This document shows, piece by piece, positions 1 to 62,111 of a stretch of DNA of 62,111 nt (positions are counted from its first letter, which is position 1; every line of letters begins with the position of its first letter). The DNA is from Octopus bimaculoides. Lineage: Eukaryota. The DNA lies in NCBI RefSeq assembly GCF_001194135.2, contig NC_068996.1, positions 54,436,065-54,498,175 on the forward strand. The letters are read 5' to 3'. The notes beneath the pieces were generated by a model. The model did not search any database. It was not told the DNA's origin and saw nothing but the letters and a program-made list of their open reading frames with translations. The position numbers and the translations under genes are program-made.

Positions 1-180
1 CATTATCGCTGTGAAAACAACATCCATTCATGAATTTTTTTTTGTTTTCTTAAATACATGTTTTACCTGTGAATTTGCGTGTGTAAACTGGGAATGCATA
101 CAACGAGTTTCTCTGCCCTAGGTGTACGGAAAACACTCGGCGAGAAATGGAAGAAAATTTGAAGAAAGAAGAAAAAAACA

Positions 181-182
181 TC

Positions 183-243
<61 letters not shown>

Positions 244-255
244 TAATAATAATAA
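181..255 (+). repeat. (AAT)n microsatellite
   Basis: Direct reading; the poly-Ile/poly-Leu ORFs here are artefacts of the repeat. Confidence 0.98.
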
Positions 256-475
256 TTGAGCGGGATGGGCTACGCGACTTGAAGAAAACTCTAACTGAGC
301 CCCACCTGCGAGGTCATTCGCTGTTTATCTTGATATAAGATCGCTATGTCGCACACATATGGTTGTAATGCAGGTGCCTGGTGTACCCTTATCAGACGGG
401 TAGTCATGTGGGGTATACTGGGCTTCGTATATTTTACCCAGTGTCAATTTGATAGCATGCATTGTTCTCTCACTC
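256..475 (+). mobile_element. 5'-truncated 3' end of an (AAT)n-tailed retroposon
   Basis: Reverse-complement match to 61807-62111 (gagcgggatgggctac...ctctcactc then (aat)n); flanked by AAT repeats on both sides. Confidence 0.75.

Positions 476-545
<70 letters not shown>
476..545 (+). repeat. (AAT)n microsatellite / retroposon tail
   Basis: Direct reading. Confidence 0.97.
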
Positions 546-1693
546 TGACCACAAAACTATGAATATCAACTGCGGCATTTTCCAGGATGACTCACTTTCA
601 CCGTTAATTTTATGCATAACCCTAATACCCCTTACAAGTGAACTTAACAGAACAGGGTATGCATATAAAATTGGCGACAAAGAAATAAGTCATCTATTTT
701 ATATGGATGACTTAAAACTCTATGGCAAAGATGATAGTGAGCTTGAAGGACAACGACGTACTTTGAAAGCATTCAGTGATGACATCGGGAGGGAAGTGGG
801 TCTTCATAAATGTGCCAAGGCTACTTTCCAGAAAGGGAAGTTGAAGACCTCACATTCAGTGGCGTTAAATGTTGACATAGTTATAACAGAACTCGAGCAG
901 GAACACGCTTACAAATACCTCGTAATAAATTAGGGCTTTGGCATTCAGCATGCAAGCATGAAAGGAAGGAATGTTACAGGAGAGTTCGAGCAGTCCTAAA
1001 ATCCGAGTTAAAGGCACGTAACAAGGTGTTAGCAATAAATTATCTAGCAGTTCCGGTTGTTATTTACAGTTTCAATGTGTTGAACTGGAATATGGGCGAA
1101 ATAAGGAAGATTGACCGGAAAATTTGCAAGCTTCTGACTTGTAATAAGATGCACCACGCAAAGGCAGACGCAGATCGTCTTTATCTACCCAGAGATCAAG
1201 AAGATCGAGGCTTGCTCCAATTTGAAATCTCCTACAAAACCACCACAATTGGACTGACCAAATATCTTGAAACATCTGACGATTGGATGCTAAAACTCGT
1301 TGAAAACCTCAAGAGTCGTAAGAAGCTTCATTTTGTTATGAAGGAGAGCAAAAAATTTGCTAGTGAGTTTATGCATAATACCCAAGTTGAACAATATGAT
1401 GGAAGTGCGGCAAATGTAGTTGCAAAGAAGGTGAAATCATAGCAAAGCAAAGTGCGTTTGAACAATTGGTTGATAGGTGGGAACAAAAACCCCTGCATGG
1501 CAAATATGCGGCCCGTAGCAAACAAGCTGATGTAGACCAGAAGCACCCCTGTTAGTGGCTACAGCGCTCAGGGCTAAAGGCAGAGAGTAAAGGCTTTATT
1601 TTGGCTGCCCAAGATCAGAGCTTATTGACCCGAAACTATGAAGCCAATGTAATGAAAAATGGTGTAGACCCAAAGTGCCGATACTGCAACGAT
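546..1693 (+). mobile_element. Degenerate R4/Dong-like (RLE-type) non-LTR retrotransposon fragment, RT domain to zinc knuckle
   Basis: Broken frames give GIFQDDSLSP, HLFYMDDLKLYG, DRLYLPRDQEDRGL, GLKAESKGFILAAQDQSLLTRNY and KCRYCND; stops and frameshifts present. Confidence 0.88.
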
Positions 1694-1829
1694 GGGTGGA
1701 TGGATGGATGGAATTTCATTTATACACGCAAACCCTGAAAGTACATTGAACAATTGAATATCGATTTCTAACAAGAACAAGGCCTGAAATGTAAGGGATG
1801 AATGAGTATAGCTGATTAACAACGATAAC

Positions 1830-1895
1830 TATGGCTCAACTGGTACTTATTTTTTCTATCTCGGAAGAATAAAACGCAAAATGTACCTCACTTAT
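1830..1895 (-). mobile_element. Short fragment of SINE family A
   Basis: gctcaactggtacttatttt...aaaatgtacctc resembles the core of the copies at 10211 and 17271. Confidence 0.45.
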
Positions 1896-2283
1896 ATTTC
1901 TACCCAGAACGTCGAGATACACAACTAAATAGCCAACCATCAAATAATGCAGTTGATTGTTGGTTAGTGTGGGGAAAAAATGATACGTTATCTGTTCTTA
2001 GTTGAACACATGACCAAACCAATATTTAGAAATGAGGAGTTAAGTGATAAATATTAGTATATTATTGAGCGACTGGATGAATAAAGTGATAAACGCCAGT
2101 CATGAAAATTTAATCTGTAGTAAATTAGTAAAAAAAGGTATTGATTAGTTTATGAGAGGATGATGGTGTTAGGAATAGCTGACGTTTTTCGTGTAATTAA
2201 TTGTTCTATGTTGTCGTGTATATACGTATGAGTGTATCTATGTTACTGTGTATATGTATAATTATGCACAACGTGCGTATATA

Positions 2284-3319
2284 CAGGGGTTGGACAAAAT
2301 AAAGAAAACACCTAGCATCATAGTATCATAATTTTCAAATATCTATAGAACCAACAAAAGCTTGTTTATTTTTATACTTTTTGATTTATCATTAGTGTTG
2401 TTTAATATGTTTTGCTAAAATTGCTGTTTCTTTTCAGATATCATCAGAAAAAGGTAATTAAAATTCATTAAAATGACAGATCTATCGGACTTTCAAAGGG
2501 GTCAAATTGTTGGTGCTCGTATGGCAGGCGCCAGCATAACAAAAACGGCCGAAATATTTGGCGTATCAAGAAGTACTTTCACGAAAGTAATGACAGCCTT
2601 TGCGAAACAGGAAGAAACCTCCTCGTCGAAACAAAGCTCCGGAAGAAAACCAAAACTTTCAGATAGGGACCGTCGGATTTTAACGCGAATAGTTTGAAAG
2701 GATCACAAAATTACAGCTCTCAAAATTCCTGCAGAGCTTAATGACTACCACGAGAACCCAATTTCCACAAAAACCGTTCGCCTGGAACTGCACAAAGCCG
2801 GATTCCACGGGAGGGCTGCAATCAGAAAACCACTACTTTAAAAAAAAACGTTGAAAACGTTTGGAGTGGAGTAAAAACCTACAGAATTGGTCCCTAGAGC
2901 AGTGGAAGTGTGTTATTTTCTCGGACGAGCCATCCTTTACCTTATTTCCGACCACCGGCCGAGTATACGTGTGGAGACAGCCAAAAGAAGAATTTGATCC
3001 AGACTGCCTTCTTCCAACTGTTAAACATGGAGGAGGATCTCTGATGATCTGGGGGGCTATATCTTGGAAATCCGCCGGCCCAATGGTTTCCCTTCGTGTC
3101 ATAATTAAGCATTTAAGCATTTTATCTGATCAAATTCATCCTATGTTTGCGGAACTGTTTCCGGAGGGAGACGCAATTTTTCAGGATGATAATGCACCAA
3201 TTCACACAGCTAAAGTTGTTACTGAATGGTACAAGGAACATTCTAGTGAAGTTGAACATCTTATCTGGCCACCACAGTCCCCTAATCTCAATATTATTGA
3301 ACATTTATGGTGCATTCTA
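2284..3319 (+). mobile_element. Tc1/mariner transposon, defective copy 1 (3' end lost in N gap)
   Basis: TA then caggggttggacaaaat terminal repeat; MTDLSDFQRGQIVGAR HTH start; VIFSDE, FQDDNAPIH and WPPQSPNLNIIEHLW DDE motifs; internal stop and frameshift. Confidence 0.93.
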
Positions 3320-4316
3320 NNNNNNNNNNNNNNNNNNNNNNNNNNNNNNNNNNNNNNNNNNNNNNNNNNNNNNNNNNNNNNNNNNNNNNNNNNNNNNNNN
3401 NNNNNNNNNNNNNNNNNNNNNNNNNNNNNNNNNNNNNNNNNNNNNNNNNNNNNNNNNNNNNNNNNNNNNNNNNNNNNNNNNNNNNNNNNNNNNNNNNNNN
3501 NNNNNNNNNNNNNNNNNNNNNNNNNNNNNNNNNNNNNNNNNNNNNNNNNNNNNNNNNNNNNNNNNNNNNNNNNNNNNNNNNNNNNNNNNNNNNNNNNNNN
3601 NNNNNNNNNNNNNNNNNNNNNNNNNNNNNNNNNNNNNNNNNNNNNNNNNNNNNNNNNNNNNNNNNNNNNNNNNNNNNNNNNNNNNNNNNNNNNNNNNNNN
3701 NNNNNNNNNNNNNNNNNNNNNNNNNNNNNNNNNNNNNNNNNNNNNNNNNNNNNNNNNNNNNNNNNNNNNNNNNNNNNNNNNNNNNNNNNNNNNNNNNNNN
3801 NNNNNNNNNNNNNNNNNNNNNNNNNNNNNNNNNNNNNNNNNNNNNNNNNNNNNNNNNNNNNNNNNNNNNNNNNNNNNNNNNNNNNNNNNNNNNNNNNNNN
3901 NNNNNNNNNNNNNNNNNNNNNNNNNNNNNNNNNNNNNNNNNNNNNNNNNNNNNNNNNNNNNNNNNNNNNNNNNNNNNNNNNNNNNNNNNNNNNNNNNNNN
4001 NNNNNNNNNNNNNNNNNNNNNNNNNNNNNNNNNNNNNNNNNNNNNNNNNNNNNNNNNNNNNNNNNNNNNNNNNNNNNNNNNNNNNNNNNNNNNNNNNNNN
4101 NNNNNNNNNNNNNNNNNNNNNNNNNNNNNNNNNNNNNNNNNNNNNNNNNNNNNNNNNNNNNNNNNNNNNNNNNNNNNNNNNNNNNNNNNNNNNNNNNNNN
4201 NNNNNNNNNNNNNNNNNNNNNNNNNNNNNNNNNNNNNNNNNNNNNNNNNNNNNNNNNNNNNNNNNNNNNNNNNNNNNNNNNNNNNNNNNNNNNNNNNNNN
4301 NNNNNNNNNNNNNNNN
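3320..4316. other. Assembly gap (N run)
   Basis: Run of N; the long X-containing ORFs across it are artefacts. Confidence 1.
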
Positions 4317-4723
4317 CATGTATTATGTATGCATGTATGTATGCATGCATGTGTGTATGTATGCATGTATGTATGTATTATGTATGTATGCACGCATGCA
4401 TGTATGTATGTATGTATGTATGTATGCATGTATATGTGCATGTATGTATGTATGTATGTATGCATATATGTATGTATGCATGTATGTATGTATGCATCTG
4501 TGTATGTTTGTATGTATGTATGCATATATGTATATATTATGTATGAATGCATGCATGTATGTGTATGCATGCATATATGTATATATGTAAGCATGTATGT
4601 ATGCATGTATGTATGCATGTATGTATGCATGTACGTATATATATATATCTATCTATGTATTATGTATATACATATGTATCCATGTATGTATGTGTATGTA
4701 TGCATTCATGAATGTATGTATGG

Positions 4724-4759
<36 letters not shown>

Positions 4760-4870
4760 GTGGATGGATGGATGGATGGGTGCGTGAATGGATGGATGTA
4801 TATATGGATGGATGGATGCGTCATGTGTGTTTATGTATGGACGTGTGTGTATATGTGTATGTATATGTGT
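4317..4870 (+). repeat. Compound (TATG)n/(TGCA)/(TGGA)n microsatellite
   Basis: Direct reading. Confidence 0.95.
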
Positions 4871-6027
4871 GCATGGCAGAACCGTTACTGTGTCAGAAAT
4901 ATTGCCATGTGACATATGTTCAGGCGCTTGAAGTTTTAAGTCAATTTTCGCAGAGATCATCTTTGTCTTTCTTTTGCCGGAGATCCATAAAACAATGTAT
5001 AAATCATGTGCTAAGGTCTACATAACTGAATGTCGCTAGTAGGCGGTGGGCTGTGTAAAAATCCGTTATTTGCGTCGAAGGCAGTATTAATTCAAAATAA
5101 CATTATTTATATCAAACCTAACGGGTGTATGCGGTAGAAAATCTCAAAACTGCAGTATTCGTCTCGAGAAAGTATCTTGTATACACGTATAGTGCTAAAA
5201 AGCATAGAAGTATTTCAGTAGACGGACAGCGTCTGGAAGCGGCAGTCGTGTTGTGAAATCAATGATTTGTTAACTGCTGTTATTTGGGGGGGGGGGTCAG
5301 GTTTCTATCAGCAGAAGCTAAATTTTTCTTGGCATGTAATTTTTAGTGGATGCTTGCAGCTGATGACGCTTAACGATACAGAAATCTAGATTTAGCGTCT
5401 TCTTTTATATTTCAGACAGATTTGAAGAATCTTACAATTTTTGTGCCCTTACTAATTCTTATACTTAATCTGAGAATTAACCGATCTCTCCCTAAACTGA
5501 AGTCAATGGAAATATGATTGCTGTTTTCACAGACGAGGATTACAAGCAGATAAACTCCTAAAATCACTTTATGCTATGTTTCAATTATTCACGAGAGTTT
5601 TGTCATTAATTATGCGGTTTCCCAGGAAGTTATTCTTACTAAACAAGTTTGGTTTCTCTAGAATCTTTGGGTGTAACAACTTCTATTTTGACATGCGATC
5701 GGTACTCTAATTGCTAATAGGTTTTGAGTCATAGTTTAGCTTCAGATATTGTTCTACTAGGATATAATTTCTGGTTCTGAAAAGATGGTCTTTTCTTTAA
5801 GATGCAATTTTGACTATGAAGTTAATCCGAGATTGTGAATTCTCCATGAATAATAGAAAATGCCTAGAATTGTATATTTTCTCGATGTGTGTGTAGTAGG
5901 TGTGTTTCTGCTGTTGTTTAATGAAACCAGCTTATCATATTCTCATTAGGGATTTCGTTAAAGTTCTTGGTAACGTGTTTGACGTGAAGCTTATGGTTTA
6001 TATGGCTACAAAACATCATTTTCTTCA

Positions 6028-6030
<3 letters not shown>

Positions 6031-6112
<82 letters not shown>
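6031..6112 (+). repeat. (GT)n microsatellite, representative of many similar GT/CA/TA tracts in the window
   Basis: Direct reading. Confidence 0.98.
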
Positions 6113-6114
<2 letters not shown>

Positions 6115-7589
6115 TTGTTCATTGATGAAGACAAAGGAAAATTTAGAAGACTTAATTTTACCCCGAAAGTACACAAAAAAATAATAAACTGTATGTCGTA
6201 GAAAGCTTCGTGGACTCACGCAGCAAGTAAACGGTCTCAAATGAAAATTCCGATACAAGAAATGAAATGAAGTAAAGTTGTTATCGAACCGGATAACTTT
6301 ACTAAAAAGTTTGTTATTCATTTTCAAAAGTGTTGCTGATGTCAGGAAGTAAAGCAATGATTCCATCGAAATTCTAAAGGGAGGGAGACCACTAATGTTC
6401 GATGTAGTACATTAGTGTTCTCTGTACACCTCTGTTAGGAATTTTTGTTGGCTGCAGTAGATTCTTGCAAAAATGAAAAAATTGAAAATTTTAGGAAAGA
6501 AAGTATCATTTCAATATGCAATTGATTTATAGAATTAAAGGATAAGTGGACAGAAAATATGGCGGTTTCATATGCAGGCTTGCTTAGTGTCATATTGGCC
6601 ACCCTCTTATCAGAGGGTGGAGCGAGGCTCTAATAGATATTCTCTAATTTGTCGTGAAAGTATTTAGAACATTTGTTTCTGTTTTTAGGTTGTTGTCTTT
6701 TTTGTTTGGGGGAGGGTTTTTGTTATTGTTTTTGTTTTTGTTATTGTTTTTTTCGAGAGACTCTGCGTCAGGATGTGGGCAAAGGCATTATTTTTCTCTT
6801 AATGGTTGTATTGTATGCCTTGTGCCCATAGGTAAACAGTTCTCAAATGGTGCTATGAACATATCTTCCAAGTGATGCCGGCAAGCAATATTTCTTTTAT
6901 ATATTGCTACGAATTTTGGATTTAGTATTGGACTTAAAACTTTAGTCTCTTGAAAGAAGAGGCAAGATATTCACGAAAGATGGGCTTAGACACTCTCCTA
7001 TCAGTCTCAAATAGGTCAATTTGCTGCCAGAAATACATCGTATGTATTTAATGAAGTCTGACCAAATTTGCTAAATTAGAATATCAAAGCGTCTGTGTGT
7101 ACAGAATGTGGTTTGTTAGAATAGTGTGAGGCAACAGGCTTTCATTAGATAACATCTGCATGATTTTATGTATGTCAAGATAAAGATTTGAGTCTGAATG
7201 TAAGTAAAAGACAGAGAATGGTAAGTTTGTCAAAGAATCGTGTAGACACGGAGACTGCAAGCGTTTCCGGCTCTGCTTCTGTTGTGAAGAAATGGTAAGG
7301 AATGAGAGAACTAGATGGAATTTAATGTATTGAAGTCTTGACAATTATTTCAGAGAAGAACGAGATCGAACAAGATAATCGAAGAAGTGTTAGCACCCCT
7401 GGAGCGATGGAAAGATCCAGGGGCCATTGAAGAAAAATGCTGCGATAATGGGGGTGACCAAAACGAGGCAATGGAAGTAAAAAGAACAAACAAAATAATG
7501 GGTTAATTAGATTAAGTTTTATTTGTGAAATACCGTTGTTTTGAATTTTCTGCAGAAAATGGTTTATGTCTCTGATGGTGAGGGGGGAG

Positions 7590-7649
7590 ATTAGGAATGT
7601 GGCCTTAGAACCAAGGGGGCAGCACCCTAAAAAAGTTTGGGAACCACTG
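7590..7649 (+). mobile_element. Possible hAT-type transposon terminus
   Basis: ...aaaaaagtttgggaaccactg resembles the ends of the MITEs at 32088 and 35359; the other end was not located. Confidence 0.35.
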
Positions 7650-10210
7650 CTTTAGTAGAAAGAATTATTATTTATCGCAGTACATTATTCCCTAGTGTCC
7701 TTTTTATTAATTGGTCCGATTTTTTAAAAATCTTTATAAGCCCAAATATGTATATGCTTACGTAAGCAATGATGCGTATGAAATGAAGATAAAGTTCATG
7801 TTATGAAATTAACGTCTATGAGAAACCGTATCAATCACCAGGATCCCTTCTAAATCACAGCAATTTCACATCCTTTAATGTTCTTAAATGATGCAAGAAC
7901 GTCTATCTTTCCACGAACGTCATTTCCATCTTCTCTGAATTAAACAGTATTGATCCTACGTTTATGGATAATGCTTATCTCGAAATGTTAATCGGTTAAC
8001 TTTAAGTACGTGGTCAATAAATTATTGTTATATCAATTACAGTAAATGCTATTAAGTAATTTAAACTCCTTGTCGATATTGAAAAGAAATCTATTTGTTT
8101 ATAAGAATATTTGCTTCGTATTAAAGATAAACAATGCTTGTTATTAAATTTAATGTTGTACTATCTTAATCACTTTGTTTTCTATCAAATATTGTTCGTG
8201 TAAATTTAAAGTTTAATAAGTTAAAACGCAACACATTTTCAAATAATATTTGTACACTTAGTACAATGAGAAGTGAATATGTCCGCATACATATAAATTC
8301 ATTTCTACGGCTGATTTTTTTATGTCTTATATTAATTCAATTTATTCATTAAATATATTTTCATAGCGTTGCCTTTCACTTGCAGATTGCTTTTATCCAT
8401 TAAACTATTCGGAAAATTAAAACATTTTCTGCCAACACCAACCAATCTCATTTTTGTTCTCCCTGGAACTATATCAGCTTCTCACTAACAGCAAATCCTG
8501 ATACAAATATAAAAATTCTTCACCCAGATCTCATTAGCTTCCAAATTGCAAATAAACCATTCCTTGCCAAAATAATATCTAAATTCTTTACACTGCTGCC
8601 TGTATCCTTCTCACCACATTTCCACGTTTCTAAGGTTTTCCTGTAATAACAAATTCAAAAACCGAAAAAAATAACTCGGAAGTTGGTCTCTTTGGATTGT
8701 CATTAAAAATCCCGAAAACTTCAAAGATTCTTTAGTGCATATGATTCATAGCTGCCTTTGAATTAAGGAATAATGTAATAGATATTGATTATAATAACGA
8801 ACTATGGAGCACTTGTTTGGTCTTTGACCAAATATAACACGCTAATATTTGTTTATAGAACTTTGATTTACCAAAAGGCCGTACCTTTGATGTTGAATTC
8901 TTACATCTGTCATAAAAATTGTTTTAAAAATACATTTTTATCTATATTGGTTTTAAGTATTTTATTAAATACTTATATTGACGCCAATCATATTTACCAG
9001 AATCTCAACCTTTGTTAATCAACATCAGCTTTTAACCATCTCATAAATATAATGTTATATTCCAGCACTTCCTTGGCATTGTGGGTAAACTCTATTCACT
9101 TCTGACATAAAACAGATACAAACTATCAGGCTTCACAACATAGTTTTATCGATTTCTTATAAATAAACAACGCAGGTTTATTAAAAAAGGCGGCGAATAA
9201 GTTATGGCGTTCAACGTTTTTCCATTGACTTTGGTAACATTTATGAAATAATATTACTTCAACTGGGTATGAAAAACGTATCGTGAATTCGCCTCAGAAA
9301 TAGCTTAAATCTATGCAATAAATATGATATTAAACAAACTATATAATATATCCATGCTCTGTTATTAAAAGAATGTACATATATAGATAGATATAGATAG
9401 ATAGGTAGATAGAAATATATATAGATAGAAATATATATAGATATATANNNNNNNNNNATATATATATATATATATATATATAATACTACAGTGTCTTTAT
9501 GCGCATATTTGTGTATGTTGCTACTAACTCCAAAACAATTACCGTCTGAAAAACGAGGGACACACTGTATAATCTCGTCCTAGATGTAGAACATCAATAC
9601 AAAAAATACAGAACGGTGATACTGGAATGTCTTTGATCATAGATTTCATTCAGGGCTGACTTGTGGCTAAACAACAAAATAACAACGATACCATTATGTA
9701 CTTTTTTTGTGGATCTAGCAAAAGGTCTATGTTACCGCTTCACCAGCTCCCGCTAATCACGCTCAATCACTTTCCAAAAGGAAAGGATATGTAACATAAA
9801 CTATCTTAGATAACCCCCAAAGACAAGGCGAGATAGTTACGGATGGAATGTCTTTGATTAAAATTAGTGTGAGCTACACATGCAACAACTATTGCACTTT
9901 ACATATTTAACCATATTGTTATTCCAACTACCTTGACTTTGTGATGTTGATTTGTCGTAATCTTCCTGCCTTTATTTCAAGCATAGTCTGCCTGGAATTA
10001 TATTATCCAATCTGTTCTTTTTCTTTTAAAACAGTAGGATCTGCTTTATTTCTAGTGGGTCCAATCATTACGCAGACAATCACTTTGATTTCCGATCATC
10101 ATTAGGGCCTAAACAAACACTTCCGATTTTGTATTCAGTTCGATACTATTTATACATCTAGTTATAAGACACTTGATGACGATTGGAGGTCGAAACATAG
10201 AGAAGATGTA

Positions 10211-10431
10211 AATATTGGTGTCAAATTTTGGCACAAGGCCAACAATTTCGGGGAGGGGGTCAGGTCGGTTACGTCGATCCCAGTGTTCAACTGATACTTA
10301 TTTTATAAACCCCGAAAGGATGAAAAGCAAAATCGACCTCGGTGGAATTTGAACTCTGAACGTAAAGACAGACGAAATGCCGCTAAGCATTTTGTCTGGC
10401 GCGGTAACGATTTTGATAAAATCTCCGCCTT
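10211..10431 (-). mobile_element. tRNA-derived SINE family A
   Basis: Reverse complement of aaggcggcgagctggcagaatcgttag...gagttcaaattcc...gtcgataaaataagtaccag...ccaaaatttgaaaccaatatt; multiple copies in the window. Confidence 0.88.
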
Positions 10432-10514
10432 TTAACAGAAAAAATGATTGTCGTTGGTAACTTTTTATTCTCTCTCTTCTTTCTTTCTTTCCCACTTCTC
10501 TCTTTCTCTCTCTT

Positions 10515-10545
<31 letters not shown>

Positions 10546-11893
10546 TCTGAAATCATCTTAAAGTTGTTAATTATTTAAAATTACTTAGATATTCAATAAG
10601 AACCATTTCTACCAGAAATATCCTTTTTCTTGGTTTACAGTTTAATATCTATTATCTCGAATCAAAATTAGAAAAAATTATTGATAAAGGGAAAGAAAAA
10701 TTTTGATTATTTTGTGTGTACATCATAATGTTTATATATACCAAACACCAGCTTCCCAAATAGTATATTCTTTACCACCTCATTCATCATCCACCAAGCA
10801 TGTTGGATGATGATGGATGGATGGATGATGGTAATGAGCGATTAAAATTTGGTATGTGTTCATTGCACCTTGAACTCCTACATATTATAGGTGCCTTTCA
10901 CAAAACGAAACCTCAAGTGACTACAAAATGTTAACTTCTATTTTCTAAGCACAGTAATGGTCTGCGTTAAACATTTGGAAATGCTCCAAGAACACAAAAT
11001 GCAGTTTTATTAACACCTATATTTATAAGAGATACAGCTCCTTAAAAGAGAATCCTAATTTCTAACAATATTATATTCATACGGAGCTGCAGAATAGAAT
11101 GACTGATACAGCATTTGCATCATTTACTTATAAGATCCTTCACAATCAGTACTATTTCTACAAAGTGAAGAGGAATCGCTCCTTAAATTAGACATATGGA
11201 AATTTTTATCAATATCCGAAGAAACTTTTAGGTATTGTTTGAGCGATAAAAACAAGAATGAATTATATAATTTTACTTTTATTTTATGAATATCAAAAGA
11301 AGATGGACTTCTTATGATTTCTCGAAATAATGCAATAATGCAAGACACGTGGTTAGAGGTTAAAATAAGAGAAAATTCAAACAATAAATGTAACAGATGT
11401 TAATTTACAGCTTCAGTCAAGATAGTTTACAATGTATTTTTGAGAATACCCATAGTTATTCTTGTGTTTTATAAAACCAACTATATAATGTGTGTTACAA
11501 AGAGTGCAACGGAAAATATACAAACATATTCGAAAAGCCGACAGGATAATGTGCCGTAGAAATGGACATATTAATCATGAGTTGTAGACTCAAAAGTAAG
11601 TAAGCAGATAGATAATGACTTCAAAGGTGAAAAGTCAGATAATATACATTTTAAACTGGTAGAAGTTATTTTATGGATGCCAGATCACACGCATACAAAC
11701 AAGAGCCGAGTGCGATGAAAAAACGAGAATTTGACAGTTCATCTATACCTGCTGATTACAGTAAAAAGGAGATGAAACAGTCGTTGTACCCTCTTAAATA
11801 TACAAAACATGGCATCTAGTCTCTGATTAGTTAATATTGGCAAAAGCAACACGCGTGAAATTGAAATTACACACATACATACATATACATACA

Positions 11894-11928
<35 letters not shown>

Positions 11929-11984
11929 GCGCGCGCGCGTATATATATATATATACATATATATAGTTTAAATTGATAGAAAAA

Positions 11985-12090
11985 CAAAAGACGAAGACGG
12001 CTGTAGGAACAACAAGCATGTGTATTAGTTTCACGCTCGGGTAAAATGGAAAAGTATTTTACGTTTCGACGGAAAGGAATAAGAAGAAAT
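11985..12090 (-). mobile_element. Fragment of repeat family E (hammerhead-like, helix II deleted)
   Basis: Reverse complement aligns to 23881-23990: ttcctttc(c/t)gtcgaa..acgtaaaa..aaactaatac..gtcttcgtc. Confidence 0.65.
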
Positions 12091-12107
12091 GAATATATAT
12101 ATATATT

Positions 12108-13338
12108 CAGGAGTTAGACAAAATAATGGAAGCACCTTAAAATTTCAAACAAATTTATTTTCATATGGGGTAGGACCACCTTTGGCAGTAATTACAGGCT
12201 TTAGTTCTACAAGGTATGGACTCATACAAAGTTTGAATTGTTTCCAAAGGAATTTCTGTCCATTCTTCAGCTAAAACAGTCTCCAGTTCTTGGAGTGATG
12301 ATGGTGGAGGATATTGATTCCTTACTTGTTTTTCTAAAATGCACATAAATGTTCAATAATATTGAGATTTGGGTACTGTGGTGGCCAGATAAGACGTTCA
12401 ACTTCGCTAGGATGTTCCTTGTGCTATTCAGTAACAAGTTTAGCTGTGTGAACAGTTCCGTAAACATAGGATGAATTTGATCAGATAAAATGCTTAAATA
12501 GCCTTGACTATTAATTCTGTCATGAAGGGAAACCATTGGGCCGGCGGATTTCCAAGATATAGACACCCCCCCCCCCCCAGATCATCATATATCCTCCTCC
12601 ATGTTTAATAGCTGGAAGAAGGTAGTTTGGGTCAAATTCTTCTTTTGGCTCTCTCCGCACGTATACTCGGCTGGTGGTCGGAAATAAGGTAAAGGATGAC
12701 TTGTCCCAGAAAATAACATACTTCCACTGCTCTAGAAACCAATTCTGTAGGTTTTTACTCCACTCTAAACGTTTTGCACTGTTTGTTTTTGAAAGTAGTG
12801 GTTTTCTGATTTCAGCCCTCCCGCGAAATCCGGCTTTGTGCAGCTCCCGGCGAAAAGTTTTTGTGGAAATTGGGTTCTCGAGGTAGTCATTAAGCTCTTC
12901 AGAAATTTTGAGAGCTGTAATTTTGTGATCCTTTCTTATAATTTGCGTTGGAGTCCGACGGTCCCTCTCTGAAAGTTTGGTTTTCTTCCGGAGTTTTGTC
13001 TCGTCGAGGAGGTTTCTCCCTGTTTCTCAAAGGCTGTCATTACTTTCGAGACAGTACTTGTTGATACACCAAACATTTCAGCTGTTTTCGATACGCTGGC
13101 GCCTGCCATCCGATCACCAACAATTTGACCTCTTTGAAAATTCGATAGATCTGTCATTTTAATGAATTTTAATTACCTTCTTCTGGTGGTATCTGAAAAG
13201 AAACAGCAAATTTAGCAATACATATTAAGCAACACTAATAATGTATCAAAAAACATTAAAATAAACAAGCTTTTTTTTAGATATTTGAAAATTATGATAC
13301 TATGATGCTCGCTGTTTCCATTATTTTGTCCTACCCTG
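12108..13338 (-). mobile_element. Tc1/mariner transposon, defective copy 2 with both terminal inverted repeats
   Basis: Ends caggagttagacaaaataatggaa / ttccattattttgtcctaccctg-TA; minus-strand MTDLSNFQRGQIVG, ISWKSAGPMVSL, PPPSSLQELETVLAEEW; frameshifts and deletions; same family as the copy at 2284. Confidence 0.93.
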
Positions 13339-13342
13339 TATG

Positions 13343-13393
<51 letters not shown>

Positions 13394-13481
13394 ACGTATA
13401 GTCTCTGTTAGTGTTAATAAGTTATTCCTTATTGACAAAAATATATATATACAGATGTGTGCGTGCGTATATATGTATACC

Positions 13482-13802
13482 TGGCACTCCGTCGGTAACG
13501 ACGACGAGGGTTCCAGTTGACCCGATCAATCAACGGAACAGTCTGCTCGTGAAATTATCGTTCAAGTGACTGAGCATTCCGCAGACACTTACACCCCTAA
13601 TGTAGTTTTCAGGGAGTTTCGGCGTGACACACAATGTGACAAGGCTGACCCTATGAAGACAGGTACAACTCATCTTTGCCAGCTGAGTGGACTGAAGCAA
13701 CGTGGAATAAAATGTCTTGCTCAAGGACTCAACACGCCGCAGTGAATAGAACCCACGACTTTACGATTGTGAGCCGAATACCCTAACCACTAAGCCACGT
13801 GC
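13482..13802 (-). mobile_element. tRNA-derived SINE family C (CORE-like central domain)
   Basis: Minus-strand head gcacgtggcttagtggttagggtattcgg (A box) and gggttctattc (B box), followed by ccttgagcaagaca...gtccactcagctg. Confidence 0.75.
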
Positions 13803-13945
13803 ATTTTATGTATGTGTGTGTGTGTGTGTATGAATATATATATATATAATGATAATAATATTATTAGGGATAAAAATCCAAAATTACAGCTAAAAGCTCA
13901 ATTAAAATCGATGAGTTCATGAACCTTGGTTCTTTTCCCTAAAAC

Positions 13946-14001
<56 letters not shown>

Positions 14002-14363
14002 TACATTATTTATATAATATTATATATATATTATATATATTATATATATAATTTTTTTATATATAATATATATACAATATTATATAATGTATGTAGATGT
14101 ATAAGTATGACTATATGTATCTGCGAGGCGACGATCCGATAATCTTGTTAAATCACTATTATGAAAGATCTTGATGCTGGATATATATTATTTGTAAAAT
14201 GGGTTTCTTTCTTCCTGTTCTTACAATATGGCCACCAGTGTTTCGGCAAATGAAATGTTCACAAAGCGACATATGAGTATTTATGCTTGAAAAGATGTGA
14301 GGTTGTGTCAGCTGACATTGGCAAGCTCATTTCCAACTTTGTTCTTTCATTTCAACACTTCCC

Positions 14364-14364
<1 letters not shown>

Positions 14365-14438
<74 letters not shown>

Positions 14439-14520
14439 CAGTAGTAGTAGTTGTAGTAGTAGCAGCAGCAGCAGTAGTAGCAGCAGCAGTAGTTTCTGTT
14501 GTTGTTGTTGTTGTTCTTGT
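14365..14520 (+). repeat. Compound (AGT)n/(AGC)n/(GTT)n microsatellite
   Basis: Direct reading. Confidence 0.95.
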
Positions 14521-15337
14521 TAATGACGTTACTGCTGCTGTTGCTGCAGATTTAGAGCTCACTGTAAACTTGAATTGTACTGGAGTCAACAAGGACGTCT
14601 TTAGCTGGTAACTCCACCTGTAAATCGTTCTACCACTCCTTCCAATTCAAATAAAACAAAAAATACCTCTGATTAGGCCTAAATTCACTCATTTGTGATG
14701 AGGAAAGTGGTGGGGGTTGATTCGATTTAGTCCCTTTCAGAACTTTACTGTATTCAGTGCATTTCGAATAATGTTTAACATTGGTTATAAGGCCACACAA
14801 ACGCAGGTGAAAAGAGGAATAATACATTAAATTGACACGAATACATAACTTGTGTTTATTCCTTCGATTTCTGGTGGATGAGTAAGACAAAATTGGTAAT
14901 GAAACAGGAATGGAATTAAGTAATGTTTTCAATTATACCGTTCTAACTCAAAACTATGAAACGGGTATTATAAGTGAATGAATATGATACCACCTTAGAG
15001 TCAAATTCAGTCCTTAGTCCCGCCCAGACACTGCTCATCGATCTTAACATTTTATCTTTGCTTCTATAACATGTAGTCGTTATATATCATAGTTGTATTT
15101 TATTTAAACCTAATTATCGATTTAGCTTCATTATGTTCGCCTAGCAGATGTACAAATTGTGTATTAATTACTGAGATTTCTCTGCATTGTTCAATATCAT
15201 CCGATTACTGTCTAACTATTGAACCTTGACATAAAAAAGTCTGTCTACCGATCTACATATTTATGCACACTTGTATCTATCAATTTCTCTGTCTGTCTAT
15301 CTCCCTCTTATTCTGCATATACATACATAAATACGTG

Positions 15338-15430
<93 letters not shown>

Positions 15431-15559
15431 AAGCGGGTAATTATGATCATTTTAGGACAGAGCCATTTAGATGACAAGAACCGACTGAAAATATTACGGA
15501 GAGATTATAATGATAATTTGAACGTGTTTGGAACTCACTAAAAGTGGTTTCTGATATAA

Positions 15560-15760
15560 ACAAAAAGGTCAGCAAGTTTTTGGAGCGGAGGTAAGTCGAT
15601 TACATCGACTCCAATGCTCAAGTGGTACTAATTTTGTCGACCACGAATGAATGAAAAGCAAAGTCGTCCTCAGCGACATTTGAACTCACAACACAAAGGC
15701 GGACGCAGTGCCCCTAAGCATTTGCGCGGCGCGCTAACGATTCTGCCAGCTCGCCGTCTT
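15560..15760 (-). mobile_element. SINE family A
   Basis: Ends ctaacgattctgccagctcgccgtctt; aligns with 10211-10431. Confidence 0.85.
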
Positions 15761-15907
15761 TTGGGGACCCACTAATACCGACAGCAATAATCGTTTGATA
15801 CTATTATCCATGATTGTAATAAACGGCTTCCACAATATATATGTATATACATATATATATATATATATATACATACACACACACACACACACAATGTACA
15901 TCTATGT

Positions 15908-16007
<100 letters not shown>

Positions 16008-16857
16008 ATTTAAGTCACAATATATGGATTCAAATAATCCGCTGGTACTCATAAAAAAGCTCCTAATTGTATCATTCTACAAAGCTTAGAATATAGAGTA
16101 CGATACAAGAGAAAAAGATAAGGAGTGTATAAAGTTATGACGGGAGAAATAGAATGATGAAATTATCTAACTATAAACAATTCAAATATCTCAACAAATT
16201 GTTTCGTAACTTAAAGCATGTAAAGTTAATGTATTTTAATATATTTAATGATAAATAAATTACAGGCCTGCACTAATACAAAAAAAATCGTTTAAAACAA
16301 TGCAAAAACCACCAAGCTGCACCCTCAGGTGAAAGAAAAATCATTGTTAAATACTAGTCTTGACGAAACGTTTCAAAAATGCAAAATCAATATTTGAATA
16401 GAACGTTAAAAGTTATGGAAGACAATAATAATAAAATTAATATGAAATAATAAGACTAATGCAAGTAATTTATTTATTATTAAATATCACAAAATAAACT
16501 GTCTTTACATGCTTTAAGTTACGGAACAATTTGTTGTAATATTGAATTTATTTATAGTTAAATAAATTTAATCAAACTATTTCTCTCGTCATTTATAACT
16601 TTATATACACACACACACACATGCATACGTGCACACACGCATGCATACATACATACATACATACATACATACATACAAACATGCATACATACATACAAAC
16701 ATACATACAGACAGACAGACAAGCAGACAGACAGACAGACTCACAGACAGAGATGTATTTAGTTAGCAATTCTCCTTTGCACATGTATATTTGAAAAAAA
16801 TAAATGTGTCATGCTGAATAGTTTAACGTTGATTTTTCCAAAAGTTTGTCTTTTCCT

Positions 16858-17110
16858 GTCGCCCTGGGCCAGCCAAAGCCTTGTAAGTTGATACAGTGGA
16901 CGGAAACTAAAAAGAAAAACGTAGTATATGTGTGTGTTTGCGTGCGTATGTATGTGTGTGTGTGTATGTGGGTGGGTGTGTTTGCATGTATGTGTGTGTG
17001 TATTTGAGTTTATATTTGTTCACCAGAACATCTTGACAACCGCTGTTAATTTGTTCACCGATTGTAAAAGTACGAAGCTCAAAGAATAAGAATTGAGGTC
17101 GATTTCACTG
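16858..17110 (+). mobile_element. Partial SINE family B with internal GT tract
   Basis: ccaaagccttgtaagt..gacggaaact..cttgacaaccg match the fuller copies at 23289 and 45589. Confidence 0.6.
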
Positions 17111-17270
17111 ACCAAACAGCATGGCCGTAGTCCTATAAGTAATACAATAAGTAAAACAAGTAAAATATAATGTACGTTCAATGATGGTTCAATTTTTCTC
17201 CTCATTGTAAGGTGAAAAAATTATTTGATTTCACACTTTATATACATGGAGGCCGAAACATACAGATGTA

Positions 17271-17472
17271 AATATTGGTTTCAACTTTTGGCATAAGGGA
17301 GTAAGTCGGTTACATCGACCCCAGTGCTCAACTGGTGCGTGTTTTATCGACTACGAAAGCATGAAAAAGTAAAGTCGACCTCGTCGGAATTTAAAAGACA
17401 GACCGTAAACACAGAAGAAATGTCATTAAGCATTTTGCGCGGTGTGCTAACGTTTCAGCCAACTCACCGCGT
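17271..17472 (-). mobile_element. SINE family A
   Basis: Aligns with 10211-10431. Confidence 0.85.
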
Positions 17473-19160
17473 TTATGACGTGTAAGTTATATTGAAGACA
17501 ATATTCACGTCCGTAGACGTTTTTTAACTCCTCATCAACCCTTTCCGAGTAGGCCTACGACCAAAAGCATTCCAACCATGATTCTAGCATCTTCACTTTC
17601 TTCGGGCATAGTATATCTAGGACTACAGTCATCCAGTGAGATCGTCCCATTTTTTTTAATTTCGGGGCAATTTTCGACTGGTATTTCTAACAAATAAACA
17701 ACCATATGGAGCCAGTTTTGTTGGATCATTTCGGTTGCTTGTAATTTTGAATTTATTTTATCAGTTTCTTTATTTTTAGGCGTGAGTATAATCTTATTCA
17801 GGATGGTGGTGTTATCATTAACTATATTTCATGAAGTCTATATTTGCATATTCCGACCACCACCAGTGGAATCCTACTTGCTCACTTATATTGATAATTA
17901 TCAATAAGTAATTTTATGTTAAATTTAGACACCAAAGCTTTCTTTAATGTACACTACATTTGGAGGTTTACTTCTGGTATACTAGCCTCACATGAATTTA
18001 TGGACTACTTTTAAGATATACCAATAAAGTTGTGAAATTACAAAAATAAAACCAATAATTTGCCGATAAAAATCTACGTAGAAGCACAAGGCTTTCGGTT
18101 GTGGAAGGGACGCATACATAACATAACTACGGCAAGAGATTCCACAGGTAGGGACAAACTTACTCTATTCAGCTCCTTACAAATATAATTATTATGTAAT
18201 ATAGCTAATGGTGGATCTATTTCAATAAATGACGACCCCATCGGGGAAATTCCATTTGGTTATAAGCGTGTTTGGTTATATTGATCCACAGTGTTTCTCT
18301 GATATTTATTTTTACGATCCCAAAAGGATGTAAATGGTTAATAAGATAAAGTAGCTATCAAGTAGTGAAGTTGATATATTGAACTCAATCAAAATAGAAG
18401 CTTTGTTCCAATGTTAGAAATCAATAATAGACGTGACGTGCATGCATGAGAGTATGCTCGTGTTCGTGTATGCCTAAGGAAGATTTTGTTACAAACCATA
18501 CGGCAACAAATTCATTTATTATATGTAAAAAAGTTTATGTCCAGTTTTATTTCAAGAAGGTAATTTTAGTTAAAATATGCATATTATTTTAAATCGAGAC
18601 TAGAAACAATTACTTATACAGAATTTAATATATGGTAATAATTAGTTCATATTCCCTATGGTGAGTTGCTAAATGTCCCTTATACACTAATTGCCAATTC
18701 TCTTCCATTAGACGATATGTTCTGAATATTAACTAGTATATAAACAGCTTAAACTAAAAGAGAAGGCGTGGTTCTAACTTGCATCAAAGCCGACGAGAGA
18801 CTAGAATTGGTCAAAGCCACAATCATTTATGTCTTAGATAAATAGGTTTTCTGCACAAGTCATAAACCTCAAATTCGCTCTAATGTAATACTGGAAATGA
18901 TTTCCTATATGGAATTAATCATAGGCTTTGTAGTGTGCAACATAATTTTTATTGTAGTGTGTTACATAATTAATATTAGCTGCCATATCAAAGCCAACAC
19001 TCATACACATACACACACACGCACACATATAAATATAAATATACGTGTGTGTGTGTATATATACAATTTAATATTTCGCCAGTTTATTAGTATGATAGGT
19101 TCAAAACAGCGAACAGTTTCGCGCGCGCGAGCGAAAATGCATATGCTTGTGTGTGTGTGT

Positions 19161-19263
<103 letters not shown>

Positions 19264-19504
19264 CGTGTGTGTGTGTGTGTGTGTGCGTGTGTGTGTGTGT
19301 ATGTGTCTGTGTAAGAGAGAGTACGTGTCTGTCTCTGTATGGGTTTGCGTATAGGGGTTGGTATGTGGGTGTATTTCAATTTTCCCGAAATTATCTTCAT
19401 GAAAATTTATAAATTCAACGATATTTACGGTCAATTTTGTTTAAATATTATATATAAACATTTTATCAAAATATTTTCTTCAGTTAAGTGGAACACAGTA
19501 CGAG

Positions 19505-20393
19505 GTACGAATCTTGCTTCCCAACCACATGGTTCCGGGTTCAGACACACAGCGTGGCACCCTGTACAAGTGGGATTTTTTCTGTTGGGCTGCCAATTTT
19601 CAGTCTCTTCAATTTCTGCTCGAATTGATTTCATATTCGGTGTAATGGTATGGTTTTATATGCTAATCATTGCTTTGAAATTCATTTTCGCAATAAATCA
19701 ATAAATAAAAAGTTATTAGCTTTTAAAGTTTGAAAATTTTAGCCAATAGTAAGCCACAGATATATTCGTGCCTGTTTCCATAGTAACAAAGCAAACATGA
19801 GGACTCTTTTCTCTGCGAGATAGCACGTATTCACAAATATATTCTAAGCAAAAGCATGTGCATCGATGCTGTGTTTTGCTGCTTGTGTCCATCTGCTGCC
19901 TGTATTCTGGTCGAGACATGTGCTAAAACTAACAGCCAAATAGGCCTTAAATGACGCACACCCAATTTTTTTTTCTGGTTTTTGCATAATCACTTGTATT
20001 CCAGAGTATACGATACAAATTTGCAAAATTTTTCTGAAAATTCCCAAAAATAAAAAAAAAAGTTATGAGGGGTTTTATGTCGGGCATAAAGCAGTTTGAT
20101 TTATTTACAGTTTCATATTAAAACACTCTACATACAAAATGACAGCTACCACATCCTGTTTCCTGACTGGGTGAAAATTAGCAAACTTTAAACCTCTATA
20201 ACCTTATTTTAAAAACTTTTCTGGAAAAATTGAAATATCTCCTGACATTCAGTTTGGAAAACTACATTAATACACCAAATTTTAAAATTTTCAAAAGATT
20301 TTGAATTTTCGAAAATTGGCGGCGAAACTGAAAAGATCTGGCAAAGCCTTGTGAGTGGATTTGGTAGACGGGAACTGAAAGAAGCCCATCGTA

Positions 20394-20400
<7 letters not shown>
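19505..20400 (+). mobile_element. SINE family B split by a ~750-bp insertion (about 19590-20341)
   Basis: Head cttgcttcccaaccacatggttccgggttcag at ~19515; continuation caaagccttgtgagtggatttggtagacgg at ~20343; the insert has imperfect inverted ends. Confidence 0.65.
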
Positions 20401-20439
<39 letters not shown>

Positions 20440-21108
20440 TTTATATATTAGTGAGTGTGGGGTATGGGGTGTGGGGGTGCGTGTGTGTGTGTGTGCGTGC
20501 GCAGATCCATGTGTGGAAGTCACTGCACGGTCGTTGAAATGGAGAAATTTTCTCACATCACATCTGTCTTTATAAAAAGGACATTGACCAATATAATCTT
20601 ACTTGATAGCCACGGCTGGAATGTCTTTGATAATAGGTAGGTCTCTTCTATCAATGCTGACTTGAGGGTAAGCAACAACTACAACAAATACGTTGCCAGC
20701 ATTATTTTCCTCTTTGTTTAATCTGTGTTAATCCCTGTTAATCTTATGATCTCTTTAATTCATTAACGGCAGGTATTTCTGTTGTATATACATTCGTTAG
20801 CCAGAAATAAGAATTAGATCAACTACACACATGAAGCAATTGTAGGCAATATATTTTCCTCACACTACTTTTTGACAAGGCATTGATTTCAGTAACGTCC
20901 TATAAATAATTTTGTGCGATTTATTATTTTATAAACTGCCTCTTGATTTATTAAACATTTTCTATCTGCTGTTGTGAGAATAAGCGAATAATTGGATGGC
21001 AAAATAACGTTTATAACTTTCGTTTCTCTACCACTAACATTTTGTGAAACTACTAATAGTTTATTCAAATAATTTACTATATGTTTTTTCTTCTCAACAT
21101 ACTGTGTA

Positions 21109-21147
<39 letters not shown>

Positions 21148-21154
21148 CGCGCGC

Positions 21155-21396
21155 GCGAAGTTGCGTGGCCTAGTGATTAGGCTATTGCACTCACGATCGC
21201 TAGGGTGAGGGTTCGATTCCCAAGCTGGGCGGCGCGTTGTGTTCTTGAGCTCCAGTTTCCCTTTCGATTGGGGTGGTAGGTGGAATGTTGGCCAGCTCGC
21301 CTAGCCAGCGGCGTAATTCAAAGAATAAAACGATGCAAGGCGCATTGTGAGCAGCGATGTGTAAAAACATCTGATAGTCTGGTCGGTCACGTGATA
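21155..21396 (+). mobile_element. SINE family C-related copy
   Basis: gcgtggcctagtgattagg and gggttcgattcc A/B boxes; 3' part (aaaacgatg..gcattgt..ccagcgatgt..gtcacgtgata) shared with 22748-23033. Confidence 0.75.
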
Positions 21397-21399
21397 TAG

Positions 21400-21409
21400 A
21401 TAGAGAGAT

Positions 21410-21446
<37 letters not shown>

Positions 21447-21455
21447 AACAGACAG

Positions 21456-21497
<42 letters not shown>

Positions 21498-21593
21498 GGA
21501 CGGACGGACGGACGGACGGACGGACGGACGGACGGACAGACAGACGGACGGACAGACAAACAGACAAACAGACAGACAAACAGACAGACAGAG
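21400..21593 (+). repeat. Compound (AGAC)n/(GGAC)n microsatellite
   Basis: Direct reading. Confidence 0.95.
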
Positions 21594-21663
21594 AGTAAGC
21601 ATGCTTTGTTTTCAAAATTTTTAGTAACGGAGAATTTTGCCTCTCACAAGACAGAAACATTTC

Positions 21664-22052
21664 TCATGGTCCCAGCGGACAAAATGAAAAGGCGTTGCCC
21701 CGCAGGATAGCGAGGGAGACGTGCTGAAACAGCCACTCTCACTCACTCACTCACTCACGGAGTTCACACTTGCGCATTGCCATCTCCGCCCCGACAGCAG
21801 TGAGCAGGGATATTGTCCGGGGACCAAGAACGCTGGAACTCTCAAATGCCACAGGCTCAATCATGAGCGACCGATACTTTTCACAGCTTGTTTTTCTCAG
21901 CATGACGAGGTGCAGAGCCTGGGCTGGTATCTGACCACACCAAGTTGCTGCTGGAGAAAGTGCCATAGCATATCGCAACCTAGAAGAGCCTACCACCACG
22001 GAACGGGAAAATTGTCATACTATCAGGCCTTTTTACATCAGGAACCTTTCTA
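21664..22052 (-). mobile_element. CRE-clade-like non-LTR retrotransposon fragment, restriction-like endonuclease C-terminus
   Basis: Minus-strand DVKRPDSMTIFPFRGGR, KYRSLMIEPVAFESSSVLGP, EWLFQHVSLAILRGNA; stops and a frameshift present. Confidence 0.75.
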
Positions 22053-22307
22053 AACAAATACATAAATGCAAAAACAAATGAAGATATCAGGCCAGATTTG
22101 TTAAAAACGTTTTTTTTTTTCTTTCTAGTAGCGGTACATAGTAAAGCGGCCTAAATTGTTTCAATTTGACGCACAGCTGACTCAGAAGGACAGAAATGTT
22201 ATTCGCAGACCATTGATAACGGCTCTGACTACGCACACAAACACACCTCATATGAATATTCTCAGATACATTCATACATATAACTTTACAAACACAGAGA
22301 GAGAGAG

Positions 22308-22361
<54 letters not shown>

Positions 22362-22747
22362 CATTTTCACACGAAATATTTTTATCAAAATAGTAATTTC
22401 ATAAATGGTAGAAGTTCATTATGTTGTTTAAGTGACCAAATCAATCTATATCATTATTTCCGTAAATGTGTGTGTGTATAGAAACACAGACATACATATT
22501 CATACGCATACATATACAGACGATATTCATTCACATACGCACGACTCATGACTTATCAAGCTATCTCACTGTCATTCCCAAGGGTTAGGATATGCTATAC
22601 TCTCGTTAAGATCACATATTATCTAATTGGAAACAACAAGCTAAAAGAGGGGAATCTGAAAAAATCAGATTCAATGGAGTACAGAAAACACAATCTAGGA
22701 GTAAACTAAGCTTAAGTTTCAGAGTAAAATGGTGGTACTATCAGTAC

Positions 22748-23033
22748 GCGCAGGTGCGTGGCCTACTGGTTAGGGTTCGGTTCCTGGACAGAGCAGCGCA
22801 TTGTGTTCTTGAGCAAAACACTTCATTTCACGTTGCACCAAGCAGCCCCCCCCCCCCGTCCACTCAGCAGTAAATGGGCAATTCTGCGATGGAGTAGCTT
22901 TCTGATAAGGGCTGAGGTTAGCCTTACTCCCCAAGCAAGCCGGTTGGCTTTTCATTGAAAGCTAAAACGATGTGAAGTGCATTGTAACCAGCGATGTATA
23001 ACAATATGCGATAGTTTGGTCGAACACGTGATT
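22748..23033 (+). mobile_element. SINE family C-related copy
   Basis: gcgtggcctactggttaggg head; ttcttgagcaaaacacttcatttcacgttgc..gtccactcagc core. Confidence 0.75.
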
Positions 23034-23288
23034 ATTAGTGTGTTCGATCTCGCGCTAATAGTTTAATTGTTACATTTGTAGTACATTGTATAATTAATTT
23101 ATGAGAATTCTCTCCATTTCTCTTATTTTATTAATTTTCATGCATTCTCTCCTCTCTCGCGATTCCTGAATTTTCAGAACGACGCTAGGATTATATTCTA
23201 CCTTTAACCATGATATTCCTCGACACCCAAGCACTTGACTGGGAGTTTACTGAAAGTCCTGTTTGATTCTTTTAATCCCTATTCTGAT

Positions 23289-23663
23289 GGTGTGCCTGTG
23301 TGTTAAGAAGTTTGCTTCCCAACCACATGATTCCGGGTTGAGTCCTACTGCGTAGCACTTTGGGCAAATTACTCCTACTATTGCTTCGGGCCAACAAAAA
23401 GACCTTGTCGGAAGATTTGGTAGACGGAAACTGAAAAAAAGCCCGTTGTATATAAATACATGTGTGGGGGAGAGTGTATATTTCTGTGTCTGTCTTTATA
23501 TCTATATTTGTCCCTCTGTCCCCTACCACGACTTGAAAACCGTTGTTGGTGTGTTTATGTCCACATAACTTAGCGGTTCGATCCATTCGACTAAAATTCT
23601 TCAAGGTAGTGCCCCAGCATGGCCGCAGTCTAATGACTGAAGCAAGTGAAAGAATAAAAGAAT
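23289..23663 (+). mobile_element. tRNA-derived SINE family B
   Basis: gttaagaagtttgcttcccaaccacatgattccgggttgagtcc head; tail ccccagcatggccgcagtctaatgactgaagcaag. Confidence 0.85.
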
Positions 23664-23714
23664 CTGGGCATCGAGAGTGAGAGATGTATGTGTGTCATGT
23701 ATACTTTATCATCT

Positions 23715-24020
23715 CCCCTTCTTCCTAGCTCTCCTGTGTGACCCCTCTGTCCGGCATTCGCTATAATAGATCGCTAGCCACTAAGCCTTTTTCTATTTTC
23801 TCTCCCTGTTTATTTNNNNNNNNNNAATAGATCGCTAGCCACTAAGCCTTTTTCTATTTTCTCTCCCTGTTTATTTCTGTGTTCCTTTCTGTCGAAGAGC
23901 GTAGGCTCGAAACGTAAAAGACTTTCTCACTTCCCGACCTTTAAACTAATACATCTGTTTGTTGTTTACACACTCGTCTTCGTCCTTTGCTTTATTTTTG
24001 TAAATTCTCACTATATTATA
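23715..24020 (+). mobile_element. Repeat family E, Penelope-like 3' end with hammerhead-like motif
   Basis: cttt-CTGTCGA-A-GAGC-gtag-GCTC-GAAACGTA-aaag at 23885-23920; second copy at ~12000; TA-rich tail. Confidence 0.55.
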
Positions 24021-24070
24021 TATGTATATATATNNNNNNNNNNNNNNNNNNNNNNNNNNNNNNNNNNNNN

Positions 24071-24800
24071 NAAATTGTTAGAACAATTCTACCAAAAATG
24101 CCTTCATCGCATTTTAAACATTAAATGGAGTTCTTTTACTCCAAACACAGATGTCCTTGCATCTTCAGGCATCAATCACTTCAATTAAAGCTATGATATT
24201 GAGAAACCAAATGAGATGGTGTGGCCATATTGTTCGAATGGCAGATGAACGCACGCCCAAACACCTGTTTTATGGTGAGCTTGCAGAGGGGAAACGCTAT
24301 CGGCATAAACCTAAAAAAAGGTTTAAGGACGGCATAAAGACTATCATGAAGTCACTTGGAATGGAGCCACAGGACATAGACATCCTTGCTTCGGGTTGAG
24401 TTGGATGGCGAACAAAAATGTGGAGTGGTGGGAAAACGTTTGAAGAGGTCAGGATAACGCATTCGAGACTCAAGAGAGATTTAAGGAAGAATGTTACGAT
24501 CGAGAAGGTGAATGGCAATGATCCCTTTTTAGGTGCACAGTTTGTGACAGACCGTGCCTTTCTTTTCCTGGGCTCAAATCTCTTTAGCGAACCCATGGAA
24601 AACGAACCTCCACCAACTGTATGTCTGTGCACACCTTTGAATGCAGTGTATGCCAGAGGGTTTGCAAATCTAACGGAGGCCTCAAAAGACATTTTAAGAT
24701 CCACAAAGAGCAGAACTTATCTGCAGCTCTTCGTGGTCCAAATCGGATATGCAATCTGTGTGGATGTCTTTTCAGAACACTGTCTGGTTTTTAAAAAAAC
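24071..24800 (+). mobile_element. RTE-clade LINE 3' fragment
   Basis: KCLHRILNIKW, AMILRNQMRWCGHIVRMADERTPKHLFYGELAEGKR..KPKKRFKD: the C-terminal region typical of RTE/BovB ORFs. Confidence 0.88.
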
Positions 24801-25204
24801 CCACATCAGATGCGATGATGGTTCAAAGGTGTAGGTACAGGAGGTGGTCAAACTGCATAAGGAGTAAATAAACACCATAGATACACACACACACACACAC
24901 ACACATACACACACATATATACATATATATAGGTACAGTGTATATTTAAATACATAAGAGGAATCCACTCATGGGATTCCTTACGCTAGAAAGAACAGCT
25001 AGGTTCTAGAACCACAAAATTAGGGATAAAATCCCGGAAAGGAACGAAATGAAAAATAAAAACTTTTACCATATCTTTCCTGGATCAAATTGGTTTCTGA
25101 CTTATTTTAGCAATTTAAGATAATTTGCAAGGTGAAGTCGTTATCAACAGGTACACCCAAGACTAAAATATATAAACACGAGGTAATCAATTCCATGCCA
25201 GAAT

Positions 25205-25283
25205 CACTTGCCCAAAGTGGGACTAAACCCGGAACGATGTAGTTGGGAAGCAAGCTTCTTATCACATACCCACACCTGCGCCT
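25205..25283 (-). mobile_element. Head fragment of SINE family B
   Basis: gggactaaacccggaac..gttgggaagcaagcttctta..cacctgcgcct. Confidence 0.7.
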
Positions 25284-25807
25284 ACAAATAAATTTTTAAT
25301 TTGCTGAGATACCTTTCTTCGTTGAAGGAAGAAAATATAAATCCAGCTGCAAGTATTAGTGACTCTCAAGGAAAAAGGAGAAAATTTCAAAAATTGAAGG
25401 AAAAAAATTTGTCGAGTGAGGGGGCAAAGTTAGGAAAAGGGCAATCCGATCTTTGTTTGCAGTCAAGGGACAACGTAGATATAGGTTTCGGTCTTTTTGA
25501 CGGTCTATGTTTTAACATCACTGATCTCATTTTTACACACAGTGTATGACTATGCATGTATGTATGTATGTATGTATGTATGTATGTGTATATGTGTATA
25601 TGTGTATATGTGTGTGTACGTATGCATACATACATGTATATATGTATGTGCGTATGTATGCATGAATGTATGTGTGTACGTATGTATACATGCATCTAGA
25701 TATGTATGTATGTATGTTTGCATATATGTATGCCTCTGCTATTATTTAATTATTATAAATCTTTAATTATTATAAATGTCTCTGCTATTTTTTAATTATC
25801 ATAAATC

Positions 25808-26115
25808 TGAGGAGGGAGCTGGTTTCCAACAAAGATACAAGGTTCTATCCTTGGGATGTAGCTAACACAGACAAATTCACATTTGGAACTTGAGAAAAGT
25901 CTTGCATATTTTTACTGTTCCACTCACAGATTACTCTTGTAATGTACGAATCAGCCAGTTGATTTCTCCTTCTGAAAATCCCAGTTTATCCAGATTCTCC
26001 TTTAAGCATTTACTAACAAAACCTAGTGTTCCAATTATTATTGGTATGAATATGAATTCAGAGTCTGGATATAGAAGCTGGAGGTTTCGAAGCAGTTGTC
26101 CATAGATATACTCTT
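25808..26115 (-). mobile_element. 3' end of an RLE-type (R4-like) non-LTR retrotransposon
   Basis: Minus-strand YGQLLRNLQLLYPDSEFIFIPIIIGTLGFVSKCL..LIRTLQE*SVSGTVKICKTFLKF. Confidence 0.75.
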
Positions 26116-26839
26116 CTATGTTTGTATATATGTATGTATGTTTATATATATATATGAATGTATATATGTATAGGCACAGACAGGGCTGTGTGATTAAATA
26201 GCTCGATTTGAGACCACATGGATCCAAGTTTTATTCAAATGAGCGGCACATCTGGCATGTGTTTTCTGTTTTAGCCTCGACTTGACTAATGCGTAGGGAA
26301 TGGAACTTAATAAATGGAAACTGTGCCGTAGCCTACTGAATATTTGCCTTCGTGTATACGTGTATGTGTGAGTGTGCTTTTACACTGAAAACCGTGATGC
26401 TTATGGTTTATGTTGTGTTCTTTCTATTACCTAAAAATTAACAGTTTTATAAATAAGTCTCACTGAATTAAACAGCAGACTGCGACATGAAAAAAAGGCT
26501 TTGAAAGAGGTTCCCAAGTATGACTAACAGTGGTAGTATTTTTTTTAAATCTAATGTATTTTGAAGAAAAATTGTTTGATTCATATATAAATATATGTGC
26601 TTCTGTGCATAGATATATATGTATTTGTGTGTACATATATACATGTATTTCAGTAAACATTAAAATATGAACAAGAGGAAGAAAAAAATGCACTTAATGT
26701 TAAGGAAGAGTTACTTTATTTCGAATTTAAAGTCACAAATAGTTACTCCGAGTTCCTGGTTTCTAATTTTTGGATGATTACGTAATATGGTACTATGTTG
26801 TTATGCTTTTCTTTATTTTTATATTTCTGAGTTATATCT

Positions 26840-27046
26840 TATTTCTTTAATGCCCACAATGGCTAAACATAGAGGGAACAAACAAAGGGACTAAGTCGAT
26901 TACATCGACCCCAGTGCGTAAATGGTACTTAATTTATCGGCCCCGAAAGGATGAAAGGCAAAGTCGACCTCGGTGGAATTTGAACTCAGAACGTAACGGC
27001 AGACGAAATATCGATGTACTAACGTTTCTGCCAGCTTCGCTGCCTC
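26840..27046 (-). mobile_element. SINE family A variant with a different tail and an 11-bp target-site duplication
   Basis: Core identical in type to family A; gagttatatct at 26829-26839 and 27047-27057. Confidence 0.85.
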
Positions 27047-27162
27047 GAGTTATATCTCTCGGGCAGTTAACATTAATTAAACACTAACGTCTTAAAATGT
27101 GTTTTTTTACAATCACTTTTATGTGTGTGTTTGTGTGTGTGCGTGTGTGTATTTGTGCGTGT

Positions 27163-27284
<122 letters not shown>

Positions 27285-28757
27285 AAAAGTAATTGTAAAA
27301 AAAATAAATTTTAAAATGTTAGTGTTCAACTAATGCTAAGTACCTAAGAAATATAACTCAGAAATATAAAAATAAAAAAACCAAAACATATAGAACCAAG
27401 TGAGACAATAAACCAAAATGACGTCGAAATGATTTCTTTGTCCAAAGCAAAATGTCCTTAACATAACCTGTTAGGACATATGTAATCTAAATGCAGAATA
27501 TTCTGGCCTATGTGGACAAGGTCCTTCATTTCGGAACTTTTATTTAAACCATCTTGAAATAAGATGAAAAACTTTTCACTGAAGCAGCATTTACTCCCCA
27601 CATTCAAGCAAGAGGTGCCATCCATATATAATACGTAATGCGTTTTGTACTATATTCCAGTTGATTTTGAACGTAATGGAGCATATTTTTCTTAAAAAAT
27701 AAGTATACTTGAATAAATGTTATAATTTTTTTTACCTGAATACTTGAAAGAATAGATATACTGAAACAAAAACATTGTTGAAATTATTTTTGATGAAACT
27801 GCATTGCCATTGTCTAAATATACTTTAGTACACTAATCAAAGCATTCGAAAAGCAGAGGCTAATTGTCTGAAGCAATACAGTTACAGATAAGGAAAGAGA
27901 CAGAATTATTGTTATCAGAAACTTTTATAGCAAAAGAGCTATAGTTACCCATAATCGAATTTCTACTTAAGATTTTATTTACAATTCTTCAGAAAAAGAA
28001 GAGAAATTAAGATTTAAAAAATCTTTGAAGATATTTCTTTTTACTTTTAAACTAAAATTGGGATTATACCTGAAAATATTTCCCGGTCTATTTTCACGCT
28101 TAAAAACATAAAAGTAGATAGCAAGTTGCATTTTATTTGAAAGACCCCCTTTGTCGAAGAACTTTTTTATAATAATAAGAAACATTAATGAAGGTAGCAT
28201 CATCAGACGGTAAGAAAGATAGAGATTCTATTTCGTAGAACAATCTATGACTGACTAGAATTCTTATGTTCATAAATAAGCTTTTCATCACTATTTATAT
28301 CCAAATTTAAAGTGATACTCAAGAAATTATGTCAACATGAGTAACGATTATTACACTAAAGTGTTTTATGACATATTCCTAAATTTGTACGATTCATTAC
28401 CTATTGTACTGCGTCTCTATGAAGACCTTGCAAGGTAAGAAATCTTCTATATATAATGACCGAACTATAAACCCCGATAATTTGTATAATTCGGTCGAGT
28501 GTATAGAAACAGCAAACAATTCTCTCCATTTTTATCCCCAAGGCGAGGTTATCAAAACCAAAACCTATTTTCTTGCCTGCATAATTATCTCTATGTCAAA
28601 TTCACTTGGAATGAATTGTTGGAATTATTTTCATTTTTATATATTTAGCTATTTCTCTTCAATAGATAGCTTTCCTTACAGCCTTTAAAAAAAAATTTAT
28701 TTGTGTATATGTTTATATATATATATGTGTGTGTGTGTGTATGTATGTACGTATGTA

Positions 28758-28831
<74 letters not shown>

Positions 28832-29851
28832 CATATATATATATAGGTGTGTGCGTGTGTGTTTGTGTGTTTTTCTTTATATATTTTTTTTACGTATTCC
28901 TATTTATACCAATTCTTCATTTTGTTTTTTCAACAAGCAATTCTACCACACACCTAGTAAGTAAACAAATAACGGTCATATTGAACAACAATAAAATTCC
29001 TTTGTCCTACGTTATCTGCTTAATTCTTGCCATCATATACAAATCTCCCTGCTCACAATTATCCGAAGATCGAAATCAAGAAATTTGAGTGGAGTGATTT
29101 ACGAAGTCTCAGTTTCTAAATATGTCTGTAAATCTATATATGTGTGTGTTTGTGCAATATATATATATATATATATACACATCTAAATATTTATAAATAG
29201 ATTATACATCTGACTGTACACGCGCGCACGACGACTCAGTATGTGTGTGTGTGTGTGTGTCTGTCTGTCTGTATGTTTGTCTGTTTGTCTGTCTGTCTAT
29301 CTGTCTGTCTGTGCGTGAGTGTGTGCGTAATGTGCGTTTGCATAGAGATTGTATAATAATTAACTTTACAGCAGCTTTCAACGATAATGGATTTTTTCCA
29401 AAATTTCGGTTATTCTAAACAATAGCCCGTGTTCTTATTTTTGTGTTAAATACATAAGCTGTCTCTGTAATTACAACAGTTTCTCTATAACCATACGAAT
29501 AAATATTTAAAGATATTTGTGTGAATATGATTCTATATAAAATATATAGCTTCCATTTAATCTTTCACTATTTCATTAATGCACACTATATTTATTATTT
29601 GCTTGCTATCAATTTGCATCATTGTTACCTTTATAAGTATTGCTTTTGGAAACCATATCGCAATAGTTTTTATGCTATTAAGAATCCCGAAGGAATTCTC
29701 TATATTAAATGCTCCAATCTCTAAATCGTTTTCTGTGCCAGCGTCGAATATGTTTTTCTACATGATATCATAAACTATGATTTATTCATGATTAAACTTT
29801 TATAGAGTTTGCCAAAAGCTCCCAAATGAATTGTTTCGTTCTATTCATTAG

Positions 29852-30104
29852 GTATTGAATTATTGCCCAAAAGATATGAAAGCCGACATCTGTGTTCATT
29901 TGAATCGGAAAGTCTTTTGCGAACATCCGGCTTTCCGATTGGCAAGCGACGGCTGTCTGCGAGCTCTAGCCATGCATTTCACGATGACTCATAGTGCACC
30001 GGGTGATCTCATCTATCATCAAGGAGAAAGTTTAGACTCATTATGTTTTGTGGTCACTGGATCTCTTGAAGTTATTCAAGACGACGAAGTGATTGCAATT
30101 CTTG
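29852..30104 (+). CDS. eag: EAG K+ channel coding exon (end of C-linker, start of CNBHD); 253 nt, phase 0 to 1
   Basis: tag|GTATTG...CTTG|gtaagt; [43 protein letters not shown]...[35 protein letters not shown] closely matches Kv10/KCNH1/eag. Confidence 0.97.
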
Positions 30105-31324
30105 GTAAGTAAAATAACTATGAGCTGTAATATAAAGCTTCTTTCTTTTTTTTTTAATAGTAATAACATTTTACTGTGCTTAGGAATATGAAAATGGTAG
30201 TATGAATAAGGTGGTGGGATTCTAGAAATGGCATAATACCAGAATAAATGTTTTGTAACTTCTTGTCGGGTTGAAAAATACTTGTTAAATGATCTTTTCA
30301 ATATTGGGGTTTAACAAAATGAAGAGCGTTTTGATATTGATGAAGCTGTTCTCGGCATACATAAACCTCAGAAGAAACCTTTTATCCCCGCTGAATCATT
30401 GTCCAACATATCTCTGTGAATCTTGTATGTATTTCCTTCGATATTCTCTTACATTGATCTGTGGTTTTTGCTTCCTGAAAGTTCTCTTTGGTCGTTACTA
30501 TTTTACATTCTGGTAGCAAATTGCAAGTTGTTACAGCATCGGACGAAATGCCTTGTGATATCTATTCCAACCTATTTACAACTCAGTTAAACTCCCAAGG
30601 GGTTCATTTTTCCCATTCATTTTTCTGAGGAAAGTTCCAATCTAGGATGATGGGCTTTCAGAATCATTACATCGTCGAACGCCATACCTTGCACTATTCG
30701 TTCCGACTCTTTGCATTCTGAGGTAAAATCCAACCGTACCCTGCACGTATAGCTGGTAATTTTTTTCCATCGCCTGGTTTAACATTAGTACCTGTTCGTG
30801 GGTGCATGAAATGGAAACCATACTGTTGCAAGTATATGGGGCTAGTGTCTGATTATAGAATAACTTCCTACCTTCTTCCAAGCAGTCTCTGAGGTTCTAT
30901 AAAGGGTTATGAGCCCTACACCTGACTGCCGATACAAAAGGATGGTCATGGCTAGAATGCTTTTTAGTTTAAATCCACTTGGTTTGCGTCAACATGGTAA
31001 AAGAATCAACAAAAGACAAAAGCATGAGTTTTATTCATGCGAAAGTCAAGTTCCTCATCAAATACAAACCGAACCACAAGTGATGTAATCTCTTTCACAT
31101 CTACTGACTGTCTTTCCTCCTCCCTCCCTCCCTCTCTTTCTCTCTATCTCTCTTTATCTCTATCTCTCTCGTCTTCTTTCTTCTCGTTCTCCTCTCTTGT
31201 CTCTTACTGCAAAAGTGCGTAACAGGAATTAAGAAATCAGATTGATTGGCTACTTAACAGGAAATAACAATAAAACTGAGACTCAGTGACTCAGAAAGAT
31301 GATGCCCTGCTTATTAAGTGATTA

Positions 31325-31374
<50 letters not shown>

Positions 31375-31598
31375 TATATATATATCATGGTTGGATGGAT
31401 CTGTATATATTAATTGATAGACAGANNNNNNNNNNNNNNNNNNNNNNNNNNNNNNNNNNNNNNNNNNNNNNNNNNNNNNNNNNNNNNNNNNNNNNNNNNN
31501 NNNNNNNNNNNNNNNNNNNNNNNNNNNNNNNNNNNNNNNNNNNNNNNNNNNNNNNNNNNNNNNNNNNNNNNNNNNNNNNNNNNNNNNNNNNNNNNNNN

Positions 31599-31649
<51 letters not shown>

Positions 31650-32087
31650 TCTATGTATGTATATATAGAGAGAGGGAGCAAATATAAACATGTGTATACA
31701 CTTATCAGTTATTTTGCATATAATTTTTGTTTCATTATTTCATCACATTTAAAAAACATTTAAATATTTCAATAAGTATTTTTTTTATGGAACCTCTTTT
31801 CGACTAATCGTTTTTACTGTTTCTTTAGTTCAAGAAGTGCTGAACCCAATTTAAATTTCTATCAAACATATCTCGAGTATTTAGAAAGACATTTTATTGT
31901 CGAGCCAACACAGGATTTTCCACGTGGTCGTTGGACGTGTTAGAAATAGCAAGAAAATGTCGTCCGACAAACAATACTGTACAAGGTTTAGAAAAGGATT
32001 CATAGGTGAATGTATTCGGGAGTACATAATGCCTGAGAGAAGATCTGAGATGTCACGGCTGGAAAATCGTTAATAATAGGTTTAGTC

Positions 32088-32716
32088 TAGTGGTTTTCAA
32101 CCTGGGTCCATATGGCCCTTCTGGGTCCTCATAAGAGTTTGTTGTTAAAATTTATTGGTTAAATTTCCGCAATAAACAAAATATTTCAGCAATTTTTTTT
32201 AATACAGTAATTAATATTATTTAACCATAAAAATATTCCTTTATTCTTCTTTTTTAATTTTTTGTTTGTTTCAGTCATTTGACTGTGGCCATGCTGGAGC
32301 ACCGCCTTTAGTCGAGCAAATCGACCCCAGGTCTTATTCTCTGTAAGCCTAGTACTTATTCTATCGGTCTCTTTTGCCGAACTGCTAAGTTACGCGGACG
32401 TAAACACACCAACATCGGTTATCAAGGGATGTGGGGAGACAAACACAGGCACAGAAACATATATATATATATATCATATATACTACCAAATCCACTCACA
32501 AGGTTTTGGTCGGTCCGAGACTATTGTAAAAGACACTTGCCCAAGGTGCCACGCAGTGAGACTGAACCCAGAACCATGTGGTTGGGAAGAAAGCTACTTA
32601 CCCCACAGCTACTCCTATGTAATAGGATTTTTTAAATACTGAATGGCTACGGGAACCCCCATGAATAAAATAGGAACCAAAGGGATTCATAGGAAACAAG
32701 TAGTTAAGAACCACTG
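32088..32716 (+). mobile_element. hAT-type MITE carrying a nested SINE B
   Basis: Ends tagtggttttcaacc / agttaagaaccactg; 8-bp flanks gtttagtc / gattagtc; same family as 35359-35607 in opposite orientation. Confidence 0.75.
32262..32617 (-). mobile_element. SINE family B
   Basis: Reverse complement of the family B consensus seen at 23289 and 45589. Confidence 0.88.
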
Positions 32717-32762
32717 GATTAGTCGATCGGTAAGGAGCCTAAACAGCAACAACGTTTTACTC

Positions 32763-33083
32763 TATTTACATTATTTACATTTGACGGATATTTGTCCTCA
32801 TCTTGTTTGTTGTTAACACAATGTTTCGGCTGATATACCCTCCAGCTTTCATCAGGTGGCTTGGGGAAATTTCGAACTTGGGTTCTCATTCCTAAGGTAT
32901 TTTTTCAATGTTGTTATTATATTATTATTATTATTCAGGTCACTGCCTGGAATCGAACTCGGAATCTTGGGCTCAGTAGCCCGCGCTCTTAACCACTACA
33001 CCATGTGCCCGTGAGCATATGGCGTAGTGGTTAAGAGCGCAGGTTACTAACCCCAAGATTCCAAGTTCGATTCCTGGCAGTGG

Positions 33084-33146
<63 letters not shown>

Positions 33147-33362
33147 CAACAACAATAATAATAATGATAATAATAATAATAATAATAACAACAACAACAT
33201 CGAAAAATACCTTATGAATTTCCCCAAGCCACCTGATAAAGGCTGGAGGGTATATCAGCTGAAACGTTGTGTTAACAACAAACAAGATGAGGACAAATAT
33301 CCGCCAATTGTAAATAATGTAAATAACGTACATTAATTCCTCATCTCTTAAATATGGAACTG
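32763..33362. mobile_element. Palindromic (fold-back) retroposon: two outward-facing tRNA-like heads, AAT/AAC tracts and hammerhead-like motifs
   Basis: Arms are reverse complements about the centre 33011/33012; A box tggcgtagtgg and B box gttcgattcc on each arm; 12-bp duplication aacgttttactc (32751-32762) / aacgctttactc (33363-33374). Confidence 0.85.
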
Positions 33363-34689
33363 AACGCTTTACTCACGATCGAATTTTTGGCGTTGACTAA
33401 GAAAATCACATTAATGTAAATCCACAACCAATGTCTGTCAATATTGGACGATATAATTCCTTAATTATTATCCGTTTACATACTACTGCTCTTACGTTCA
33501 GTCATACACACTCGCATATACACAAACAGACGCATATACTGACGTGCATACATGCTACATAGTAAAATGAAATATAACGGATTGTAATATACAAATACAT
33601 ATTATATTTGGCTACTAGTAGTAGCCCCAGCATGCTAAAGATGGCAGTTAAAACAACTCAAAACCACAGTTTTCACTTGTACACAAGGGCGAAATCGAGG
33701 GGACGAGCAGTAACATTTTAAGACCTCGTACCATAGACGAAAGGAATCGAAAATGAAAATTAGACATGCCCATATCACAATGATTTCGAACTTTGTGAAT
33801 GATCACTTTGTTCTCGTCAGTGAATAATACTGAACCAGGGTCAAAAACATTCCCGCTTCAACTATCTGCTGCATAATCATGCTACCTTTAGCATGCTATT
33901 GTTACAAGTAGTACCCTTCATTTCTAAATTGATAATTTTACCTTTATGGTTCTTTTACGTATGCTAGTATTTTGAATATACATTGCAATGCACCTTTAAC
34001 GACTTTTGAATTACTTATTTACAAAAATATGTTTGGCTTATGACGGCTTATGAAAACTGTATATTATCAACGTATTTGCTGTCAAATTTTGATATATTAT
34101 TAGCAATGAAGATGAAATATAGCGCTCCAGGTTTTCATAGATTTCAATGAAATGACAGAGCGGAAGTGTAGCGAAAAAACAGCTTCCTTTTTAGTTCACT
34201 TTATTACTGACATACGGTCCTGAGACACATAAGCACCACGATATATTTTAAAGTCAACGGAGAACGTTCGATTTGCTAGAGAGGCTTGACGCAAACATAA
34301 CTCGAAGCATAACATTTTCTAATATTTATAGAATACCTATTTCCTGTTAAGGATGAATGACTAGCAAGTGTAGTAAAATAAGTGAAAACAATGGTTCTCC
34401 AAGGAAGCATTTCCACCACTTCGTAAAAATATTAGTGAAAATACATTTTGCTTTCTCTTTATTAATGAATAGACGAAATAGAATTTGTATCCATATTAAT
34501 TATTCTTTTTTTGCCGTTGTGTTGGATAACTTTAGAAAGTGTAAACCAAATTTATTTGACCTTAACTAATGACAGTCGTTTTGCTATGTAATTGAAACTG
34601 CAGTCATCCAGTAAGTGATAAATAAGTGTAAGGTTTTCTTTGCGGGGTGGGGATTGTCTAACATTCTATCATTTATAGTAAAATCTTAG

Positions 34690-34709
34690 CTGATTTATTA
34701 TTATTATTG

Positions 34710-34785
<76 letters not shown>

Positions 34786-34796
34786 CATTATTATTA

Positions 34797-34860
<64 letters not shown>

Positions 34861-34905
34861 CATTATTATTATTATTATTATCATTATTATTATTATTATT
34901 AATTA
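34690..34905 (+). repeat. (ATT)n microsatellite
   Basis: Direct reading. Confidence 0.97.
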
Positions 34906-35358
34906 TTATTAAGTCTTGTAAGCAAGCTTTAGCGAAACTACTTCAGATACTATTCCAGAGTTTCCTTGCAAGTGGTAAACTTCCTAAAAACCTAAAAGAA
35001 GGCATTATATATCTTATCCACGAATTTGAGAATACACTGTCTTTCTATAAGGGTTCCTTTTTAGTTTTATATTTTCCTTTCATTTCACGTCTTTGATAAT
35101 ATGGTAGACCACATTCTTAATTAATATTCAATTTATAATTATTTTATTATATTTTGTTAAATATTTCCAAGATTGAATAACTGAATATCAAAAAAGTCGG
35201 TTAACTTCAAAACGGATCGATTGAATCTACGACATATTTTTTATATAAATGGAAAAAAAATTGTTTAAAAAATCGGAAAGTAAGAGGAACTCGGAAGGCG
35301 TGATAGATTTATATGCAGGTCTATGAGTGTAAGATGTTTTAACAAAGAACGTTTAAAC

Positions 35359-35607
35359 TAGTGTTTCTCAACCATTTTTCACCATGAATCCCTTTGATTG
35401 CTATTCTATTCAGATTGACCTAGTTATTCGATTTCCAAAAAATCATTTCATATTTTCATAATTAGATATTATTAGGAATTGTGTTTAAAAAATATTAAAA
35501 TATTTTGTGTATTGGAGAAGTATAACCAGTTTATAGCAGATTAATTTGAACAATTGAATCTTTTATTGACCCCCGAGGGTCATACAGACCCTGGTTGAGA
35601 ACCACTG
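35359..35607 (-). mobile_element. hAT-type MITE (249 bp)
   Basis: Inverted ends tagtgtttctcaacc / ggttgagaaccactg; 8-bp flanks gtttaaac / atttgaac. Confidence 0.8.
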
Positions 35608-37179
35608 ATTTGAACTATAATAAGAAACATAAAGAAAGGATTTGAGCTCTGTAAAGAGAAACGAAGTCAAAGAAAAAAATTAAAAAAATACAAAAACGCA
35701 GGTAAATGTCCGGAGAGGTCTGACTGTAAAAACAAAAGCTGGTAAAATCCGCAGAGAGGAGAGGCGATAACTGTGATACGAATTTGATAAAGTCTGCAGG
35801 AAAAAAATTGTTGTTTTGAATGGATTAAAAGCTGGAACTGACTGACCTTGCGTAAAAAAAATATTTTTTGGAAGTACATGGTGTAAAACAATATAACGGA
35901 GTAGACAGATTATATTTCGTTTTCAAAGCATTTTTTTAATCCAATATATTCTAATATACATGTTCAATCCATACCCAACAAAGGTCGAATTTAAAAAGAA
36001 AAGCAAATAGAATATAAAGCCCTAAAAATACGTCGAGTTATTTGAAAGAAAAGTAGAAAGTAAAGGGAGATAAGCGGTAGGGGAAGTTGTGTGTGTTTGT
36101 TAAAGACACAAGATGGTGGGTGAATAGTGATATGAATATATAAGGAATACATATGTGTGGGTATGCGTGTGTCTGCAAGACGGTTTGTGTAGGTATGTAT
36201 GTGTTAACATGCCGACGTGCAAGGGAGCGTAGGTGTTCCAAAGAGGCAAGATGGAAGAAGTGAGGCATTTAGAAACTAAGATGAGAACCATAGAATAGGA
36301 TAGTCAAGAAACAGTCGAAAACCGTTAGTTATGAAAAATCAATGAGTCGCGAATCTCAGCAATGTGTATGTATAAATAAGAAGCGTAAAGGTATGGGAAA
36401 GAGTGATGGAAGAGAAGTGCGTACATATGAGGATGTTGTGTTGGTATGTTAAGGGCGTATGCGTAGGTGTGAGGGTAAGTTGAGATGTGGATAGTGAGAG
36501 GGGATTGTAGAAAGGGGAAGTAGGAGTAAGAGATGTATATTGATGAAGCAGCTGGAGTGAACATGTAATTGAGGTGGTGAATTTAGACCGTTTCGAACGG
36601 AGATTAATCTTTCTTGGAGATTAATCTTTCAGCATTGTATCAGCTTCGATGAACGAGTAATGGCTAGAGAGAATAAACAAGGCAAACTTGGTTTCACGAG
36701 AACTCCTACATCGTGGAATGTAAACACGGCATGGTTACGTTTGCGGGCCTTCAAAGGAGAGTCCCTCTTCACAAACTCGCCAACCTCCAAAGTTGATTAC
36801 ATAAATCTGTATTCGAACGTCAATAGGCAGTTAGGACTGGTCATAAAACTAAATAGACATAGGAATAGTCAAGATAAGTTCATATTTGATAGTCAAACGA
36901 GTAAAGATAATCGTCTAGACTAAGTATCAGATATCAATAGCATTACCAGAGATATTAGACTGGACACTTGACAAGATCTACAACTTGGCTCTCAAGACTA
37001 GAAAGATACTAAAGACGACTGGTAACTTTCATTTCACGGATGACGCTGAGGCAATATATATTAAATAGATGGGGTGGATGAATGGATGGATGTGAGTAGA
37101 GCCAGAAGATCAGTTCAGACAGCCTTTGAATGCCGCGTTACTTAGACAACAATAACATCTGAACGCTAAAGTGAGAAAC

Positions 37180-37860
37180 TAATACATCCCATGTACACGC
37201 TTCAGCGAAATTAATGTAATGAGATTAGGTGAATAACTCGTAATCAAGTATTCTGAGGGCACAACAGTTCCATGTGAACCAATGGTGGCTGGATTAATCT
37301 GCGTAAACAGAGACTTTGATAAGAAATATTCGTCATACCAGCAGGAAGTTATGCATAGATATTTTTCCCGAAAGTTTGAGAATACCAACGGTATTAACAG
37401 ACCTAGTTTCTCTTGGGCTTTGCAGGCTCTCCAATTACTATTCTGAAACAGAGGATAGCCACTAAATATCTGACCAACAAGAAAGATAATGTTTTTAAAA
37501 TTCCATGCTGCGATAGAAAGTGATGATTGTGTCGTACGAATGTGGAAGAAATCATACATAAATATCCGCAACCTTCCCATGAGACGTGATACTGATGTTA
37601 TCCGTCTGCAACGCTATACGTAGGAAGGATTGTTCTAGTAGACATACCAAAGCAGGCACACCAAATCCAGAATGTATACTCATTTTTAAAGTAAAGAACC
37701 GGTAGGACAAGCAATTCGTTGCATGCACAACAGAACAAATGTTGTTCTGTGGAACAGAGAAGAAAAGTTCTGCACAGTTGTAGATGCCAACTACCCGGCG
37801 GATCACATGAAAATCTGAGGAAAACGAAAACTAATAATACGAGTACGGACAACTAATAAG
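37180..37860 (+). mobile_element. Highly degenerate RLE-type (R4-like) non-LTR fragment
   Basis: ILKQRIATKYL, LPMRRD and AIRCMHNRTNVVLWNREEKFCTVVDANYPAD resemble the HNRPD..W...E..CP endonuclease region. Confidence 0.6.
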
Positions 37861-38245
37861 AAACCTTCAGCTCTTATATCGAGGTTGTAGATTATCATTT
37901 GTATCTATTGTTTATGTATGTGGCAAGGCATTTTTGTTCTCTTGTTTTCAGCTTTTGTTTTACTCCAGACAGCTCAAGGGATTCATGGGTACATGTATGC
38001 GAATGGGATTATCTTATTTAGGTACTCTAGACTACAACAACAACAGATTTGTATAAAAGCCTAGAAATACTAGGTTTCTCCAAACAGTACAAAGAAAACT
38101 GATTCGCATTCTCCAAACACAATCAATCAAAGATACATTGAAAATCTGTGAAACATTAAATGGATTTTCTTTTCTGAGATTCTTTGGGGCGAACACTGTG
38201 CATATTTGCATATGCAAGGAATTTATACACGCACGCGCGCGCGCG

Positions 38246-38301
<56 letters not shown>

Positions 38302-38889
38302 TGTACTAAAATGACATGCACACCTACTGCAAGATAATCTCACTCACATACATGTACACGCACACATATACATGCGCAACCCAACTAATTCAGATATCCA
38401 CAAACCCCTTCAGCTGTCTGGACTAAAACAGAGGCTGAAAACGAGAAAACAAAAGAACTTTGCCACATACATACGTACATACATGTACATACATACATAT
38501 GTACATACATACATGCATACATATATGCATATATACATACACACATACATNNNNNNNNNNNNNNNNNNNNNNNNNNNNNNNNNNNNNNNNNNNNNNNNNN
38601 NNNNNNNNNNNNNNNNNNNNNNNNNNNNNNNNNNNNNNNNNNNNNNNNNNNNNNNNNNNNNNNNNNNNNNNNNNNNNNNNNNNNNNNNNNNNNNNNNNNN
38701 NNNNNNNNNNNNNNNNNNNNNNNNNNNNNNNTAGATGCATGCATACATGCATACATGCATACATACATACATACATGCATACATACATACATGCATACTT
38801 ACATGTATGCATACATATACATACATACATACACAATCATACATGCATACATACAATCATACATACAATCATACATACATGCATGCATG

Positions 38890-38921
<32 letters not shown>

Positions 38922-39299
38922 CATACATACACATGCATTCACAAATACATATATACATACACAAACACAGACAAACATACGAACATGCATAAATACATAG
39001 GCAAATAGCAGACATTAAAATTCACAGCATACACAGAGACAGCCCAGAAGAACAGGTAGACATACAGATAAACAGGGAGGCAGGTAAACTTATGAATATG
39101 GTTGGATCTTGTATGCCAAATGTTGAGCTGAAAATTTTGATCAGCTGGGCTTAGTCAAGCAATTAGCAGACAGAAATCCTCGGTGGATGCGTTTAAAATC
39201 AAAATAGTAACTGCAAAGATAATTTCAAATTTTGGGGACACTACAAACCTTATCATATAGGTATGCAGAACACTCCCTTACAGAATTTACCTAAAACTA

Positions 39300-39358
<59 letters not shown>

Positions 39359-39424
39359 GGCAGGCAGGCAGGAGGGAGATAGAAATAGACAGATGGTCAT
39401 AAAGAGAGAGAGAGTGGGAGTAAG

Positions 39425-39496
<72 letters not shown>

Positions 39497-41546
39497 GGAT
39501 AGATAGATAGATAATATGAGAATGTTTCCAGCCGTTTAGAATGAACATATAGATTCAGATTTATCATATTGATTTGTTCGTTCGATTTTCCTTTAGAGTA
39601 ATTCACAACTAACCAACAAGTTGATAATATAAAGCAATTAGCCCATCACGCTTCCTTTGGTGTGGTCGCTTTGACTGGCAAAACCAATATAATGAATGAT
39701 TCCATTTCCTCTTCTTTGGACTCGTAATTTCAGTATGCTTAATATATTAGATCGATGTAAACTCTGTGTAATGTCTGAAGTACATGCAGATTTCCAATAG
39801 CAGTTAGCGTATTTCCATATAAATTAACAGACAAGCATACGTATTTAAATAATGTCATCTGAAAGGCGAAATAACACGTCACAAATCTCTTACTGTCTTT
39901 TATTCCATTTTTCACGATTTTCTACTTTTGTGTTTAATTTTACAAAGAGCGGTAATGAGACTGTGAAACGGCGCTTTCGACACTTTACTTTATTTTGTTT
40001 ATTGCCCCCACAGTATAGAGTTCAAATTTCGATGAAGTCAACATTGCTTTTAATCCAAGCGGTGTCAATAAAATTCGTACCTGTATTATGCTAGAATAAT
40101 TACACCATTTCCATAAAAGAAAGGGCGACAGCCTACTTTGCAGTTTATTAACCAAAAGATCTAAGATTCGTATTCTGTCGATAGTGCTGTGGGATGATAC
40201 TCTTCCTCACCACACTTAGTTGAAGCACTTAATATCTAATAAAGGTTTCATTAAGTTAACAGTGCTCAGATAAACTGAGCTCGAATTCTCTCATGAAAAA
40301 AAAAACAGCCTTTAACCTACTGATGCTTCCATTCAGGAAGAATGATGTTTCTCTGTGAATTAACATTTCTGACAACTATGATAATCTCCAGCTTATTTCG
40401 CCAACATCACATTTTACATGACACAAATCTACAGAGTGACCCAAATGACTTGCTTCTACAATTTGACGAGATATTCTAACTTTGTGTTTAGTTGGCTCAT
40501 TTCACTTATAATTACAATACAATATCTGTTTGGTCGGTACTAAGAAAATTATCCTGCTTAGTAAAATTACATGACATCATAACTGTATTATACCATTCCC
40601 AAAAATTGGTTCGAAGTCATTTTAAAAAAGGCAAAATAGTTTTAATATATGAAGCACTCAAGCAGAGTCTATAAACCCTAAAATTTCGAAACCATGTAAA
40701 TAGTTAACGAATAAACTTACATCAGTGTGATTAAATCCAAAGGATGTAAACGCCAATGTACTTGGAGCCAAAACAGTTGCTGTTGTTGTTTAAGGATTTC
40801 TTTCTTTAAGACAGTTGCTAATTTGCGGTTCGAGGGAGATGTGGTTGCTATTTCTAGCAGAGGGAGCCATCAAGTAGCAGCTCCCTCATCGGCTCAACAA
40901 AATAGTTCTTTGTATGTGCAGTATTAAGGTTTGATCAATGTGTCATTAAGCAGCGTCTCTCAGACTGACAAAAGCTCTCCCCCTCCTCCGCCAAAATATT
41001 AGTCTTGTTTTACTGACACCATCTCCGCTCTTTAGTAATGAGAAGACAAAACAGAGTTTACATCAATATAATTTCTTTTTACGCCAAGCTGTTGGATAAA
41101 TTTTAAATGTTTTAAGCAATATCTTAATTTTATTAAATGGCAAATTATACGTCCCATTGTCAATCCCTATTTCTCGACCCTATGAGAAGCACTAACCAAG
41201 AACATATATTGTCATATGTTTCTTTATTCTATACACGTCTGTGTATAAATATATGGGTGTATCTCTGTGGTGAGGCGAGTGTAAATGTGTGTATGTGCGT
41301 GTATTTCAGATATATCTAAAAGGATCGATTCCTAGAAGTAAAATTAGTCTCTTGATACTCGGACAGAAATTATAGTCAAACGATGCAACAGTTACTGAAT
41401 TACTGCGAAAACAAAACCTTCCCGCAGCTCGGTGCGAATATAATTATTATGTAGCTTTTATTTTAATTTTCTTTCTTATTTTGTTGTGTATTTTCGACAA
41501 ATTGGACGAAAACTGAAAATCAGTTTTAATATAAGAGATTCTATTT

Positions 41547-41741
41547 AAGGAAGGAAACTGGCAGAATCGTTAGCACGTCGAGGAAAATGCTTAGCGGCGT
41601 TTCGTCCGCCTTTATGTTCTGCGTTGAAACTTCTCCGAAATCGACTTTACTTTTCATTCCTTTCGGGGTTGATAAAATAAGCACAATGGGAGTACAGAGG
41701 TCGAAATTGCTGGCCTTGTGCCAAAATTTGAAACCATTATT
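41547..41741 (+). mobile_element. SINE family A with internal deletion
   Basis: ctggcagaatcgttagcacg..ggggttgataaaataag..ccttgtgccaaaatttgaaacc. Confidence 0.85.
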
Positions 41742-42413
41742 AAAGAATATGTTCCTTCGAAATCCTAGCTACACCTATAAGAATAAACTGATTATGATCT
41801 GAATTTTTCAAAACTTAATGGGTTTTTTTATATATATATTTGTGAATATAAAAGTATGTACAATGGCAAATATCTTCAGCCAATATTGATAAACACATTT
41901 TCTTTATTTTCACATATTCTTCATCTGACCATTAATATCCCTCCCTTTCACTAATTTTGATGCTGCGTTCATATCAGGTGGTCGATTGGTCTCCACAGTT
42001 AATAATCTTAATCTGAATATTCCCTGTGTTTGTTGTTTTTTAATTATCAAAACTGTAGCTGCATTCAGGTTTGTTGGCATCTTGTATGCTTCTTCCTTGT
42101 TGGCAATCTTCCTATATAAATTCCTATTTCTTTATTTTTAGGAAAATCTTATATAAATAAAATATATAGTAGCCATTTTTATCCATCCAAGTGAGATTTT
42201 TTTACCTTCTGTACAAGTCTATTTGGATCAAATCAATTGATGTCGCTAATATATCGAAGAACTGTTTGTCAGCACCTATATTTAGAACTGATTCCAACGC
42301 TTTTTATCATTAGTTTGTTGTAAGACAAGCTCTATGTATTTCTTAGGTCAGAACGTTATCATTTAGCAGTACTCGTACACATACAAACACATACACGTAT
42401 AGATGTGTGTGTG

Positions 42414-42481
<68 letters not shown>

Positions 42482-44369
42482 NNNNNNNNNNNNNNNNNNN
42501 NNNNNNNNNNNNNNNNNNNNNNNNNNNNNNNNNNNNNNNNNNNNNNNNNNNNNNNNNNNNNNNNNNNNNNNNNNNNNNNNNNNNNNNNNNNNNNNNNNNN
42601 NNNNNNNNNNNNNNNNNNNNNNNNNTATATATATATATATAATACGTATATGTATGTATGTATGTATGTATTTATATTTGTCTACTTTTAAGAGAAAGTG
42701 GATCTACAACAGTTACTCATTCGGTTTGTAAGTAGCTCAATGTTTGTTATCAACTTACATTCCCTAAATTAAATCTGTTACTAATCAGTTTTAAGTTTGG
42801 AACCGTATCAAATCAATTTTCTTTGGCATAAAATGTAGGGTCTCTATAAAAACATGTGGTAAGAGTTGATATTCTTTAATTTTGAATAAACCATAATTTT
42901 TTTAAAGGAATTAATTATGCTAGTATTTTGCCAAATGAAGAGCAGGAAAAAATAAAATAAATATTGAAGTGAGCTTTTTTTAATAATAGAGTTCTCTACA
43001 CGTAACAACAGAATGGTTGATAGTTTTCCTCTTTTGTGTGTTTCATCTAGACGATTTTTTTCTCGGTATCTGTATAGTTCTATTCAAGTCCCTTTCTTAA
43101 TATCATCCATGTAATCAACCAGCAAATGTAACACAACAAAATATCCTCGTTTTTTGAACAAGGTTTCTGTATTTATTGGCTTTCATTAATACTTTATTCA
43201 TAATTTCATTTAAATACATTTGAATGTTTAAACGTTTTGAATGTTTAAACGTTTTGAATGTTTAAATTTCATACTACCGGATTCGATAAAATTTGTTTTA
43301 AATTCTATGATTATTATTTTGGTAATATTAATGTTAGTTAACTCTCGGTATTTTCATTTCTCAATTTGTTTTCTTCAATAGTGGTATTGTTGTTATTCAA
43401 ACTTGAAGGAAATTTATTATTCTCTTTGTGTATTGTAAAACCCAACTTATTAAACACATTTTTTTCTCAAGAATTAGGGATGCGTCTAATATATGGCATT
43501 GGAACTCAATGTTTCCCACCCTGCATAATTTATTGAGGAAAACGCAATAATGTAACTCTTTATTACTTTAAGATAATTATTTTTAATTGTATACCAATAT
43601 ATTTTAAAAACTAATATATCGGATTGTAGTACAACATTGACAATGGTAGCTGTCGTGCAATGCACTGTCTTAACTCAATTTATGCCCCAAATTTGAGATA
43701 CATGCTATAAATGATAACATATTATCTACAGACTATTGTGGTAGGCTATATCAGGAATTTTTTTTTATTATGGATTTTCGGGGTTCTTTTTCTTTTTGCA
43801 TTTTTAAAAGAAAATTTAATTTCCCATTTATTTTCGCCAATCTTGGAAGCTTGAAAAACCAAAGTCGAGGATGGAAAATTAAACGTCGAAAATTGAATAC
43901 GACGATCTGATATCGACTCGCTACCCTTCAATTTTATTATTGATTTGTTTTTGTTAGACTAGACACAAAATCCCAAAGATTTATAGAAAGGTATAAATGG
44001 GAACTGTGACGCTCAAGCCTTTCCCAATGGCTTTAGAAGAGTAAGTAAATTGGTTTAACCTCAACCAGGAATCGGACCCGCATTAAAAATTGACACATGG
44101 AAACCGTAACGCTTTGTCTGCAAGACTTTTCATTTTCCTTTATAACATTTGTTTGTTGCGTGTTATTTTACATGACACGGACGTTATTACATTCTATCAA
44201 ACAAATCGGGTCCCAGTTCTGTGTTAGTTACTAAAGAGAATTGAGGAAACACAAAATAATAAATAATTTGTATTCACTCGCCTACCTTAGACTGATACTA
44301 AAAATACTTTCATTTACTTTCCTTACACATTTGCATTAAACGTAATTAGAAAATTTATGATACTTTAAC

Positions 44370-44940
44370 CGAATGCCGTCTTAGATGTGAGAACAATCCA
44401 TTGTGGTCGTCACCTCGACTTATTGTAGGGCATGAAGTATCTTCTGGCCCTTAATAATAACAGCTATGTTAGGGATGTGCTTTCGTCAGAACAGATTCTC
44501 GGTGATAGTAAGACCCAAAAATTAGAGCGATTTTGAGGGCTCTAGCTGAGTGATGCACATGATTAAGGTAGGAGTGCAATCAAAATTTGTTGATAGAAGA
44601 AGCGTTTATGTTTTCTTGTTGTTGAAAGAGACTTCTGCTCATTGGACGGTATCTTCAAGTTTTCTCTTCTCGTTGTCAGTGTACGATTAGCGTGTAATAT
44701 CCAGGTTGCAAACGGATAATGAAAAATCGGTGTATATTAGGGAGGAAAGAAGGAAATAAAGGGTAGTGTTGTGGTACGTAAGTCCTTGATGTATAAGAGG
44801 AGAATGGAAGATCAAACCAAAACTCGGGGTACGCTAGAATTTCTAGAATGGAGGGCAGAAAGAACTTCATCAACATGTAAGCTAACGATCCAGGTTGTTT
44901 GTGTACGCGTAAGTACGTGTGAATGGCCGCATATGTCAAC
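44370..44940 (-). mobile_element. Ancient CR1/L2-group LINE RT fragment
   Basis: Minus-strand NSSVPRVLV*SSILLLYIKDL (cf. GVPQGSVLGP.LFLLYINDL), LGLTITENL, TTMDCSHI*DG; heavily decayed. Confidence 0.5.
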
Positions 44941-44980
44941 ACACTGAATCGAGCATTAATATTATATTTTATTTCTTTTT

Positions 44981-45208
44981 AAGGTGGTAAGCTGGCAGAA
45001 TCGTTACGGTGCCGGGCGAAATGCTTAGCGGTTTTTCGTCCGTCCTTACTTTCTGAGTTCGAATTCCGCCTAGGACGGCTTTGCCTTTCATCCTTTCGGG
45101 ATCGAAGAAATAAGTACCGGCCAAGGACTAATGTCGATGTAATTGACTTAATCTCGCCCCTGAAATTTCTGGCCTTCTGCCAAAGTTTAAAACCAATATT
45201 ATGTTTTA
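44981..45208 (+). mobile_element. SINE family A inserted into the polypyrimidine tract of the EAG acceptor
   Basis: Full-length copy; ttttatttctttt at 44967-44979 and 45209-45221, directly followed by cag|exon. Confidence 0.88.
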
Positions 45209-45224
45209 TTTTATTTCTTTTCAG

Positions 45225-45421
45225 GTAAAGGTGATGTCTTTGGAGACAACTTTTGGAAGGAATCAACAGTTGGACAATCTGCTGCTAATGTAAAAGCACT
45301 TACATACTGTGATCTTCATGTTATAAAACGAGACAACTTGTTAAGTGTTTTGAAATTCTATCATTCATTTTCTCATTCTTTTGAGCGGAACCTGACGTTG
45401 ACATACAACCTGAGACACAGA
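45225..45421 (+). CDS. eag: EAG K+ channel coding exon (CNBHD C-terminal half and intrinsic ligand); 197 nt, phase 1 to 0
   Basis: tcag|GTAAAG...CACAGA|gtacgt; [66 protein letters not shown]; in frame with both flanking exons. Not in the ORF track. Confidence 0.97.
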
Positions 45422-45588
45422 GTACGTATCTTTCTTTAATTCACATCTGTTTATGTAGAGATATGAGCTGCAGTTGGTCTAATTAACTGACGGTTCGTTT
45501 ACATATGGAGTAGGATATGAAGGGAGGTAATTATAATTAACGGGTTATGGTATAGTAATGATGAATGCTTATTCGCAATTCAGGTGAA

Positions 45589-45985
45589 ACCACATGGTTT
45601 CCGGTTCGGTTTCAATGCGTGGTACCTTGGGCAAGTATCTTCTACTATAGCCTTGAGACGACCAAAGCCTTGTGAGTGGATTTGGTAGACAAAAACTGAA
45701 AGAAGCCCATCGGATATAGATATATAGATAGAGAAAGAGAGGGGGAGAGAGATGTGAGTATGTCTGTGTCTTTGTGCCTGTGTTTGTCTCCAACTACCAT
45801 TTGACAACCGGTGTTGGTGTATTTACTTCCCTATAACTTAACGGCTCGGCAAAAGAGGCCGATAGAATAAGTACTAGGCTTAAAAATAATAAGTACTAAG
45901 TTCAATTCGTTCAACTAAAATTCTTCAAGGTGGTGCCCCAGCATGGTCGCAGTGTAATGAGTAAAACAAGATTAAAAGATTAAAA
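45589..45985 (+). mobile_element. SINE family B, 5'-truncated
   Basis: aaccacatggtttccggttcgg..ccaaagccttgtgagtggatttggtagac..ccccagcatggtcgcag. Confidence 0.87.
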
Positions 45986-47067
45986 AATAACGCACACACC
46001 CCAGTTCTTCTGTCTACCAGTCATGAAGGATTAGTAGCGCATTCATTGACAAATAATTTGAATGATTATAAAGACATGCCTTAATTTTTAGTTATTTTCC
46101 TTTCTTCGGCGCCATCCGTTCGTTAGATCCGTAGTTTTTAAACTTTACTTTATAGAAATGCTACTCCCACGTTTTTGTTAATGCTGAAGAAAAAAAAGTA
46201 AGTGTTGTTTTGCAGCAAGAAATTTATGTACCTTCTCAAGTGTTTTGGATTCCACCCGACCACCACCTTTTCTTTCTTTTCTTTTTAAGTAATCCCTTCT
46301 CAAAATCATATATAATTCTTTCTTTTACGAGTATTATATGCAATTTCTTGGTTGTATATGATACACTTTGTGATACCATCGGGTATCGGGCAACTTTTTC
46401 AATAATGTTCACAATGAATTGTTTATCATACGGTTTATACAATTCTACACCATGCTGTCTTGTACTACATTTATACAATTCAGTGCAGACGTTCAAAGTA
46501 CCGTATTTGTTCATGCATGAGCCGCACCACTAATTTAGTGTTAAACCTTGGTACAAAATGTTTTCTGTTCACAGTTTTAGTTTTGCCCCCGTGTTTAAGT
46601 TCCAACCCAGTTTGTTCTTGTTTGTTTTTGATTTTTTTTTTCAATTAAAATCAAGAGTAAAATAGTACAACTTATACAGAAGTAAATAAAGTATTAACAA
46701 TGGAGCTAGATATACTCCGTGATACACAAGTCACTCTGCACACTTTGGAAACAAGTGTTCGAAACGCAATTATTGTAGGGATACTACAACGAAGAGCACC
46801 ATATACAGCCAATACAAGGGATTATAACACGCACATACACACACGCATATTCATACCTACATACATACATACGTACGTACATACATACATACATGCATAC
46901 ATACATACATACATACATACATACAAGCATACATACATACATACATACATACATACATACATACATACATGCATACATGCATACATACATACATACATAC
47001 ATACATACATACATACATACATACATACATACATACATACATGTCTGTTAGAAATAAAAAAATTACA

Positions 47068-47111
47068 TCGAGCCAGCAAAATCACTGCGTGCAGTGATTT
47101 TGCTGGCTCGA
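47068..47111. repeat. Perfect 21-bp inverted repeat with 2-nt spacer
   Basis: tcgagccagcaaaatcactgc-gt-gcagtgattttgctggctcga. Confidence 0.95.
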
Positions 47112-47119
47112 ACAAAATA

Positions 47120-47262
47120 CATAGCAGTTCAATTTTCGCTGAGGTCAACTTTGCCTTCCATCATTTTCAGGTCGATAAAATAAGTACAAGTTGAGTACCG
47201 CGACGTAATCGACTGGCCCCTCTCTTTAAAATTGCTTACCTAGTGCCAAAATTTGTAGCCAT
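47120..47262 (+). mobile_element. Partial SINE family A
   Basis: gaggtcaactttgccttccatc..ggtcgataaaataagtac..gtgccaaaatttg. Confidence 0.75.
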
Positions 47263-48230
47263 GTCTATTTATACAGCGCACCACTGTTATCTACATTGTA
47301 CTCTACAGCGTGTGGCACAACATTGCAAAATTCCCATATATGATATATACTTCCATTTATAATGCACTCCTTGTCAGTACTTATATGTTGGTTGTAAGGA
47401 AGATGATGGGGAATATAGTAAGGAAAGAAGAAAGGACTGCAAATTATTTTAGAATAGATCTCTAGATGTTGCTGTGTATTATCTTATACAAATGAATGAA
47501 ACTATACAAATGAATGTAAAAACGTAATGGGTTGAATATGTTGAAGGTTTGATTATGTATTTGTATTCCTTATTGAATTTCTTCAATTCACAGCCGTTAT
47601 CAACATTTAATTCGATAAAGTGATCTGTTGTGGTGCACAATCAAGCGTCAAATTTCCTGGTCATACTACCCTCTGCGAAAAAAACTCATGCAGCATGTAG
47701 AGTAGACACCCAGCCATGCAATTTAAATACATGTATCTACATTTGTTTTGTATCTATTTGTGTGGGGGGGGTCTCTCTCTCTATATATATATATATACAG
47801 ACAGACAGACAGTTAATTCGAAGAAGTTAAGTCCTCATTAGGGATTATATAATCCAAGGCACTTCACTGGTTCACTCCGTATCATATAATGGTAAAGTCA
47901 TTTGTATATTTTAGGATTATTGAAATTATATATGTGGAGAAGAAAATGGAGAATAAATGGATGTAATTACTGATTTATTTGCATGTTGTAAAAATCATTA
48001 CAAATAAATTGGAAGGTGAAAGCTCAAAAAAGTTAAGAAAAAAAACGTAAGAAGGCCCTACATATATGTTTCTGTCAAACCAATAAGCTGATGGGAATCT
48101 CCAAAGCATGTTGTTTAGTGTCAAAGAAATTGCTACATTCATATTATTTTATGGTTGGACTTCTTCAAGGTTCAAAATGAGCTCACTCCATTTAGGCGAT
48201 CATTATACCTTTTGGGGGAAGATATATTCT

Positions 48231-48370
48231 ATGCCTATATGCTGAAAGTAAACTTCAAATACGTCTGCAGATCTTCACTTCACATATACAACTTTCCCGC
48301 TTTCAACCTGTGTATATGTGAAGTGAAGATCTGCAGACGTATTTGACGTCTATTTTCAGCATATAAGCAT
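48231..48370. repeat. Long hairpin: 60-bp arms with 4 mismatches, 20-nt loop
   Basis: 48231-48290 is the reverse complement of 48311-48370. Confidence 0.93.
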
Positions 48371-48519
48371 GGTAGCTTCCGTACCTTTAAGTATAATTGA
48401 ATCCTATAAAATTATATATCTCAATGTATGTATTTTACTTAAAGGGTTTTTTTATATGCTGGCCTCTGATAAAATTCATTAATTTTAATGATTTTATCCT
48501 TTAATTATATTTGTGTGTG

Positions 48520-48561
<42 letters not shown>

Positions 48562-48602
48562 TGTCTGTCTGTCTGTGTGTGTGTGTCTGTGTGTCTGTGT
48601 GT

Positions 48603-48634
<32 letters not shown>

Positions 48635-48765
48635 ATTGTGACTGAATATACATGATGACAAAAGAAGGAGGACGAAAATGCAGGTACTGTTATTATATTA
48701 TATCAACAATTTTTCTTATGATAACTAATCTCTAATCACATTTTTATCTTTCTTCTTTTATATAG

Positions 48766-50202
48766 TTGGTATTCCGTAAGGTAGCGGATGTAAAGAAAGA
48801 GCGTGAATTAGCAGAGAAAAGAAAAAATGACCCACCTTTGGATTTATCGAGTGATCACCCGGTGCGAAAATTAATTTCTCGGTTCCGGAAAATTAGCGAT
48901 GCTCGTGCTATACAAACGGACGCCGAGTTGGATGCGCAAACAAATAACAACCATAGTGAGGTTGATGGGCCTGGTAGCGAAGCCCGTGTGATTAATGTGT
49001 CTGAGAGTCCGCCTCAAACAAGTAATGTGCCTAAACTAGGCGGAGGAGGAGGAGGAGCTTCTAAATGGAATAAGTTTTTAGGGAAGGAGAATGGTAGGTC
49101 TTCAGATATTGCGAGATCATCTGATCATGGGAAGCCAGATTATTATAAAACGACCGGAAGTAATGTTGAGCATAATATACAGTGTGAGGAACCTAAAATA
49201 CCTGACATTACAAGCCGATCATCTGTGAAGCAACTTTCGAAATGGGGCCGAATAATAGCAAAGCAACAGGATACTATCGTCGAAGACCCTGAAGACGAAT
49301 TGAAATCAAATCTACAGAAGAGTGACTCCACAGATAGTGGCATACTCAAAAGCAATGTAAAGCTTGATCAAATATCTGAAGAGCCACCAAATCACTTATC
49401 AGCTAATGTTTTGTCGACTAAATTGGTAAGTGAGAATGAAAAGACAGATAGTACCGTTGCAGAAAATACACTTGGTGCTGGATGGAGCGTTCGTTGGAAT
49501 TCAAATGAACGAGGTTTGTCGCTTGGACGACCAACAGAAACCAGCGCTAAAGAAAGATTTTTTAATATTGGAAATGCTGATCAACAAGTAATGAACTTTC
49601 TGGAAGATATTCGTCTTGAGCAAAAAGAAGAATTCAAAAGCATTAATACTAGAATCAGTCGGATAGATGAGCAAATTGGCGAAATTCTACGACTTTTTAC
49701 TCCGTCTTCATCTCCATGTTCTTCAAGATTATCTAGTTTCCCATGTTCAAAATACAATTCTCCAAACACAACTGCCACAAATACAGAAGTTACGTCACCA
49801 AAAAATTATCTTTCTTCATCTCCAAATTGGAATTCATTAGAGAGTATGCATACAGTAAGCAAAGGTTCTTCTGTAACAGGGGAACAGTTTCTCAATATAG
49901 AAGTTTCTCCTATGCAGCATCAACCCGTAGTGCCAATGGCTCAACCAGTGCGAGATGAAAGTCTAGATTCAAACACATCAGATAATGCTGTCCAGGCAAA
50001 GCCAGATACACCAACAAGCCGAAGATCCAGCAAATCTTCTAATACGTCATGGAAAAGTTTCTCGAATGAAAATAGTAAGAAAAATAAAGCAAAAAATGAG
50101 AAAGGAAAGGAGGACAAAGTAAAAGAAACAAATTTCGGTGGAAGGAAAGTTGAAGACGATGAAAATATTCCTTTCAAAGATAAAGATTTAGATATAATGT
50201 AA
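48766..50202 (+). CDS. eag: EAG K+ channel terminal coding exon (cytoplasmic tail, 478 codons, first codon is TTG=Leu)
   Basis: tatag|TTGGTA; LVFRKVADVKKERE..DHPVRKLISRFRK (CaM-binding region), KSDSTDSGILKS, heptad segment VMNFLEDIRLEQKEEFKSINTRISRIDEQIGEILRL; TAA at 50200-50202. Confidence 0.95.
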   Translation: MVFRKVADVKKERELAEKRKNDPPLDLSSDHPVRKLISRFRKISDARAIQTDAELDAQTNNNHSEVDGPGSEARVINVSESPPQTSNVPKLGGGGGGASKWNKFLGKENGRSSDIARSSDHGKPDYYKTTGSNVEHNIQCEEPKIPDITSRSSVKQLSKWGRIIAKQQDTIVEDPEDELKSNLQKSDSTDSGILKSNVKLDQISEEPPNHLSANVLSTKLVSENEKTDSTVAENTLGAGWSVRWNSNERGLSLGRPTETSAKERFFNIGNADQQVMNFLEDIRLEQKEEFKSINTRISRIDEQIGEILRLFTPSSSPCSSRLSSFPCSKYNSPNTTATNTEVTSPKNYLSSSPNWNSLESMHTVSKGSSVTGEQFLNIEVSPMQHQPVVPMAQPVRDESLDSNTSDNAVQAKPDTPTSRRSSKSSNTSWKSFSNENSKKNKAKNEKGKEDKVKETNFGGRKVEDDENIPFKDKDLDIM

Positions 50203-50337
50203 ATGTTTCAGTTACATTTGCAAACCTGTTTGATTGTAATCCATATAGGATGAATGAAAGCAAAATTGTGTTGAAATACAAAGTTAAAGAGAAACATAAC
50301 GAGCTATTGGAAGAGAAAACATTCCTGATATCATTTG

Positions 50338-50343
50338 AATAAA
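50338..50343 (+). promoter_or_regulatory. First AATAAA after the eag stop codon (candidate proximal polyadenylation signal)
   Basis: Motif only; common by chance in AT-rich DNA. Confidence 0.3.
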
Positions 50344-52215
50344 TGATATTCTAAAGTCAGGAGAAACAAATTTTGAGAAGTATGGTTTCATGCATTCCAT
50401 CTGATAGCATCACAAAGAATTCCTTGGAAGTGTTCAATTGAAGAAAGACTGAAATACGGTTAGAATACTATTTACACAGATATAACCAAATCTTAAAGGA
50501 ACTGTAGATGATCGTTTGGTTAACGACGTTATTTTAAATATTTTTTATTGAAACTACTAAAATGCATTTTTATTCATCATAATTATTGAAGTTTAATCTT
50601 TGTAGGCAACGGATTTTAAAATTTAGGACTTTATGCCTTACATATTTATCTATAAATTTGATTAATTCAAACGATATATGTAATTGATCATTTGTAACCG
50701 ATTTGATAGGATTCTAACGAACGTACAGCTCGTGGTATTTTTTTCATACACATTCCAAACAACTTTAATACAAACTATCTACATAAAATATTTTAAAACT
50801 TTAAAATCACATTTATTAATATTTCAACTGCAATTTATTGCCTTTATTTGAAATTCTAAACCTTCTTTTTGGTGTAACATTGCCACTCCAACAACAAACG
50901 TGCAATACATCATAACTATCTACCATCGACTATTAGATTGCTAAGGTGATTGTTTCCTTCACTATGTGTGATAATGTTGCTAACATCAACACGTAATGTT
51001 TGATTCTGTGTAGTGCCTTCCTGCAGTTGCAATCTTATACAAATCTCAACAATTCTACTATATATATATATATATATATATAATGCTTAATTATAGACAT
51101 TCTGACCTCTTTAATACATTTTTTGCAAATTTAGCCGATAGAGGAAATCTGAGCAGCTTATACTACCGCTTATAATGAACAACAAGTATGAACTCTTTTT
51201 AAAAAAGTAGAATTATGTTATTTAAAAATTACATTGAAAGATTACACAAAAAGTTTAATCAATCAATTAAACTTCGACCAGGCAAGTGTCGTAGAACAAG
51301 AGGTGAAATTTCACTGAGCTCAGCTTGTCATAGTCACGTGACTTTGGTTCCAAACTGAAACTTCGCCTCCACCATTTATGACCTTAGGAAAGTTGTAAAA
51401 ATTTCATTTCTCATTTCCGTAAAAATGAAGAGCCTTTGTGACAAGAAAATAGAAATATATATTAAATTGTAAATAGTTTAATTTTATTCACTGGTAATTA
51501 TACAATGTAGAAACATTTCTCCTGTAAACCAGACACCAGGTAATTACTCCCACTCTCTCCTCGGTTCTGTGATATTAATGACATTTTAGCAGCGATTTTT
51601 CCTGATTTCTGAAGATGGTTACAATTGAATGGTGTTGCAATTATAATGATGACAACCATAATTAATACAAATACTACTACTGCTGCTGCTCTCGGTGTTG
51701 ATGATGATGATAAAGAGGAGGAGGAGGGGAGGAGGGGAGGAAGAGGAGAGAGGGAAAGAGGAGGAGATAGGGGTGGAAGAGGAGATGGGAGGAGGAAGAG
51801 GAGGAGGAGGAGGATGTTGTAGTGGTGGTGCTGGTGGGGAAGGCTCTGGTGATGAATATAATGGTGATAGTAATGGTGGTGGTGGTGGTGGCGGTGTCTT
51901 TGGCGATGATATAAATTTCAGCAGACGGTAGTTGGTTAAAGAGAGCTGCCTTAATCCTTGTGTAAAAGCAACCATGGAAATCCTGAGATTTAGATTAGAA
52001 GTGAATAACTGTTAAGACGCACTAACTTATGAAGATTAGCTGCAAATTATGTACAAATCTACTACAATTCTATTTCTGATTTTCCCCAAACAAATTTGAT
52101 TTTAAATATTTATTCCCTTCACTTCTAACCCAACCAATGTTCATGGGGCTGCCAAAATTACACAGTCTCAAAACTGTAATATGGTGCCATTAGTGACTCA
52201 CTGCTACAACAACGA

Positions 52216-52299
<84 letters not shown>

Positions 52300-52641
52300 C
52301 AGCAGCAGCAGCAACTACAACTACAACAGCAGTAGTAATATCATTAAATGTTCATTAAATCAAATAAAAACCCAAGATTTTTCAGAAATTTAAAATATAA
52401 GAATGGGCTACTGAAAATTCTTCCTGCAAAAAAACACATTGCATTTTTCAAGCATTACAGGAAATAAACGGAAGGGTATAACTTGTAGACTTTAAGGATA
52501 TAGTGTAACGTGTATTTCATATATTGTGTTGCTTCGCAATACAGACTGAAAGTTGTTCAATAAAACGAGACAGAAGAATCGCAGGTACTACAGAATATAA
52601 CTACTATAAAAGCGCTATGTATATAACTGCCATTAATGTAT

Positions 52642-52871
52642 AAGACGGCGAGCTGGCAGAATCGTTAGCATGCCGGCCGGGCAAAATGTTTTAAATGGTA
52701 TTTCTTCCGACTTTACAAATCGGGGTTCAAATACCATTGGAGTCGACTTTACCTTTCATCCTTTCGGAGTTCGATTAAATAAGAATCAGTGGAGCAGTGG
52801 AGGTCGATTGATGTACTCGACTTATGCCTTCCGTCAAAATTGCTTGCCTTATGTCAAAATTTGAAGCCAAT
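52642..52871 (+). mobile_element. SINE family A
   Basis: aagacggcgagctggcagaatcgttagc head; aatgtat on both flanks. Confidence 0.85.
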
Positions 52872-53358
52872 GTATGCACGCTAGTTTCGGTCATTCTGCA
52901 GCAAAATATTCTGAATGACTTCCTAATTCGACGTTACCCAGATTTTTGTATAAAATACGTTATAGAGGATTCGGACGAAATTTAATGAAGTGAGATTATA
53001 TTCCATCATGATGTTCCTAAAATCAGGAAGTTTATCTTTGAAACTGGGATAAATGTATAGCTTACTTTAGCAGTGAAGGTGTATAAAGAATAAATCCTGA
53101 ACGATTGCTCGAATTTAGGAAAAAAAATATTTTAAAAACAACAAAAAGAAAGAAAATTTAACATTTTTTTTCTTGCTTAACCAAATTCACTGCTGCTGCT
53201 GCTACTGCTGCTGCTTCTACTGATATGAATACTATTAGTCATAACCGTGTAATTAAGATGTTCGATTCACAACTATGGAGTTCCGAGTCCGATCCTGATA
53301 TCTTATTCCATTGCCTTACGAACTGGAATTTGGGAAGCGGTAAACGTGCGGAGGTCCG

Positions 53359-53398
<40 letters not shown>

Positions 53399-53644
53399 AT
53401 GTTTACACCGATCTTAACTCTGGTCTAATTTATATTTGTCCCTTCCAATCCAGTTATGTAGCAGGTCGAGACTTAGAGATCGGTAAAACAAGTACCAGAC
53501 TGAAATGAATAGCAGAGTTGATATGATCTACTAATGCCCCGAATATAGAGCACCAGTTTGGCTGCAGTTCAATGAGTGCAACCAAGAAAGAATAAAAGAA
53601 TTAAAGCGTATTCTAATATTCTGTTATTTGCAAATAAATATGAG

Positions 53645-53912
53645 ATTGCTGCTGTTACTACTACTGCTACTACTACTACTACTACTACTACTACTATTAC
53701 TACTACTACTACTACTACTACTATTACTACTACTACTACTACTACTACTTCTGCTTCTTCTTCTTCTTTTTCTTCTTCTTCTTTTTCTTCTTCTTCTTCC
53801 AATTCTTCTTCTTCTTCTTCTTCTTCTTCTTCTTCTTCTTCTTCTTCTTCTTCTTCTTCTTCTTCTTCTTCTTCTTCTTCTATACGAATGTTGTTATTAC
53901 TACTACTACTAC
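53645..53912 (+). repeat. Compound (CTA)n/(CTT)n microsatellite
   Basis: Direct reading. Confidence 0.96.
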
Positions 53913-54653
53913 TATCATCCCACCAGTACACCCCGCAGTTTATACTATCACTACTAATGTGACGATTATTATTGGAACCTCTACAGTTACAATTACAGAT
54001 TACGTTGATGGTTCCATTGCCTATTTTATTAGGCAGCGGCAGAATTTGCTAATTTCCGAGCTGCTTTCCAAAGATTTTGTCATTCGCTAACTAGTATGAT
54101 TAGTTGATTAGTTGATTAGTAAAGTGAAAGAATTCCCACAGTATTCGGTTTTCATAAGCTCTCTACCCATTGTACAACTGAGTTGAAACAAAGGGAGGCC
54201 GGTTTGATTGTAGAGAGGAGACACCTGTGCCACATTCTGACGTGGTCTGCCTTGATGGCTTCTCTCAGTGCATGAGGAGCGATGACGCGGACATCATTAG
54301 TATTTGAACTTAGAACACAAAGTACCAGAACAGACTCTCTAAAGCTTAACGTCTGATGCTCTAACAGTTCTGTTAATCCATCACCCTGGAGAGTTGTTTT
54401 ATTTATCAACTCCGAAAGAATAATTAACAAAGTTAGATTTGTTGACAAAGATAAGGCAGAGGTTCAAAACCACAAGACGTTCTATCCGACGCTGTAATGA
54501 CTTTGTAAATTCTCCAACTGCTACTACTTTCACAACTACTACCACTACTGTTATTGTTAACATTTCTACCGCTACTACTACTCTTACAAAAACCGCTTGT
54601 ATTACTGCTAACATGACTTCTACTATTACTTTACAATTCCTATTACTAACAAC

Positions 54654-54730
<77 letters not shown>

Positions 54731-55019
54731 TAATAATAATAGAGTTTTCACACTCCCAACCACAGAAAAAGAACACACAATGCTGCATATACCCCAGTAA
54801 TACGGGTGTGTAGCAGGTGATGCAGTAGAACTTGGCATGAAACTACCAAATGTTGAATAATAATAATAATATTAATTTCTTTATTGGCCACCAAGGCTCA
54901 ATCATAACAATAATCTTATCTAGTAATATAAAACCCTAAGCAATTATATTGGAAAAGAAATACTCAGAAAAAGAAAATAAAAGTTCTCTCAAGTCTTAAT
55001 GAAATCGATAACTAAGATA

Positions 55020-55510
55020 TGCAATTGAAAACAAAGGGACGAACATTACAAAATATAACACTAAAATATAATATTGCAAACAATTAATACTCGAAATCAA
55101 AGAACAAAACGACCATACTCTGGAATATGCCAACTGACACAAACAGGGAACTCAAAGCTATTCGACCAGATACTGCCAAGAACCATAATGGAAGGAAACA
55201 TCCCATAATGTCGCTTCAAAAAAATCGAGAAATTATCCATAAATATCTGGACATATAGATAACCAGAATGTGGGAATCAAAACAGAAACAGTTCTTACAT
55301 TTACAGGTGCCTTGAGAACTGTTAAAAACTCGCAGACAAATACATGATCAAAAATTCAAGAACTTATATACCCAACATCCAGAAAATAGCACAACTATGC
55401 ACTGAACGCATTTTACGTACAATATTGTCAATACAATAGAAAATAGCAAACCAGAACAAAGCACTGCGACACATCCATGACACAGAGAACTGCGTTGAGT
55501 AGTGAAAACA
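55020..55510 (+). mobile_element. 3' end of an R4/Dong-like non-LTR retrotransposon, among AAT tracts
   Basis: TILWNMPTDTNRELKAIRPD and NIQKIAQLCTERILRTILSIQ* (stop 55437-55439); AAT-rich tracts upstream (54655-54740) and downstream. Confidence 0.78.
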
Positions 55511-55923
55511 CGAAATAAAAATAATGCTACTGAATAACAACAACAATAATAATAATTATTATAATAATAATATTCATAGTAATTCGTTATAATTGCCACA
55601 AGTGTGTTACATGAGTGAAGATTGCAAGGGAGGATTGCAAAAAGTGCTGGTCAGAAAGGTTACATTGAAATAAAATGGAAGAAAATGAGAAATGACGATA
55701 TGACTATACCAAATATGATAATGCCTAAAGGTAATCCCACTGATCCAGGATTATCTAACTACCAAGAGTATGTGTCACCTGCCACCTGTCATTTTCCAAC
55801 CAATAGGTGCATGCTCAAATCAGGCCCATTCACTTGGGCCATTCTTTTTAGTCACACTCATCTTTCAACAAATTTCAAGCTCTGTCTTTCACTCTCTGCT
55901 TCTCTCTCTCTTTCGCTCTCTTG

Positions 55924-55977
<54 letters not shown>

Positions 55978-57832
55978 ACTCTTTCTTTCTCTTCCTCTGT
56001 CCCCACTTCACTTTTCTCATCAAGTGGTACGTGAAAAAGTCAGTGTTTGGTCGAAGGGGAAAATGTCTAAAGTCAGTCTTTTCAGTCGTGTCCACCTAAC
56101 AATCTCTTTCGCCATAACCACCAAATTGAGGAAAACTGCCTACCTTTCCCAGTCAAAGGATGACGGTGGGATAATCATCATGATGGATTTGGCTTACAAC
56201 CTGATCCGTCCTATTCGCAACAATAGCTGGTCAACGAAAATAACAACCGCAACAACAACAACAATAAATATTATAATTATACTTATGATTATAATACGCC
56301 AAAAATAACCGCTTGCAAAACTAGTGGTTATAAGTGCAAAAATGTTAGCAATTGCTGATAAGATATTCAAAGATGTGACTGGAAAATGGCTGAGGTGAAT
56401 AGTTTAAGATGGCTGTCAAACTATTGAAGTAAAAACACTTTTAATTAAACATCGAATTTAATAAGCTTAACAATGACGACAATGATGAAGATGATGATGA
56501 TTATAAGTTTACTGATAAATGATGCTCGTAGATGATGAGAAGAGCGATAAAATATTAATTCCTTTTGACTCTACAAACAGAGCTAATTTTTATAGGTTCT
56601 GAGAGATCGTCGATGGAATAGACTGCAGTACATTATTACTGCGTCATATTTTAACGAATATGGACGAATAAATCACAAATTTGACTCGATACAATTTAAG
56701 CTTAGAAACCTAAAATTAACGAAAATGTTTATCAGTTTGAATTTAGTTCGAGATGCTACAATTACAGTAATCTCTGCCACAAAATATTTATATACTTACT
56801 GATAATTAATGATTACAGTGTTAATAATAAATATTACTTATTAAATAAAATAAAATGTGGCAATGAGCAGCAAAAAGGTAAATAAAGAAAAAAGGTAACA
56901 TTGAGCTGAAGTTAAAACATAGAGAGTTAGATTTCTTATTGTTACATAAGAGCATCAAAAAGAAGCAATCAACTATGACGTCTTAGTATACCCAACGTTC
57001 GTAAAAGCTGGTTTGTACACTGGGGAATTTAAACATCGCAAATTTTGCAATGGAAACCGAGCAATCATGATGAACTATAATGGCACATTTGTCCACTGTC
57101 CAATTTGTCCACTTTAAATTAATATAGCCCGAAATCATTGCGAAGTACTAGAAGAAGAAAATAATTCGCATCTAGAGGATATTACAAAGTCAGCACATTA
57201 GAATATCCCCTTTAAAGGACTGGAGAAATTTTGCAAGACTTAGAAATATACACAAAAAATAGTTTCTAAGATGTAAGCATTCAGAAGTAAAAAAAAAAAA
57301 AAACGCTGTCAACACTGAAGATTCAGAATACTAAAATTCTGCATCATTTTAGTTCTGTTAATGTTTCGTGTAAGTGTAAAGTCTATCTAAAACTACATTA
57401 CAAAGCATACAGGCACTATACATGCACACATGTGCACATATATTTACATGCGCACATATACACATTCATAAACACACTCATATAGAGAGAGAGAGTATAA
57501 AACCGGAACTCAAAGATTTTTTTCCTTTCTATTTTGCACACAACAAAGGCATGAATTATTGAGGTCGATGGTGAAGTCAAAGCATTCAACAATACTTTAA
57601 CAATTATACTAGCAACAGTATTTGAGCAAAACCAACTTATTCCCTTAAAAATCTTCAACACCAATCCCATTTATGAAATCGTTGCCGTCGATAGCACCAA
57701 TACCTGTAGGGGTCTTTACAATTGTACTATAGTTACACATTTACCCTCACTTTAAATTTTCAGACTGGTTACCGTCCCAAATCTGTCTCTTCTCCACCCG
57801 ATGCCTTCTTCATTTGCATAAATGCAAGATAA

Positions 57833-57873
<41 letters not shown>

Positions 57874-57989
57874 CACACATTTTTTAATAGCGCCACCTTA
57901 AAAAAAAGAGAGAATAAAAGAAGATATAAAAGAAAATATAAATGATCTAACACTTTTCACGTTCCTTTCTAATATATTATCCTCTTGAT

Positions 57990-58065
57990 TAAGATAAATA
58001 TACACACACATATATACACAGAGAACGGTACACATGCGCGTGTGTATTTGTGTACATAGATACAC

Positions 58066-58096
<31 letters not shown>

Positions 58097-58208
58097 CGTA
58101 TATATATACACATTGGCTAAACCACCATATACACATAATCATACGCTTATATACGTATACATGTGTATGTGTGTGTGATAAATATGTGTGTGTATACATG
58201 TACATATC

Positions 58209-58267
<59 letters not shown>

Positions 58268-58522
58268 GTGTTATATGTGTAAATATTTACATGTATGTAT
58301 GTGTATATCTATATACACACACGCATATATATATATAGCATATATATAGCACATGTATATACGTCTATTTTTTGTGCGTGTATATTCCAGTGTTTGTGCA
58401 TGTCTATATGTACATATACACATATATTTTTATATGTTTATATGTATGTATGCATGTATGCCTGTGCATACATGTGTTTGTCTATGAAAGCATACACACA
58501 CACACACACATATATATATGTG

Positions 58523-58613
<91 letters not shown>

Positions 58614-58678
58614 ATACATATATAGATAGATAGATATACGTATATATACATGTGTGTGCATATATATTCACACGTATA

Positions 58679-58737
<59 letters not shown>

Positions 58738-59030
58738 GTGTATATACATGCATATATTAGTGTATATATATGTACATATACGTATGTGTGTGTATATATA
58801 TATATAAAATATATATATATATACAAGCATACATATATATACACGCATACACATATATATATACATAACGCATGCATACACACATATTTGCATAAACACA
58901 TATATACATACATACATTCGTTCATGCATACACACATAAATACATACATGCATGCATGTATGTATGCATACATACATGCATACTTTCGTTCATACATACA
59001 CACACACATACATACATACATTTAAATACT
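57990..59030 (+). repeat. Long mixed (TA)n/(CA)n/(TACA)n low-complexity tract
   Basis: Direct reading; all overlapping ORFs are artefacts. Confidence 0.95.
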
Positions 59031-59887
59031 CAGGTTTCATAACATTCCGCAAGTGTATTTGTATTTATACGCACGTGCGTATTGCGTATATTTGTGTAAT
59101 ACGAATTCTTTGTATTCCACTACAGAAACGTCGAACTAAAACGAGCTAGTTCTCATCTGTAGTTATGAGTTTTTTTTCTGGGGAGGGGTGTTTGTTTGTT
59201 TGTTTTTTTTTTGTTTTGTTTTTTGGGGGGTTGTTGTTTTTATATATATATATATATATNNNNNNNNNNNNNNNNNNNNNNNNNNNNNNNNNNNNNATAT
59301 ATATAATGAGATAAATATATTACAAATATGCGAACAATAGCATTATTGATGTTTTAAACTTTAATGTTTCAAACAAGACAATTTCTTCTGGACGTTGTTC
59401 ATACTTTTTTTCACTTATAATATTTTTTTTAATCTTTAAAAATATTCGAAACAAAAAAAGAAAAGAAAATGAAATTTTAATTTTATTAATCACGAACCTC
59501 GCGAATTCACTACCATAAAAAAATAAAATTGTATTGTTGAAACCAAAAGCTGGAGAGTTAAATAAATGGAAATATTGAGACATTGGAACACAAATAAATC
59601 TTTCAGTAAAAAAAAAAACTAATGTGAATAAAGAAAAACTGAGAGAAGAAACAAAGAAAGAAAGAACGAAATGTAAGAAGAAAGGAAATTAAAAACCCTA
59701 ATTGTTGATTTGACTTTAAAATAATTTGGTTTCACTGAAAATATGTTAAATAAATGTAGTTATCACCTATGTGTTGGTGTTACCGATATTCGTCTGGGTA
59801 ACTGAATTTGTTTGGGATAATTTGTTTTTGTTTCAGAAATATAAAATCCAAAGCTTGATTCAATTATTGGTAAGACGAACATTGTGT

Positions 59888-60034
59888 AAGGTGGTGAGCT
59901 GGTAGAATCGCTGGCATGCCGGACAAAATACTGGGCGACATTTCGTCCGTCTTATCATTCTGATTTCCAATTCCACCGAGGTCCACATTGCCTTCCATCG
60001 TTGGGGGCCTTGTGCAGAAGTTTGACACCAATAT
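59888..60034 (+). mobile_element. SINE family A with internal deletion
   Basis: aaggtggtgagctggtagaatcg head and ggccttgtgcagaagtttgacaccaatat tail. Confidence 0.8.
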
Positions 60035-60045
60035 GACAAACTCTG

Positions 60046-60099
<54 letters not shown>

Positions 60100-61369
60100 C
60101 ATGAGTGTTCTTTGTGCGACTCCAGAAGGAGGTGGGGTTCTGCTGCGAAATGCAACTGTTGCTGTTGTTGTTGTTGATGTTGTTGTTGTTTAGCACACTG
60201 GCTCTGAACGAGCAGAAATCTAAGGCCTTCCAATATGTCAAGAACACCATTACCCAATGGGATTTTTTTAAAGAATGTATTGTGATAACGTGTAAGCCTG
60301 AAAGTATATAGATAAGCTGGGTTTTTTGTTGTTCTTTTGTTTTGTTTTGTTTTGTTTTGTTTTTACAGAAGATATAAAATAGTTTGAATACTCTTTTGCA
60401 CAACAATCATCAATGTTGCTTGTGTTATTTTTTGATTGTTGTTGTTACTGTTGTTCTTTCCTTCTTCATCTTCTTCTCCTCCTTCTCCTCCTCCTCCGCC
60501 TCTTCCTTTTCCTCTTCCTCTTCTTCTCCTCCTCTTCCTTATTTTCTTTTCCTCTTCTTCTTCTCTTCCTTTTTATCTTTTTCCTCTTCTCCTCCTCCTC
60601 CTCTTCTGTTTCTTCTTCGTGTTTACATTACTATGCAATTTTGTTTTTAGAATGCTTCATTAAAAGAGTCTATTCTAAAACTTTGACCTTTGTTTGGACC
60701 AATCTCTGTCACCTAAAACTGTATCTCTCTCTTCCCAAATTACAGCAGGAACATAGAATTTCGTTTTACAATCTGACTGTTTTCCCATCAACTAAAACCG
60801 GATCTCAATTTCTCAGATTTAACTCCCTCATCTTCGTTCCGTCCGTGTTGAGAAGTTCGACTAGCCTACAAATATTTTAAAAGAGTGATAACCAAGTTTC
60901 TTGTTCTCTGACTATGCTTCTGATTATTTTAACATCCTCGATAATTCGATGTATTTGAATAGCCCTTAAAACATGTAAACCTTTCGTATTTGATGAATCA
61001 GTGGACACGCAAAAATGCTTATGATTACTGTCATTGGACGTCAACGAAGTCCAACTGAACAGCCTATCGTCAGCCACCAAGGAACATGCTCAACTGGTTA
61101 AGGTCATACAGCTGACAAGAAAATCTGTGGTATTGAGCAGAATATTTGCTGTAGCCCATCTTTTATACGAAAACAAAACAATGTACATGATAACACTTCC
61201 AATCAGTTAAGATCAGAAGCCATGTGAGCCAATGCCTGGTATTATTATTATTACCACCTACACTTTTTTTCTGCAAAATATTATTAGCATTATCCTGCGT
61301 TTGAGAATTTTTTAAAAAATCACTTCTTTAACTTTCTAACATCTTGAATTTGCAGAGGTATTTGTAGTG

Positions 61370-61443
61370 GGGAGTTTAGCTCAATCGGTCAAGCATCGTG
61401 ACGCGTAATCACGGAGATGTGAGTTCGAGTCCACAGCGATCCA
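61370..61443 (+). pseudogene. tRNA-like sequence (anticodon position CGT, Thr-like), probably a pseudogene or SINE head
   Basis: TAGCTCAATCGG A box; anticodon stem CGTGA/TCACG around a 7-nt loop CGCGTAA; GTTCGAGTC B box; T6 run 7 nt downstream. Acceptor and T stems are imperfect and position 33 is G. Confidence 0.55.
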
Positions 61444-61750
61444 CCTACACTTTTTTCTGCAAAATAAGGGTAGTTTATCCTGTTCAGGCTATATTATTAG
61501 CATTATTCTGCATTTGAGAATTTAAAATCACTTCTTTAACTTTCTAAGACATCTCAACGCCTCTAAAAGCAAACTTCGTTTGTTTGTTTACGTTTGTCGT
61601 AATTTGAATTATTATTATTACTATTATCATCTTCTGTCCATTCTATTTCCATTTCTTGCCGACTGTCATCCTGACACCTAGGGCAGAGAAATGCACAGTA
61701 TACATTGGTAGGCCATTAAAATAAACACACCAAATTGTCCGTTTACAAAG

Positions 61751-61806
<56 letters not shown>

Positions 61807-62111
61807 GAGTGAGAGAGCAGCGCATGCCATCAAAATAAAACTGGGGTACAAATATACAAAGCCCATTATACCCATCATGACTACCCGTCTGATAAGGGTA
61901 CACCAGGCACATGCATCACAACCATATGTACGCGACATGGCGATCAAATATCAAGATAAACAGCGCATGACTTTGCAGATGGGGCCCAGTTAGAATTTTC
62001 TTCAGGTTGAGTAACCCATCCCGCACAAAAGGTCCCTGAATAAGGGTTGTTTAAGGATGTTGAACGAAACACCCATATTTCCAATGTTAATTATTCAAAG
62101 CCCAAAGAATT
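61807..62111 (-). mobile_element. (AAT)n-tailed retroposon 3' end, same family as 256-475 (runs off the window)
   Basis: Reverse-complement alignment to 256-475; (att)n tract at 61754-61806. Confidence 0.78.

What the first reader, a model, noticed from the sequence alone, without database searches (positions are those of the whole stretch)
44951..45224. SINE inserted between the apparent branch point and the AG of an essential eag exon
Seen: ttttatttctttt occurs on both sides of the SINE (44967-44979, 45209-45221), and the downstream copy is followed directly by cag|exon. Removing the SINE and one copy gives gcaTTAATattatattttatttcttttCAG, placing a YTNAY match (A44959) about 24 nt from the AG. 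Inference: the insertion pushed the native branch point ~240 nt away while the TSD rescued the pyrimidine tract, so splicing now uses a SINE-derived branch point (e.g. near A45201) or a distant one. This would be a clean case of a tolerated or exapted insertion.
Basis: partly seen in the sequence, partly recalled or inferred. Interest (0 to 1): 0.72.

Follow-up and report, generated by a model that had tools for sequence, protein, structure and literature searches.

The report
SINE insertion beside an eag exon acceptor
A roughly 220-base mobile element (SINE) sits 24 bases upstream of a conserved potassium-channel exon, and its insertion copied the exon's splice-acceptor tract, so the exon kept an intact acceptor; this is a real but ordinary example of a tolerated insertion in a normally hazardous position.

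Summary
TTTTATTTCTTTT occurs only twice in 62 kb, and the two copies abut the ends of a short interspersed repeat that has at least 9 copies in the window. The second copy is followed by CAG and then a 197-nt exon of a KCNH1/eag-type channel gene, whose neighbouring exons splice to it in frame.

The duplication is longer than reported. It is a perfect 15-mer, and probably 21-22 nt starting at A44958/9.

So the insertion probably split that motif rather than simply pushing it away.
- The exon-proximal copy keeps AAT plus the T-tract.
- The SINE's own 3' end (…AAACCAATATT) rebuilds nearly the same 30 nt in front of the AG.
- The SINE holds ten AGs, and only 38 nt before the acceptor are AG-free. 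A branch point 240 nt away is therefore unlikely. The working branch point should lie in the SINE tail or the duplicated tract.

New point: the upstream copy keeps the intact TTAAT and T-tract and is now followed by the SINE's TAAG|GT. This is a decoy acceptor whose use would add 241 nt and end at a TAA.

No related genome could be retrieved, so the empty-site test and all RNA evidence remain open. This is a known kind of event; interest is modest.

The parts
29852..30104 (+). Upstream eag exon (253 nt; …[22 protein letters not shown]…DDEVIAILG). It ends CTTG|GTAAGT, phase 1.
   Evidence: tblastn with mollusc eag proteins gives 87-90% identity. The splice junction test gives AILG|KGDVFGD only with the exon ending at 30104, which is followed by GTAAGT.
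30105..45224 (+). 15.1-kb intron that carries the SINE at its extreme 3' end.
   Evidence: Bounded by the donor at 30105 and the acceptor AG at 45223-24.
44955..44961 (+). CATTAAT, the best branch-point candidate of the reconstructed empty site (A44959). It now lies 266 nt from the exon and 24 nt upstream of the decoy AG.
   Evidence: Branch-point scan: YTNAY match, 5/6 U2 pairs, -24 in the empty-site reconstruction. The background for YTNAY is 0.62 per 30 nt, so this is a candidate only.
44958..44979 (+). Upstream copy of the target-site duplication. The perfect core is 44965-44979; the probable full extent is 44958/9-44979.
   Evidence: The AATAT start is supported by other copies of the family.
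44980..45200 (+). SINE-like element, full length, in the same orientation as the gene. It is 85.8% identical to the 8-copy window consensus. The 3' boundary is ambiguous: 45194, 45200 or 45206.
   Evidence: Family copies and shared ends. Divergence. Ten internal AGs. No tRNA call by ARAGORN or Rfam.
44982..44983 (+). AG of a decoy acceptor made of the upstream duplicate T-tract plus the SINE's first bases (tttctttttaAG|GTGGTAAG).
   Evidence: Sequence. Use of this AG would add 241 nt; the frame stays open through the SINE and stops at TAA 45226-28. Use is not shown.
45186..45222 (+). AG-free zone in front of the authentic acceptor. This is the expected location of the working branch point. Candidates are A45189-92, A45196, A45198, A45201 and A45208.
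   Evidence: AG positions and the candidate table. That branch points lie in or just upstream of the AG-free zone is established splicing knowledge, not tested here.
45195..45221 (+). Downstream copy of the duplication, which serves as the polypyrimidine tract. The perfect core is 45207-45221; the ungapped version is 45201-21; the gapped version is 45195-221 with an extra GTTTT at 45203-07.
   Evidence: The last 21 nt are 81% pyrimidine.
45222..45224 (+). CAG of the authentic acceptor.
45225..45421 (+). 197-nt eag exon (…[65 protein letters not shown]), part of the cyclic-nucleotide-binding homology domain. Its donor is AGA|GTACGT.
   Evidence: 73-83% identity to invertebrate eag exons. Pfam cNMP_binding E = 4.7e-13. 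KCNH1 structures 6pbx and 5k7l, E about 6e-98. The length is not a multiple of 3, so skipping would shift the frame.
48766..50202 (+). Last eag exon (478 codons to the stop). Its acceptor is TTTTATATAG|TTGG, preceded by two CTAAT motifs at -38 and -31.

Best explanation
A SINE-like retroposon of about 215-221 bp inserted, in the same orientation as the gene, into the last ~25 nt of the 15.1-kb intron that precedes a 197-nt exon. The exon encodes part of the cyclic-nucleotide-binding homology domain of a KCNH1/eag-type K+ channel gene in a mollusc genome.

The insertion has the form expected of LINE-driven target-primed reverse transcription. Staggered nicks duplicated 15-22 nt of target. One nick fell 3 nt before the exon (…CTTTT|CAG). 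The other fell in or next to the TTAAT motif that is the best branch-point candidate of the empty site.

Because the two copies flank the element, the exon-proximal copy keeps the whole polypyrimidine tract and the CAG. The element's own A/T-rich 3' end (…AAACCAATATT) is identical to the start of the target (AATATTAT). The 30 nt in front of the AG are therefore almost what they were before the insertion: ttAATATTAT-ATTTTATTTCTTTTCAG became ccAATATTATgttttATTTTATTTCTTTTCAG.

The exon is then most likely still spliced normally, using a branch adenosine within the 38-nt AG-free zone 45186-45222. That adenosine would lie in the SINE tail, at the SINE/duplication junction, or in the duplicated tract. 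This explains why the insertion is tolerated.

What is shown:
- the element, its ends and the duplication;
- the exon structure and the intact reading frame;
- the AG-free zone.

What is inferred:
- the insertion mechanism;
- the position of the working branch point;
- that the insertion is fixed and harmless.
For: - Unique flanking repeat abutting both ends of a multi-copy element.
- The element's 3' end, CCAATATT, is shared by 5-6 of 7 copies.
- AAT[AG]T lies 6-28 nt upstream of 5 of 7 element heads, against 14.5% of random 30-nt windows. This fits microhomology between the target and the element tail, and a duplication that starts at 44958.
- Three consecutive eag exons join in frame with canonical GT/AG sites, giving an open frame to the terminal stop. 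They have strong KCNH1 identity.
- The last AG before the acceptor is at 45184-85, and the SINE holds ten AGs.
- The element is about 14% diverged from the window consensus, which argues against a very recent insertion.
- Literature: dog SINE insertions at -15/-16 (14-bp duplication), -35 and -9 from acceptors disturb splicing (PMC3976383). SINEs are depleted within 100 bp of exons, yet some are fixed there (PMC3088655).
Against: - There is no RNA evidence of any kind, so normal splicing is inferred only from the intact, conserved reading frame.
- No ortholog or second allele is available, so fixation, age and the empty site are unverified.
- The present branch-point candidates are all weaker than the ancestral CATTAAT: at most 4/6 U2 pairs against 5/6.
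- The consensus rests on 8 diverged copies, so both the 14% divergence and the 3' boundary are rough. Two copies carry 27 further shared bases after CCAATATT. A TATGTTT motif recurs after several tails, so 45201-06 could be element rather than duplication.
- Other copies show no statistically clear duplication.
Confidence: 0.7

Rival explanations
1. The duplication is only the T-tract (13-15 nt). The native branch point (A44959 or one further upstream) was carried 242 nt away. The exon now depends wholly on a new branch adenosine supplied by the SINE's 3' tail, which would be a true exaptation of SINE sequence as a splicing signal.
For: - Only the 15-mer is a perfect match. The six positions before it match 4/6 in AT-rich sequence.
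- TATGTTT-like sequence follows the tail in several other copies, so 45201-06 may belong to the element.
- The adenosines at the usual -24 to -36 distance (45189-45201) are all in the tail or at the junction.
- Other empty-site candidates (A44947/8, A44939) lie upstream of any version of the duplication.
Against: AATATTAT is identical at 44958-65 and 45195-202, and other copies also have AATAT at the presumed start of their duplications. This points to a longer duplication that includes the candidate adenosine. Either way the sequence in front of the AG is nearly unchanged, so 'new' and 'old' branch point are hard to tell apart.
Confidence: 0.3
2. The native branch point upstream of the SINE is still used, and the lariat forms about 266 nt from the authentic AG (a distant branch point), perhaps helped by folding of the SINE RNA.
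For: - The upstream CATTAAT is the strongest U2 match in the region.
- The minimum-free-energy fold pairs the 5' flank with the tail and loops out the SINE.
Against: - Ten AGs lie between that branch point and the exon.
- The first of them, AAG 44982-83, sits at an ideal 24 nt behind an intact T-tract, so this branch point would be expected to feed the decoy acceptor.
- The fold is not more stable than shuffled sequence: z = -1.35, with 19 of 200 shuffles folding at least as well.
Confidence: 0.05
3. The insertion is not neutral. It weakens or diverts splicing, through exon skipping or use of the decoy AAG at 44983. That would yield a frameshifted or truncated message, either as a hypomorphic or polymorphic allele or as a regulated unproductive isoform.
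For: - Comparable dog insertions at -9 to -35 cause exon skipping or mis-splicing.
- Insertions within 20 bp of acceptors are rated very likely harmful.
- The decoy has the intact branch motif and T-tract, and G at +1.
- The perfect 15-bp duplication would also fit a young insertion.
Against: - The exon and both neighbours are intact and conserved.
- The element is about 14% diverged from the consensus.
- The decoy has the poorest usable NAG (AAG, from general splicing knowledge) and would define a 438-nt exon.
- A GGTAAG 5'-splice-like motif lies 4 nt after the decoy AG and could hinder its use (inference).
Confidence: 0.12
4. The flanking repeat is coincidental low-complexity T-rich sequence and not a target-site duplication.
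For: The tract is T-rich and resembles the splice-site polypyrimidine runs that are common in introns.
Against: - The 15-mer is exact and occurs only twice in 62 kb.
- Both copies abut the family-defined ends of the element.
- The alignment score was reached by 1 of 500 shuffles.
Confidence: 0.02

Closest known systems
Canine SINE insertions at splice acceptors: FAM161A c.1758-15_-16ins238 (progressive retinal atrophy), HCRTR2 -35 (Doberman narcolepsy), SILV/PMEL -9 (merle)
   Same: A SINE of about 230 bp lands 9-35 nt upstream of a coding exon and is flanked by a duplication of about 14-15 bp. It lies between the presumed branch point and the AG (PMC3976383).
   Different: The dog cases are recent alleles with shown exon skipping or mis-splicing and a phenotype. 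Here the gene looks intact and the element is about 14% diverged. The duplication, together with the element's matching tail, rebuilds about 30 nt of acceptor context. No RNA or phenotype data exist.
Fixed SINEs inside the intronic 'underrepresentation zone' of mammals (Zhang, Romanish & Mager 2011)
   Same: A full-length SINE persists within 100 bp, here 24 nt, of an exon. SINEs are depleted in this zone, and insertions close to acceptors are rated hazardous (PMC3088655).
   Different: That work is a mammalian genome-wide statistic, mostly about Alu. The mutagenic Alus were antisense, whereas this element is sense-oriented, lacks a poly(A) tail and sits in a mollusc genome. No genome-wide count is possible from one window.
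L1/Alu-type target-primed reverse transcription with microhomology between element tail and target (TTTT/AA sites, with the poly(A) merging into the duplication)
   Same: The element's 3' end (AATATT) equals the first bases of the duplication, so the boundary is ambiguous. The duplication is 15-22 nt. The same AATAT is seen upstream of other copies. The L1 behaviour is cited from general knowledge.
   Different: There is no poly(A) tail. The partner LINE is unidentified, and the preference rests on 7 copies and a pattern chosen after seeing the data.

Membership tests
SINE (short interspersed, non-autonomous retroposon) | Short, non-coding, many dispersed copies in both orientations with common 5' and 3' ends | tested here: met
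   At least 9 copies or fragments in 62 kb, at 65-86% identity to the window consensus, with shared (T)AAGGYGG head and CCAATATT tail.
SINE (short interspersed, non-autonomous retroposon) | Flanking target-site duplication | tested here: met
   The focal copy has a perfect 15 nt, or 19/21 ungapped, with p = 0.002. The other copies in the window give no significant duplication, as expected if they are older.
SINE (short interspersed, non-autonomous retroposon) | Head derived from tRNA, 7SL or 5S RNA with an internal Pol III promoter | tested here: inconclusive
   ARAGORN and Rfam give no tRNA hit on the focal copy or elsewhere in the window. ARAGORN calls a tRNA-like fold on the consensus only at a lowered threshold. 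By eye, there is an A-box-like TGGCAGAATCG and a B-box-like AGTTCGAATTC (9/11 each).
SINE (short interspersed, non-autonomous retroposon) | 3' region shared with a partner LINE | not tested
   No LINE was identified in the window and no genome is available.
KCNH / eag (Kv10) potassium channel gene | Cyclic-nucleotide-binding homology domain with closest similarity to KCNH1/5 | tested here: met
   Pfam PF00027, E = 4.7e-13. KCNH1 structures 6pbx and 5k7l at E about 6e-98, against KCNH2 at 3e-40. Mollusc eag proteins are the best named hits.
KCNH / eag (Kv10) potassium channel gene | The exon is part of an intact spliced reading frame | tested here: met
   Exons 29852-30104, 45225-45421 and 48766-50202 join in frame at GT/AG sites, with the first stop at the end. 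The upstream part of the gene is not in the window.
Splice-disrupting SINE insertion (HCRTR2 / FAM161A type) | Insertion within about 10-35 nt of an acceptor, between the branch region and the AG | tested here: met
   The element ends 24 nt (range 18-30) before the exon.
Splice-disrupting SINE insertion (HCRTR2 / FAM161A type) | Shown exon skipping or mis-splicing | not testable with these tools
   No transcript data could be reached. The protein collection holds no near-identical spliced product.
Exapted SINE (element sequence serving as a splicing signal) | The branch point or other essential signal maps inside element sequence | not testable with these tools
   Only candidates exist: A45189-45201 lie in the tail or at the junction, at -24 to -36.

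The most novel reading that the evidence does not exclude
The insertion nicked the native branch-point motif itself (TT|AAT) and produced two tandem acceptor cassettes. The upstream one is a decoy: the intact CATTAAT, the T-tract and the SINE's TAAG|GT. The downstream one is the authentic acceptor, whose branch adenosine now has SINE-derived 5' context or lies in the SINE tail. Correct expression of this eag channel would then depend on SINE sequence, and on the authentic site out-competing the decoy. The decoy might yield a +241-nt isoform that terminates early, as a form of unproductive splicing.
Probability: 0.3. Interest if true: 0.45.

Novelty: new member of a known kind. Interest (0 to 1): 0.3.

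Why it matters
SINE insertions this close to an acceptor are best known as disease alleles, as in dog narcolepsy, retinal atrophy and merle. Such insertions are also depleted from fixed genomic copies.

This locus shows in plain sequence how one can be harmless. The staggered cut duplicates the polypyrimidine tract, and an element tail that resembles the target rebuilds the branch region. If confirmed by RNA data, it would be a tidy natural example of the rules for tolerance: sense orientation, no poly(A) or poly(T) run, and a duplication that covers the acceptor. It would also be a test case for competition between duplicated acceptors.

It does not open a new question. Its value is illustrative, and it could serve as a presence/absence marker in the host lineage.

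Tried and rejected
1. Ortholog empty-site test. The exon peptide search found only distant invertebrate read-through ORFs, at most 83% identical. One ortholog locus (L001) shows the same intron position, but its intron is unrelated. In the window the exon's own ORF has no start codon before about 45337, so it would not be called as a gene.
2. The 478-codon last exon, 3.3 kb downstream, was used as an anchor. Its best hit is 45% identical, and the named hits are gastropod, Lottia and other mollusc eag proteins. No close relative is reachable.
3. More SINE copies from outside the window.
   - Two-block pattern scans of metagenome and genome contigs gave 0 hits.
   - An 18-mer scan gave 16 and 7 hits, all chance matches of 18-22 nt.
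   - A protein search with the fully open antisense frame of the consensus found no candidate.
4. Literature search for SINE core strings found 0 papers. The family could not be named. My recollection that it resembles cephalopod SINEs is unverified.
5. tRNA origin. ARAGORN and Rfam were negative. The whole-window Rfam run returned only microsatellite-driven miRNA noise.
6. RNA structure bridging the SINE: not significant, z = -1.35.
7. Duplications of other copies, to calibrate length: none significant. Only the shared AATAT start was informative.
8. The upstream flank 44300-44979 is unique in the window, so it is not part of another repeat.

Full report
**What is there.**
The region is AT-rich animal DNA. 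The exact repeat is 15 nt (TATTTTATTTCTTTT, 44965-79 and 45207-21), and that 15-mer is also unique to these two sites. The downstream copy is followed by CAG and the exon.

**The sequence between the repeats is a mobile element.**
- blastn of 44940-45240 against the window finds nine further copies or fragments on both strands.
- In an alignment of eight copies, the 5' end is (T)AAGGYGGYRAGCTGGCAGAATCGTTAGC.
- The 3' end is …GCCTTGTGCCAAAATTTGAAACCAATATT, shared by 5-6 of 7 ends.
- The focal copy is full length: 44980 to about 45200, or 221 nt. It has the same orientation as the gene and is 85.8% identical to this rough consensus.
- It behaves as a SINE, being short, non-coding and dispersed, with defined ends and a flanking duplication.
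- A tRNA origin could not be confirmed. ARAGORN and Rfam are negative, and only the consensus gives a tRNA-like call at a lowered threshold. The A-box-like and B-box-like motifs are seen by eye only.

**The exon and gene.**
tblastn with mollusc eag proteins maps three consecutive exons on the + strand: 29852-30104, 45225-45421 and 48766-50202.
- They join in frame only at canonical sites: CTTG|GTAAGT … TTTTCAG|GTAAAG and AGA|GTACGT … TATATAG|TTGG.
- The joined product reads …[11 protein letters not shown]…NLRHR-LVFRKVADVKK… and runs open to the terminal stop.
- It matches Pfam cNMP_binding (E = 4.7e-13). It matches KCNH1 (Eag1) structures 6pbx and 5k7l at about 6e-98, far better than KCNH2.
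- The focal exon is 197 nt, so skipping it would shift the frame.
- The intron that carries the SINE is 15.1 kb long.
- The best named relatives of the last exon are gastropod, Lottia and other mollusc eag proteins, at no more than 45% identity. The host is therefore a mollusc with no close relative in the searchable collections.

**How long is the duplication?**
Three readings fit the sequence.
- (a) The perfect 15-mer only.
- (b) An ungapped 21 nt, 44959-79 against 45201-21, with 19/21 identity. This is the best local alignment, reached by 1 of 500 shuffles. In this reading the element ends exactly at the family end CCAATATT.
- (c) A 22-nt version, AATATTAT+ATTTTATTTCTTTT (44958-79), against AATATTAT+GTTTT+ATTTTATTTCTTTT (45195-221). 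It has one 5-nt unit added in an (A/G)TTTT run.

The AATATT in reading (c) is also the element's own tail. That need not be coincidence. Five of 7 element heads in the window have AAT[AG]T 6-28 nt upstream (at -22, -18, -6, -19 and -28), whereas 14.5% of random 30-nt windows contain it. By my arithmetic the binomial probability is about 0.001, but the pattern was chosen after seeing the data. This is what target-primed reverse transcription gives when the nicked target pairs with the RNA's 3' end, as with L1 and its poly(A) tail (general knowledge).

I therefore favour a duplication that starts at 44958/9. I cannot exclude (a). Two copies share 27 further bases after CCAATATT, and a TATGTTT-like motif follows several tails.

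**Consequences for the acceptor.**
- In that reconstruction A44959 (CATTAAT) is the best candidate branch point: YTNAY, 5 of 6 possible U2 pairs, at -24.
- The gene's last intron has comparable CTAAT motifs at -38 and -31.
- YTNAY occurs 0.62 times per 30 nt here, so the match alone proves nothing.

Under readings (b) and (c) the nick fell inside this motif (TT|AAT or TTA|AT). The adenosine is then present in both copies, and downstream only its 5' context is replaced by the SINE tail.
- A45196: AACCAAT, 4/6 U2 pairs, at -29.
- A45201: ATATTAT, with U at -2 and U at +1 kept, at -24.
- A45208: GTTTTAT, YTNAY, at -17. This one lies inside the undisputed duplication.

In every reading the 30 nt before the AG are nearly the same as before the insertion. 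That is the simplest reason for tolerance.

**A distant branch point is unlikely.**
The element contains ten AGs. The last AG before the acceptor is at 45184-85, which leaves a 38-nt AG-free zone from 45186 to 45222. Branch points normally lie in or just upstream of such a zone (general knowledge). Folding the region does close the SINE into a loop through the AAUAUU palindrome, but the fold is no more stable than shuffled sequence (z = -1.35).

The upstream repeat copy keeps the intact CATTAAT and T-tract and is now followed by the element's first bases: tttctttttaAG|GTGGTAAG. This is an acceptor-like site whose AG (44982-83) lies 24 nt from A44959.
- If it were used, the exon would gain 241 nt. 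The frame stays open through the whole SINE and stops at TAA 45226-28.
- AAG is a poor acceptor triplet, and the resulting exon would be 438 nt.
- A GGTAAG donor-like motif lies 4 nt downstream.

I therefore expect the authentic site to win, but that expectation is inference.

**Comparison with what is known.**
Dog SINE insertions disturb splicing and cause disease or colour traits: at -15/-16 in FAM161A (14-bp duplication), at -35 in HCRTR2 and at -9 in SILV (PMC3976383). In human and mouse, SINEs are depleted within 100 bp of exons, and insertions within 20 bp of acceptors are judged very likely harmful, yet some full-length copies are fixed there (PMC3088655). The present case has the geometry of the first group but appears to belong to the second. 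It is a new example of a known kind of event, not a new mechanism.

**What could not be done.**
- No orthologous or allelic sequence could be retrieved, and no SINE copy from outside the window.
- No transcript or lariat data were available.
- Fixation, age, the true branch point and any use of the decoy site therefore remain open.

**Verdict.**
The insertion, the duplication, the rescue of the pyrimidine tract and the empty site are right.
- Displacement of the branch point is possible, but the motif was more probably split.
- The distant-branch option is unlikely, and exaptation is untested.
- Interest is 0.3.

Noticed in passing
window 44955-44992: A decoy acceptor: the intact CATTAAT and the upstream duplicate T-tract are followed by the SINE's TAAG|GT (AG 44982-83). 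Use would add 241 nt; the frame stays open through the whole SINE and stops at TAA 45226-28. A GTG|GTAAGC donor-like motif lies 4 nt after that AG.
   Followed up: partly
window 45218-45230; L001 3024-3036: The authentic junction TTTTCAG|GTAAAG has an acceptor and a donor-like motif side by side, as at recursive splice sites. The distant ortholog has ACCAG|GTAAGG at the same position. The pattern probably follows from the Gly-Lys-Gly codons.
   Followed up: no
window, upstream of SINE heads at 44980, 41546, 52641, 17474 and 27046: Five of 7 copies have AAT[AG]T 6-28 nt upstream of the head, the same as the element's AATATT tail. Only 14.5% of random 30-nt windows contain it. This suggests a target preference or microhomology priming for this family.
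   Followed up: partly
window 10184-10440 (-) and 17247-17473 (-): Two SINE copies share about 27 further bases beyond the common CCAATATT end (TACATCT…TATGTTTCGRCCTCCA). This could be a longer-tailed subfamily or a duplicated flank.
   Followed up: partly
SINE consensus built from window copies (alignment A1): One antisense frame of the consensus is open for all 72 codons, and the focal copy lies within a 95-codon antisense ORF (44979-45266). This is probably chance. A protein search with the consensus frame found no candidate.
   Followed up: yes
window ~38430-38735 and ~42480-42630; also 4300-4730, 25530-25720, 46780-47050, 58000-59020: There are assembly gaps (runs of N) and many microsatellite tracts, for example TG/CA-type and CATA-type. 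The microsatellites produce dozens of spurious sub-threshold miRNA matches in Rfam (mir-297, mir-3149, mir-466).
   Followed up: no
window 45225-45421 compared with 29852-30104 and 48766-48891: The focal exon is less similar to gastropod eag (73-79%) than its neighbours are (87-93%). It has lineage-specific HSFSHSFE in place of HAFANSFA. The same exon is also the more variable one between Lymnaea and Lottia, by my count from the sequences, so this is not a sign of decay.
   Followed up: partly
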